DNA from: Candidatus Zixiibacteriota bacterium
Lineage (GTDB): Bacteria; Zixibacteria; MSB-5A5; CAIYYT01
DNA: 47,596 bases
NCBI GenBank assembly: GCA_040235515.1
Contig: JBECKX010000208.1
Location: forward strand, 1 to 47,596
Direction of reading: 5' to 3'
Below the pieces are notes generated by a model, which was not told the DNA's origin, searched no databases, and saw only the letters and a program-made list of their open reading frames with translations. This document shows, piece after piece, positions 1 through 47,596 of this stretch (its first letter is position 1; every line of letters starts with the position of its first letter). Both the position numbers and the translations under genes were made by a program.

Positions 1-376
1 CTTCCGAGGCAAGCGTGATATCGAGCTTCGTCGATGCGTCCTTCTGAACCTCCACGCCGGTGATCCGCACCTTCTGGTAACCGACCAGCTCGGCGGTTAT
101 CGCATAGGTACCCATCGGAACCTTCAGGATGATGAACTTACCATCAAGGTCTGCCTGGGCGCCCATGCTGGTGCCTTCGATCATTACGACCGCGCCGATG
201 AGTGCCTCACCGGTTTCCTTGTTGGTAATGGTTCCCTGGATGCGTCCCATCTCTGCCGCCTGACTCGCAGAGACGCTGAGGGTTACAAATAGAAACGCCA
301 TCGCCAGCATCACACGTACTGCGACAGCGTTCAGGTTGAATCTTACTGTAGGAATGCCCGTTTTCTTTACCTGCAT
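1..376 (-). CDS. N-terminal part of a CarboxypepD_reg-like domain protein (probably a TonB-dependent receptor or similar envelope protein); truncated by the window edge
   Basis: Manual translation from ATG 376: MQVKKTG...AFLFVTLSVSASQAAEMGRIQGTITNKETGEALIGAVVMIEGTSMGAQADLDGKFIILKVPMGTYAITAELVGYQ. This is a signal peptide followed by the typical CarboxypepD_reg pattern. Not in the ORF track. Confidence 0.8.
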   Translation of the reverse strand, partial: MQVKKTGIPTVRFNLNAVAVRVMLAMAFLFVTLSVSASQAAEMGRIQGTITNKETGEALIGAVVMIEGTSMGAQADLDGKFIILKVPMGTYAITAELVGYQKVRITGVEVQKDASTKLDITLASE

Positions 377-463
377 TTCCTGCCATCTCCTCGTTTGATT
401 TACCTTACTTTCCACTTTACTCTAACAACCTCTAGTTTTCGTGAGACTCAGAATAGAATTTCG

Positions 464-1102
464 TTACTTCACTTCTGATTTCTTACGCTCGGACTCCTGC
501 AGCAACTTTATCCGCAGCTGCTGGCACATCTCCTCGAGGAACCCTTGCCAGCTCCCGTACTTCTTGAGGATAGGCCCCTCCAACTGCTTGAGGCAACTCA
601 AGCAGATGTCTGAGCGCGTACGACCTTCAACATTGTCAACTACACATTCGAAGTCATCCAACCCCAGCATTGTCTCAGCAAAGTAGTTGAATGACAGTAC
701 GAGTTTCTGACCGTTTTCCCCTGCAGCCAAGCTGTCATCTGGCGTCAAACTGCGGATTCGTGGTTTGCCGTTCTCACTGCATTCAAGAAGGACTAGGACT
801 CCATCCAGCTTCACGTAGTAGTCGATAAAAACGCTAATTTTCTTCGTAGAAGCACACCGCAGCGTGTAACGAGCCAACAGCGACGACTTATCGTTAAATG
901 AGTGAGTCTGGATGTCCTGATCATATTGAGGTTTCAACTCCTTGATAACGTCAAATGAGTCCTCGTACGGACCGAAACGAACTGTTACTACCTCCGCGAC
1001 CGCAGAGTTGAGTGCCACGAACACCAGCACCGCGATCAGCACTCCAGCAGCTAGTTTTTGCCAAGCCGCCGAATAAGAGAACAAACTAAAGCGCCTGCGC
1101 AT
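464..1102 (-). CDS. Hypothetical exported protein
   Basis: 212-aa ORF with GGAGG upstream and an N-terminal hydrophobic signal ending AVA-E; no family recognised. Confidence 0.65.
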   Translation of the reverse strand: MRRRFSLFSYSAAWQKLAAGVLIAVLVFVALNSAVAEVVTVRFGPYEDSFDVIKELKPQYDQDIQTHSFNDKSSLLARYTLRCASTKKISVFIDYYVKLDGVLVLLECSENGKPRIRSLTPDDSLAAGENGQKLVLSFNYFAETMLGLDDFECVVDNVEGRTRSDICLSCLKQLEGPILKKYGSWQGFLEEMCQQLRIKLLQESERKKSEVK

Positions 1103-1276
1103 ACCCTACCTCCTCTCGGATACCTTTTCCTTACTTACTTTCCATGTTTGCGCCTAACCTTCCTGCACAACCCGGCTTCCACAAACCGCGTTGTGACCTA
1201 ATCACGCGGGCGATAATCACGAAATTCTGTTAGAAGATTATTAGAGCAAAAATAAGTTTCTGCTGAGGCGAGGATT

Positions 1277-1294
1277 TTGTGAAGTCGTTCACGA
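1277..1294. promoter_or_regulatory. Rex-like (or CRP-like) operator palindrome TTGTGAA-gtcg-TTCACGA
   Basis: One mismatch to the Rex consensus TTGTGAA-N4-TTCACAA. Intergenic, upstream of 464..1102, and nearly identical to the site at 21743..21760. Confidence 0.55.
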
Positions 1295-1443
1295 GCGGAT
1301 CGCGCGAGGCCATCCGCAAATCGAGGCATCCGACACAAATTAGTGCGGTGATCTAGTGGATCACTTTAAGCCCGGCGATTGTTAGGATATGGTTATTTGT
1401 TTGATAAGATCGTGTGTACTGGTTTGTCCGCTCAGGAACGGCC

Positions 1444-2427
1444 TCAATCCATCTCGGGATCGACATGCACGATCACCCGTGTGACCCCCGGCATCTCGTC
1501 GCAGAGCCGAGTCTCGACTGCGGTGGCGATTTCGTGACCCTCCCTTACAGTGAGGTCGGGATCGACGATGATATGGAGTTCGACGAAAATCTCAGAACCG
1601 GAATAGCGCGCCCGCAAGTCGTGGACATTCTCGACTCCCTCGATGTCGATCGCTTTGATCACGATTTCGTGGAGCACCTTCTGGTCGGGTGCGGTGTCGA
1701 TCACCTCGCGCAGACTCCCCCACGTCAGGGAAAGACCCACCTTGAGGATGAACGCCGACACCACAATTGCAGCGATCGAGTCGGCGATCTGCCACGCTGG
1801 ATTCACGTAGGCCGCCCCCACACCGATCAATACCGCGACTGAACTGAGGGCATCGGAACGATGGTGCCAGGCATTCGCGACGATAGCGAGGCTGCGGATG
1901 CGCCTTCCGACCGCCAGCGTGTAGCGGTAGATGACTTCTTTGGCCACCACGCTGATGAAAGCCGCCGCCAGGACGAATTCACCGGGCGCGGAGGACTCAT
2001 GCTTATAGATCGTGAGGATGGCGGAGTAGATGATACCGATACCTACCGCGATCAGGATGATACCGACAATCAGTGCACTGAGGGTTTCGATGCGACCGTG
2101 GCCATAGTGATGGTCGGCGTCCTCGCCTTTGCGGCCCCAGCGCAGCCCGAAAATCACGACGATGTCGGAGAAGAGATCAGAGAGCGAATGGACCGCGTCG
2201 GCCACCAGCGCCTGGCTGTTCCCCCACACCCCGGCTCCGAATTTGAGCACCGTCAACATGATGTTGACCGCCATCCCCCACCACGTGACCTTCATTCCGG
2301 AGCGCAGTTCTTCCCTGCGGTCCCTCTCCGGGTTGGTTGCTAATTCTCGCTTTAGTTCTCGCATTGGCCAGGACTGTTTCCGTTGCTCGGATAATTTCAA
2401 GATAGGATGCCGCCGCTGCACGAGCAA
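1444..2427 (-). CDS. Cation diffusion facilitator (FieF-like) metal transporter
   Basis: SQALVADAVHSLSD, HHYGHGRIE and NAWHHRSD motifs; TM helices; C-terminal dimerisation domain ending VHVDP. The true start may be a downstream Met. Confidence 0.93.
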   Translation of the reverse strand: MLVQRRHPILKLSEQRKQSWPMRELKRELATNPERDRREELRSGMKVTWWGMAVNIMLTVLKFGAGVWGNSQALVADAVHSLSDLFSDIVVIFGLRWGRKGEDADHHYGHGRIETLSALIVGIILIAVGIGIIYSAILTIYKHESSAPGEFVLAAAFISVVAKEVIYRYTLAVGRRIRSLAIVANAWHHRSDALSSVAVLIGVGAAYVNPAWQIADSIAAIVVSAFILKVGLSLTWGSLREVIDTAPDQKVLHEIVIKAIDIEGVENVHDLRARYSGSEIFVELHIIVDPDLTVREGHEIATAVETRLCDEMPGVTRVIVHVDPEMD

Positions 2428-2596
2428 ACATTGTTTTTGTCAACGTGCGGCGGTGGCCAGATAGCGCAAATTTAATATGGAGTTATCCCCTTCACACCTT
2501 ATATTCGGTGGCGGCTATGAATGACGACGACAACCCACACCGATCTGGCTATTCCGGCTATCTGTCGATAACAACTCCGCAGGAGAGAGTTGCTCT

Positions 2597-3652
2597 GTGG
2601 CAGAACTAATCATCACAGTTGCAGCCGTGATTATCATCTCCGGGGTCTGCTCCCTGTTTGAAGCGGTACTCTACTCCGTTTCGTTGAGTCAGGTTGAGGC
2701 GATGGCGGAACAGAACAGCGCGTCAGGGCGCATACTGAAGCGCCTGCGGAGAAACGTCGATCGCCCGATCACGGCAATCCTCACGTTGAACACCATCGCC
2801 AATACAACGGGGGCCGCGATTGCCGGTGCGATCGCCACGAAGGTGTTGGGAAGCACCTGGGTCGGGATTTTCTCCGGCGCACTAACCTTTGGAATCCTGT
2901 TTTTCTCTGAAATCATCCCTAAAACCATCGGAGTGGTGTTCGCCCGCGGGCTGGCGCCCGTGATTGCACGTCCCCTGCTGGTCATGGTCTGGATCTTCAT
3001 GCCGGTCGTCTGGGCCGCGAGCTTCGTCACCCGCCTGATCGGAAAGAACGACGCCGAGCACGAGGTCTCACCGAGTGAGATTCTGGTGATGGCGAAAATG
3101 GGTTTGCGCCGGGGCGTGATCGAGAAGGATGAAATGGAGGTGATCCAGAACATCATCGCGCTGCGAGATACGCGGGTCCGACAGGTGATGACGCCGCGCA
3201 CTGTTCTGTTTACTCTCAATCATGATATCACGGTGAAAGAGGCAGCCGCCAACGAGCGACTGATCAATTACAGTCGCATCCCGGTCTATTTCAAGGACAA
3301 CGAAGATATCGGCGGTATCGTCCACCGCCGCGACATCCTGGGTGCGGTGGCGCAGGATCGGAATCAGGTGAAGCTGAGCGAGATTATCAAGCCGGTCCAA
3401 TTCGTGCTGGACAAATGGCGCTTGAACCGGGTGCTCAAGATGTTCCTGGAGCGGAGGGAGCATATGTTCATCGTAATCGACGAATATGGCGGTCTCTCCG
3501 GCGTCGTTACGCTGGAGGATGTCCTCGAGGAAATTCTGGGCCGTGAGATTGTCGATGAGTTCGATCATACCGCCGACTTGCAGACGATCGCACAGAAGCG
3601 CCGTGAACAGATTCTGGGGGAACAATCACAGTCGCATCAGGATGAGTTCTGA
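2597..3652 (+). CDS. CNNM/DUF21 + CBS-pair (hemolysin/CorB-like) membrane protein
   Basis: SLFEAVL, AILTLNTIANT, FSEIIPKT, VMTPR, YSRIPVY and VIDEYGG..GVVTLEDVLEEILGREIVDE motifs. Confidence 0.93.
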   Translation: MAELIITVAAVIIISGVCSLFEAVLYSVSLSQVEAMAEQNSASGRILKRLRRNVDRPITAILTLNTIANTTGAAIAGAIATKVLGSTWVGIFSGALTFGILFFSEIIPKTIGVVFARGLAPVIARPLLVMVWIFMPVVWAASFVTRLIGKNDAEHEVSPSEILVMAKMGLRRGVIEKDEMEVIQNIIALRDTRVRQVMTPRTVLFTLNHDITVKEAAANERLINYSRIPVYFKDNEDIGGIVHRRDILGAVAQDRNQVKLSEIIKPVQFVLDKWRLNRVLKMFLERREHMFIVIDEYGGLSGVVTLEDVLEEILGREIVDEFDHTADLQTIAQKRREQILGEQSQSHQDEF

Positions 3653-3759
3653 GTTGAGTTGAGATCGTACGACTATGAGCGATGCTGCTGTACGTTGGTA
3701 AAGTAGATCGAAATCGATTGACAACCACTCTCGCATAGCTCAACTTGCTTGGGCGGTAG

Positions 3760-4221
3760 ATGGCACAAAAAGGAGCAACTATGACGGGCAAGAACACCCA
3801 AGAGGCAGAAATTGATAAGGAGCGGGCTGAGTTTCTGGAGGAGAGAAAATTACTGATTCAGGGTTCTCTCAGCGCCTTCCAGACTTTCGAGAAATATCTA
3901 ATCCTTCTAAGCACCGGTGCTCTGGTAATCACTTTTCAAGCCTTTGGTTCCAAATCGGCGGCTCAAGCTGGATTTCTATATGTGCAGTTGGGCTGGGGAG
4001 CGCTTGCGCTGTCACTAGTCACAGCACTTATCTCGTTTCTATTGAGTACTTTCGCTTGGAGCAATCAGATTCGTATTGCCTACGAGATCTATGAATGCGG
4101 TTCCGAAAGAGCGGCAAAGATCAGGAATCCTTACAATGATTGGGTGCAAGTAATGAACGTATGCGCAACTTGCCTGTTTGTTGTCGGATTGTTCTGCCTC
4201 AGTGTGTTCGCGATGACCTAA
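3760..4221 (+). CDS. Hypothetical membrane protein (about 3 TM helices)
   Basis: Three hydrophobic segments; AGGAG precedes the second Met (3781), the likely start; codon usage more AT-rich than neighbours. Confidence 0.65.
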   Translation: MAQKGATMTGKNTQEAEIDKERAEFLEERKLLIQGSLSAFQTFEKYLILLSTGALVITFQAFGSKSAAQAGFLYVQLGWGALALSLVTALISFLLSTFAWSNQIRIAYEIYECGSERAAKIRNPYNDWVQVMNVCATCLFVVGLFCLSVFAMT

Positions 4222-4410
4222 TGTCACGAGGATGTAGATCATGTAGAGCTATCTGCTATTGTGCAACAACGAGAGGATAGAGAAGGGGAGCGTACCACCA
4301 CCGCCACCTCCCCCAAGACCGAGTTCGTCTCAGCCTTCGAGCGAGCGCTAGGGTAGCTAATCAGAATTAAATGCATTAAACACGATTTGAGATAGTGCGG
4401 GAGTGATGAA

Positions 4411-4563
4411 ATGAACTGTCAACAGCCCCAACGCGAAAGAGAGTTGCCAGTACCAAAGCCGGAAAAAGGCGATAAGCACAAAGACTATTCAATCCCACCA
4501 CCCCCTCCCCCGCCACCACCACCTTCACCAAGGCGAGGGCCCATTCGACCGGACAAGGAGTAG
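4411..4563 (+). CDS. 50-aa proline-rich small protein (10 consecutive Pro)
   Basis: GGGAG 7 nt before ATG 4411; MNCQQPQRERELPVPKPEKGDKHKDYSIPPPPPPPPPPSPRRGPIRPDKE; the Pro codons vary at the wobble position. Confidence 0.45.
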   Translation: MNCQQPQRERELPVPKPEKGDKHKDYSIPPPPPPPPPPSPRRGPIRPDKE

Positions 4564-4642
4564 GTGTGTGCTCACCCCAAGGTACTGACCTATATAGTCA
4601 GCAAATCAACGAAGAGATGCGATTCTGCGCTCTGAGTTTCGC

Positions 4643-5158
4643 CTACACGAACGCCTTGACGATATCTTTCTGCAGTCCCTGCAGTTCCCCGTAGGCTTTG
4701 TTGATTTCCTCGATCTTTTCCTGAAGCTTGCGCAGGAGCTTGTTGCGCTCAAGGCCGTTGCGGAATACGATCAGCAGGTCATCATTGTCCCACGGCTTCT
4801 CCAGATATTGAAACAACCCGACTTCATTGATCGCCTTGATCGCGTTCTCTTTGTCGGCGTAGCCGGTGAGGATTATCCTGGGGACCTGCGGCTTGACATC
4901 CCGTACCTTGGCGAGGAAACTGATGCCATCCATCTCCGGCATCAGATAGTCGGAGACCACCAGATCGACATCGTTGTTCTTGATGAATTCCAGGGCGTCG
5001 ACGGCGGATGTGAACGTCTTGACCCTGTATTCGGTTTCAAGTGTAAGGAAGGAGCGCAGACTGGTGACAACCATCTCCTCGTCATCGACGATTACGATTG
5101 TCTCCGGCGCCTTTCCTTCCGGCTTGGCTTCATTGCTGTGCTGCTTGCTCTCAGACAT
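4643..5158 (-). CDS. Stand-alone response regulator (receiver + coiled coil)
   Basis: IVDDE, VVSDYLMPEMDG, ILTGY and EKPW motifs. Confidence 0.93.
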   Translation of the reverse strand: MSESKQHSNEAKPEGKAPETIVIVDDEEMVVTSLRSFLTLETEYRVKTFTSAVDALEFIKNNDVDLVVSDYLMPEMDGISFLAKVRDVKPQVPRIILTGYADKENAIKAINEVGLFQYLEKPWDNDDLLIVFRNGLERNKLLRKLQEKIEEINKAYGELQGLQKDIVKAFV

Positions 5159-5232
5159 TATCTTGTATCAACTTTCCAGAAAACACCTCACCGAGTCAAT
5201 CTCGATGTCGGAATGATAGATTACGGTAATCG

Positions 5233-6489
5233 CTACCGCTCGGTTTCAATTCCGACGATAGTAATATCGTCGGGGCTGTAACTGCGACCCTTGTGAGCGA
5301 GGGCTGCGTCATGCAACGCTTCCACGATCTTCTCGACCGGATCATTGATCCGCTCAGTCAGGGTTGGAACGAGGCCGAGATCGCCGAAGAATTCTCCGGC
5401 ATCATTCTCGATTTCGGAAATGCCGTCACTGAACAGCACCAGGCAGTCGCCGCGACCGAAATCGACCTCCACCGTCTCTCCGGCGCTGTAGCCACCCGGC
5501 AGATCGAGTCCGACGAACAGCCCGTTAACCGGAATTCGTTCCACGCTGCCGGAGTTGCGCCGCAGGATAAACGGGTGCGGCAGTCCGGCGTTGACAATAA
5601 GCGCTTTGTGGGCATTCGTGTCAAGCACCGCAACCGTCGCCGCGATAAATGTGTTCTCCGGCAATCCCTGAACAAGAATCTCATTCATCCCCTTCAGCAT
5701 CTCCTCAGGAGTGCGGCATTTGTTGAGATGTGAGGTGAACGCGAATTTCAGCAGCGATGTGCTCAGCGCCGCCTGTATCCCGTGCCCGGTGGCATCGGCG
5801 ACCAGCACCGCCAAGCATCCGTCCGGCATCTGCTGAACATCGTAGTAATCCCCTCCGATTTCGAGTGCCGGCTTGTATTTCGCGGCAAACCGGTAGCCGT
5901 TCTCCCGCGGAAAAGAGGCCGGGAAGAGATTGAGCTGTACCTGCTGCGCAAGCTTCAGCTCCTGCCGGATCAGGTCGTCGCGTTTGGAAAGCGCGTCATG
6001 GCGGCGCAGGAGATCGTCAAGCTCGTTCAGCTTATGTTTCAGCCGGAGCTGCAGACTGCGCGATTCGAGCGAGTTTCGCAGCACCATTTTCAAGTTATCA
6101 TTATCCCACGGCTTCTCGATGTACTGAAAAAGTCCGACATCGTTGATCGCATGAATCGCATTACCCTTGTCGGCGTAGCCGGTCAGCAGGATACGGGGAA
6201 CGTCGGGATAGAGCTTCTTCAACTGACCGAGGAATTCAAGTCCATTCAGTTCAGGCATGAGGAAGTCGGATATCGCTACATCCACAGGCTTATCCTTGAC
6301 CGCGTTCAGTGCTGCAGTGGGCGACTCGAAGGTAAAGACCTCGTAATCCCCCTCCAGCGTCAACAGCGACTTGAGGCTGGTCAGGACGATACTATCGTCA
6401 TCCACCACCAGCACCCTCGGCTTGCGGGCGGAATCACTTTTGGGCGCGTGAGGTTGGTCGTTGGGTCTGTTCGGTTCAGCTGTCGTCAT
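5233..6489 (-). CDS. Receiver + PP2C/SpoIIE (RsbU-like) phosphatase
   Basis: N-terminal receiver; IGGDYYD, VADATGHG, FSDGISE and DDIT PP2C motifs. Confidence 0.93.
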   Translation of the reverse strand: MTTAEPNRPNDQPHAPKSDSARKPRVLVVDDDSIVLTSLKSLLTLEGDYEVFTFESPTAALNAVKDKPVDVAISDFLMPELNGLEFLGQLKKLYPDVPRILLTGYADKGNAIHAINDVGLFQYIEKPWDNDNLKMVLRNSLESRSLQLRLKHKLNELDDLLRRHDALSKRDDLIRQELKLAQQVQLNLFPASFPRENGYRFAAKYKPALEIGGDYYDVQQMPDGCLAVLVADATGHGIQAALSTSLLKFAFTSHLNKCRTPEEMLKGMNEILVQGLPENTFIAATVAVLDTNAHKALIVNAGLPHPFILRRNSGSVERIPVNGLFVGLDLPGGYSAGETVEVDFGRGDCLVLFSDGISEIENDAGEFFGDLGLVPTLTERINDPVEKIVEALHDAALAHKGRSYSPDDITIVGIETER

Positions 6490-6524
6490 AGCCTCTTCAA
6501 TTCTGGAGTGCGCCGGTGATCCGG

Positions 6525-6968
6525 TCAGTGTGATTTGCCGCCTGTGAGTGACACTCGTTCCAGCAGCGTCCGCAGGCGTGAAGCCAGGTTTTTCAGGATT
6601 CCCTGCGAGATCTGAACGTGGTCTGCTAATATATCCACGAATCGTTCGCTGTCAATCCGAAGCAGCCTCGCATCGGTTAAAGTTGTGGCGGTCACCACAC
6701 GCGGTTCATCATCGAAGAGCGCCCAGATTCCGAAAGCCTCGGTGGCTCTGGCGACGGTGATATCCTGCTGACCCTGATGGAGCCTGACCTCCCCCTCGAG
6801 CAACAGGTAAAAAGAATCTGCCGCCTCCTGCTCTTTGTAAATGACTTCCCCCTCCTTATACTCCACTTCTTCAGCGATAGCGGCAAGATAGGCAAGCTGT
6901 TCGGTCGGCACATCCGTGAAAACATCGACATTCTGGAGCGCCGCGACCTTTTCGACGACGGTCAGCAT
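6525..6968 (-). CDS. Cyclic-nucleotide-binding domain protein (no HTH)
   Basis: MLTVVEKVAAL..V..F, GEVIYKE, FYLLLEGEV and FGIWALFDDEPR motifs; 147 aa. Confidence 0.88.
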   Translation of the reverse strand: MLTVVEKVAALQNVDVFTDVPTEQLAYLAAIAEEVEYKEGEVIYKEQEAADSFYLLLEGEVRLHQGQQDITVARATEAFGIWALFDDEPRVVTATTLTDARLLRIDSERFVDILADHVQISQGILKNLASRLRTLLERVSLTGGKSH

Positions 6969-7006
6969 CCGACTAATCTACAACGAATCACGATTTCGTA
7001 CAAGTT

Positions 7007-8251
7007 TCACCTCGATAATGCAAGTTCGGCTGTCTCTTTTACAACCAGGTCGGTATCGGATGCCATCTGTTCGACAAGCGACCGGAGGTGGGCCGGGACC
7101 CGACCTGCCAGGTAATAGAGCGCACAGGTTTTCAACCAGACATCCCGTCCCCGCAGCAGGTGTTCCAGCGCTCCGTCGAGACTCTCGATTCGAGTCGTGA
7201 AAATCTCATCGCCGCGGGTAATCAACGTTTGTTGCGGTGCTTCATCGAGCAACGGCAGCAGGCACCGCTTGATCTCTCCGCGCAACACGTTCTCGAGGAA
7301 TTCGAGCGCATTGGCGCGCGAGAGGCGGCTGGTGCTGGTAATGCCGAGGTAGGCGGTGAAGATATCTTTCGGCGGATAAGCAAGACCGAGCAGACGGAAG
7401 ATCCGCTCCAGGTTGAGGTCGAGTCGCTCCTGCAAAGCCCGCTTCAACAGCCGCGCCGGGTTATCCGAGTCAAACTGCGTATGGAAGCTGAGGATCTTGA
7501 GAATCTCAAAATAACTTCTCGTCTCATCCAGCAGGACAGCATCAAGGCGAGCCTCGGGGAACTTCATCCCCCCGCCCTGGTTGCGCAGCCGATTGAGCGC
7601 CTTGACGACATAGAACTTCAAGTCGGGTCGTATATTGAGCAGAGCTTCGGTCAGGATGTCGACCGACCGCTGCGATTCGATGCGCGCAATCACGCTCGGT
7701 ATGTTGCGCCTGATCATGAGGCGCTCAGACTCCGAGAGGAGCAACTCCTGGAGCTGAGGCAGTATCTCGACGCCGTAGCCCGCAAGCGCTTCCTTGGTGT
7801 CGTGTCGATAGGTGGAGTTGGGCAGCATCTCCAGCAGGTGGGGGATGAAATCGGGATCACGTTTTCGTCCGGCGCTGGCGATGGCGGCCTTGACTACCCG
7901 CGGTGAAGTGTCAGCCATCAACTGGGCGAGAAAGACGCGGTAGTGTTCGCCCTGAAGCAGCCCGAGCAGCTTCGCGACCTCCTCCCTCCCGGTTTCTGCA
8001 TCCTCGTCGCTGCGCACCAGAAATATCTCCAGGGTATCCTCGGTCAGGAGCGCATGCGCCTCTTCCATCTGGTGTTCAGCCATCGCAGCGATAGCGGCTG
8101 TCTGCAACCGGGGATTCTCATGCGACAGAAAACCGCGCAGTATCTCCTCGGCTCTCTCCCTCTGTTTCAGACAGAGGAAGTATATCGCCTCGCGGCGAAC
8201 GCCAAGGTCCTCATCATTGAGCAGCGCCTCGATCTTACTCAATAATCTCAT
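7007..8251 (-). CDS. HEAT-repeat protein; probably the C-terminal half of a frameshifted Npt-HEAT protein
   Basis: Repeated LL.D....VR..A HEAT motifs; begins mid-repeat; overlaps the upstream ORF by 17 nt with no clear RBS. Confidence 0.75.
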   Translation of the reverse strand: MRLLSKIEALLNDEDLGVRREAIYFLCLKQRERAEEILRGFLSHENPRLQTAAIAAMAEHQMEEAHALLTEDTLEIFLVRSDEDAETGREEVAKLLGLLQGEHYRVFLAQLMADTSPRVVKAAIASAGRKRDPDFIPHLLEMLPNSTYRHDTKEALAGYGVEILPQLQELLLSESERLMIRRNIPSVIARIESQRSVDILTEALLNIRPDLKFYVVKALNRLRNQGGGMKFPEARLDAVLLDETRSYFEILKILSFHTQFDSDNPARLLKRALQERLDLNLERIFRLLGLAYPPKDIFTAYLGITSTSRLSRANALEFLENVLRGEIKRCLLPLLDEAPQQTLITRGDEIFTTRIESLDGALEHLLRGRDVWLKTCALYYLAGRVPAHLRSLVEQMASDTDLVVKETAELALSR

Positions 8252-9755
8252 GATGCGCCTGTAACAATTCGAGTGATTTGCGTCTTACCTCCGCCGACGG
8301 GTGGTCCAGCAACGGTGCAATCGGCTCTACGACCCGCTCGTCTTTGACCGATTTGAGCATATCAAGTGCATAACTGACCTGACGATCGTTCGGACTGGCA
8401 AGGAGCCCGATCAGGGAGTTGACGGTTGCCGTATCATTGATGTTTACCCGAATCTCGGCGGCATCAATCTCCCGCATTTCCAGTGCCCGGCGGAAGGCGT
8501 TGACATATTCTTTTCGCACCATCACCGCCAGGGAGATCCAGACCAGCGCCAGCCCGAGCACCACGATACTCAGATGTTGTGCGCTGAACGCAAAGACCGA
8601 TGTGAACAGCAGCAGCAATGCGCCGGCAATACCGCGAAACCAGCGATCAACGAAGATATCGATAAAGAGCTTGGTACGTTTCTTCACGGTGAGCGGCAGT
8701 GGCAGGAACAGCAACTCCCTTCCGACTTTGTCAATCGAGTACTCAAACGAGGATTCCGATCCCTTCAGCAGGATGGCGCTGAGCAGAACCGGGGCAATCA
8801 ACATAGTCGTCGAGCCGAGCAGGAGCGCGGACGGCATGATCAGGATCGCGCCGGCGACTCCGATTTTGCGCAGTAATTTGTAAGTAAGGAACACCTGCAG
8901 GACCAGTGAAATCAAGCTCACCCGCCCATAAAACTTACCGAAGAACGCCGTCAGCCCCTGCTCACTTGAGCTGTATGCCTCATAGCTGATCTCCTTGAAC
9001 TGATAGTCGACGAAAGTTGAGATCATTACGGCGGTGGCTATGATGCCCACAATCAACAGCAGGTGCCGTGACTTCTTGATCTCACGCACCAGATCACCGG
9101 TGGATTCATGCCGCTCGTGCTTGCGCTTGGTTTCCGCCGCTTCAAGTTCGCCGCTGCGGCTCTTCCGCCAGATCAGATTGACGAGCACTACACAGGTAAG
9201 CAGGAAAATCGCACAAAGATAGAGCAGGTTCTCGGTGCGCAGGGAGAATTGATCCACAACGAAACCGGTGAACTCACCTCCGACGAATGCTCCGACGATG
9301 CCGGCTGCTCCCAGCAGCGAGAAAACCCGCTTCGCCTGGGCGGCATCGTAGACGGCGTTGGCCAGCAGCCAGAACTGAGCAGTCGCCAGGATACCATATA
9401 CCCCCACCCAGACATAGAATGCATAGTAAATCCACCCCGCGTCGATCGTGATCAACCAGCGCAGCGTCAGCAGGCAGACGATCATGACAACGGTGGAGAC
9501 CGAGACCAGTTGATTGAGATGCAACGCGCGGGAGGCACGAGTGTAGACGGCGGTAAATGGCAGAGCGGCAACCGCTGTCAGGATGAAAACAAACGGCAAC
9601 TCGGCGGGTGATAGTTTGGTCAGAAACAGACTGTCGCGAGCGGGCTTTAACAGGTAAAAGGTGACAAGCAGCAGGAAGTAGTATCCCGCCATCAACAGCG
9701 TGAGTCCTCCCTCCCCCGGTCGCAGGTCAACTATGTCAGAGAAAAAACGCTTCAC
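8235..9755 (-). CDS. Npt1/Npt2 (ATP/ADP translocase, TLC) family transporter with the start of a HEAT region
   Basis: YLLKPARDSLFL, YVWVGVY, QFWLLAN..YD..QAKRVF, FVDYQF, RELLFLP, K.FIDIFVDR motifs; about 12 TM helices. Confidence 0.88.
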   Translation of the reverse strand: MKRFFSDIVDLRPGEGGLTLLMAGYYFLLLVTFYLLKPARDSLFLTKLSPAELPFVFILTAVAALPFTAVYTRASRALHLNQLVSVSTVVMIVCLLTLRWLITIDAGWIYYAFYVWVGVYGILATAQFWLLANAVYDAAQAKRVFSLLGAAGIVGAFVGGEFTGFVVDQFSLRTENLLYLCAIFLLTCVVLVNLIWRKSRSGELEAAETKRKHERHESTGDLVREIKKSRHLLLIVGIIATAVMISTFVDYQFKEISYEAYSSSEQGLTAFFGKFYGRVSLISLVLQVFLTYKLLRKIGVAGAILIMPSALLLGSTTMLIAPVLLSAILLKGSESSFEYSIDKVGRELLFLPLPLTVKKRTKLFIDIFVDRWFRGIAGALLLLFTSVFAFSAQHLSIVVLGLALVWISLAVMVRKEYVNAFRRALEMREIDAAEIRVNINDTATVNSLIGLLASPNDRQVSYALDMLKSVKDERVVEPIAPLLDHPSAEVRRKSLELLQAHHEIIE

Positions 9756-9796
9756 GTTCGTCCGAACTTCGATTCTTATACCTTCCAGCCGCTGGA

Positions 9797-12700
9797 CTAG
9801 CTGGCTTTATGAGTGTCGATTACTTCACCAAATTCGGGACGTATTGGAATACTGACGGTGAAGGTTGTGCCTTTGCCCACTTCGCTCTCCACTGCAATCG
9901 AGCCGCGATGATCCTGGATGATCTGGTAACAGATAGATAACCCCAGGCCGGTTCCGACGCCAACACCCTTGGTCGTGAAACCGGGGTCGAAGATTTTGTC
10001 CAGGTCTGACTCGGCGATGCCCACTCCGGTATCGGAGATAGCGATTGTTACCTTGTTGCCATGAGAGCGCGTGCGGATGGTGATCTTTCCCTTACCCTGG
10101 ATTGCCTGCTTGGCGTTGATCAGCAGATTGAGGAAGACCTGGTTCAGGCGGCCGGGATAGCACGCGATCGGCGGCAGCGGGTTGAAGTCTCGTATAATTT
10201 CGATGTCGTGTTTGATCTCATGATAGATCAGAGTCAGCGTATCCTCAAGGCCCTCGTGGATGTCAACCGTCTTCGACTCGGCCTCATCGAGCCGTGCGAA
10301 AGAACGGAGCCGACGCACGATGTTGGTGACGCGATCGGTCCCGGAGACAATCACCTTGTTCGCGTCATCGATCAGCGCCATAGTACTGTTGAGTTGCTCC
10401 TGCTGCTGCGGATCTTTACAGAACGAGTCGAGCTGGTCTCGCAGCTTCTTCAGCGCTCGCATCAGCGTATTGTGCATGCTGACGACGGCGCCGGTAGGCG
10501 TGTTGATTTCATGGGCGATGCCTGCCACCAACATCCCCAGCGAAGCCATCTTTTCCGATTGGATCAATTGGCCCTGCGTCTGCTTAAGATTCTTGTAGGC
10601 TTCCGCCAGTTCGTCGAGCGTCCGTTTCTGTTCCGTGACGTCATGGCTGACACAGACGTACGAGATCAGTTCACCTTCCGCAGTCGTCATCGGCGATATG
10701 CTGATCGTATGCCAGCGCCACTGACCATCTTTGTGGCGAACACGATACTCGAGACCGTGCTGACGCTCCAGCGTTTGCAGCATCTCCCGCAGGCAGTCGC
10801 GGCATTCGGTCAGATCGGAGGGGTGGACGAAATCAAGCAGCGATTGCCCTATCACTTCGGCGATTGAGTGGCCAAGCTGCGCCGACCAGTTCGGCGAAAC
10901 ATACGAAAGGTCCCCTTCTCGATTAAGGAGGAAGATAATATCGTTGGCGTTCTCGACGATATTGCGGAAGCGCTCCTCGCTAAGCCGTAACGCATCCTCT
11001 GCCCGCTTGCGGGCGATTGCCACACCCAACATCTCGCTGGCCGTGCGCAACGCGCGAACATCATCTTCTTTCCAGACGCGCTCGCTGCGACCATCTTCGA
11101 AGCCGATAAATCCATACCATTCGTTCTTGACGAAGATCGGAATCACCAGAATCGCTTTGACTCCGTGAGGCTCGAAAAACTGCCGCTCGATTTCGGGCAG
11201 CTCGCTCAGGGACGCGCGCACCGCCTCCCCATTGCTTAGCAACTCCCGCCAGCGTGCGAAAGTGCCTTTATAAGGGATTACATCTGAGAGCGAGTCCTTC
11301 TCCTCATCGGTGATCGAGCAGTCCGCGAATTCGAAGCGCACGATCCGGCAACAGAGACCGAGCTTGGGGTCCTCGAAATTCTCGAAAATCGAGGCCGTGG
11401 TTGCACCGGAAGCGTTTCGCAGGTTCCTCAGAACCTCCGCCGCCGTCACCTTGAAATCGGTCTGTGACATCAACACCTGCGAACAATTCGCCAGCGCGGC
11501 TTCATACCGAAGGCGCGAACTCAATTCTTCCTGGGCCAGACGACGCTCACCGATCTCCTCGCGCAGCGCCTTGTTGACGCCGGCCAGTTCGCGGGTTCGC
11601 GTTTCCACCCGCTCCTCCAATTCATCGTGGGCATCCTGAAGTGCCTGTTGTGCCTCCACCCTGTCCGTGACATCACGCACGATGGCCATCACTTCGTCGT
11701 TACCGTACGGAATCAGCCGGCTCTCCATATGGTGTCGCGTGCCCTCATAGTCGACCGCGTATTCCACTACCCGTATCGCGCCGGACTCTCGCGCCTCCTT
11801 GAGCTCCTGCATCAGGTAGCGCGCGGTATCATCATCCAGGAAGTCGCTCGGCTTGTGTCCGATCATCCTCCCGGCATCACCCGCAATCGGTGAACCTTCG
11901 GGAGCCTTGATCTCCAGGTACCTGCCTTCGCGATCGAAGCGGAAGATCATATCAGGAATCGCCTCGACCATCGCCCGGTTGAGCGCCTCACTCTCGGCAA
12001 GCTGCTCAGTTCGGCGTTTGACTCGTTCCTCCAATTCGGCGTGAGCCATCCGCAGCGCATCTTCGGCTTTGCGTTTCTCGGTGATATCTATGCCGGTTGC
12101 GATGATGGCCTCGATTTTCCCATCCTGCTCCAGCAGTTCAGTATTCTGCCACTCGATCAGACGCTTCTCACCCGAACGCGTCACCCAGTGGTTCTCGACC
12201 GTTCCACTGAAGGTAGAGGCCTTGATGTCTGCGAACACTTTCTTGACCGGCTCGATCGCTTCCTCCGGCAGAAGGAAATCCCAGACGCAGCGACCGACAA
12301 CCTCCTGCGCGGAATAGCCACTTACCTCCTCGCAGGCCCGGTTGAACTGGACAATCCTGCCACCCGGATCAAGCACGACTACCAACGCGCCGGCAGTGCG
12401 CAGGACCGCCGAGATGAAGTTCCGCTCCTGCCGCAGTTCTTCCTCCATCTCACGTCGCTGGGTAATGTCATAAAGTCCGCCTATGATCACCTTCTCCCCG
12501 GCGATCTCGGTGGTGACGAGCGAGAAAATGCACCACACCGCTTCGCCCGAAGGTGACTTGAGGCGAATTTCACGATACGATTTGCCGGTCTGCTCGAGGT
12601 CATTGACAACCTGCCTGCGGTCCGCACGATCGAAATAGAAATCGAGCGAGGTCCGTCCGATCAACTCTTCCGAGGTCACACCCATCATCTCGCAGATATG

Positions 12701-13690
12701 CTGGTTGCCGTAAATGATCTTTCCGTCAGAGAGGCGGGTCAGGATCAGCGGAATCGGTGCGGCATCGACTACCGTGCGGAGTTGTTCATCGGCATGCTTC
12801 AGATCGGTGATGTCGGACATCCCCCAGAGACGCGCGCCCGAATCAACATTGTCACTCAGGATGCGCATCGAGAAAACCCCGATGTAGCGAGGGTCGTCGC
12901 CACGTGTCTTTATGGCGCGGGAGATGAACTCCTTGTGACCCTGCGAGTCATCGAGGAGTTCATCCGGTTCAAGCCTGAGCCGGTTGATCAGGTCGTCGAA
13001 ACTCTCCGGGGATTCGAACATCTCGCGCGCAACCCGGAACAGTTCTTCGATCGGTTGGCCGATAAGTTCGGGTCGGCGCACCCCCACGAGATTCTCTACC
13101 GCCTTGTTACAAATGATGATTCTCCCCTGCGGATCAACGAAGAGGAGTACGTTGGAAGCGGTATCGATGAAGGAATAGAGATTCTTCTCTTGCTGCGCGA
13201 GCTTTTGCTGAAGTTCATCAATCTGTTTCTGCTGGCGGAGACTCACCTGCCGCAGGCGTGCGTAGTCGCTGCGTAGCAACGCCTCCATCGCTCCGATAAT
13301 ATCATTGGGGTCTGTCTTGTCGGTGGAAAGGAAGTTCGATGCTGCGTGGGCTGCCCCATCCGCTGTACTGATCTCAATTGAATTGCCCAGCGCCAGAATC
13401 GGTGGAAGTACGGAGAATCCGTTAGAAGCAATCTCTCGCAGCTCTCTCGCGACCTCCGGGAAGTCCTCGGTCCGGCACAATACCAGGTCGATCTCTCCCA
13501 GGTCATCTCCGGAGCTGATGATCCCACGGATCGATGCAACCGATTCGGCGTAGCAGCTTTCGAAATCACGCTCCAGGATCACGCTGCCCGGTCCGCGCTG
13601 GTAGTTCTCCGTACCGATCTGGAGAATTCGAGGGGTTTTCCCGGTCTGTTCAGAATCTACTGTCACAGGTCTCTCTTTCACAGCTGACAA
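9797..13690 (-). CDS. Cytoplasmic multi-sensor histidine kinase (5 PAS, GAF, HisKA, HATPase)
   Basis: Five PAS/PAC units ending D(I/V)T; GAF segment; EKMASLGMLVAGIAHEINTP H-box; N, G1, F and G2 boxes (DTGVG, FTTK, GTGLGL). Confidence 0.95.
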   Translation of the reverse strand: MSAVKERPVTVDSEQTGKTPRILQIGTENYQRGPGSVILERDFESCYAESVASIRGIISSGDDLGEIDLVLCRTEDFPEVARELREIASNGFSVLPPILALGNSIEISTADGAAHAASNFLSTDKTDPNDIIGAMEALLRSDYARLRQVSLRQQKQIDELQQKLAQQEKNLYSFIDTASNVLLFVDPQGRIIICNKAVENLVGVRRPELIGQPIEELFRVAREMFESPESFDDLINRLRLEPDELLDDSQGHKEFISRAIKTRGDDPRYIGVFSMRILSDNVDSGARLWGMSDITDLKHADEQLRTVVDAAPIPLILTRLSDGKIIYGNQHICEMMGVTSEELIGRTSLDFYFDRADRRQVVNDLEQTGKSYREIRLKSPSGEAVWCIFSLVTTEIAGEKVIIGGLYDITQRREMEEELRQERNFISAVLRTAGALVVVLDPGGRIVQFNRACEEVSGYSAQEVVGRCVWDFLLPEEAIEPVKKVFADIKASTFSGTVENHWVTRSGEKRLIEWQNTELLEQDGKIEAIIATGIDITEKRKAEDALRMAHAELEERVKRRTEQLAESEALNRAMVEAIPDMIFRFDREGRYLEIKAPEGSPIAGDAGRMIGHKPSDFLDDDTARYLMQELKEARESGAIRVVEYAVDYEGTRHHMESRLIPYGNDEVMAIVRDVTDRVEAQQALQDAHDELEERVETRTRELAGVNKALREEIGERRLAQEELSSRLRYEAALANCSQVLMSQTDFKVTAAEVLRNLRNASGATTASIFENFEDPKLGLCCRIVRFEFADCSITDEEKDSLSDVIPYKGTFARWRELLSNGEAVRASLSELPEIERQFFEPHGVKAILVIPIFVKNEWYGFIGFEDGRSERVWKEDDVRALRTASEMLGVAIARKRAEDALRLSEERFRNIVENANDIIFLLNREGDLSYVSPNWSAQLGHSIAEVIGQSLLDFVHPSDLTECRDCLREMLQTLERQHGLEYRVRHKDGQWRWHTISISPMTTAEGELISYVCVSHDVTEQKRTLDELAEAYKNLKQTQGQLIQSEKMASLGMLVAGIAHEINTPTGAVVSMHNTLMRALKKLRDQLDSFCKDPQQQEQLNSTMALIDDANKVIVSGTDRVTNIVRRLRSFARLDEAESKTVDIHEGLEDTLTLIYHEIKHDIEIIRDFNPLPPIACYPGRLNQVFLNLLINAKQAIQGKGKITIRTRSHGNKVTIAISDTGVGIAESDLDKIFDPGFTTKGVGVGTGLGLSICYQIIQDHRGSIAVESEVGKGTTFTVSIPIRPEFGEVIDTHKAS

Positions 13691-13852
13691 GTATCGGTCT
13701 TACGGCCGCTCCGTCGATCCCGACTCCGAAGGAAGCCGCAGCTACCCCGGCGGGAGCTGCAAAGATAGCATAGCAGCAATGCTAATCAAACTACGCAATA
13801 ATGCCATTTGAGATTCAATCTTTACTTGCGCTTCAGACGAAATCAATTCGTC

Positions 13853-13881
13853 TTGACAATAAGTAATAGTCGACCTATTTT
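13853..13881 (+). promoter_or_regulatory. Sigma70-type promoter TTGACA-N17-TATTTT
   Basis: Perfect -35, 17-nt spacer and a 4/6 -10, upstream of the Omp85 gene. The inverted repeat AGACGAA-N5-TTCGTCT (13835..13853) abuts the -35. Confidence 0.55.
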
Positions 13882-13910
13882 CGTGCAAACTTTGGCGGGC
13901 CGCAGGTCAT

Positions 13911-15260
13911 TTGTCTTCTATATTCTCCTGGAGAAGATCGGAATTGAGACTCATACGAATCCTCTTCATCACATTCTGCATTTTTCTCCTGACCGATCTT
14001 TGCAGGGCCGACCAGGCAAGTCAGAACGACCCAACCACGGCGTCAAGCGATTCCCTCGACACAACACTCCCGCAATATCCCGGCAAGAGCTTTGGCTCAT
14101 ATATGCTGGATGTGCCCGAAGTCATCCTGTCCAGCCCCATCTACGTCGTGAAGGGGATCAGCTGGTTCGCTATCGAAGGTATCTACCGCAATGGCACGCT
14201 GCGGCGTATCGTGAATCAGTTCGTGGCATTCGAACCGGTGGAAGGATTCAAACCGGTAATCTCTTATGGCTCGAATAAGGGTCTGCGCTACGGCGCCGGC
14301 TGGGAGTTTTTCGATACCTTCAAGCAGGGAGATGATCTCTTCATCAAGGGATCGTACTCGACCAACGAATATCAGAAGCACTCGATCAAGTATTCGGCTC
14401 CGAGCATCTTCTCCCGGGACGCGGGTCTGAAACTGTTGCTGCAGTACCAAACCCGCACACGCGAGAGCTTCTACGGGCTTGGCAACGACTCCCGCAATGA
14501 GGATAAGGTATCCTACTATCTTGAAGAGAGCGTCGTCTCCGCGACCACCCGATGGCGCACAGCGCGCGGGCTTGCGGTTGAGGTAACCGGTGGATGGATA
14601 CGGTCAAACACATTCGACGGCAAATCGACTCAGTACGTCAACAGCCTTGACAGCAGCAAAACCCTGCTCGGATTGACCGATCTTGATCTCGCCAACGCCC
14701 AGTTCCTGCGGATTGGTGGCACGATCGAACTTGATTGGCGCGACAACAAGGGGCAACCATCGCGCGGTGGTCAGGAAAGCGTGTCGGTGACCTACAGTAA
14801 GGGCATTGGCGATAGCGATGATCTCTCCTATATCACTACAAGGGCTGAGGCCGCCCACTATTTCAATCTTTACCACAAGCGCATCATCGCGTTGCGGCTG
14901 ATCGCTCAGTCGATTGATGTTAAGGGCGACGTTCCTGTGATACCATTTCAGTTCCGCAGCGGGCTGGGGGATGCGAATCTACTGCGCGGCTACACCACGA
15001 ATAGATTCATCGACAACGACCTGACCGCGGCGGCGATCGAGTATCGCTGGCCGATCTGGGACTTGCTGGATGCCTTCATTTTCGCAGAGGCCGGCCGAGT
15101 TTACGGATCGATCACCAAAGAATTCACTTTGAAGAACTGGCATGAGTCGATCGGAACCGGTTTGCGGCTCTGGAATCGCGACGGAGTAATTCTTCTGCTC
15201 CAGGGCGCCTTCGGTGAGGATGACACACAGTTCTACCTGGAACTCGGCGGGGAATGGTAA
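13911..15260 (+). CDS. Omp85/BamA-TamA family beta-barrel outer-membrane protein lacking evident POTRA domains
   Basis: Signal peptide, amphipathic strands, LRGY (VRGF-type) loop motif, C-terminal Trp. The start may be TTG 13944. Confidence 0.82.
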   Translation: MSSIFSWRRSELRLIRILFITFCIFLLTDLCRADQASQNDPTTASSDSLDTTLPQYPGKSFGSYMLDVPEVILSSPIYVVKGISWFAIEGIYRNGTLRRIVNQFVAFEPVEGFKPVISYGSNKGLRYGAGWEFFDTFKQGDDLFIKGSYSTNEYQKHSIKYSAPSIFSRDAGLKLLLQYQTRTRESFYGLGNDSRNEDKVSYYLEESVVSATTRWRTARGLAVEVTGGWIRSNTFDGKSTQYVNSLDSSKTLLGLTDLDLANAQFLRIGGTIELDWRDNKGQPSRGGQESVSVTYSKGIGDSDDLSYITTRAEAAHYFNLYHKRIIALRLIAQSIDVKGDVPVIPFQFRSGLGDANLLRGYTTNRFIDNDLTAAAIEYRWPIWDLLDAFIFAEAGRVYGSITKEFTLKNWHESIGTGLRLWNRDGVILLLQGAFGEDDTQFYLELGGEW

Positions 15261-17002
15261 TGAAAAATTTTCTCCGTCCGGTTCTTCCGGTACTGTTCAT
15301 ACTCCTGCTTGCACTTCCGTTCGGCTGCTCGAACAACCGTGAAAACCTGCGCCCCGGTCAGCCGCGCTTGGAAGAGCATGACAACCGGAATATCGAACAA
15401 CCGAAAGTCGCCGAGCCTGTGCTGGCCTGGCAGTCGGCTGATCGCACTTTGTTCATGCAGGCGGAGCAGCTGATCGATTTCGAACGCGATTTTCGCATCC
15501 TAACCGGCAATCGCAGGGAAGCCTATAACATCAACAGCTTCGATCAGGCCTACAACAGCAGTTGGTTCACCAACCGTATCGGATTTGTCGAGTTCACGCC
15601 GGAGCAGGTGCTTCACGACTTCGGTGAAGTCGAAGGCCCTGACACGAGTGGCGTCTGGACGGCGTTTCGTCCCAAGGTACAGGGGGCGACTCCGGGATTC
15701 TGGATCGAGGATGCCCGCGGAGACCAGTACATCATCAAGTTTGATCCGCCGGAATACCCCGAACTCGCCACGGGAGCTTCAGCGATGGGTTCTCGCTACT
15801 TCCACGCCTGCGGCTATAATGTGCCGCAGGAAACTATCGTGTTGTGGCGGCCCGAACAGCTCAGGATCAAGGCAGGCGTCATGTTCACCGACAGGTCGGG
15901 CGTTTACCGCGAGTTCGTTCAGTCAGACCTCGAGGATGTGCTTGCCCGCATCCACAAACTGCCCGACGGCAGAATTCGCTCGCTGGCCTCCAGGGTCCTG
16001 GATGGCAAAATCGTCGGCCCCTTCAGCTACGACGGCAGGCGGAAGGATGATCCCAATGACTGGTGTCCGCATGAACATCGCCGTGAACTGCGCGGGCTCT
16101 ATGTCGTCGGCTCATTCATCAACCACTACGATCTTAAGGATCAGAACACGCTCGACTCGTATGTCACCGAGGATGGCAGGAGCTTCGTCAAACACTACCT
16201 GATCGACTTCGGCTCAACCTTCGGCTCAAACGGCGACCGCCCCAAGAGCGCCAAGCCGGGGTATGCCAATACCTTCGATCTGCGCGATATGCTGGTCTCG
16301 TGGTTCACACTCGGTCTCAAGAAGTGGGGCTGGGAGGATGCCAGACCGCAGGATGCACCCTATCCCTCAATCGGTTACTTCGAATCTGAGATTTTTCATC
16401 CCGCCAAGTTTGACCCGATCGTGCCAAATCCCGCTTTCGAGAATAAAACCTCCAGGGATTGTTTCTGGGGTGCACGGATCGTGATGGCCTGGCGCGATGA
16501 ACATCTGAAGGCGTTAATCAAGGCCGCTAGGTTCTCGGATCCGAATGCTGAGCAATATCTGTTAGAGATCCTCAAGGAACGTCGTGACAAGATCGGCCGC
16601 TATTGGTTCAATAAGGTAAATCCCCTGGACAATTTCGAACTCGACTCCGACTCCGCTGCCGGTGCGCTGCGGATCAGGTTTTCTGATCTCGCCGTGAAGT
16701 ATCGACTGGAGGAAGACGGCGCCTCCCGGTATCAATTCGAAGTAAAGCACAAGGGTAAACGCCTGCTGAGAGGTGACGAATCCTCGGAGCAGCAGGTGGT
16801 GATTGCGGCGAACGATGTCGAAGAGTTGCGCACCGCTTTCAAAGGAGGAAAGCCATCCGGTACTGCTGCGGACCATCTTTTCGAGGTCTCAATTCGCACC
16901 AAACGGAACGGTGGTGGCGCCGGCAAGGCGGTAGGAGTCTGGATCTGGTACTCCCCTGAGTCGGATAGCTTCCAAATCGTCGGGCTGGACTATCAGGATT
17001 GA
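15254..17002 (+). CDS. Lipoprotein with protein-kinase-like fold motifs
   Basis: Lipobox LPFG-C; GATPGF, YIIKFD, NHYDLKDQN and YLIDFGS in kinase motif order. The likely start is ATG 15260 (TAATG overlap). Confidence 0.7.
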   Translation: MVMKNFLRPVLPVLFILLLALPFGCSNNRENLRPGQPRLEEHDNRNIEQPKVAEPVLAWQSADRTLFMQAEQLIDFERDFRILTGNRREAYNINSFDQAYNSSWFTNRIGFVEFTPEQVLHDFGEVEGPDTSGVWTAFRPKVQGATPGFWIEDARGDQYIIKFDPPEYPELATGASAMGSRYFHACGYNVPQETIVLWRPEQLRIKAGVMFTDRSGVYREFVQSDLEDVLARIHKLPDGRIRSLASRVLDGKIVGPFSYDGRRKDDPNDWCPHEHRRELRGLYVVGSFINHYDLKDQNTLDSYVTEDGRSFVKHYLIDFGSTFGSNGDRPKSAKPGYANTFDLRDMLVSWFTLGLKKWGWEDARPQDAPYPSIGYFESEIFHPAKFDPIVPNPAFENKTSRDCFWGARIVMAWRDEHLKALIKAARFSDPNAEQYLLEILKERRDKIGRYWFNKVNPLDNFELDSDSAAGALRIRFSDLAVKYRLEEDGASRYQFEVKHKGKRLLRGDESSEQQVVIAANDVEELRTAFKGGKPSGTAADHLFEVSIRTKRNGGGAGKAVGVWIWYSPESDSFQIVGLDYQD

Positions 17003-17076
17003 GCCCTTGGCGATTCCAATCTCTCCTTCGAGATTTCAACGAACCCTTTATCCTCTCGCGAGTACGATCCGGTAGA

Positions 17077-17946
17077 ATGTATCACAAACCGCATCAATCC
17101 ATCCTCATCCTCTGTTTCCTCCTGGTAACTCTGCTGCCGGGACCGGTCACTCCCGAACTTCGAGCCGACCAGCAGCGAAACTATCTGAATGGTGGTCAAT
17201 TCCTCGCCGTCGGTACCGCATCGGCGGCGGTACTCGGGCTCAACTACCTTGTGTATCATGTTGATTCTACGCGCAGCCCCCTGATCGGCTCGCCACTACC
17301 GGGCGATTCCTGGTTTGCACATTCATTGGGTGGGGGCTGGCGTCGCGGCAAGACAAACTGGCTCGATAATTCCACCGGCTCTGTGTTTACCCCGGCAGTC
17401 GGGGCAATCGGTATCTTTGCGGTTAATCTGACCTGGCCCGAACAAAACCCGTGGAAGGACGCAGGGCAAGATTTCTTCCTCTATCATTCCGGTCTCTGGA
17501 CCACGAAAGGGGTGACCGGCCTCTTCAAAGGCATCGTAGCGCGTCCCCGGCCATTCCTCTACTACTTCCCGGACGAGGCGGTCGAAACACCCAACTACGA
17601 TCCGAGTGATGCCCGCAAATCATTCATCTCGGGTCATGCCTCCTCCGCGTTCTACTCAATGACTTACCTGAACAAGAGAATCCTTGCAGTCATGCGGCAA
17701 CGACTCGAGTGCGGCGACTATAATAACTGGCGCTGGCTCCCCCCAACCATCGGGTTCAGCTGGGCAACCTATGTTGCCTGGACGAGGATACATGCCTACA
17801 AGCATTACTTCTCCGATATCGTTGTCGGAGCCGCGGTCGGCGTCGCGCTGGCGGAATTCTTCTACTGGATCGGCGAGCGCACCGACTATGACAACAACCA
17901 CACGGCCAATACCCGCACGATCTTCAAACTGAATTTCACTTTTTGA
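17077..17946 (+). CDS. PAP2-family phosphatase
   Basis: KGIVARPRP, SFISGH and TRIHAYKHYFSD catalytic motifs. ATG 17077 is preferred over the ORF-track start at 16999. Confidence 0.9.
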   Translation: MYHKPHQSILILCFLLVTLLPGPVTPELRADQQRNYLNGGQFLAVGTASAAVLGLNYLVYHVDSTRSPLIGSPLPGDSWFAHSLGGGWRRGKTNWLDNSTGSVFTPAVGAIGIFAVNLTWPEQNPWKDAGQDFFLYHSGLWTTKGVTGLFKGIVARPRPFLYYFPDEAVETPNYDPSDARKSFISGHASSAFYSMTYLNKRILAVMRQRLECGDYNNWRWLPPTIGFSWATYVAWTRIHAYKHYFSDIVVGAAVGVALAEFFYWIGERTDYDNNHTANTRTIFKLNFTF

Positions 17947-18028
17947 TTTTGCCTTTTGAAGCCACCTTCCAGTCGATTACCTTTGTAACAAGATTCGTTT
18001 CGTTCCAACCGGTCACCGGAGGCTGACA

Positions 18029-19402
18029 ATCAAGCGATTCTTCGGAAAGTTAAGGCAACCGCAGGGCCTGGCTCTGGCGATCTTCCTCTGCCTCGCCGTG
18101 TTCGGGGTCGGTCAGATCTCGTGGTGGATCTACTTCCAGGTCACAACCGCAGAGAGTCAACTCCGGCAATTCGAGGAGCAGGCAGATCAGGCCGCCGCGA
18201 TCACGGCGTTCTATCTCAATCAGGAATACAATGAACTGAAACCTACCTATTCGGTCTATCTCGCCGGTCAGGAGCGTTTGAGTCAATCGAATCTGAGCGA
18301 CGGCACATTGCATCGCCCGGTGTTGGGGGCAACTGTGATGAACTCAGCCGGGGAGGTCGTCTGGAATGTCGGCAAAATCGATACCGTCTGGTACCTCGCC
18401 GTGAACACCATCGATGGTGGCAGCGCCTACGTCTGGCTCGATCGCGACTACCCGGCTACTGTGCTGAACAGGTTCGCCCCCTCGCTCACGATTGACCCCT
18501 CCGCGCTGCAAGGCTCGCTGGAAGCCGACCACTTTGAGAGTGACGATATTCAGATTATCCCCGCCAGGGTCGCGGAGATCGAAAGCGAGGCGCGCCACCG
18601 TATCGTGATGTTTGCGTCGGAAGGCTCCTTCTTCGTCTTGCTCACTCTTCTTGGCGCGTTCCTGATTTTCCGGGCACTGCGACAAACCGAACAACTCAAG
18701 GCACAGCAGGAGAATTTCATCCAGGCGGTTACGCATGAGCTGAAAATCCCCGTCGCCTCGATCAAGCTCTATCTCGAGACTCTCTCCGGCGGAAAAGTTG
18801 CCCCCGAAAAGACAAAGACGTTCATCCCGAAGATGCTGGAGGATTGTCAGCGGCTGGAGGGCCTCGTCGACAACGTGCTCGAGGCGGGCAGACTGAGCCG
18901 TCAGTCGCGGCGTATGAAGCGTGTCAGGACGAATCTGAGCGCCGACCTCAAGGAATACCTGGAGGAACTGCAACCGCTGTTCGTGAGATACGATCTGAAG
19001 TTGACGACAGAGATCGAACCCGATATATATGCAGGGACAGATTATCATGCGATGCGACGGGTTGTCACCGCGCTGGCTGATAACGCCATCAAGTACTCCC
19101 CTCAGGGCCGGCGGGCGCTGCAGGTTTCTCTGAAACCCACGCAACGCGGTTGTGAACTGCGCTTCAGCGACAACGGCGTTGGGGTAGAAAAGCATGAGCA
19201 GGAGAAAGTGTTTGAGCGGTTCTACCGCACGGGTGAGGAGAAAACGCGATCAGTGAAAGGTACCGGCATCGGGCTTTTCCTGGTGAAGCAGATCGTCGAG
19301 GAACATGGTGGGAGCGTGCGGATCGAGTCCGAGGGACGTGATCGCGGAACGACCTTTGTGATTACCCTGCCACGCGAGAATGGGAAAGAGAAGCAAAGCT
19401 GA
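18029..19402 (+). CDS. Membrane sensor histidine kinase
   Basis: Two TM helices, VTHELKIP H-box, NAIKY, DNGVG and GTGIGL. The ORF track starts at GTG 18098 inside TM1; the open frame extends to ATC 18029 behind GGAGG. Confidence 0.9.
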   Translation: MKRFFGKLRQPQGLALAIFLCLAVFGVGQISWWIYFQVTTAESQLRQFEEQADQAAAITAFYLNQEYNELKPTYSVYLAGQERLSQSNLSDGTLHRPVLGATVMNSAGEVVWNVGKIDTVWYLAVNTIDGGSAYVWLDRDYPATVLNRFAPSLTIDPSALQGSLEADHFESDDIQIIPARVAEIESEARHRIVMFASEGSFFVLLTLLGAFLIFRALRQTEQLKAQQENFIQAVTHELKIPVASIKLYLETLSGGKVAPEKTKTFIPKMLEDCQRLEGLVDNVLEAGRLSRQSRRMKRVRTNLSADLKEYLEELQPLFVRYDLKLTTEIEPDIYAGTDYHAMRRVVTALADNAIKYSPQGRRALQVSLKPTQRGCELRFSDNGVGVEKHEQEKVFERFYRTGEEKTRSVKGTGIGLFLVKQIVEEHGGSVRIESEGRDRGTTFVITLPRENGKEKQS

Positions 19403-19419
19403 CAGCGAGCAAGAGACTT

Positions 19420-20139
19420 ATGAAAAGAATATTGGTTGTCGAGGATGAAGAGCATATCGCCGAGGGGTTGACGATCAACCTGGAGGCCGAAGGATATGAA
19501 GTGGCGGTGGCCGGGGATGGCAACACCGCGCTCAAGATGTATGGCGACGGTCAGTTCGATCTGATCATACTCGATATCATGATTCCCGGTAAAGATGGTC
19601 TGGAGGTATGCCGCGACATTCGCAAGGGTGGAGGCAGAATCCCCATCCTCTTTCTCACCGCCCGCGACCGCCAGTCGGATCGGGTAGAGGGCTTTCTCTC
19701 GGGTGGCGATGACTACCTGACTAAACCGTTTGATTTACAGGAACTCCTCCTCCGCGTGGCCGCAATCTTTCGGCGGCAGGTCTGGTACAGCACCGTCGAA
19801 AAGGACGAGTCGCGCTATATCTTCGATGACAATTGGGTCGACTTCCGCACCTACCAGGCGGTCGGGCCGCATGGCGAGACAGAATTGTCGCAGAAGGAAT
19901 GCATGACGATGAAATATCTCTCGGAGCACGAAAACGAAGTCGTCACCCGCGACATGATCCTCGACGCCGTCTGGGGGTATCACGTCTACCCATCAACACG
20001 AACGATCGACAACTTCATCTTGAGATTGCGCAAAATCTTCGAGCCTGACCCTGCCAATCCCCGCTACATCCTGACAATGCGCGGCGCAGGCTACAAATTC
20101 GTGCCGGAAGGCGTAAGCAAGCCGGACGAAGCGGAGTAA
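19420..20139 (+). CDS. OmpR/PhoB-family response regulator
   Basis: VVEDE, LDIMIP, FLTAR and GGDDYLTKPF motifs; winged helix (RTIDNFILRLRK, TMRGAGY). Confidence 0.95.
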   Translation: MKRILVVEDEEHIAEGLTINLEAEGYEVAVAGDGNTALKMYGDGQFDLIILDIMIPGKDGLEVCRDIRKGGGRIPILFLTARDRQSDRVEGFLSGGDDYLTKPFDLQELLLRVAAIFRRQVWYSTVEKDESRYIFDDNWVDFRTYQAVGPHGETELSQKECMTMKYLSEHENEVVTRDMILDAVWGYHVYPSTRTIDNFILRLRKIFEPDPANPRYILTMRGAGYKFVPEGVSKPDEAE

Positions 20140-20395
20140 AGTCCCCCCCAATTTCACTCCTGCTTTCAATCAAAGCAGCCCCGGCAGACTCCTGAAACCT
20201 CCATGCAGTCCACTCACTGCCGGAATAATCCTTGCTAACGTAAACGTGCGATAATCGGGACGAATTACCCCTTGATTCAATGCGCGCGATACAGCGGGCG
20301 CTGTTCAGATTTCTTGCGCTTGTGCTTTTCATTCCGGCACAGTTAGAATTCCTCCAACCTTCAGAATCAGAGGTTTAGCTGTCGATACAACTAAC

Positions 20396-21298
20396 ATGAC
20401 AGCTAACAGCAGGAAGGACAACGGCGGCGCTGCGCCTCACAACGATTTTCTCCGAAGAGAACAGAATTCTGCCGCTAAGATCTCGCGGCGGCGTTCCGTG
20501 CTTGCCCTCGTTACAGTGTTGGCGGCAATTGGTTTGCTCTACTTTGGCGCAGGCCTACCCCTCACTGAGGCCTCGCTCGAGAGCGAAAATGCGCACGGGC
20601 AGATCGATTGCAGCAGATGTCACAAAATGCAGGCGAGCATCCCTCGCGCAGACGGCTCCGGTGAATTGAACTCCGCGCTGCCCAGCAGCAATGATTGCAT
20701 GCAATGCCATACTGTGGAGCAGATGGGCAGTAACAGCTTTCATAACTCAGGCTACGGCGATTGCTTATCGTGCCATAGCTTTCATCACTCAGAAGAACTC
20801 ACCATCGCCGGCAGACCAGCTTCATTGAGTACAGCCAAAGCATCCGTGGAACTCTGCGCCGACTGCCACGGCGAATCGACGACTCCCGAAGTGAGTCCGG
20901 GTCATCGGCTTGCCGCGCAACTAATTCATGGCGAACAGGAGGGACGCTTCGCAGAACAACCCTCCGAGTTCTGTCTGCTCTGCCATGACCGCGATGCCTC
21001 ACTTCCGATCGCTGCGCCCGAACTGAGTGAGTTCCCTCGATTTCATGTTCAGGCAAGCCACACCTACGGTACCATCCTGGTACCTGGCTCAGGCCGCCCT
21101 GGCTCGCAATTGAAGATTCAACGGGAATTCCCACCCGAGATGCCCCTATTCGAAGGTAAGATCGAATGTCAAACCTGTCATTCGCTGGTGTCGGGTGAGA
21201 AGTACCTGCTTACAAAGAGGATTGAGCAAGGACTCTGCAACGATTGTCACGACATGGGTGATCGCACCGCCACCAACCTGCTCACCACCAGTCGTTAG
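20396..21298 (+). CDS. Multiheme c-type cytochrome, 7 CxxCH
   Basis: CSRCH, CMQCH, CLSCH, CADCH, CLLCH, CQTCH, CNDCH; N-terminal hydrophobic anchor or signal. Confidence 0.9.
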   Translation: MTANSRKDNGGAAPHNDFLRREQNSAAKISRRRSVLALVTVLAAIGLLYFGAGLPLTEASLESENAHGQIDCSRCHKMQASIPRADGSGELNSALPSSNDCMQCHTVEQMGSNSFHNSGYGDCLSCHSFHHSEELTIAGRPASLSTAKASVELCADCHGESTTPEVSPGHRLAAQLIHGEQEGRFAEQPSEFCLLCHDRDASLPIAAPELSEFPRFHVQASHTYGTILVPGSGRPGSQLKIQREFPPEMPLFEGKIECQTCHSLVSGEKYLLTKRIEQGLCNDCHDMGDRTATNLLTTSR

Positions 21299-21533
21299 TC
21301 GCCGCCACCTTGCCGGCACCCTTTTCGCCTGTAACCGAGTCAAATATCGTCGATTTAGCCGCTTTTCTACCGATCCCTGTAACCTCAATCCCCACAACGC
21401 CCAATAAATGCGCATCGAAACGCGGGCTTGAGCCATTTCACCCAAGTAATTGTGGGCGAAGAACTTTATCGGGATATTTTAGTCCTTTTTAAAGCAATCT
21501 TCAAAAAAAGATACTAAAAGGTAGTTTTTCTGC

Positions 21534-21561
21534 TTGCTTTCTTGAGTGATTTGTCTATCAT
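21534..21561 (+). promoter_or_regulatory. Possible sigma70 promoter TTGCTT-N16-TATCAT for the nanowire operon
   Basis: Lies in the AT-rich intergenic region upstream of the two palindromes; partial consensus match only. Confidence 0.3.
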
Positions 21562-21646
21562 ATCGACCGAACATTTGGATACTCGATTTCAAGGTTAGTT
21601 CGATGGTCAAAAAGTACCCGCCTCACAAGTTAAGCCATTTCACCAT

Positions 21647-21664
21647 ATGTGAAAAAAATCACAA
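21647..21664. promoter_or_regulatory. CRP/Rex-like palindrome aTGTGA-aaaaaa-TCACAa
   Basis: Exact TGTGA-N6-TCACA at 21648..21663; two mismatches to the Rex consensus. Confidence 0.55.
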
Positions 21665-21742
21665 CAAGGTAAGTGGTGTTATTTCCAGTTTCCCCTTATT
21701 TTTCCTCAATCTTGGTGTGTCGGGTTTTTTTTCGAACTATTC

Positions 21743-21760
21743 TTGTGAAGTATTTCACGA
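21743..21760. promoter_or_regulatory. Rex-like operator TTGTGAA-gtat-TTCACGA
   Basis: One mismatch to TTGTGAA-N4-TTCACAA; 27 nt upstream of the first operon gene. Confidence 0.6.
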
Positions 21761-21787
21761 AGTAGGGAGTTAGAGCAGGTTAATCTG

Positions 21788-23038
21788 ATGCACGTTTCTT
21801 GTCAGACAGCTATGGATCATGACGTCATCAAGCAAGTCAATCCGTCGCGAATACACACCACACAGCTTCGCTTCTTCGGCGGCAAAATCTTCCGCCTCAT
21901 TTCGCTCGTTGCAGTGATCTGTACCCTCCTGGGGGCTGGCGCATTTGCGCAGGATCGTTATGAGCTGGCTGTCGAGTCAGACTTTCTCCGGCAGCTTGAC
22001 CCGCCCGGTATCGGCAACGGTCTCCTGCGTCCAGAGAGCATCTGTGTTGATCGTCGTGCCGGTGAAGTATTCGTTAGTGATCCCGGCAACAACCGGATAG
22101 TCGTGTTTGACACAGCCGGTGTGTATCTCTTTGAGTTTGGCGGGAAGGACGTGTTCCGCAACGTCGGTGAAGTCGTTATCGACTCCAGGGGCTTCATCTA
22201 TGTGCTCGGCTCGGCGCCGGAAGGCAGATTCATTTACAAATTTGACTATGATGGCCTGCTGCTGGGCAAACTCGAGGTGCGCGGCTTGCCCGAGGGGCTC
22301 GACTTCGCGCCGCTGAGCCTCAATATTTCTGAAGAAGACTTAATCTATGTTGTCAATGGACCCGATCCGCAGATGATCGTGATTGACACGAATGGGGAAT
22401 TCAAATCTGGTTTTGCTGTGCTGGGAGACCTGACCGAAAAGTTAAGGAGGGAATCCGTAATCGGCCAGCCTGAGATTGATGCTGATCGCATTTACCTGCC
22501 GGTACCGTCGCTCGGTTCGGTGTTCGTCTATCATCTGGACGGCAGCCTGGAACGAGAGATTGGCATCCGCGGCAACCTTGTGGGTCAGTTGAATTTTCCG
22601 TCCGATGTTACGATCATCGATCACAGGATCGTTGCAGTCATCGACAAACATCGTTTTGTAGTAGTTACTTTTACAACCAACGGGCAGTTCCTGGGCGAGT
22701 TTGGCGGGATGGGTGTGAGTCCGGGCAAGTTCTACCATCCGGCTTACATCGATCACGATGACCAGCAGCGGCTATACATCTCGCAGCGTTTCATGAATCG
22801 CGTGCAGGTCTGTAATCTGCCACAACTCATCACGGAACGGCTGGATTCGTTTGAGACTCACCCGAACGACATCACGACAGGCGAATCCGCGGGCGAATCA
22901 TCGCAAGAATCATTGCAAAGTTCCCTTCAACCTAGACTGCCAGAAAACCATTTGGAGGAGGTGGTGCTTAAAACCAGTTCAACCCCAGTTTCAGTACGCT
23001 CTTTTTTATTCGTGAGTAAATCTCGGAGGTTAATTTAA
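21788..23038 (+). CDS. Exported NHL-repeat beta-propeller protein
   Basis: LLRPESICVD, VFVSDPGNNRIVVFD, GQLNFPSDV and GKFYHPAYI repeats; signal peptide ending AFA-Q. Confidence 0.9.
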   Translation: MHVSCQTAMDHDVIKQVNPSRIHTTQLRFFGGKIFRLISLVAVICTLLGAGAFAQDRYELAVESDFLRQLDPPGIGNGLLRPESICVDRRAGEVFVSDPGNNRIVVFDTAGVYLFEFGGKDVFRNVGEVVIDSRGFIYVLGSAPEGRFIYKFDYDGLLLGKLEVRGLPEGLDFAPLSLNISEEDLIYVVNGPDPQMIVIDTNGEFKSGFAVLGDLTEKLRRESVIGQPEIDADRIYLPVPSLGSVFVYHLDGSLEREIGIRGNLVGQLNFPSDVTIIDHRIVAVIDKHRFVVVTFTTNGQFLGEFGGMGVSPGKFYHPAYIDHDDQQRLYISQRFMNRVQVCNLPQLITERLDSFETHPNDITTGESAGESSQESLQSSLQPRLPENHLEEVVLKTSSTPVSVRSFLFVSKSRRLI

Positions 23039-23040
23039 TC

Positions 23041-24096
23041 ATGCGTAAGCTTTTCATTATTGCTATCGCTCTCTCGCTGCCGATCTTCTTCAGCGGCGTA
23101 GCGATGGGCTTCCACGATGCCGGTGTGGCACATTGTAACGGCTGTCATACCATGCATAACAGTGAAGATGGTGCGCTCGTAGATGCCACCAATCCGAATG
23201 GTAATGCCTACCTGCTTCGGTATGCCTCGGCTTCCGACGTCTGCCTCTCCTGCCACGCTACCGGTCTCGGCGCCGTTTGGGGAACCGACCCGCTTGCTCC
23301 CCCGACCGAACGCGGTGGTGGTAACTTCGTGTTCCTCATGGAAGACAACCTGAATGACGCACATGCCGGCGCCAGCAACCCGATTCCGGGTGAGGCCGCT
23401 GGACACAGCGTCAACGCTCCCAGCATGGGTTCCGGCACTGACGGAACGCTCTCGATGGCACCGGGCGGAACATTCCCGGCCGCCAACCTTGAATGCTCAA
23501 GCTGCCATGACCCGCATGGTAACGCCAACTTCCGTCTCCTGTACGGAGTGGGCGGCATTCAGGCCGGCACTTTCACCTTCACCAACGCCGCCCCCGATGC
23601 CGAGGGTTTGAGCCTGTTTGGTGCCGGTGAGAGCCAGACCAACCATACCGCCTACAAGGGCGGCATGAGCGCCTGGTGCGGCAACTGCCATGGCGACTTC
23701 CATAACAACAACACCAAACTGATCCACCCGTCAGGTAAGGTCCTGGGCGGCACAATCGCTACCGCTTACAACCTTTACAACGGTACCGTCGATCAGACTG
23801 GTGGCGCTCAGGCTACAGCCTACCTTGCTGAAGTTCCGTTCGAGGATCCGGCCAACACGACCTCGTCGACCGCAGGTCCGTCGGCCAGCAGCCAGGTCTC
23901 CTGTATCACCTGCCACCGCGCGCATGCGACCTCAGCTCCTGACGCTACTCGTTGGGACATGAGCGTCACATTCCTGCATGAGGATGGTGTGGAATCCGGC
24001 GCCTATCAGATTCCGGATCCGTACAACAACCTCAACCAGCGCTCGCTGTGTAACAAGTGCCATGTGAAGGACGCCGGCGACGAGATGCCGTTCTAA
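23041..24096 (+). CDS. omcS: Hexaheme OmcS-family cytochrome (nanowire subunit homolog)
   Basis: Six CxxCH. The mature N-terminus FHDAGVAHCNGCHTMHNS and the blocks APGGTFP..L.CSSCHDPHG, GMSAWCGNCH, CITCHRAHA and QRSLCNKCH.KD match Geobacter OmcS as I recall it. Strong GGAGG RBS. Confidence 0.88.
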   Translation: MRKLFIIAIALSLPIFFSGVAMGFHDAGVAHCNGCHTMHNSEDGALVDATNPNGNAYLLRYASASDVCLSCHATGLGAVWGTDPLAPPTERGGGNFVFLMEDNLNDAHAGASNPIPGEAAGHSVNAPSMGSGTDGTLSMAPGGTFPAANLECSSCHDPHGNANFRLLYGVGGIQAGTFTFTNAAPDAEGLSLFGAGESQTNHTAYKGGMSAWCGNCHGDFHNNNTKLIHPSGKVLGGTIATAYNLYNGTVDQTGGAQATAYLAEVPFEDPANTTSSTAGPSASSQVSCITCHRAHATSAPDATRWDMSVTFLHEDGVESGAYQIPDPYNNLNQRSLCNKCHVKDAGDEMPF

Positions 24097-24159
24097 GCGC
24101 TTGAATTAGCGTTCTCGAAATTCATAGCCCTTCTGACCTTGAAATCGTTTTAGGGCACA

Positions 24160-24196
24160 AACAGGTACCCGGCCCGCACGGGTCGGGTACCCTGTT
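24160..24196 (+). terminator. Strong stem-loop 3' of omcS (stabiliser or partial terminator)
   Basis: GGTACCCGGCCC-gcac-GGGTCGGGTACC, a 12-bp stem extendable by AACAG/CTGTT; no long U tract. Confidence 0.65.
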
Positions 24197-24215
24197 AAGT
24201 GGAGATGTTAGAGAA

Positions 24216-26315
24216 GTGAGACGAACCAAACGACAGAAGGTTCTCACAGGGCTGATTACCACACTTGCAGCCGCAGTCGCGGCTCTCCTCTTCCTGACAG
24301 ATTCAGCCGACGCCAGAGTATCACAGAACCTCGGCGGTAGGTTCAGACTCAGTTTCCTCCAATCTGAGACTGATATCCAGAAAAGAGAAAACCTCGACCA
24401 GGAGTACGTTCTCGGCTGGCAGAACCAGTTCACCCGGAATCTCCTCGGGCGTGCCATGGTGCGCTACTTCAATGTGGGCGTTACTCAGAGCGACGGTGCT
24501 AACAACTGGCGTTCTGACTTGCAGCCTTCAGTTGAGGCGTACTGGCGTCAACGGGAGTTTTCGCTGATCGGGCTCGCACACTACCGCGAAACCCGCAGTA
24601 ATGACAGATCAACGGAGCTGGTATCGGAACTGGCTGGAGCAACGTTCAAGTCGCAGCTGCCCGGATACCCTTTCGTCAGAGCCAGATTCGAGATTGAGAA
24701 GCGCTACAATCGGGTGGACCGCAGCGATCGCGACACTCGTGATCAGGCATACGAGTTCGAGACAGGTTACACATCTCTCTCCTTCTCATCAAGGTACTCA
24801 ATGCGGCGCCACGTTACCGACGACTGGTCACGTGATTTGAGGAGTAGTATCACCCACCACTCGCTGCAACTGCAACAAATCGTCAAGTGGGCGGGAAACG
24901 GTATCCACACGTCGGTGGGATATCGCGGGGAATACAAAGTGCGTACCGATGAGAATTTCTCGACCAGCGCGCTGCCGCGACGGCTTCCGATCTTTGCTGC
25001 GCTCGCAGCCCGCGACCAATCACCGGAAACCGGCGGTCTTGATACGGTTGCGGCGCTGGCGGATGGAAACCTCGACAACCCCACCAATCCCCCCATCAAT
25101 ATCGGTGATGGCAATACCTACTGGAATATCGGCGCCGACCTCGGCCTCGGTCGGGAAGTCAACCTTCTCTACCTCTACACCGACGCGCCGTCTGAGAATG
25201 GTGTACGCTGGGAAGTATTCACGTCTGATGATGCAATCTTCTGGCAAAGCCAGGGGGCGACCCAGTCGTTTTTCAGCCCCGGCTTCAGCCGTTACGAGAT
25301 ATCGTTTGATGCCCAAACCACCCGGTATATTAAAGTCGTGAATACCGGTTTCAACCTGAGCGACTCGGTGAACGTCACGGAGTTGCAGGCTCTGATCCTG
25401 CTCGATTCGAGCAGCAAACTCTCCCTCGACAATTTCGTGCATGAAGCTGATATCAACAACTCCATCACCCTTTCGGAACAGGTGACCTCAAACGTCAGCG
25501 CGGTACTGAGAACCGAGCCGGGCAATGAGCTTGACCCGGGACGCGAGGAAGCTTATTTCAATTCCATGCTCAGGCATCAGCCGTCGAAGAAATTTCACCA
25601 CCTGGTGAGGGGGGAGCTTGCTCTCCTCGATATCGAGAACGTCGCGAGTGAAGTCACCCGCTCGGTTTCCGGGGGGTACACCGCGGAGTACCTTCCGCTC
25701 AAGACACTGGACCTGATCGCCTCCGTCTATGCGCGGCTCAACTATGTCAAGTCGCTGCGTTCGGAGGAGGTTTACAACGGCGTCCTGCGCGCCAGCGCCG
25801 ACCCCTTCCCGCGACTTCAAATCGTCCAGGAGGGTGGCATCAGCAGGGCAAACCTGAATATCTCCGCTCGACAGATTGACGGCTGGAGCTATCGGGTTGA
25901 TATGATCGGCAGCCTCACCGAGTGGTTGGAAGGAAGAGGCGGCGTCGGCTATCGTGAAGTCCACTCCAGCGATGGTACAACCATCCGCAAAGAATATCGG
26001 CTCGGGTTCACCTATTCGATCACCGACAACATGCAGCTCCGGGGCAACATCAACAGCATCGAAGAGGATCGAGTGCAGAGCCTTTCTCAAGACTTCGTTT
26101 TTAGCTGGCGGTTGACACCCAAGGTCACGACGAGTGCTAATGCTTACCTGCTTCGGTTTGATGAAGGTGACAGCACGGAGCGCTATGGTGCGCAGGTGGA
26201 ATACAACCTGTCGCGACGCACCATTCTTACCGCGAGTGTCCAGGAAAACGATTTGACCGGTACCGGCGGCGAATCGACTTTGTCATACAGATTTGGAATA
26301 AGGACGGGATTCTGA
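24216..26315 (+). CDS. Outer-membrane beta-barrel with an inserted discoidin (F5/8 type C)-like domain
   Basis: Signal peptide, alternating beta-strand pattern, C-terminal Phe (RFGIRTGF); central ADLG...WEVFTSDD..FW...TRYIKVV...ELQ pattern. Confidence 0.75.
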   Translation: MRRTKRQKVLTGLITTLAAAVAALLFLTDSADARVSQNLGGRFRLSFLQSETDIQKRENLDQEYVLGWQNQFTRNLLGRAMVRYFNVGVTQSDGANNWRSDLQPSVEAYWRQREFSLIGLAHYRETRSNDRSTELVSELAGATFKSQLPGYPFVRARFEIEKRYNRVDRSDRDTRDQAYEFETGYTSLSFSSRYSMRRHVTDDWSRDLRSSITHHSLQLQQIVKWAGNGIHTSVGYRGEYKVRTDENFSTSALPRRLPIFAALAARDQSPETGGLDTVAALADGNLDNPTNPPINIGDGNTYWNIGADLGLGREVNLLYLYTDAPSENGVRWEVFTSDDAIFWQSQGATQSFFSPGFSRYEISFDAQTTRYIKVVNTGFNLSDSVNVTELQALILLDSSSKLSLDNFVHEADINNSITLSEQVTSNVSAVLRTEPGNELDPGREEAYFNSMLRHQPSKKFHHLVRGELALLDIENVASEVTRSVSGGYTAEYLPLKTLDLIASVYARLNYVKSLRSEEVYNGVLRASADPFPRLQIVQEGGISRANLNISARQIDGWSYRVDMIGSLTEWLEGRGGVGYREVHSSDGTTIRKEYRLGFTYSITDNMQLRGNINSIEEDRVQSLSQDFVFSWRLTPKVTTSANAYLLRFDEGDSTERYGAQVEYNLSRRTILTASVQENDLTGTGGESTLSYRFGIRTGF

Positions 26316-26935
26316 TGAAATATGGTCCGAGGAACTCAACCAGCGCTGCACCGAATCGGCCACTCTCAAGCGCCGCAGTGATACCAGTGCTGCTGGCAGT
26401 GATTTTGATGGCAGCAGGCTGCTCGACAGTCCGCCCCACCGTGTTTATACATGAAGAATACAACTTCGCGTTCGTCGAACGCGTGGCAATCGTGCCATTC
26501 GAAAACCTCTCAGACGACCAGGGCGCCGGCGCACGTCTCACACACCTCTTTATGACCGAACTCCTTGCCGCCAAAGTATTCGATGTCGTCGAACCGGGAG
26601 AGGTCGTCCAGGCACTGGGCAAGTACCCGCTGCCACGCAAAGACCTGATCACGATGGAACAGGCGAAAGAAATCGGAAAGACCCTGAGGGTGCAGGCGCT
26701 GATTATTGGAAGCGTCAACGAATCCAAGAACAACCGGGCCGGCGGTGGACCGGCAACCGTAGTCACACTGCAGGTGCGCATGGTTGAGATTGAGAGTGGC
26801 CAGACCGTCTGGTCCGCTACCCATACGGAAGGCAGCCGCACGTTTCTCTCTTCGCTCTTCGGTACGGAAGAGCGGTCCTACAGCGAGGTGGCTCGCCGGT
26901 GCGTACGCAGAACCATTGACACCCTGATTGATTGA
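26315..26935 (+). CDS. CsgG/GNA1162-like lipoprotein
   Basis: Lipobox MAAG-C; RVAIVPFENLS, IGKTLRVQALIIGSV and VRMVEIESGQTVWS motifs; TGATG coupling to the barrel gene. Confidence 0.8.
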   Translation: MKYGPRNSTSAAPNRPLSSAAVIPVLLAVILMAAGCSTVRPTVFIHEEYNFAFVERVAIVPFENLSDDQGAGARLTHLFMTELLAAKVFDVVEPGEVVQALGKYPLPRKDLITMEQAKEIGKTLRVQALIIGSVNESKNNRAGGGPATVVTLQVRMVEIESGQTVWSATHTEGSRTFLSSLFGTEERSYSEVARRCVRRTIDTLID

Positions 26936-26950
26936 AACCACGGAATCCAG

Positions 26951-28090
26951 ATGACTCGCGCACTTGACATCAGACGCAGCTGTTACGCCACAATAGTAAT
27001 GATACCCGCTCTATTTATTCTTGTATTGGCGGGGCAAACCCTTGCGCAAAACAACTGGCGGGTAGCACGGTTTGCGCTTGTGCCGCTTGCCAATCATTCG
27101 GAGTTCAACGTTGCGCGCGAACAGGTGGAATCGCTGCTGCTGGAGAATCTCTCCGGACGCTGCTCGCTGGTGCCGTCAGATTCGTTGCGCTCGTTTATGC
27201 GCGCCGAGCGACTGCGCCTGGTGGGTAACGTCGACGCGGTCGCTGCGACGAAGTTGCGCGGCGGTGTCGATGTCGATTATGTGATCACCGGGTCGGTGGA
27301 GGCCTACGAACCCGGCGCCCTTCCGGAGTTTTCACTCTGCCTGCGGGTTTACAATTGCTGGGACAGCGAGATCGTCTGGATGCAATGCGCGTTTGCTACG
27401 GGTGAGGATCTGGCCGGTGCATTCGGGATCGGTGAAACTTCATCACTCGACAAAGTGATGGAATTCGTAATTGAAAATCTGATGGCAGACTTCGACCTCC
27501 ATCGCGACGGTCTGCTGTTCAAAAAACCGAAAGAGTCGGGCAAAGCGAGCAAACTGCTCAACGGCGGCACGGTTGCGCTCATCCCGTTCGATCACTCCAC
27601 TCTCTATCACTCTGCCGGTGACGTGGTCAGCGATTTCGCACTGGCGAAAATCTGGCAGGAGGGTTTCAGAGTGGCGGAACCGGGCGATGTAGCGCGCGTA
27701 CTGATTCGCGCTCGACAACTCTACTTCGGCGCTGCGACCGACCGGGGCATGAAAGTGCTCATGGACAGCCTCGGTGTTGCGGCGGTCGTGAGTGGAACGG
27801 TCTTCAGCTTCACGCCGCTGAAAGGACAGCTCACACAGGCAGGCCCCCTCGTTGGCCTCAGCCTGCGGTTGGTGGATCCGGCGAGCGGTGATGTATTGTC
27901 GGCTACGGATGGGGAACGTAACGGGGCTCACTCGATGTCAGTCTTCGGTGCAGGCAGGGAATACTCGATGGGCGAGAGCGCCACTGCACTGGCAGGAGAC
28001 CTCTGGGGCAGGCTCGTCTCCAGTCGCCGAGAACCGGGCGGCAAGCGCGGAAAAAACAGCACTAATAACGATGAAACAGCTCAGAGGTAA
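26951..28090 (+). CDS. Exported protein with two tandem CsgG/TolB-N-like domains
   Basis: RFALVPLANHS...VDYVITGSV and TVALIPFDHS...GVAAVVSGTV...LRLVDPASGDVL; signal peptide ending TLA-Q. Confidence 0.72.
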   Translation: MTRALDIRRSCYATIVMIPALFILVLAGQTLAQNNWRVARFALVPLANHSEFNVAREQVESLLLENLSGRCSLVPSDSLRSFMRAERLRLVGNVDAVAATKLRGGVDVDYVITGSVEAYEPGALPEFSLCLRVYNCWDSEIVWMQCAFATGEDLAGAFGIGETSSLDKVMEFVIENLMADFDLHRDGLLFKKPKESGKASKLLNGGTVALIPFDHSTLYHSAGDVVSDFALAKIWQEGFRVAEPGDVARVLIRARQLYFGAATDRGMKVLMDSLGVAAVVSGTVFSFTPLKGQLTQAGPLVGLSLRLVDPASGDVLSATDGERNGAHSMSVFGAGREYSMGESATALAGDLWGRLVSSRREPGGKRGKNSTNNDETAQR

Positions 28091-28094
28091 TCGC

Positions 28095-29729
28095 ATGAAT
28101 TTGATCAGGCACGCTCTCATACTATTGGCGGGACTACTAGTTTTCACGGTTGCGGCCGCATCCGCACAGGATGCGTTAGTGGTTGTAAACGGTGATTCGA
28201 TCACCACCAATGATCTGGATCGTCTCTTTGCCGGTATCCACAGCGGCATGAGCCACGACAAGAAAATGAACTTCGATTATCGCAAGCTGGTGGATCGACT
28301 GGTGAATGACCGTCTGATGCTCCAGGAAGCGGAGGCAATCGGTCTGGCGGATGATGAAGCCTTCGTTGACTTCATGGCCGACGAGAAGGAAAAGAATATC
28401 GTTCGCCGCTTCATCAAGCAGAACTACCGCTTCGACCGGGAAGTATCCGACGACGCTGTTGCGGATTACTTCGACAAGAACTACCACAAGATTCAGGTTC
28501 GCACAATCTCCACGCCGACTCGCGCACTGGCTGATACCCTTCGGGAACTGATAGAGTCGGGTGCGGCGATGGACAGCCTGGCGAAGCTGCATTCGATCGA
28601 CGTACACCGCTATCAGGGCGGTGCTCATAGCCTGAAGTACTACGCTGAGATTGAGAATGATGTGCGCGCCTACCTCGATGATCCGAAAGTCGGACAGTTG
28701 ACAGGGCCGGTACCCTACCGGGAGGCGTATATCCTTATCCGGGTTGAGGAGATCAAACCCGCCGACAGAGAAGAATTGCCGGCCTTGAGCGGATACATCA
28801 ACGGCGTTCTCACCACCGAACTGCGCAAGACCGACTGGCAGGAATTCGTGGACTCTCTCATCGGCACCCTCGATTTGACCAGGAATCAAGCCCTGATCGA
28901 CGTGATGGCCAATTCGAATACGACGGTACTCGATTCCAGCTTTATGTCGGGCAGCGAGACTGTCGTGGCCTCACTCGCCGGACGGGAAAACCTAACCGAC
29001 GCTGATCTGAGATACCGCACGGCGAAGATCGCGATGAACGCCGCCACCGCCCCGCCAGATTCCCTGGTCAATGCCGCTTTCCAGGAGTGGCTCAGGGATA
29101 AAGCACTGGTGCTCGCAGGCGAGGCCGCCGGATTGGCTGACGATCCCATGATCGCGAAGACACTTGAGAACACACGCGACAGCGCACTGGTGGAGATCTA
29201 CCTGAAAGAAACGATCGTGTCGCAGATCGTCTTCAATCGAGAAGAATTCACGGCCTACTACAACGATCATCAGGAGGAATTCCGTGAACCGGGCAAATTT
29301 TACCTGCGCAGGATGATCGTCAGCGACGCACTCAAGGCGGACAGCGCCTACCAGATGCTGCAGGATGGTGGGGATTTTGACTACGTGATGGACCGCTTCA
29401 TCACCGAAGATCGCAGGCTGGTAGAAAAATCGGAATGGGTCTCGATGAATGCATTTCCGGAGGAAATCCGCAAGGAATTGGAGTCGCTCCCGGTTGGCGC
29501 GGCCAGCAAGCCCTATCAGACCCCGGATGGCAGCATAATCTTCAAGGTGCTCGAGAAGAAGGAAGGGCGTCTCAAAGAGCAGGACGAAGTCGAGATGCAA
29601 ATCAGAGAGGTGATGTTCCAGCGCCAGTTCAACAAGTTGCTGGACGAGACATTGGCGCTCCTCAAGGAACATTCAGAGATAACCTATAACGACGAGGCAA
29701 TTGACCGCTACCTCGGCGGCAGTAAATAG
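28095..29729 (+). CDS. SurA/PpiC-like peptidyl-prolyl isomerase chaperone with two units
   Basis: Signal peptide; VVVNGDSIT SurA-N motif; two rotamase-like segments. ATG 28095 follows GAGG; the ORF-track start at 27852 overlaps the upstream gene. Confidence 0.85.
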   Translation: MNLIRHALILLAGLLVFTVAAASAQDALVVVNGDSITTNDLDRLFAGIHSGMSHDKKMNFDYRKLVDRLVNDRLMLQEAEAIGLADDEAFVDFMADEKEKNIVRRFIKQNYRFDREVSDDAVADYFDKNYHKIQVRTISTPTRALADTLRELIESGAAMDSLAKLHSIDVHRYQGGAHSLKYYAEIENDVRAYLDDPKVGQLTGPVPYREAYILIRVEEIKPADREELPALSGYINGVLTTELRKTDWQEFVDSLIGTLDLTRNQALIDVMANSNTTVLDSSFMSGSETVVASLAGRENLTDADLRYRTAKIAMNAATAPPDSLVNAAFQEWLRDKALVLAGEAAGLADDPMIAKTLENTRDSALVEIYLKETIVSQIVFNREEFTAYYNDHQEEFREPGKFYLRRMIVSDALKADSAYQMLQDGGDFDYVMDRFITEDRRLVEKSEWVSMNAFPEEIRKELESLPVGAASKPYQTPDGSIIFKVLEKKEGRLKEQDEVEMQIREVMFQRQFNKLLDETLALLKEHSEITYNDEAIDRYLGGSK

Positions 29730-29766
29730 ATGAGAATTTATGTGAGCAGTGGGAAAGGAATGACAT

Positions 29767-31758
29767 ATGTGGTCTGATGAGCGCAGACACAATGGTATTT
29801 CAAAGCTGGGCTTGCCACTCGGTGTGCTGGCGCTGACTGCGATGATATTGGTGTCACTCGGTGACAGTTTGAATGGCCAGATCAAACGCGGGAAGCGCTT
29901 CTCCTCGAAAGGCAACTGCACGGAATGCCATGATGTCAAGGACTTCGAGGGCAATCAGAAGCACAAACCGTTCGCGGACAAGGATTGCGAATCATGCCAC
30001 AAACCGCACGGTTTGGTGGGGATGTTGCGCCTCAAGGAAAGTGGTGCGCAGCTCTGCTACCAGTGCCACGACAAAGCGGAACTGGGAATGGAAGCCAGCG
30101 TGATACATTCACCGGCCAGGGAGGGGCGCTGTGAAAGCTGCCACAACCCTCACGCCACCAACAATGCAGCCCTTCTGACCAAGGACGCAACCACGCTTTG
30201 TTTTGACTGCCATGACCGCGCAGAGTTCGAGGCACAATTCGTGCACAGCCCGATGAAAGACAATTGCTTTTCTTGCCACGAAGTTCATGGCAGCGAGCAC
30301 GCCGGGCTACTCAAGAAGTCAGCTACGGAACTCTGCATGGATTGTCACAAACCCTCTGATTACAAGAGCGCGCATGGCAATTATGCCCTGGCCGATCAGG
30401 ATTGCGGAAACTGCCATTCCCCGCACTCGGCCGGCACCTCTGCACTGCTGACCAGATCGATCCACGCGCCGGTTGAGTCCGGTGATTGTGAGAGCTGTCA
30501 TAACGCGCCGGACGATTCCGAACCGTTCGGGCTGGTAGAGGATGCCGACGAGGTCTGCCTGGTGTGCCATGATCAATCGGAGGTGGCGCCTGCGGGAAGC
30601 CATGCACCGGTCGAGGCGGGCAACTGCACGGCCTGCCATAACCCGCACGGTTCCAGGCAGAATGCCCTGCTGCTTCAGAACGAAAAACAACTTTGCCTCG
30701 AATGTCATACTGACGTGCAGGCGGAACTGGTAACGGCCTCGCGCCACGCCCCTGCCCAGGATGATTGCGGCACCTGCCACAGCGGCCATGGCATGGCAAA
30801 GCAGAGCCTGCTGGTGGCCGAACCGAATGAGCTGTGCCTCTCCTGCCATGACGATATGGCTGAAGCGATGAGCTATGCGAGCACGCACTCGCCCTTTACC
30901 GACGGAGAGTGCGTCGATTGTCACCGGCCGCACGGATCGGCGTTTGCCAGCCTGAACAAGAAACCGCAGGCTGATCTCTGCGACGACTGCCATGACCAGG
31001 GCATGGACTGGCTCGCCGAGAAGAGCGTCCACCTGCCGATCAAGCTGGGGCAGTGTGCGGAATGTCACAACCCGCACGCGTCACAGCATGCAACTCTATT
31101 GCGTGCGGAGAGCAACAAGATCTGTGAGAATTGTCATTCGGAGTTGTACGCCGATAGCCTGGCGATCATCCAGCACGCACCGTTCGAAGAGAGAAACTGC
31201 GAGATGTGTCACGTTCCGCATGCGGGTAAGGTACCGGGCCTGCTCACTTCCGAGAGCAAGGAACTGTGCGGCACCTGTCATGATGACGTGCTCGAACCCT
31301 CTGCGATGGCCAGCATGCATGCACCGGTTGCGGATGGTGAATGCGCAAAATGCCACACGCCGCACTCAGGTAAACTGGCACACCTGCTGCTGGACAAGGA
31401 ACCGCGACTCTGTTTGAACTGTCACGACGACATCAATGTGATGATGAAGAAGTTCACTTCGCACCCGCCCGCAGAAGAGGAATGCAGCGGCTGTCACCAG
31501 TCACATTCGAGTCAATTCGCCTCACTGTTGGTGCAGGATATACCGGATGGCTGCCTGGAATGTCACGACGGCAACGACTCCGGCTTCAAGAGCAAGCACC
31601 TCGGCCTGGCTGGATCCCAGATCGACTGCCGCAAGTGTCATGATCCGCATGCCTCCGAGGATCGCGATCTGATGCTGGGCAACGACCACAGCCCATTCGC
31701 CGAAAGGATGTGCGACGCCTGCCACTCTGAACCGTCGCGGGAAGGAGGTGATCAGTGA
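29767..31758 (+). CDS. Multiheme c-type cytochrome, 26 CxxCH (paired-CxxCH repeat type)
   Basis: 26 motifs counted from CTECH to CDACH, in H-x-P...CxxCHxPH...LCxxCH repeats; N-terminal signal. Confidence 0.95.
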   Translation: MWSDERRHNGISKLGLPLGVLALTAMILVSLGDSLNGQIKRGKRFSSKGNCTECHDVKDFEGNQKHKPFADKDCESCHKPHGLVGMLRLKESGAQLCYQCHDKAELGMEASVIHSPAREGRCESCHNPHATNNAALLTKDATTLCFDCHDRAEFEAQFVHSPMKDNCFSCHEVHGSEHAGLLKKSATELCMDCHKPSDYKSAHGNYALADQDCGNCHSPHSAGTSALLTRSIHAPVESGDCESCHNAPDDSEPFGLVEDADEVCLVCHDQSEVAPAGSHAPVEAGNCTACHNPHGSRQNALLLQNEKQLCLECHTDVQAELVTASRHAPAQDDCGTCHSGHGMAKQSLLVAEPNELCLSCHDDMAEAMSYASTHSPFTDGECVDCHRPHGSAFASLNKKPQADLCDDCHDQGMDWLAEKSVHLPIKLGQCAECHNPHASQHATLLRAESNKICENCHSELYADSLAIIQHAPFEERNCEMCHVPHAGKVPGLLTSESKELCGTCHDDVLEPSAMASMHAPVADGECAKCHTPHSGKLAHLLLDKEPRLCLNCHDDINVMMKKFTSHPPAEEECSGCHQSHSSQFASLLVQDIPDGCLECHDGNDSGFKSKHLGLAGSQIDCRKCHDPHASEDRDLMLGNDHSPFAERMCDACHSEPSREGGDQ

Positions 31759-32996
31759 TGCAGAAGTTACTCATCAATCTGGTCTTGTTCGGCTCAATCG
31801 CCCTTTCATTGCTGATCTCTAACCGGGCATCAGCGCAATCCGTCGTGGTTGATCAACCCGCGGTATGCTACACCTGCCATGACGACATCGAAGAGCAGCA
31901 GGACCTCAAGAACGTGCACGGCGCATTCGCGTCGGGTGAGTGTTCCAGTTGTCACAACCCGCACGCTTCTCGCCATGCTGCGCTGTTGAACGAAGATGTG
32001 GCACAGACCTGTTTCGAATGCCACGATGAAATCGCGACCGAGATCGCGATGAGCAACCCGCATCAGCCGGCACTCAACGGCGAATGTCTCTCGTGCCACG
32101 ATCCGCACGCCTCGAACTTCAGAGGTGTGCTGAAGGAGTCGGCCGGAAAACTCTGCCTCTCCTGTCATGAGAACGCGGAACAGTGGCTGGCGCGAGCGAA
32201 CGTGCATGCTCCGGTGGCTTCCCGGGATTGCGCCACGTGCCACGCGGCACACGGCTCTGCCAATCAGGACCTGCTCACCGAAGCGATGCCACAAGTTTGC
32301 TTTGATTGTCACGATAACGACGCAGCTTTCAAGCGCGTGCACAAGGGGTACGACCTGGCCTCGGCCGATTGCGCCGCCTGCCACGACCCGCACTCCTCCT
32401 CCTCGAAGGGGCTGCTGATGGCCAACCAACATGCTCCGTTCGCTGCGGGTGAGTGCAGCAGTTGTCACTCGGGTGGTGCTTCCGCAGGTAGTTCATTTGC
32501 CATGAGCGGAGCGATCGATAAGGTGTGCTTCGAGTGTCATGACGACATCAAAGCGAACAAGCGACTGCGCTACTCCTACCACCTCGAGGCAGAAGGCTCT
32601 TGCACGAACTGTCACAATCCACACGCCTCAAATGCTTCGACTCTGCTGAGTTCCGATCAAAGCAACCTTTGCATGAAGTGCCACTTTACTGAGGTGCCGT
32701 CGAAGGATAGACCGAAATTCATCACGCATGAGGGGCAGGACTGTTCAATCTGTCATGCGCCCCACGGTGCTGACAACGAGCGCTACCTCACCAATGACAA
32801 TGTGATGGAGCTGTGCAATGGCTGTCACGCGGATGCACACAAGAACTCGCATCCGATGGGTGATGAAGCTATCGATCCGCGCACGGAGCTCCCGATGGAT
32901 TGTCTGAGTTGTCACACGATGCACGGATCGGGACAGGACTTCTATCTCGCCTTCGACCCTGACATGGACCTCTGCATCCAGTGTCATAAACGTTAG
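31755..32996 (+). CDS. Multiheme c-type cytochrome, 16 CxxCH
   Basis: 16 motifs counted from CYTCH to CIQCH; signal peptide ending ASA-Q; AAGGAGGT RBS; overlaps the previous stop. Confidence 0.95.
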   Translation: MMQKLLINLVLFGSIALSLLISNRASAQSVVVDQPAVCYTCHDDIEEQQDLKNVHGAFASGECSSCHNPHASRHAALLNEDVAQTCFECHDEIATEIAMSNPHQPALNGECLSCHDPHASNFRGVLKESAGKLCLSCHENAEQWLARANVHAPVASRDCATCHAAHGSANQDLLTEAMPQVCFDCHDNDAAFKRVHKGYDLASADCAACHDPHSSSSKGLLMANQHAPFAAGECSSCHSGGASAGSSFAMSGAIDKVCFECHDDIKANKRLRYSYHLEAEGSCTNCHNPHASNASTLLSSDQSNLCMKCHFTEVPSKDRPKFITHEGQDCSICHAPHGADNERYLTNDNVMELCNGCHADAHKNSHPMGDEAIDPRTELPMDCLSCHTMHGSGQDFYLAFDPDMDLCIQCHKR

Positions 32997-33020
32997 CAGC
33001 GCAGAGATTTCTGCAGAACA

Positions 33021-33062
33021 AGAAAAGAGCCGCTGCAGCGAGTGCAGCGGCTCTCTCTATTA
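33021..33062. terminator. Bidirectional intrinsic terminator
   Basis: AGAGCCGCTGCA-gcgag-TGCAGCGGCTCT (33026..33054) between convergent operons, with an A-rich left flank and pyrimidine-rich right flank. Confidence 0.8.
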
Positions 33063-33087
33063 TCAATAGTCTCTTTGAGAGTTGCTA

Positions 33088-33513
33088 CTAAGACTGGGGA
33101 AGGAACGAGTTGATCATCTCTTCTACCTCAACCCCGATCGTCTTCATCGAATGCTTGCTGAATGTGCTGTTGAAGGTGTAACCTGACTTCCCGACGATCA
33201 GGAAGTAGGAGCGGTGGAAGAGCGCCCTCTCATCCGTTGGATTAGTCTTGTAGACCCACTCGTACACCGGCAAACCGCTCGCGAGCGATTTTCTACCCTC
33301 CTTCAGTGTTACCGCATCCGGCATCGCATCCTTCATCATCTGGACACGCTGTTCGGCGAACGAGTCCAGTGTGTGATCCCCGATATTATCCTCGATCGCC
33401 AGGTTGAGCATATGCTGCACGCCATGGGCCTCCGGACCCATGAATGTGTGAATCGATCGGTCCTCCCACCCATCAGGGAGACTCAGCTTAAAACTGTGAT
33501 TCGTCTTTGCCAT
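33088..33513 (-). CDS. DcrB/DUF1795-like (T6SS effector adaptor-like) protein
   Basis: LPDGWEDRSIHTF signature; 141 aa; last gene of the PAAR operon. Confidence 0.75.
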   Translation of the reverse strand: MAKTNHSFKLSLPDGWEDRSIHTFMGPEAHGVQHMLNLAIEDNIGDHTLDSFAEQRVQMMKDAMPDAVTLKEGRKSLASGLPVYEWVYKTNPTDERALFHRSYFLIVGKSGYTFNSTFSKHSMKTIGVEVEEMINSFLPQS

Positions 33514-33570
33514 ATTTCACTTCCCATCTTGCCGGGGATAATTGCTCCACCTCATTCATCATTTCGTCTT

Positions 33571-34440
33571 CTATCTCCCGAGCGCCTGGCCCAGCAGCGA
33601 GCGGAGCTTTTCAACCCGGCCCTGGTTCTCATACGGTCTCTCAAAACTGAAGTCTATCAGCGTTACTCCATTTACCGTAACGGATAGGGCGTCGCTTCCA
33701 CCGGCGGTCTCAGCCGTCTCAGCGGCGGAAGTCGGCGCGTATTCAGCACCCAGCAGCCTGAGCTGCAGAAGGCTCTTCCACAGCGGCGCAAAATGCGCCA
33801 CATCAAGTTGTCTTGCCTGATCGTTCAGCGTCACGGTGCAGCTTCCGCCGGAGAAATTCCATCTCCAGCTCTCGTTGTCAGCTGCGCCATTCGTCGACAG
33901 CAGCAGGCTGAAGTCATTCGGCAGGACCGGATTGGCGCGCCGTTGTTCGGCAATCTCCGCGATAGCCCGATCGATCGCCTCCAGCGGCCCGCGTAGGTGC
34001 TCGACAAGTTTGTGATAACTCTTGATCCAGTCGACGATTGTGTCGCCACCGATTCTCACGAAGAGCCGCTCGCGATACTGCATCCCCGGCGGAGTCGGCT
34101 CGAAGTCGGAGTCGGTCAGATTCTGATATTGACTCCAGTCGATAGCGCCGATCAACTTCTCGAGCTGATTGCAATCACCCTGCGAGATCAGCAGGAGGTA
34201 GGGCGCCTCGTCGAAGTCCGCCGGCGGCGGTACCTGCGAGTCGGTCCACAGATCACGTTGTCCGATCGAGCAATATGCCGCCTGCTTGACGACGTTGTAC
34301 TCCAACCCAAAACTGTATTCGAAATGTTCCACGTCTCGCCTAACCTCTTGAGTTTCACCTTCCTGCTTGCAGGAACAATTCACCGCCAGCACCGACACCA
34401 GAATCAGAATTCCGGCGAGTCGCCGCTCAAACAAATGCAT
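33571..34440 (-). CDS. Hypothetical lipoprotein (candidate immunity protein)
   Basis: Start at ATG 34440 after AAGGA; lipobox LAVN-C; downstream of a putative effector. Confidence 0.6.
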   Translation of the reverse strand: MHLFERRLAGILILVSVLAVNCSCKQEGETQEVRRDVEHFEYSFGLEYNVVKQAAYCSIGQRDLWTDSQVPPPADFDEAPYLLLISQGDCNQLEKLIGAIDWSQYQNLTDSDFEPTPPGMQYRERLFVRIGGDTIVDWIKSYHKLVEHLRGPLEAIDRAIAEIAEQRRANPVLPNDFSLLLSTNGAADNESWRWNFSGGSCTVTLNDQARQLDVAHFAPLWKSLLQLRLLGAEYAPTSAAETAETAGGSDALSVTVNGVTLIDFSFERPYENQGRVEKLRSLLGQALGR

Positions 34441-35530
34441 ACACCATTCCTTTTCCGGCGACATAAAGCTGACCGGCGGCATCAACGACCGGCGGAGAGG
34501 ATAACGGCTCCTGAAACTTCAGGTCGAACTCGACCAGCCCGTCACCGTCGAGTTTGATCAGCCTGTCGATCCCGCAAAGATAAATGGTGTCATCGGCTAC
34601 CGCAGTCGCAAAAGTCAGTGATGTGTGGATCGATTCATACTTCCAGACCAGCTTATGTTGCTTGAATGCGTAGACTCCATCACTCGTCACCAACCAGACC
34701 AGTTCCTTCCCGATCAGCGGCGGAGCGACGGCTCTGCCGGCCAGGCCGTGCGGGTGACGCCACTCAAGCTTGCCGTCGAAATCGGAAACTCCGATAGCAG
34801 CGCCCTCTTCACCCGTGCCGCACCAGTAAAGCTTTCCATCAGGCGCGGCGCTCACCCAATGCGTGGCGTCGTGCAACGGAAAGGAGAACCGGGTTACCGG
34901 TGCCGGTTCAGCGACCATCGATTCGGTATCGAGGATCACGACCTCCGTCCGCGTGGTTGTCAGTAGCTTTTTCTGCTCGCGATGCAAGAACGGGATGATC
35001 GGACTCCCCTCACACTCGAGGTCAACAGCCCAACGGATCCCCGGGTTCTCCCGGTCGTCGCGGTAGCACATCATCAACGGCCTGGCGTTGTGCGGGTCGT
35101 GGATGAACTGAATCTGGTAGAAACTCTCAGACGTACCCGGTTCGAACAACGTCAGGTAGGCGTTCTTGATCATCCCCCAGACGCGGCTATCGGAATACCT
35201 TATTTCATTGTTACGATCCACCGCCTGGATAAAATCGTTTCTCTCCGGATCGGTGAAAAAGAGGAGGTCATCCTCCAGCGCTATCTGACACGAGTACCAG
35301 CACGGCCTGCGCCAGGCGATCTCGCCGCTGCGCTTAACACAAACTTGCTCGCGAATGTTATCGGCAATGATGTAATCCTCACCTGAGAGGAGCAGGCGCA
35401 GGTGGGCAGAATCGCTTTCGAAGTCACCTATCTTGCGCGACCACGCCAGTTCGCCGACGACCGCTGATTTGACATCAACGTACCCGTTTCGCAACGGGTT
35501 GGCGAAGAAACGACTATAGTAGTGTGTCAT
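34427..35530 (-). CDS. PQQ-like beta-propeller repeat protein
   Basis: GELAWS, GEIAWR, DGKLEWR, KLVWKY and LSSPPVVD..GQLYV repeats. Confidence 0.72.
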   Translation of the reverse strand: MTHYYSRFFANPLRNGYVDVKSAVVGELAWSRKIGDFESDSAHLRLLLSGEDYIIADNIREQVCVKRSGEIAWRRPCWYSCQIALEDDLLFFTDPERNDFIQAVDRNNEIRYSDSRVWGMIKNAYLTLFEPGTSESFYQIQFIHDPHNARPLMMCYRDDRENPGIRWAVDLECEGSPIIPFLHREQKKLLTTTRTEVVILDTESMVAEPAPVTRFSFPLHDATHWVSAAPDGKLYWCGTGEEGAAIGVSDFDGKLEWRHPHGLAGRAVAPPLIGKELVWLVTSDGVYAFKQHKLVWKYESIHTSLTFATAVADDTIYLCGIDRLIKLDGDGLVEFDLKFQEPLSSPPVVDAAGQLYVAGKGMVYAFV

Positions 35531-35575
35531 CTAACTCTGCAACTCTCTCATCAGGGAGACGATTTATCGGTTCAC

Positions 35576-38500
35576 TCACAGGTTCTTCATATCAAAAGTA
35601 CCGTTGGCCACGTCATCGCGCCCGATCCATTCCTCGAGCGGCCCGAAATCATCTTTCGTAAGATTAGCGGTTCCCGACGTCTTACCGAAGCAATAGCGGA
35701 TTATCCGCGCTGTATTCGTGTCGCGCTTGACTTCAAGATCGTTGTCGTCAAAGTCGAAGTTGCCACCGGTAGCATACTCTACTTCAATATTGATATTCGA
35801 GTCACCCGGCGTGCCGCCCGTGTATTCCTTGAACACAGGAGCGAACCAGACGTACACATGCTTGAATGAATTGCTGCCGCTGGCTTCCAGCCGAAACTTG
35901 CCGCTGCTGCCGTTTAACATATTCAGATAATCATTGTTGAGCGCCTGCACCCAGGAACGCTTTCGCTGCCTCGTCCACTGATTCGCTGCCCCGCTGCCAT
36001 TAATGAACTTGATGGCAAACTTGGTTTTCACTGCCAGGATCCCGTTGAACGTTATCCCCGGCTTGATCAGGCGCGCGTATTCTTCGTCGCCGAGTCGATA
36101 GAGCATCAAGTCGGCGGCCGAATCTGCGCCGGTCTCGATATCTGTCCCCTTAAACGCCGGGAGGATCACATTGCGATGCGCCTCCGGAAGTTTGTAATCG
36201 TGCGGTGTCCCGCTCGTTGTCGGCAGGGTGATCTTGAATCGGGTCCCGCTGAAGTAGGAATTCAGGGGGCCGCCGCTGGCGGAACGATCGTGCAACCAGC
36301 AGACGAATTTCCAGATATGCCGCATCCGCCAGGCACGGTTCCGGGTCATCAGCGCGAGGTCGTCACCCGAATAGGGTCCCCCCTCGGCGGTGTTCGGCTG
36401 TGCGTAGTCCGGAACTCCACCCCAGTTGTTTCCCGCGGCGTCACTGGCATCGTAAAGGTACTCATCGCCATTACCCTGCGCGTGCCCCATCTCGTGACAG
36501 TTGGCAAGGGGCTCGTTGGTTTGACCGTCGGTATCCTGCTTCGTGTTGTTCGGGTCGTTGGTCTGAAAACGATTCGGCTCGGTTTGGTACGACGCCTTGC
36601 GGAAATGCGCAGTCGTTGGAAGCATCCAGCTGCCGCTTGTCACCACTGTAATCATCGCCTTGTGTCGCCCGCCGTTGGTATTGTTCTTGAATTCCATGAA
36701 CCAGACGGGGCGGATTATGATATCGTGCGTCCCGGAGTCTTTCACGAACAGGTAATTCTTCTTGTTCATCCGCTCATTGGCATTGGCAAAGCCGGGATGA
36801 CTGTGATTGGCCACGTCATTTGCGGTAATAGTTGATCCCGAACTGGTATCTGCCTGTACCCTCGCCGACCAATGGACGAGCACGTAGTTAAGCGGTTTGC
36901 CATCCAGCTCACCGCAATTATGGAAATAGTGCAGGTCGTAGTTACCACCGACAGGATTACCGGGCGCGATACAGAACCCGGCGGTGATGTGGGCCGCGTT
37001 GGTGGCGATCAGATTCTCCGAATGGTGTATGGTAGCATCGTTCAGCATCGCCATACGTGCGCCGGCAACGTGCCCGGAGGCGAAATTGAAGCCGGTGTCA
37101 TCCGGTTTGGTACGCTTGTCGAAGACATCATAGAACCCATTGCAGAAGTAGACGACGCGCGTATTGCCCGGCACATCGGTGATATGGTTGCGCGTGAACT
37201 GCACATTCGTCGTGTGGGGCATATTCGGGTCGGGGTTGTGGACCTTCATCTTCCGCAAGTTCTTGTTCTCACTCCCGTAGCTCTCGGTCGTCGTATAGTC
37301 GAGATAGAAGAGTGAGTAACGCGAGTTGTTATCGAGCGGATTATTCGCGGGGAACGACGCTCCCCCCGCGTTCTGATCACGGACATCCTGTGAACGGTTG
37401 TTGGTGCAAAGGACGATGTCATCCAGCGAAAAAATCAACGGCGCATCCGAACTGGTGACGTTGCCTCCAAACGGCTTGTATTGCTTGGTTGTCTCCATGA
37501 CTTCGCGGAAGATGCCGCCGGTATTCATATTGCCGTCATAGCGCGCCCAATAGTTCTTCGCCGACCATTTGCTCGGTAAATCGTAGTACTTGATCCGCTC
37601 GCTGAACGCCATCGCGGCGATCTCCTGAGGTGTCTTTGTCACGATTACCGGCTCGGTCGAGGAGTCGGCTGAGTATATCCACTTGTTCGTGGTCTCGAAC
37701 TCGAAGTGGAGATCGGTGCGGGAATCGTCCTCCTGCACTTTGACAAGATAGACTCCACCGCTGTAGCTGATTCTCGCGTTGATCTCCGTTGCGCCGTTCT
37801 CGAAGACTTTGATCGGCAACCCATCCGGAACCGGCTTCAACGCCTGGTGTACACGATCGAAGTAGGAAAACTTGAGGTGGTAGCCCACGGCGTTGAGGTC
37901 ATTTGGATCGACATAAACCGGAATGAAATGCAGATTGTGCCAGATCGGGCATTCCGCCGCCGTATGAACCGAATCGCGATGTCCCGGGCAGTTGATGACG
38001 GGTGGCGCTTCCCCCTCGTCAAAAAACAACAACTCAACCCGGCGATTTTGTTGCGAGCGATAATTGTCCTTCTCGGCGTCATCTATCGGAAACGATTCGC
38101 CGCACGAGACGATCTTCTTCTCATCATTTGCCCACTTCAGCTTGCTGCGGTATTGCCCGTTGAGTCCGTCGCGGTTTACACGCAGAATCGCCGCGAGTTC
38201 ATCATTGTAGACATCGAAGACCGCCTGCCACATCTCCATCGGCCAGCGGTGCTGTCCATCATTGCTGATGCGCGTGATCATGTCGGGGGCGATCTTGACT
38301 GCGACATCCGGAGCGTCTCCGCTGTCAACCCAGGTATTGTAGGCGGCGATAAAACGTTCGGTGGCGCCGCGTGTCAGCGATCCCCAGATATTGTCGATGT
38401 CACCGGGATCAGTATCCCAACCCCAGCGGGTGTTGAACTTGATCCACTTCATGATCTGCTGATAATCTTCGATACGATGTCGTTCTGCGGCGCAGAGCGC

Positions 38501-38950
38501 CCAATCGCGGCGGTTACCCTCCATCAGAAGCAGCACGTTGAGCGCGCGCAACTCGGAGAGCTCGAAGTTCATTCTCTCGCCGCCTGAGGTGTCAGTATGC
38601 CCCGCGATCAGCAGGCTCTTTCCGGCATCAAACTCAAACTGCTTGAAGGCTAGACCGATCGCCGCCAGACCGGTCGCCTGGTTCTGATTTTCATTGGTGG
38701 CGTTATCTTCGGTGTCGGTATCATCATCCTCATCACCCTGGGTCGAGGACTCACCCGCCGGTCGAGCCGGCATCATGACGGCGCTGTTGAGGTGGAAGAG
38801 CACATCCTCCATCTCGATGAAGTGCAGGTTGATCAACCGGTGCCAGATATTCGAGATGCATCCGGTTGTCGCCGACACGCGATTCATCAAGCTGCTGAAT
38901 GTCGCCTGGATATCCTGGGATCCGTTTCCTGTATTTCCACCTGGGCTCAT
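35576..38950 (-). CDS. Large putative secreted effector: OmpA-like peptidoglycan-binding region plus zinc metallopeptidase motif
   Basis: LLIAGHTDTSG..RMNFELSELRA and NRRVELLFF OmpA-C motifs; CHEMGHAQGNGDEY zincin motif; no signal peptide; follows the PAAR gene. Confidence 0.7.
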   Translation of the reverse strand: MSPGGNTGNGSQDIQATFSSLMNRVSATTGCISNIWHRLINLHFIEMEDVLFHLNSAVMMPARPAGESSTQGDEDDDTDTEDNATNENQNQATGLAAIGLAFKQFEFDAGKSLLIAGHTDTSGGERMNFELSELRALNVLLLMEGNRRDWALCAAERHRIEDYQQIMKWIKFNTRWGWDTDPGDIDNIWGSLTRGATERFIAAYNTWVDSGDAPDVAVKIAPDMITRISNDGQHRWPMEMWQAVFDVYNDELAAILRVNRDGLNGQYRSKLKWANDEKKIVSCGESFPIDDAEKDNYRSQQNRRVELLFFDEGEAPPVINCPGHRDSVHTAAECPIWHNLHFIPVYVDPNDLNAVGYHLKFSYFDRVHQALKPVPDGLPIKVFENGATEINARISYSGGVYLVKVQEDDSRTDLHFEFETTNKWIYSADSSTEPVIVTKTPQEIAAMAFSERIKYYDLPSKWSAKNYWARYDGNMNTGGIFREVMETTKQYKPFGGNVTSSDAPLIFSLDDIVLCTNNRSQDVRDQNAGGASFPANNPLDNNSRYSLFYLDYTTTESYGSENKNLRKMKVHNPDPNMPHTTNVQFTRNHITDVPGNTRVVYFCNGFYDVFDKRTKPDDTGFNFASGHVAGARMAMLNDATIHHSENLIATNAAHITAGFCIAPGNPVGGNYDLHYFHNCGELDGKPLNYVLVHWSARVQADTSSGSTITANDVANHSHPGFANANERMNKKNYLFVKDSGTHDIIIRPVWFMEFKNNTNGGRHKAMITVVTSGSWMLPTTAHFRKASYQTEPNRFQTNDPNNTKQDTDGQTNEPLANCHEMGHAQGNGDEYLYDASDAAGNNWGGVPDYAQPNTAEGGPYSGDDLALMTRNRAWRMRHIWKFVCWLHDRSASGGPLNSYFSGTRFKITLPTTSGTPHDYKLPEAHRNVILPAFKGTDIETGADSAADLMLYRLGDEEYARLIKPGITFNGILAVKTKFAIKFINGSGAANQWTRQRKRSWVQALNNDYLNMLNGSSGKFRLEASGSNSFKHVYVWFAPVFKEYTGGTPGDSNINIEVEYATGGNFDFDDNDLEVKRDTNTARIIRYCFGKTSGTANLTKDDFGPLEEWIGRDDVANGTFDMKNL

Positions 38951-38969
38951 CTGCCTGACTTACCTTCCA

Positions 38970-40073
38970 TTAGCCGCTGAAACTTTCATCCTTGATATCC
39001 ACCGAGACCTGTACCCTACCGGCGGGGACATCCGTTTCCTTAGCATGTCCATTGCCATCGAGCCTTCCCTCCCGAATCTCGCCGGTACAGGTGTAGAGTC
39101 GATACTTCTTATCTGCGAGCGGGTTGCCATCCTTATCCTTCAGATTGATCTCGATATCATCGAGTATGATCAACAATCCTGAGCGTGACTCGCAATCACC
39201 GACTCGTACCTTGAAGAAGAAGTACGGGGCCGAATATTTTCCGCTGTTCGCTTTTTCATCCTGAATCTGCAGATAACTCTGATCTACTTCGACTATCCAA
39301 TTATGCTCAACTTTTCCACCACTGACGTTGACCGGAATCGACTTGATCACGCGCGTTGCGTAGTTGGGATCAAAGACACAGAGTTCAAGCGCCGCAACCG
39401 TTCCATCCTCGATACCGACCGCCTCGGCACTCATCTTCACAGAGTCACCGACCTTCGCTCGCTCGGTCGACCACTCGGCGTTGATAATCCCCATCAGTTC
39501 GATATCGTAATTGCCGGTCTCCGTGACGATCTGTTTGACCAAGCCGGTCATCGGCCCCGAACTTTCGAAGCCGCCCGGACCTTTCATCTTGTAGTTCATC
39601 CCGGTAATCGGATACCCCCCCTTGTCGACGAAAGCGACTTCGAGGAAGTGCTCCTCGCCACTACCGTCGCCACCCCCGCCGCTGCCGACTTCAGCGGCAG
39701 CATCTCCTCCGCCACCCGACGACTCCTGGGCCGCGACTCCGCCGCCGCTGCCACCGGCGCCACCGGCGCCGCCACCGGCACCCGCCTCACCTATCAGCAC
39801 GGTCGGACAACCGGCGACTATCGAATCGGGCGGACCAACACAGGTAGCCATATCACCCATCCTCGCGGCCGGCATACCACCGATCATTACCCCTGATGAA
39901 CCAAGCGTGATTGGACCACCGCCGTGGGGCTTGGGACCGTCACACATCGGGCATACATGCATGTCGCCCAATCGTGCGGCCGGCATCCCACCGATCATTA
40001 CAGTGGGGCACCCGACAGTTATTACTCCGCCGTGTGCGGTCGAATCGCCTAATCTTGCTGCTGGCTTACCCAT
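38970..40073 (-). CDS. PAAR-domain protein with Gly-rich linker and C-terminal extension
   Basis: Three PAAR motifs (PAARLGD twice, PAARMGD); His/Cys zinc ligands; transthyretin-like tails (VDKGGYPITG..Y; KDKDGNPLAD..Y...G.LDGNG). Confidence 0.92.
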   Translation of the reverse strand: MGKPAARLGDSTAHGGVITVGCPTVMIGGMPAARLGDMHVCPMCDGPKPHGGGPITLGSSGVMIGGMPAARMGDMATCVGPPDSIVAGCPTVLIGEAGAGGGAGGAGGSGGGVAAQESSGGGGDAAAEVGSGGGGDGSGEEHFLEVAFVDKGGYPITGMNYKMKGPGGFESSGPMTGLVKQIVTETGNYDIELMGIINAEWSTERAKVGDSVKMSAEAVGIEDGTVAALELCVFDPNYATRVIKSIPVNVSGGKVEHNWIVEVDQSYLQIQDEKANSGKYSAPYFFFKVRVGDCESRSGLLIILDDIEINLKDKDGNPLADKKYRLYTCTGEIREGRLDGNGHAKETDVPAGRVQVSVDIKDESFSG

Positions 40074-40241
40074 AAGTCGTTGTTACCTATCGTGATTATG
40101 CTTCTGCTAATCAGCTTATCTCTAACTGCTTCAATACTCTTGTCGGTTGATTCTGCAGATGGTTCGTAGGGATATCTCGCGCTTCTGCCAATTTCGGCGA
40201 GAATCTGCTCTCAATCTCTGTCTCGCTCGGGACAGGTCACC

Positions 40242-40279
40242 AAAAAGAACACTCCCGCCGGGAATTTACTCGGCGGGAG
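40242..40279 (-). terminator. Intrinsic terminator downstream of 40361..40918
   Basis: Stem CTCCCGCCGGG/CTCGGCGGGAG (40252..40279), followed on the minus strand by TGTTCTTTTT. Confidence 0.75.
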
Positions 40280-40360
40280 CGCTGAGGTCAATGTTGAATT
40301 GTTTGGATGACGCTTTAACTGCGTCAGCCGAATGCTACCAATTCGGGTATCGCGTCAAGC

Positions 40361-40918
40361 TTACTTATCCTGAGCGGCGGCCAGAGCGGCACCGTTACAG
40401 ATCGGACAGCCTTCACCCTCAGCATTGACATACTGATGCCCACGGTTGCAGGTATGGGCGCGTGAGGCCATATCTGAATACTTACGGCTCCAGTCAGACA
40501 GGATCATAAAAGTCAGGATATCACTGTTCTGCCGGAAGGCAAAAGTCAGCGATTCGACTTTATGAATGGCGTCGCCAAACTGGTTGACCGGCAATTTGCT
40601 GTCTGATTGGCTGATCGTGCGGAGAACCTTGCCGGCTTCCGTACGCTCGATAACCTTCGACTCAACGATAATCGAGTCGCCCTGCGCTTTGCCCTTGTAG
40701 GTCAAAATGTACTCGGTGGCGATTCCGTCCAGTCCGAGACTCCACTTGGCCAGGATCGAGTTGGGTTGCTCAACTGTGAACTGCTTTCCGCCCTGAAAAT
40801 CGCGGCGGATAGTGATGCTTTCGTCTGCCTGCGCATCCATTGTGGCAATCATGACTAATGCGAAAATTGCGACCGCAACGGTGAGCAGATGGTGTGGCTT
40901 TAGTAGTGTTTTTAACAT
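40361..40918 (-). CDS. Hypothetical exported protein with C-terminal C-x3-H...C-x2-C motif
   Basis: AAGGAGGTG RBS before ATG 40918; signal peptide ending AQA-D; tail HTCNRGHQYVNAEGEGCPICNG. Confidence 0.7.
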   Translation of the reverse strand: MLKTLLKPHHLLTVAVAIFALVMIATMDAQADESITIRRDFQGGKQFTVEQPNSILAKWSLGLDGIATEYILTYKGKAQGDSIIVESKVIERTEAGKVLRTISQSDSKLPVNQFGDAIHKVESLTFAFRQNSDILTFMILSDWSRKYSDMASRAHTCNRGHQYVNAEGEGCPICNGAALAAAQDK

Positions 40919-41361
40919 GTTACACCTCCTTGTTCTCGTTATCGTCGCGGCGATCATAAGAACTTTGGAGGTGACTCGATTCGTTACACGATGTGCAGTT
41001 CATGAACTCCTCTGCGCACGAAATGAACGATACTACGGCTCTTGCGCTGCCTGCCCTTACATTATCTTTCGACACTAACGGCAAGTTCATTAAGTGCGCA
41101 ATGAAACATATCCGATGATAGCTACAGGGGATGGCGATGGTTACGATCCCGGTCATCGAATCCTATGCTGTCACTCCAGGAAGTACCCGGGAAACGGGAC
41201 TTGGCACGACAGTGGGCCACCTGCCGATCGCAGGCTGATAGGAGTTACCGATTATCGGTTCAAATTGCAACAGTTTTTGGGAGCTTTGTTACCGCAACAG
41301 CTTATTGCGAGTCAAATAGTTGGTTTCCATATTAGAGCATGGCAACATACCCGAGGAGTAA

Positions 41362-41931
41362 ATGATACCGAAACAGGCCCGCCGAAGAAATGCTGCACTT
41401 TCGACCTCGATCGTCGTCGCAGCACTAGTAATGCTCTCCCTGCTGAGTGGCTGCTCGTCGCTTTCTGTCAGCCATGACTTCGACCCGCTCTCGAACTTCC
41501 TGGCATACCGTAGCTTCGCTCTGTTAGAACGCCCGACCGCTAACCCGAATAACCTCTTGCACAGAAACCCGCTGGCGATCAGACGTCTGGAGGAAGCCAT
41601 TGTCGAACGGATGACCCTGAACGGCTTCAACCATTCGGGCAACGGTACAGCGGATCTGTTGGTGGCCTATCATGGCGGAATCTCGGAACGGGTTAACGTC
41701 CAGCGCTGGGGATATAGCTACGGCCCGCGCCCCTGGGAAGGATCGGAAAGAATCGCCGACAGGGTCTATCCGCAGGATTATCTGATTATTGATGTCATCG
41801 ATTCCCGCTCGATGCAGCTAGTTTGGAGAGGATGGGCCTCCGGGGTAATCTCTACGCCAGAGTCTACGCGCGAAAAAATCGCCAGGGCCGCCGACCGAAT
41901 CCTCCAGGGTTTCCCGCCCGAAAAGAAGTAA
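41362..41931 (+). CDS. DUF4136-family lipoprotein
   Basis: GAGGAG RBS; lipobox LSG-C; DFD...F..YRSF, ADLLVAY and LIIDVID....QLVWRG motifs. Confidence 0.85.
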   Translation: MIPKQARRRNAALSTSIVVAALVMLSLLSGCSSLSVSHDFDPLSNFLAYRSFALLERPTANPNNLLHRNPLAIRRLEEAIVERMTLNGFNHSGNGTADLLVAYHGGISERVNVQRWGYSYGPRPWEGSERIADRVYPQDYLIIDVIDSRSMQLVWRGWASGVISTPESTREKIARAADRILQGFPPEKK

Positions 41932-41951
41932 CGCCGGCAGCCGATCGCTCC

Positions 41952-41984
41952 AAAAACAAGACGGGCAGCCCGTCCGACTGCCCG
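41952..41984 (-). terminator. Probable intrinsic terminator for the VOC gene
   Basis: CGGGCAG-N9-CTGCCCG, followed on the minus strand by TCTTGTTTTT. Confidence 0.55.
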
Positions 41985-42015
41985 CTGCGAATGCTATCCT
42001 TTCCTATGGCCCGCG

Positions 42016-42366
42016 CTAACTCGAAAACAGACCGATCACGTTACCGTCAGGATCAGCGAACATAGCGCATGATCCTACTCCGGGGATAGGGGTCGGAGGC
42101 AGCACCGTCTTCGCGCCCATTCCTTCGGCCTTTTCGAGATAGGCCTGCAAATTATCGACCCTCACATAGAAGGTAACCATCGGTTTCGCGCCCGGCGGTA
42201 CCGGCCCGATTCCACCGCCGATTGAGCCCTCACCTGCCGGTGAAAAAAGAGTGTAATCGAACCCTTCGGCCTTCTTGCCCTCCCAGCCGAACAGTTTGCT
42301 GTAGAACTCAACACTCCTGCCATGGTCAGTTACCGAGATTTCCCAATGTACTACTGGACTTGCCAT
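42016..42366 (-). CDS. VOC/glyoxalase-like protein
   Basis: VVHWEI, FYSKLFGW and IPGVG..AMFADPDGNVIGL motifs. Confidence 0.9.
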   Translation of the reverse strand: MASPVVHWEISVTDHGRSVEFYSKLFGWEGKKAEGFDYTLFSPAGEGSIGGGIGPVPPGAKPMVTFYVRVDNLQAYLEKAEGMGAKTVLPPTPIPGVGSCAMFADPDGNVIGLFSS

Positions 42367-42418
42367 TGATCATTTCTCCTGTTAGAAGCTCTCTATTGAT
42401 TGATTAGTCTAAACTCAT

Positions 42419-42811
42419 TTAGCGCGCTGCCTCGGAGAGTTGCTGCCTCTCGGGGCGCTTACCATACCGCTGTGTCGCATAGCCCAGAATCAGCCCGACA
42501 AGTGAGCCTGGAATCATGATTTCGAGCCAGTAATGTGTGCCCTGCTCATCCGCCGGCATCGCTGCCACGGCAAAAGCCAGTGCGAACCCGACCGCCAACC
42601 CGACCAGCAGCCCGATCGCCAGGGAATTGGTTTTCCGGGCGACGAACCCGATAATCACGCCGGCAATCATCCCCTTGATCGTGGACCCGATCACGATACT
42701 GAGCAACATTGGCTGCGACTCTGGCGCCGAGACGAGGCTCGAAAGTCCGTCTATGGCTCCCAGCAAGGCACCCAGAATCAGTCCCAGCAGCGGTTTCGAG
42801 ATGTTGGACAT
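42419..42811 (-). CDS. Small 4-TM membrane protein of unknown function
   Basis: Gly-rich TM helices; AAGGAG precedes ATG 42811 (the ORF track starts at 42826). Confidence 0.7.
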   Translation of the reverse strand: MSNISKPLLGLILGALLGAIDGLSSLVSAPESQPMLLSIVIGSTIKGMIAGVIIGFVARKTNSLAIGLLVGLAVGFALAFAVAAMPADEQGTHYWLEIMIPGSLVGLILGYATQRYGKRPERQQLSEAAR

Positions 42812-42882
42812 AGATTTCTCCTTCAAGTTATCAGGATGCTTAATCTCTTTCGGGGTTCTATTACCCGGCCGATGCCGGTTCT

Positions 42883-43950
42883 TTAGTGGCCCAGTAGAAT
42901 CAGGATCAGAAATCTTACCAGGATATATGCCACTATCAGAATCATGATAAACTGGTTGCGCGCGATCCAGCGGTTCGAGCGTTCGAACAAGTTCTCTCTA
43001 TACGCCGATACCGGACTGCCGTCCAGGTAGCTGGTTACATCAGCGCTAAGCTCTGTCGAAGTCTGATACCGTGCGTCTGGCTCAACCGCCATCGCCTTGA
43101 GGCAGACAGCCTCAATCTGCTTCTGAATCGACCTGTCAACCTCTCTGGGGGGAATCAGCTCACCCGCCGCTGCACGCTCGGCAATTTCCTGCGCGCTCGT
43201 CCCCTGAAATGGTGGCCTGCCGGTCAGGAGAAAATAGAGCACCGCACCCAGCGAATAGATATCGGAACGCTGGCCAATCATCTCCGACTCCCCGCGCGCC
43301 TGCTCCGGAGACATAAACGCCGGCGTGCCAAGCAGGGTACCATGCGCAGTGTCGATCTCCTCGCCCTCTTGTTTAGATGTCTGCTCCAGCACAAAATCTA
43401 CGACTTTTCGAATTGGCGAGCGAGACTTTGACTCGAGTTGCGCCGCAATCCCCCAATCCATGACAAGGACTTCCCCGTAAGCCCCCACCATGATATTGGC
43501 CGGTTTCAGGTCGCGGTGAATGATCTGGCGCGAGTGCGCAAAACTTACTGCTTCCACCACCTTTTGAAACACACGCAGCCGTGCCGTCAGACTCGGTTCG
43601 CTCTCGACAAAGCTCTCCAGAGTTTTCCCTTCGACGTATTTCATGACGTAAAACACTCTGCCATCCGGTAGCCTGCCAAAGTCATGAATCGGGACAATAC
43701 CGGGGTGTTCGAGGCTCGCTATCACCTTCGCCTCCTGTGACATGCGAGCAATAAACTCATCGGTGCAATTGGTGCTACTGAGGACTTTGACCGCTACAGT
43801 GCGATTAAGTCGGGTATCCTCTGCCTTATAGATGGTCGCCATTCCGCCGGAGGCGATTCGTTCACCCAGCCGGTAGTGGGTTTGCGAAAGATCTGGCAGG
43901 TCCACTACCGAGCGCAGGTGTTTCATGCTGTCATCTGATAACCAATTCAC
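42883..43950 (-). CDS. Hanks-type Ser/Thr kinase with a C-terminal TM anchor only
   Basis: GGMATIY, VAVK, HRDLKPAN, DWG, GTPAFMSPEQ and SDIYSLG motifs; ends in a single TM helix. Confidence 0.93.
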   Translation of the reverse strand: MNWLSDDSMKHLRSVVDLPDLSQTHYRLGERIASGGMATIYKAEDTRLNRTVAVKVLSSTNCTDEFIARMSQEAKVIASLEHPGIVPIHDFGRLPDGRVFYVMKYVEGKTLESFVESEPSLTARLRVFQKVVEAVSFAHSRQIIHRDLKPANIMVGAYGEVLVMDWGIAAQLESKSRSPIRKVVDFVLEQTSKQEGEEIDTAHGTLLGTPAFMSPEQARGESEMIGQRSDIYSLGAVLYFLLTGRPPFQGTSAQEIAERAAAGELIPPREVDRSIQKQIEAVCLKAMAVEPDARYQTSTELSADVTSYLDGSPVSAYRENLFERSNRWIARNQFIMILIVAYILVRFLILILLGH

Positions 43951-44699
43951 TCCGGGTCAACCCCCAGCACTACGCGTGCCTCAGCGCGAAACTCTTCATC
44001 GGATGCCGTCATCTCCCTGAGCCGGGTGAGCACGATCGCGCGGAGGCTCCGACGCATCGCGGCGAGGTAGTTTGTAACGGTTTCAACCCGCAGGTTGTGT
44101 TCATCCGCGAGAGCCCGGTATGATGGCCGTTCTCTGCTCTCTTCCTGTACCAGGTCATACTGCTCGAAGATGCGAAACTGAAGTTGCTTGCCGCTCTCTT
44201 TGGTCTGCTCCCGAAGTTGCTCAAGCGACGTTGAGAGCAATGTTCTGATCCATTCCCGTTCAAAAAACTCCTCCGGAGACGTGCTACCGCCTGCGTCACG
44301 ACTCACCTCGGCCTCAATCCCTTCGAAGTCGAGTGAGAGATGTTCAGAGCCACCGCCGCGCTTCAGGCGGGATGCGTCACGATCAGCTTTGGCAACGTAG
44401 CGGTCAAGGCAAAGCCTGATGAAGGTGCGAAACCGAGCTTTCTCCGGCTCGTAGCTGCTGAAGTAGTCCTTCTCCAGCGCAATGAGGAAAAACGATTGCG
44501 TTAGGTCGGCAGCCGACTCCGCGTCGCGGTTCCAGCGCAGCCGCAGGTACTTGTAGACGGCGGGCCAGTAGGCTGTCATCAACAGCTCGAGTGCCACCCG
44601 TCGCTCCTCACCGCTGCCTCCCTTCAGTGCCCGCAGTGCCGAATGCCTGGTCTCAGGAAAGCCTGAGCTTCGGTATCTGTTATCGTTGTCGCTTTTCAT
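43947..44699 (-). CDS. ECF sigma factor (STK-associated type with N-terminal FPETRxS motif)
   Basis: YWPAVYKYLR, AADLTQSFF, RFRTFI, KRGGG and FEREW motifs; region 4 HTH; GTGA overlap with the kinase. Confidence 0.85.
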   Translation of the reverse strand: MKSDNDNRYRSSGFPETRHSALRALKGGSGEERRVALELLMTAYWPAVYKYLRLRWNRDAESAADLTQSFFLIALEKDYFSSYEPEKARFRTFIRLCLDRYVAKADRDASRLKRGGGSEHLSLDFEGIEAEVSRDAGGSTSPEEFFEREWIRTLLSTSLEQLREQTKESGKQLQFRIFEQYDLVQEESRERPSYRALADEHNLRVETVTNYLAAMRRSLRAIVLTRLREMTASDEEFRAEARVVLGVDPE

Positions 44700-44773
44700 T
44701 GTTGAGAGAGGATCGTGATTTGGTCGGGCGATGTCAAGTTTCCCCCGGTGCGCGTTGTTTCAATCAAGACCCG

Positions 44774-47362
44774 CTACTGAAACTCACCCTGCCCTTGCAA
44801 CAGATTATTGATGCGGTCAAGCTGACTCGGGTCGTCGAGCGCCCGGTAAACGAATGCCAATTGCTGCAACGTATTCTGCGTGTTGGTATCCTCGAGGCCC
44901 CGGCGTTTCATGAAGGTCGTCAGCGCCCGCTCGAGCATCTCATCAGCGTCCCGGTAACGCGTCTGTCCCGCAAGTGACACTCCCAGCTCATACTCGACTT
45001 CCGCGACGTTGACATGATCCTCCGGCAAATTGGCGATCCTGATTTCCAATGCACGTTTCAGATAGTCCTCCGCTTCGATATACTCTTGCCGTGCGTTGTA
45101 TATCTTGCCGATCGCGAGAAGCGGGTATGAGTTGCGGAGACTTCCTTCCGGGAAAAGCCTGGTGTGTTGATCGAGTGCCCGCGTCGCCCAGTAGAGCGCC
45201 GAATCAAGCGCGCCGACGTCGAGGAGGGCCATCGCGTAGGAACTCATCGAGCTGACGGTGTATGGATGCTCCGGACCCACCACGTCCAGAAACCCGGAGA
45301 GGCACTTGCCGTAGTAGACGCGCGCGGAATCGGCCTCATGCTGCTTGCTGAACAGGCCCGCAACCGCGCCGTAGCTTGCCAGCGTAGACGGAGCACGCTC
45401 CCCGGATACGGTTCTGCGTATCGCCAGCGACTCAAGCGCGTACGGCTTTGCCCGTTCATACTCTCCCATGTTGTAGTAGAGACGACCGAGGTGATTCAGG
45501 CTGTGCGCAACGTCTTCATTCATATCACCAAGTTGAGCCCTGCGCACCTCCAACCCCTGCAGGTAAAGAGACTCTGCCGCTGCATACTCGCCCCGGTGGC
45601 GATAGATCACCGCCATATCGGTCTTTGCGCCCGCAATAGCCAGTTCAACCTCCAGCGAGGGTTCGAGCAGGCGATAAGTCGAGAGGGACTTGGCAAACAG
45701 TACGAGGGCGGAGTCACTTTCCCCCACCGCGTCGATCGAGTTGGCCATCGAATGATACGAATTGCCCTCAGCCAGTGAATGGGCTCCCATGCTGTCGGCG
45801 AGCAGAACGCAGCGCTCGAGCAATCGCGCCGATTCGTCATACAAACCCAGGTTGTAGTAAACATTTCCGATCGTATTCAGCAGTTCCCCACGGACTTCCG
45901 GTTGTGCCCCCAAATCCTCATCGATCCGGGTCGCTGCCTGTTCCAGCAGCTCGCGGGCGGTCACGGTCTCTCCCGGTGTCACGCTCGGGTCAGCAATCGT
46001 GAATATCTCTACCAGAAAGTTGGAGACCGCTGTGGCTTTGGCGCTCTGCTGTCTGGCCAGGTCGCGTTCCCCGGTGAGACGCACGGTGTAGTATACAACC
46101 AGGAATGCCACGACCGCGGCAGCGACAACGCCGATCGAAACGGCAACCCTGTTGCGCTTCAGGAATTTCTGGAAACGATAGCCCAACGTAGAGGCACGCG
46201 CGCGAATCGGTAGCCCCTCCAGATGCCTCTGAATATCGGAAATCAGTTCCGTCGCATTCTGGTAGCGACGCTCCGGCTCTTTGCGTAGCGCCATCAGGCA
46301 GATATTATCGAGATCGCCCCTGAGTCGTTTGCTTCGCCGGTGCAACCGGGGCAGATTGAGGGTGTTCTCATCCGACTCTTCCGCTGCTTCCTCGCGTCGT
46401 GCCAGTATGTTCTGGGTATCCGTCACAACTGCAACGCTCGGCTTGACCGGGTTGGTCGAACAGATCGCCTGCTCAAGTTCATGTTGTGATCCTGCGGGAA
46501 CGCTATAAGGACGCTGATCGGTGAGCAGCTCATACAAGATTACGCCGAGGGAATAAACGTCGGTCGCAGCGGAGATTGCCTCACCGCGAATCTGTTCCGG
46601 CGCTGCGTAGGCCGGCGTCATCACGCGCATACCTGTGCGGGTCAGCTCGGTCATCGCATGGGTTGCATCTTCCGCGATTAACTTGGCGATACCGAAGTCG
46701 AGCAGTTTGACCTCGCGCTGGGCTGTCACGAGGATATTCGTCGGTTTGAGGTCACGGTGTATCACCGCTTTGTTTTGAGCGTACTCAACCGCGGCGCAAA
46801 CCTGAAGGAAGAGCGCGAGTCGCTCCTCGATTGAAAGGTCGTTCTTGCGGCAGTATTCATCGATGCGGACGCCGTCGACATACTCCATGGTGAAGAACGG
46901 ATAACCGGTGTCGGAGAACCCCCCGTCAAACAATCGCGCAATGTTCGGATGGTCGAGGCGTGCCAGAATCTGGCGCTCGCTCTCAAAGCGGCGCTTGATT
47001 TCATCGGTGAGGCTGCCGTCGCGGATCAGCTTGAGCGCGACACTGCGCTTGAACTGGCCATCCGCCCGGGTCGCGAGAAATACCAGCCCCATCCCGCCGC
47101 TGCCGATCAGCCGCTCCAGCGAGTAGGGTCCGATGTTTCGGCCCTCATACTCGACCGTGTCCACCGGGGAGACATAGTCGACTGCAAGGCCATCAAGGAG
47201 AGAATGTTTCTCCTCGTCCGCCTCCAGCAACGATCTGACTTCCTGTTCAAGCTCCCGATCACCGGCACACTTCTCGCTCAGGAACTGATCGCGTTCCCCG
47301 GGAGCGAGGTCGCTGGCGGCATCAAAGATCGCCTGAACTTTATTCCATTTCTCTGAATCCAT
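44774..47362 (-). CDS. Membrane Ser/Thr kinase with extracytoplasmic TPR repeats
   Basis: GSGGMG.V, VALK, HRDLKPTN, DFG, TPAYAAPEQ and GDLDNICLMALRKEPERRY motifs; TM helix; TPR_10/12-like repeats. Confidence 0.95.
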   Translation of the reverse strand: MDSEKWNKVQAIFDAASDLAPGERDQFLSEKCAGDRELEQEVRSLLEADEEKHSLLDGLAVDYVSPVDTVEYEGRNIGPYSLERLIGSGGMGLVFLATRADGQFKRSVALKLIRDGSLTDEIKRRFESERQILARLDHPNIARLFDGGFSDTGYPFFTMEYVDGVRIDEYCRKNDLSIEERLALFLQVCAAVEYAQNKAVIHRDLKPTNILVTAQREVKLLDFGIAKLIAEDATHAMTELTRTGMRVMTPAYAAPEQIRGEAISAATDVYSLGVILYELLTDQRPYSVPAGSQHELEQAICSTNPVKPSVAVVTDTQNILARREEAAEESDENTLNLPRLHRRSKRLRGDLDNICLMALRKEPERRYQNATELISDIQRHLEGLPIRARASTLGYRFQKFLKRNRVAVSIGVVAAAVVAFLVVYYTVRLTGERDLARQQSAKATAVSNFLVEIFTIADPSVTPGETVTARELLEQAATRIDEDLGAQPEVRGELLNTIGNVYYNLGLYDESARLLERCVLLADSMGAHSLAEGNSYHSMANSIDAVGESDSALVLFAKSLSTYRLLEPSLEVELAIAGAKTDMAVIYRHRGEYAAAESLYLQGLEVRRAQLGDMNEDVAHSLNHLGRLYYNMGEYERAKPYALESLAIRRTVSGERAPSTLASYGAVAGLFSKQHEADSARVYYGKCLSGFLDVVGPEHPYTVSSMSSYAMALLDVGALDSALYWATRALDQHTRLFPEGSLRNSYPLLAIGKIYNARQEYIEAEDYLKRALEIRIANLPEDHVNVAEVEYELGVSLAGQTRYRDADEMLERALTTFMKRRGLEDTNTQNTLQQLAFVYRALDDPSQLDRINNLLQGQGEFQ

Positions 47363-47448
47363 AGACCGAGACTAGCGCTTGAGGATTAGCTTGTGAGAGC
47401 ACGGTGGCGCCAATGGCTCCTCCACACCCTGTCTGTCTTTGAACCGCA

Positions 47449-47596
47449 TTACTCCGGGAATTGCGCCTTCAGCTCGCGGCTCAGCCAGGCGCGCGCCAGT
47501 CGCCAATCGCGACGGATAGTCGGTGCCGAAACATCAAGAACCGTGGCGATCTCTTCCTGGGTCAGGCCGCCGAAGAAGCGGTACTCTACGACTTTG
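47449..47596 (-). CDS. C-terminal part of an ECF sigma factor (ECF43/TIGR02999-like); truncated by the window edge
   Basis: Manual translation KVVEYRFFGGLTQEEIATVLDVSAPTIRRDWRLARAWLSRELKAQFPE*; directly upstream of the STK-TPR gene. Confidence 0.88.
   Translation of the reverse strand, partial: KVVEYRFFGGLTQEEIATVLDVSAPTIRRDWRLARAWLSRELKAQFPE

Follow-up and report, generated by a model that had tools for sequence, protein, structure and literature searches.

The locus analysed here raises the question of whether a machinery for OmcS-type cytochrome wires, known from the omcS-companion (osc) gene cluster of Geobacter, is also encoded in another lineage. It comprises eight co-directional plus-strand ORFs for exported proteins (g1 to g8, 21788-32996) in a window that is the whole stretch of DNA analysed (47,596 nucleotides). 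The relevant features are:

18098-19402, +, histidine kinase (Pfam HisKA/HATPase_c)
19420-20139, +, OmpR-type response regulator (Pfam Response_reg/Trans_reg_C)
20396-21298, +, 7-haem c-type cytochrome with an N-terminal hydrophobic anchor or signal (7 CxxCH; Pfam Cytochrome_C7, Paired_CXXCH_1)
21788-23038, +, g1, exported NHL-repeat beta-propeller (416 aa; Pfam NHL E 9e-6)
23041-24096, +, g2, OmcS-family hexahaem cytochrome, predicted filament subunit (351 aa, ~328 aa mature; 6 CxxCH)
24161-24195, +, stem-loop directly 3' of g2 (-28.5 kcal/mol)
24216-26315, +, g3, large outer-membrane beta-barrel, predicted translocon and anchor (699 aa; AlphaFold2)
26315-26935, +, g4, PelC-like lipoprotein (206 aa; lipobox LMAAG-C)
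26951-28090, +, g5, secreted protein with two PelC-like domains (379 aa; g4 HMM and AlphaFold2)
28095-29729, +, g6, SurA-like periplasmic chaperone with two PPIase (parvulin) domains, OscH-like folding factor (Pfam)
29767-31758, +, g7, 26-haem cytochrome, OscI-like predicted periplasmic relay (663 aa, N-terminal hydrophobic anchor)
31755-32996, +, g8, 16-haem cytochrome, OscJ-like predicted relay (413 aa, signal peptide)
33026-33054, no strand assigned, terminator-like hairpin between the convergent g8 and a DcrB-like gene (-25.5 kcal/mol)

A compact cluster in a Zixibacteria genome

The gaps between consecutive genes, from g1 to g8, are 2, 119, -1, 15, 4, 37 and -4 nt, and all eight products carry an N-terminal signal peptide, anchor or lipobox. 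The longest ORF of g6 opens at 27852, with its likely start at 28095 and its end at 29729. Counting CxxCH motifs in the eight proteins gave 48 (six in g2, 26 in g7 and 16 in g8) and none in g1, g3, g4, g5 or g6. ORF coordinates and motif counts thus agree with a sequence-only reading of this DNA, which had claimed eight co-directional genes with 48 such motifs. The 7-haem cytochrome and the kinase/regulator pair upstream (18098-20139) were absent from its gene list.

The same reading had proposed a non-Geobacter, Zixibacteria-like host. Among the 120 RpoB matches listed, 15 of the 17 that bear an organism name are Zixibacteria or Zixiibacteriota; judged by this marker, the host is indeed a member of Zixibacteria, and not of Geobacteraceae/Desulfuromonadales. 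The source genome, from an uncultured bacterium, has a completeness rated at 100% and a contamination of 0.16% and contains a cytochrome c assembly gene, while the GC content of the window is even (0.51-0.58). Strong-scoring homologs of g3, g4 and g5 within this genome lie in the window only.

g2 is an OmcS homolog

In a phmmer search of the PDB, OmcS (6EF8/6NEF) was the sole match to g2 (E 4e-40), aligned in three segments that span residues 24-344, and the OmcS-like protein of Geomonas silvestris is 30% identical (E 2e-46). The six CxxCH motifs are kept in all 112 homologs, as are H122, H159, H229 and H295, and H25 and H39 are retained in 111 and 105 of the 112, respectively. H39 aligns with His16 of OmcS, the inter-subunit ligand. 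By its sequence, g2 is an OmcS homolog that retains each of the six haem motifs and another six invariant histidines, in line with the earlier description of an OmcS-type hexahaem cytochrome. That the system has a single omcS, as was also claimed, is true of the cluster but not of the genome, where an orphan paralog 56% identical to g2 is found on contig C137.

The stem-loop after g2 is kept in relatives, mostly with a T-run, and its stem letters are changed in L002. Across loci, hairpins of -20 kcal/mol or lower follow 79 of 109 OmcS-family genes, compared with 8-20 of 31-51 for the other cluster genes. This element likely terminates transcription in part, or stabilises the mRNA, and would thereby keep the subunit in excess. 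The hairpin at the cluster end has a 12-15 bp GC-rich stem and a weak plus-strand T-tract, and we therefore regard it as terminator-like, not as a proven terminator. Of the "one terminator" initially described, what stands is a strong hairpin after g8.

Barrel, PelC-like proteins and chaperone

The AlphaFold2 model of g3 is a large barrel of about 28 strands (mean pLDDT 90.2), as anticipated from the sequence; a beta-sandwich domain interrupts it at residues 253-396. Pfam gave a weak Porin_4 match only (16.7 bits, cut-off 27), and Foldseek returned generic large barrels only, with MtrB (6r2q_B) at the top TM-score (TMq 0.37). A g3 profile finds the 762-aa Geomonas gene at the same position, which was outside its training set (E 2e-59), and the Geomonas barrel searched pairwise back into the source genome gave no match. 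g3 and the Geobacteraceae barrel are thus linked by profile and position only.

g4 and g5 had been called CsgG-like. Against Pfam, CsgG falls just below threshold for g4 (20.2 bits, cut-off 20.8), and g5 has no match. Cys36 of g4 is invariant, and a profile of 36 g4 homologs matched PelC in the PDB (5T11, E 5e-9; 9H80, E 6e-8) and LpoB (0.014). The g4 HMM matches g5 twice, at residues 38-178 and 207-358, and PelC tops the Foldseek matches of the g5 model (pLDDT 85.7; TMt 0.64-0.76). With VIA-align, g5 superposes on PelC at Z 13.7-14.5 and rmsd 2.4-3.1 A, versus Z 9.4-12.2 and rmsd 4.7-5.5 A on CsgG. We conclude that the fold of g4, and of each half of g5, is PelC-like, with CsgG the more distant match; the doubled domain seen earlier in g5 is upheld and the choice of CsgG as nearest relative is revised.

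For g6, Pfam detects two PPIC rotamase domains (Rotamase_2, E 3e-24, and Rotamase) together with SurA_N. The 26 motifs of g7 are spaced by 22-28 residues, and Pfam finds 13 doubled-CXXCH stretches in g7 and eight in g8. At the position of g7, the loci of Geomonas (L069), Geobacter sp. (L073) and Nitrospirae (L051) each have a homolog with 26 CxxCH, and at that of g8, L073 and L049 have a 16-haem homolog.

Conservation of the locus

Among 79 loci with OmcS homologs, at least five of the six accessory families are present in 29 and two to four in 20, many of the latter loci ending at contig ends. g1 homologs lie immediately upstream of OmcS homologs in 45 of the 79, including those of Geomonas (L069, L072). 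Homologs of the accessory genes follow an unchanged order beside the OmcS homologs of Geomonas silvestris (L069), G. limicola (L072) and Geobacter sp. (L073), which served as the synteny reference, the Osc letter names being mapped by inference. The L069 locus reads NHL, two OmcS-like genes, a 467-aa propeller, the 762-aa barrel, a 199-aa g4-like, a 388-aa g5-like and a 600-aa PPIase gene, a 26-haem gene and a multihaem gene cut at the locus end. The same order also occurs in loci titled Nitrospirota and Desulfobacterota. In two Geomonas genomes, the genome-wide best matches of g5 and g6 fall in osc-like loci, and g6 and the PPIase of the G. silvestris locus are reciprocal best hits. The osc-like parts list and order proposed from the sequence are thus matched in Geobacteraceae.

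OmcS homologs were found in 16 of 20 genomes of the host family, where g1-g2-g3 adjacency is kept (L002-L008); in the phylum at large they are patchy, occurring in 37 of 201 sampled genomes. A FastTree of 124 homologs (midpoint root, read for topology only) groups g2 with its family in a clade of ~350-aa proteins, to which the 375-462-aa proteins of Desulfobacterota/Nitrospirota-titled loci do not belong.

Homologs of the upstream 7-haem cytochrome adjoin the cluster in six of the 79 loci (L012, L014, L021, L024, L025 and L039). The order kinase, regulator, cytochrome, g1 to g8 recurs in L021 and L024 (regulator 83% identical) and is interrupted in L014 by a 5 kb insertion. The cytochrome is a possible electron feeder, and the kinase/regulator pair may possibly regulate the cluster.

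Proposed mechanism and alternatives

Considering these results, the cluster is probably a Zixibacteria version of osc, with a predicted role in folding and exporting g2 and in connecting the g2 polymer for extracellular electron transfer. Apo-g2 would leave the cytoplasm through Sec and receive its haems from the cytochrome c maturation system of the genome, and the SurA-like PPIase g6 would hold it in an assembly-competent state. Beneath the g3 barrel, g4 and g5 may assemble into a PelC-style ring at the periplasmic side of the outer membrane, and g2 subunits would cross g4/g5/g3 and polymerise head to tail, His39 of each ligating a haem of the next. g7 and g8, perhaps with the upstream 7-haem protein, would carry electrons across the periplasm to the filament base. 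The stem-loop after g2 could keep subunit mRNA above machinery mRNA, with the upstream two-component pair controlling cluster expression.

The same genes might instead encode a porin-cytochrome conduit, with g3 wrapped around part of g7/g8 in the way that MtrB encloses MtrA, and with g2 serving as a monomeric or short oligomeric terminal reductase at the surface. Mtr/Pcc systems are not known to include a cluster-dedicated PPIase chaperone. g7 and g8 do match DmsE/MtrA-type decahaem models (TIGR03508, E 1e-83 and 4e-54), and MtrB, of the Mtr complex, heads the g3 matches, but its TM-score is low and all large barrels score similarly. One article (PMC13194489) describes disagreement over whether Geobacter needs OmcS wires for its physiology, and titles of mBio letters indicate that the in vivo role of the filaments is contested. 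Against this stand the wide retention of the His16 equivalent in g2 homologs and the known occurrence of PelC-type rings in polymer exporters (PDB titles 9H80, 5T10), and we consider such a conduit unlikely.

Outward electron flow, to Fe(III)/Mn(IV) minerals or partner cells, is assumed here by analogy with Geobacter. Haem chains are reversible conductors, and the same machinery could work inwards, with Fe(II), a cathode-like mineral or a partner cell as the electron source. Yet Geobacter, the sole experimental model, exports electrons via OmcS, and nothing in the window suggests an oxidative partner such as Cyc2, which makes inward flow quite improbable. It would be compatible with a g2 filament and its assembly machinery.

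A foreign contig, mis-binned or recently transferred from a Desulfobacterota/Nitrospirota donor, might be suspected since loci with 63-73% identical g2 homologs are titled under many phyla and the distribution in the host phylum is patchy, but genome quality, even GC, conservation of the gene and of its g1-g2-g3 order in the family and the position of g2 in the tree make it highly improbable.

On the preferred reading of a wire-assembling cluster, it would likely, by analogy, pass respiratory electrons to minerals outside the cell.

Comparison with known systems

g2 shares with OmcS (6EF8, 6NEF) the six CxxCH, an aligned mature N-terminus F-H, the TMH motif bearing the His16 equivalent, five further invariant histidines and a C-terminus ending CNKCH-KD. 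Its mature form is ~79 residues shorter (328 versus 407), OmcS residues 151-185 and about 368-395 having no counterpart. At this length and an identity of about 30-40%, the filament interface may differ.

The PelBC exporter (PelC dodecamer 5T10/5T11; PelBC 9H80) resembles the cluster in the fold and weak sequence likeness of PelC to g4 and the g5 halves, in PelC being a lipoprotein, as is g4, and in the adjacency of the g4/g5 genes to an outer-membrane barrel gene. It differs in that g3 has about 28 strands and an inserted beta-sandwich, with no TPR region detected by Pfam or in the model, and in its polysaccharide cargo, whereas a g4/g5 ring would pass a folded haem protein. The periplasmic alpha/beta domain of the curli channel CsgG is related in fold but fits less well than PelC (identity 11-13%). 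CsgG forms its own barrel, while the cluster has a separate barrel gene.

With the osc cluster of G. sulfurreducens, whose genes we take to include omcS GSU2504, omcT GSU2503, oscC GSU2501, oscI GSU2495 and oscJ GSU2494, the locus shares an OmcS-family subunit gene with an NHL propeller upstream, after which come, in matching order, the gene for the large barrel and those for the small lipoprotein, the doubled lipoprotein-like protein, the PPIase chaperone and the two cytochromes with 26 and 16 haems. In the literature, OscH is said to fold, OscE/F/G to secrete and OscD to shape the wire (PMC13194489), a porin-like mounting pathway is proposed, with large barrels in most OmcS regions (PMC13712944), and Osc functions are termed "proposed" and the nature of secretion "still speculative" (PMC12307469).

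Besides its host phylum, the Zixibacteria cluster differs from osc in having one subunit gene instead of several paralogs, a subunit about 80-90 aa shorter, and a conserved 7-haem cytochrome and two-component pair upstream in its family. It also lacks an OscD-like propeller (~470 aa) between subunit and barrel; 34 of the 79 loci have this gene, among them 17 of the 29 most complete, and a search of 21 family genomes gave weak partial repeat matches only. The form is thus reduced, as had been suggested. The novelty claimed for host and reduced form was overstated: OmcS homologs recur in the host phylum, and osc has reportedly been published by Shen et al. in 2025 (Cell Chem Biol 32:239) under a title calling it "widespread and ancient". 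The cluster adds one more instance to a system already described and does not define another.

Organisation of the gene cluster

An earlier, sequence-only reading had proposed eight co-directional open reading frames (ORFs) between positions 21788 and 32996, and we found all eight on the forward strand at exactly those coordinates:

21788 to 23038, forward strand: g1, NHL propeller protein
23041 to 24096, forward strand: g2, hexahaem cytochrome related to OmcS
24216 to 26315, forward strand: g3, predicted outer membrane β-barrel
26315 to 26935, forward strand: g4, small lipoprotein
26951 to 28090, forward strand: g5, doubled protein related to g4
28095 to 29729, forward strand: g6, peptidyl-prolyl isomerase (PPIase)
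29767 to 31758, forward strand: g7, 26-haem cytochrome
31755 to 32996, forward strand: g8, 16-haem cytochrome

The gaps between consecutive genes are 2, 119, -1, 15, 4, 37 and -4 nt when the start of g6 is taken as the ATG at 28095; the longest ORF of g6 would instead begin at 27852, overlapping g5 by 239 nt and lacking a signal peptide. The total of 48 CxxCH motifs counted by the same reading was recovered, with 6 in g2, 26 in g7, 16 in g8 and none in the other five proteins. Judged by eye and without a predictor, the eight N-termini are signal peptides or hydrophobic anchors, that of g4 being a lipobox. A GC-rich hairpin with a stem of 12-15 bp (33026-33054) lies 3' of g8, between convergent genes, and Rfam gave no match at E values up to 0.1 within 20000-34000. 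Upstream of the cluster, a 7-haem cytochrome and a kinase/regulator pair keep the same order in two of the fetched loci (L021 and L024), and this cytochrome adjoins the cluster in 6 of the 79 loci that hold the best 80 OmcS relatives.

The product of g6 resembles SurA and has two PPIase domains of the parvulin type (Pfam Rotamase_2, E 3e-24, and SurA_N); g7 and g8 are arrays of a doubled-CXXCH unit. The N-termini of both cytochromes (29767-30220 and 31755-31970) match the model for the quinol dehydrogenase NrfH (E about 1e-15). Their scores, 56.6 and 52.6 bits, lie far below the cut-off of 134; the matches may reflect simple haem-motif similarity, and we do not count them in favour of a quinol dehydrogenase.

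Elsewhere in the window, Pfam confirmed the previously noted Npt-HEAT pair: a gene resembling TLC-type ATP/ADP transporters and, after it, one for a HEAT-repeat protein (7007-9755, reverse strand). A PAAR-motif protein (38970-40073, reverse strand) sits beside an 1124-aa protein with no Pfam family (35576-38950, reverse strand), and this pair (35576-40073) is unrelated to the cytochrome cluster.

The OmcS relative

The description of g2 as an OmcS-type hexahaem cytochrome held up well. Its six CxxCH motifs (residues 32, 68, 152, 213, 288 and 337) are invariant in 112 of 112 homologs, and in a phmmer search of the PDB the solved OmcS (6EF8/6NEF) was the sole sequence matched at E up to 1 (E 4e-40). 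Beginning at the first residue of the mature protein (g2 F24 = OmcS F1) and ending at the C-terminal CNKCH-KD, the alignment pairs g2 24-162, 164-327 and 333-344 with OmcS 1-150, 186-367 and 396-407, g2 being about 79 residues shorter than mature OmcS. Six further histidines (H25, H39, H122, H159, H229 and H295) are invariant in an alignment of 36 diverse homologs; among the 112 homologs from the fetched loci, the CxxCH motifs and the histidines other than H39 are kept in 111-112, and H39 in 105. H39 aligns with OmcS His16, which we take to be a ligand of a haem in the next subunit; what the alignments show for H39 is conservation, not ligation. An inter-subunit histidine-haem bond is described in general terms, without a residue number, in PMC12307469.

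By its haem motifs, its full-length similarity and its six candidate distal histidines, g2 therefore appears, at the level of sequence, to be a member of the OmcS family. It is 30% identical to a Geomonas OmcS-like protein and matched no OmcS-specific model in NCBIfam. The family of OmcS relatives is large, with 4591 proteins at E <= 1e-5 among the 8000 candidates scored and 887 clusters at 50% identity with E <= 1e-3.

Comparison with the osc cluster

In PMC13194489, the omcS-companion (osc) proteins are assigned the folding (OscH), secretion (OscE/F/G) and shaping (OscD) of OmcS wires, and the products of GSU2495 (oscI) and GSU2494 (oscJ) are listed as cytochromes of the periplasm. A scan of one genome per species for OmcS relatives gave at least 301 among 628 pattern matches, and we kept the best 80, which fall in 79 loci. 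Named Geobacteraceae served as a stand-in, Geobacter sulfurreducens strain PCA being absent from the 79 loci; the 14 control genomes were likewise without Geobacter.

Using blastp and then family HMMs, we found a recurrent order: an NHL protein, one to several OmcS genes, in some loci a propeller of ~470 aa, a barrel, a g4-like protein, a g5-like protein, a PPIase, a 26-haem cytochrome and a 16-haem cytochrome. This order occurs in the Geobacteraceae Geomonas silvestris (L069), G. limicola (L072) and Geobacter sp. (L073), and also in loci titled Nitrospirota, Desulfobacterota, Acidobacteriota, Krumholzibacteria and others. At least five of the six accessory families were present in 29 of the 79 loci of the best 80 relatives, two to four in 20 (many of them cut by contig ends) and none or one in 30 (orphan OmcS genes or short contigs), counts that lean on the training set because the HMMs were trained on blastp matches from the same loci. 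In L069 and L072, the genes for the barrel and the PPIase lay outside that training set and were still found (E 2e-59 and 1e-134).

Homologs of g3, g4 and g5 follow one another in the same order in L069, L072, L073, L060, L051 (Nitrospirae) and L049. Proteins with 26 CxxCH occupy the g7 position in L069, L073 and L051, and proteins with 16 the g8 position in L073 and L049. For g5 and g6, the genome-wide best matches in both Geomonas genomes fall within the osc-like locus; g6 is moreover the reciprocal best hit of the PPIase in the Geomonas silvestris locus, ranking ahead of a paralog on contig C50 of the source genome. The Geobacteraceae gene order and these genome-wide matches bear out the resemblance to the omcS/osc parts list and order that had been suggested. 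The cluster contains the parts by which we recognise an osc cluster, namely a PPIase chaperone, a channel-like trio and two distal multihaem cytochromes, and, by order and size, g3, g4, g5, g6, g7 and g8 would correspond to OscE, F, G, H, I and J, respectively.

We did not count OscD among the defining parts because its loss, in the work of Shen et al. 2025, reportedly alters wire morphology without abolishing the wires. OscD is tied to "morphology" in PMC13194489 too, and the 473 aligned residues quoted there for it fit the size of the ~470-aa propeller. This propeller separates the OmcS genes from the barrel in 34 of the 79 loci of the best 80 relatives, and in 17 of the 29 fullest. No OscD-like propeller was found in our cluster, where just 119 nt separate g2 from g3. 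A propeller HMM that identified 35 ORFs in the loci gave no full match in the source genome, where it returned a weak partial one on contig C31 (E 3e-12), and partial repeat-region matches only, at E 1e-16 or weaker, across 21 genomes of the family (the source genome and 20 others). Clusters without OscD are not peculiar to this family: in the stretch fetched, 12 of the 29 fullest loci have no propeller either.

The cluster was also said to be a single-omcS system. This is true of the cluster, which holds one such gene, and not of the genome, in which a second copy lies outside the window on contig C137 (10418-11548). This orphan is 56% identical to g2, has no osc genes nearby and carries Lys at the position of g2 H39. 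Among 12 second paralogs from other genomes of the phylum, the same position is His in nine and Ser in two, the remaining one being a duplicate. The usual mode of polymerisation might be unavailable to the C137 orphan, or the protein might end a filament.

Putative outer membrane components

The label "CsgG-like" initially given to g4 and g5 is better replaced. The g4 protein scores 20.2 bits against a Pfam CsgG cut-off of 20.8, g5 has no match, and PelC fits both better. The g5 protein consists of two g4-like domains in tandem, and its AlphaFold2 model (pLDDT 85.7) has PelC as its top Foldseek match (TMt 0.64-0.76). In VIA comparisons, the model aligned with PelC at Z 13.7-14.5 and rmsd 2.4-3.1 Å over 125-137 residues, as against Z 9.4-12.2 and rmsd 4.7-5.5 Å with CsgG. 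A g4 family profile run against the PDB retrieved PelC (E 5e-9), and its matches up to E 1 included no CsgG. Because the structure comparisons and the g4 profile favour PelC over CsgG, we prefer to call the pair "PelC-like"; the CsgG, TolB N-terminal and LpoB domains are more distant relatives in fold. The g4 protein is a lipoprotein, with the lipobox LMAAG-C and an invariant Cys36, whereas g5 has an ordinary signal peptide. Our literature search, which did not extend to the text of Shen et al. 2025, found no paper whose title links PelC with OmcS.

The g3 protein has no useful Pfam match. Its AlphaFold2 model (mean pLDDT 90.2) has 11 + 17 long strands flanking an inserted β-sandwich (residues 253-396; window 24972-25403), and this insert holds most of the near-invariant residues of the family (W332, S337, D339, W343, F364 and K373). 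Against the Atlas, the top score of the insert was 0.83, to an F5/8 type C domain, which we treat as a lead only. Foldseek found no close structural relative of the whole model, returning generic large barrels only: the best TMq was 0.37, to MtrB (6r2q_B), with TonB-dependent receptors and the PapC usher scoring about alike. As a pairwise query, the Geomonas barrel found nothing in the source genome, and its link to g3 is a profile match only. Large barrels are present in most OmcS regions according to PMC13712944.

A stem-loop downstream of the subunit gene

Directly 3' of g2 lies a stem-loop of -28.5 kcal/mol (24161-24195). Among the g2-g3 spacers of 13 relatives' loci, which include two pairs of identical sequences, 10 contain strong hairpins, mostly with a T-run; three spacers are short, two of them without a hairpin, and that of L002 retains the stem with different letters. 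Across loci L002-L087, 79 of the 109 distinct stretches 3' of OmcS-family genes contain a 44-nt hairpin of <= -20 kcal/mol, compared with 8-20 of 31-51 for the other cluster genes, and 20 of 109, compared with 0-1, contain a hairpin with a T-run; since the relatives are not independent, this difference is to be read as a pattern and not as a statistic. A stem-loop after the OmcS gene is a general feature of these loci. The one after g2 could act as a leaky terminator or as a 3'-end stabiliser, either of which would yield more subunit than machinery.

Host and distribution

The contig (C129 of the source genome) belongs to a 3.59 Mb assembly rated 100% complete with 0.16% contamination. A non-Geobacter, Zixibacteria-like host had been suspected, and a marker-gene check agrees: RpoB has 120 relatives listed at 63-80% identity, and of the 17 among these matches that carry an organism name, 15 are Zixibacteria, one is a "bacterium" and one a Deferrimicrobium. 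The genome encodes 17 ORFs with at least three CxxCH motifs and has a cytochrome c assembly gene. Three DNA runs of one sediment study contain this stretch, and no RNA run is listed.

A first sample showed OmcS homologs in 16 of 20 further family genomes, but in only 1 of 20 from other families; when the phylum was sampled evenly, 37 of 201 genomes, from 21 of 108 genera, carried such homologs. In a FastTree phylogeny of 124 homologs (midpoint root, topology taken without support values), g2 groups with its own family inside a clade of ~350-aa proteins; the proteins from loci titled Desulfobacterota or Nitrospirota, 375-462 aa long, lie apart from this clade. This placement counts against a recent transfer from Geobacter-like bacteria.

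The titles of loci L009-L048, whose g2 homologs are 50-73% identical, span Ignavibacteria, Krumholzibacteria, Fibrobacteria, Gemmatimonadota, Acidobacteriota and Calditrichaeota. Because titles for such close homologs name so many phyla, we do not lean on them, and the names given by submitters cannot be relied on to show how far the g2 clade extends. OmcS homologs have been reported in diverse bacteria (PMC10954620), and Zixibacteria are credited with iron-reduction genes in PMC8478452 and PMC7005843. In the literature as far as it was accessible, with the text and supplements of Shen et al. 2025 outside the search, we found no paper tying OmcS or osc to Zixibacteria.

Discussion

The elements described here could be joined in a single reading, which as a whole we regard as rather unlikely: a minimal nanowire kit, exported through a PelC-like ring and barrel that arose as an offshoot of Pel-type export, and balanced by a ratio-setting stem-loop. 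The kit would belong to one Zixibacteria family and comprise one subunit gene and seven helpers, without an OscD-like shaper. The PelC-like domains of g4 and of the doubled g5 would assemble into a ring, four copies of each giving twelve domains, as in PelC. Placed beneath the 28-strand barrel, this ring would let the folded, haem-loaded polymer out, and the export of cytochrome filaments would then have branched off, in evolution, from Pel-type polymer export. Finally, the stem-loop 3' of the subunit gene, present across phyla, would set the ratio of subunit to machine.

The mechanism of outer membrane crossing is called still speculative in a review (PMC12307469), and the PelC likeness and the hairpin offer handles on how a folded haem polymer crosses this membrane. 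Should the cluster work as predicted, members of this uncultured phylum of sediments could use OmcS-type filaments to respire minerals or to connect to partner cells, and more organisms would have to be considered in iron and carbon cycling. Moreover, a single-subunit cluster devoid of OscD represents a smaller gene set than that of Geobacter for heterologous nanowire production.

Altogether, we conclude that this is a real, coherent osc-type cluster of an already known kind, with a reduced gene set. The title of Shen et al. 2025 calls the machinery "widespread and ancient". Our analysis contributes three testable details, namely the PelC-like nature of g4 and g5, the barrel of 28 strands and its insert, and the hairpin 3' of the subunit gene, and the cluster extends, rather than alters, the picture drawn by the 2025 osc paper.
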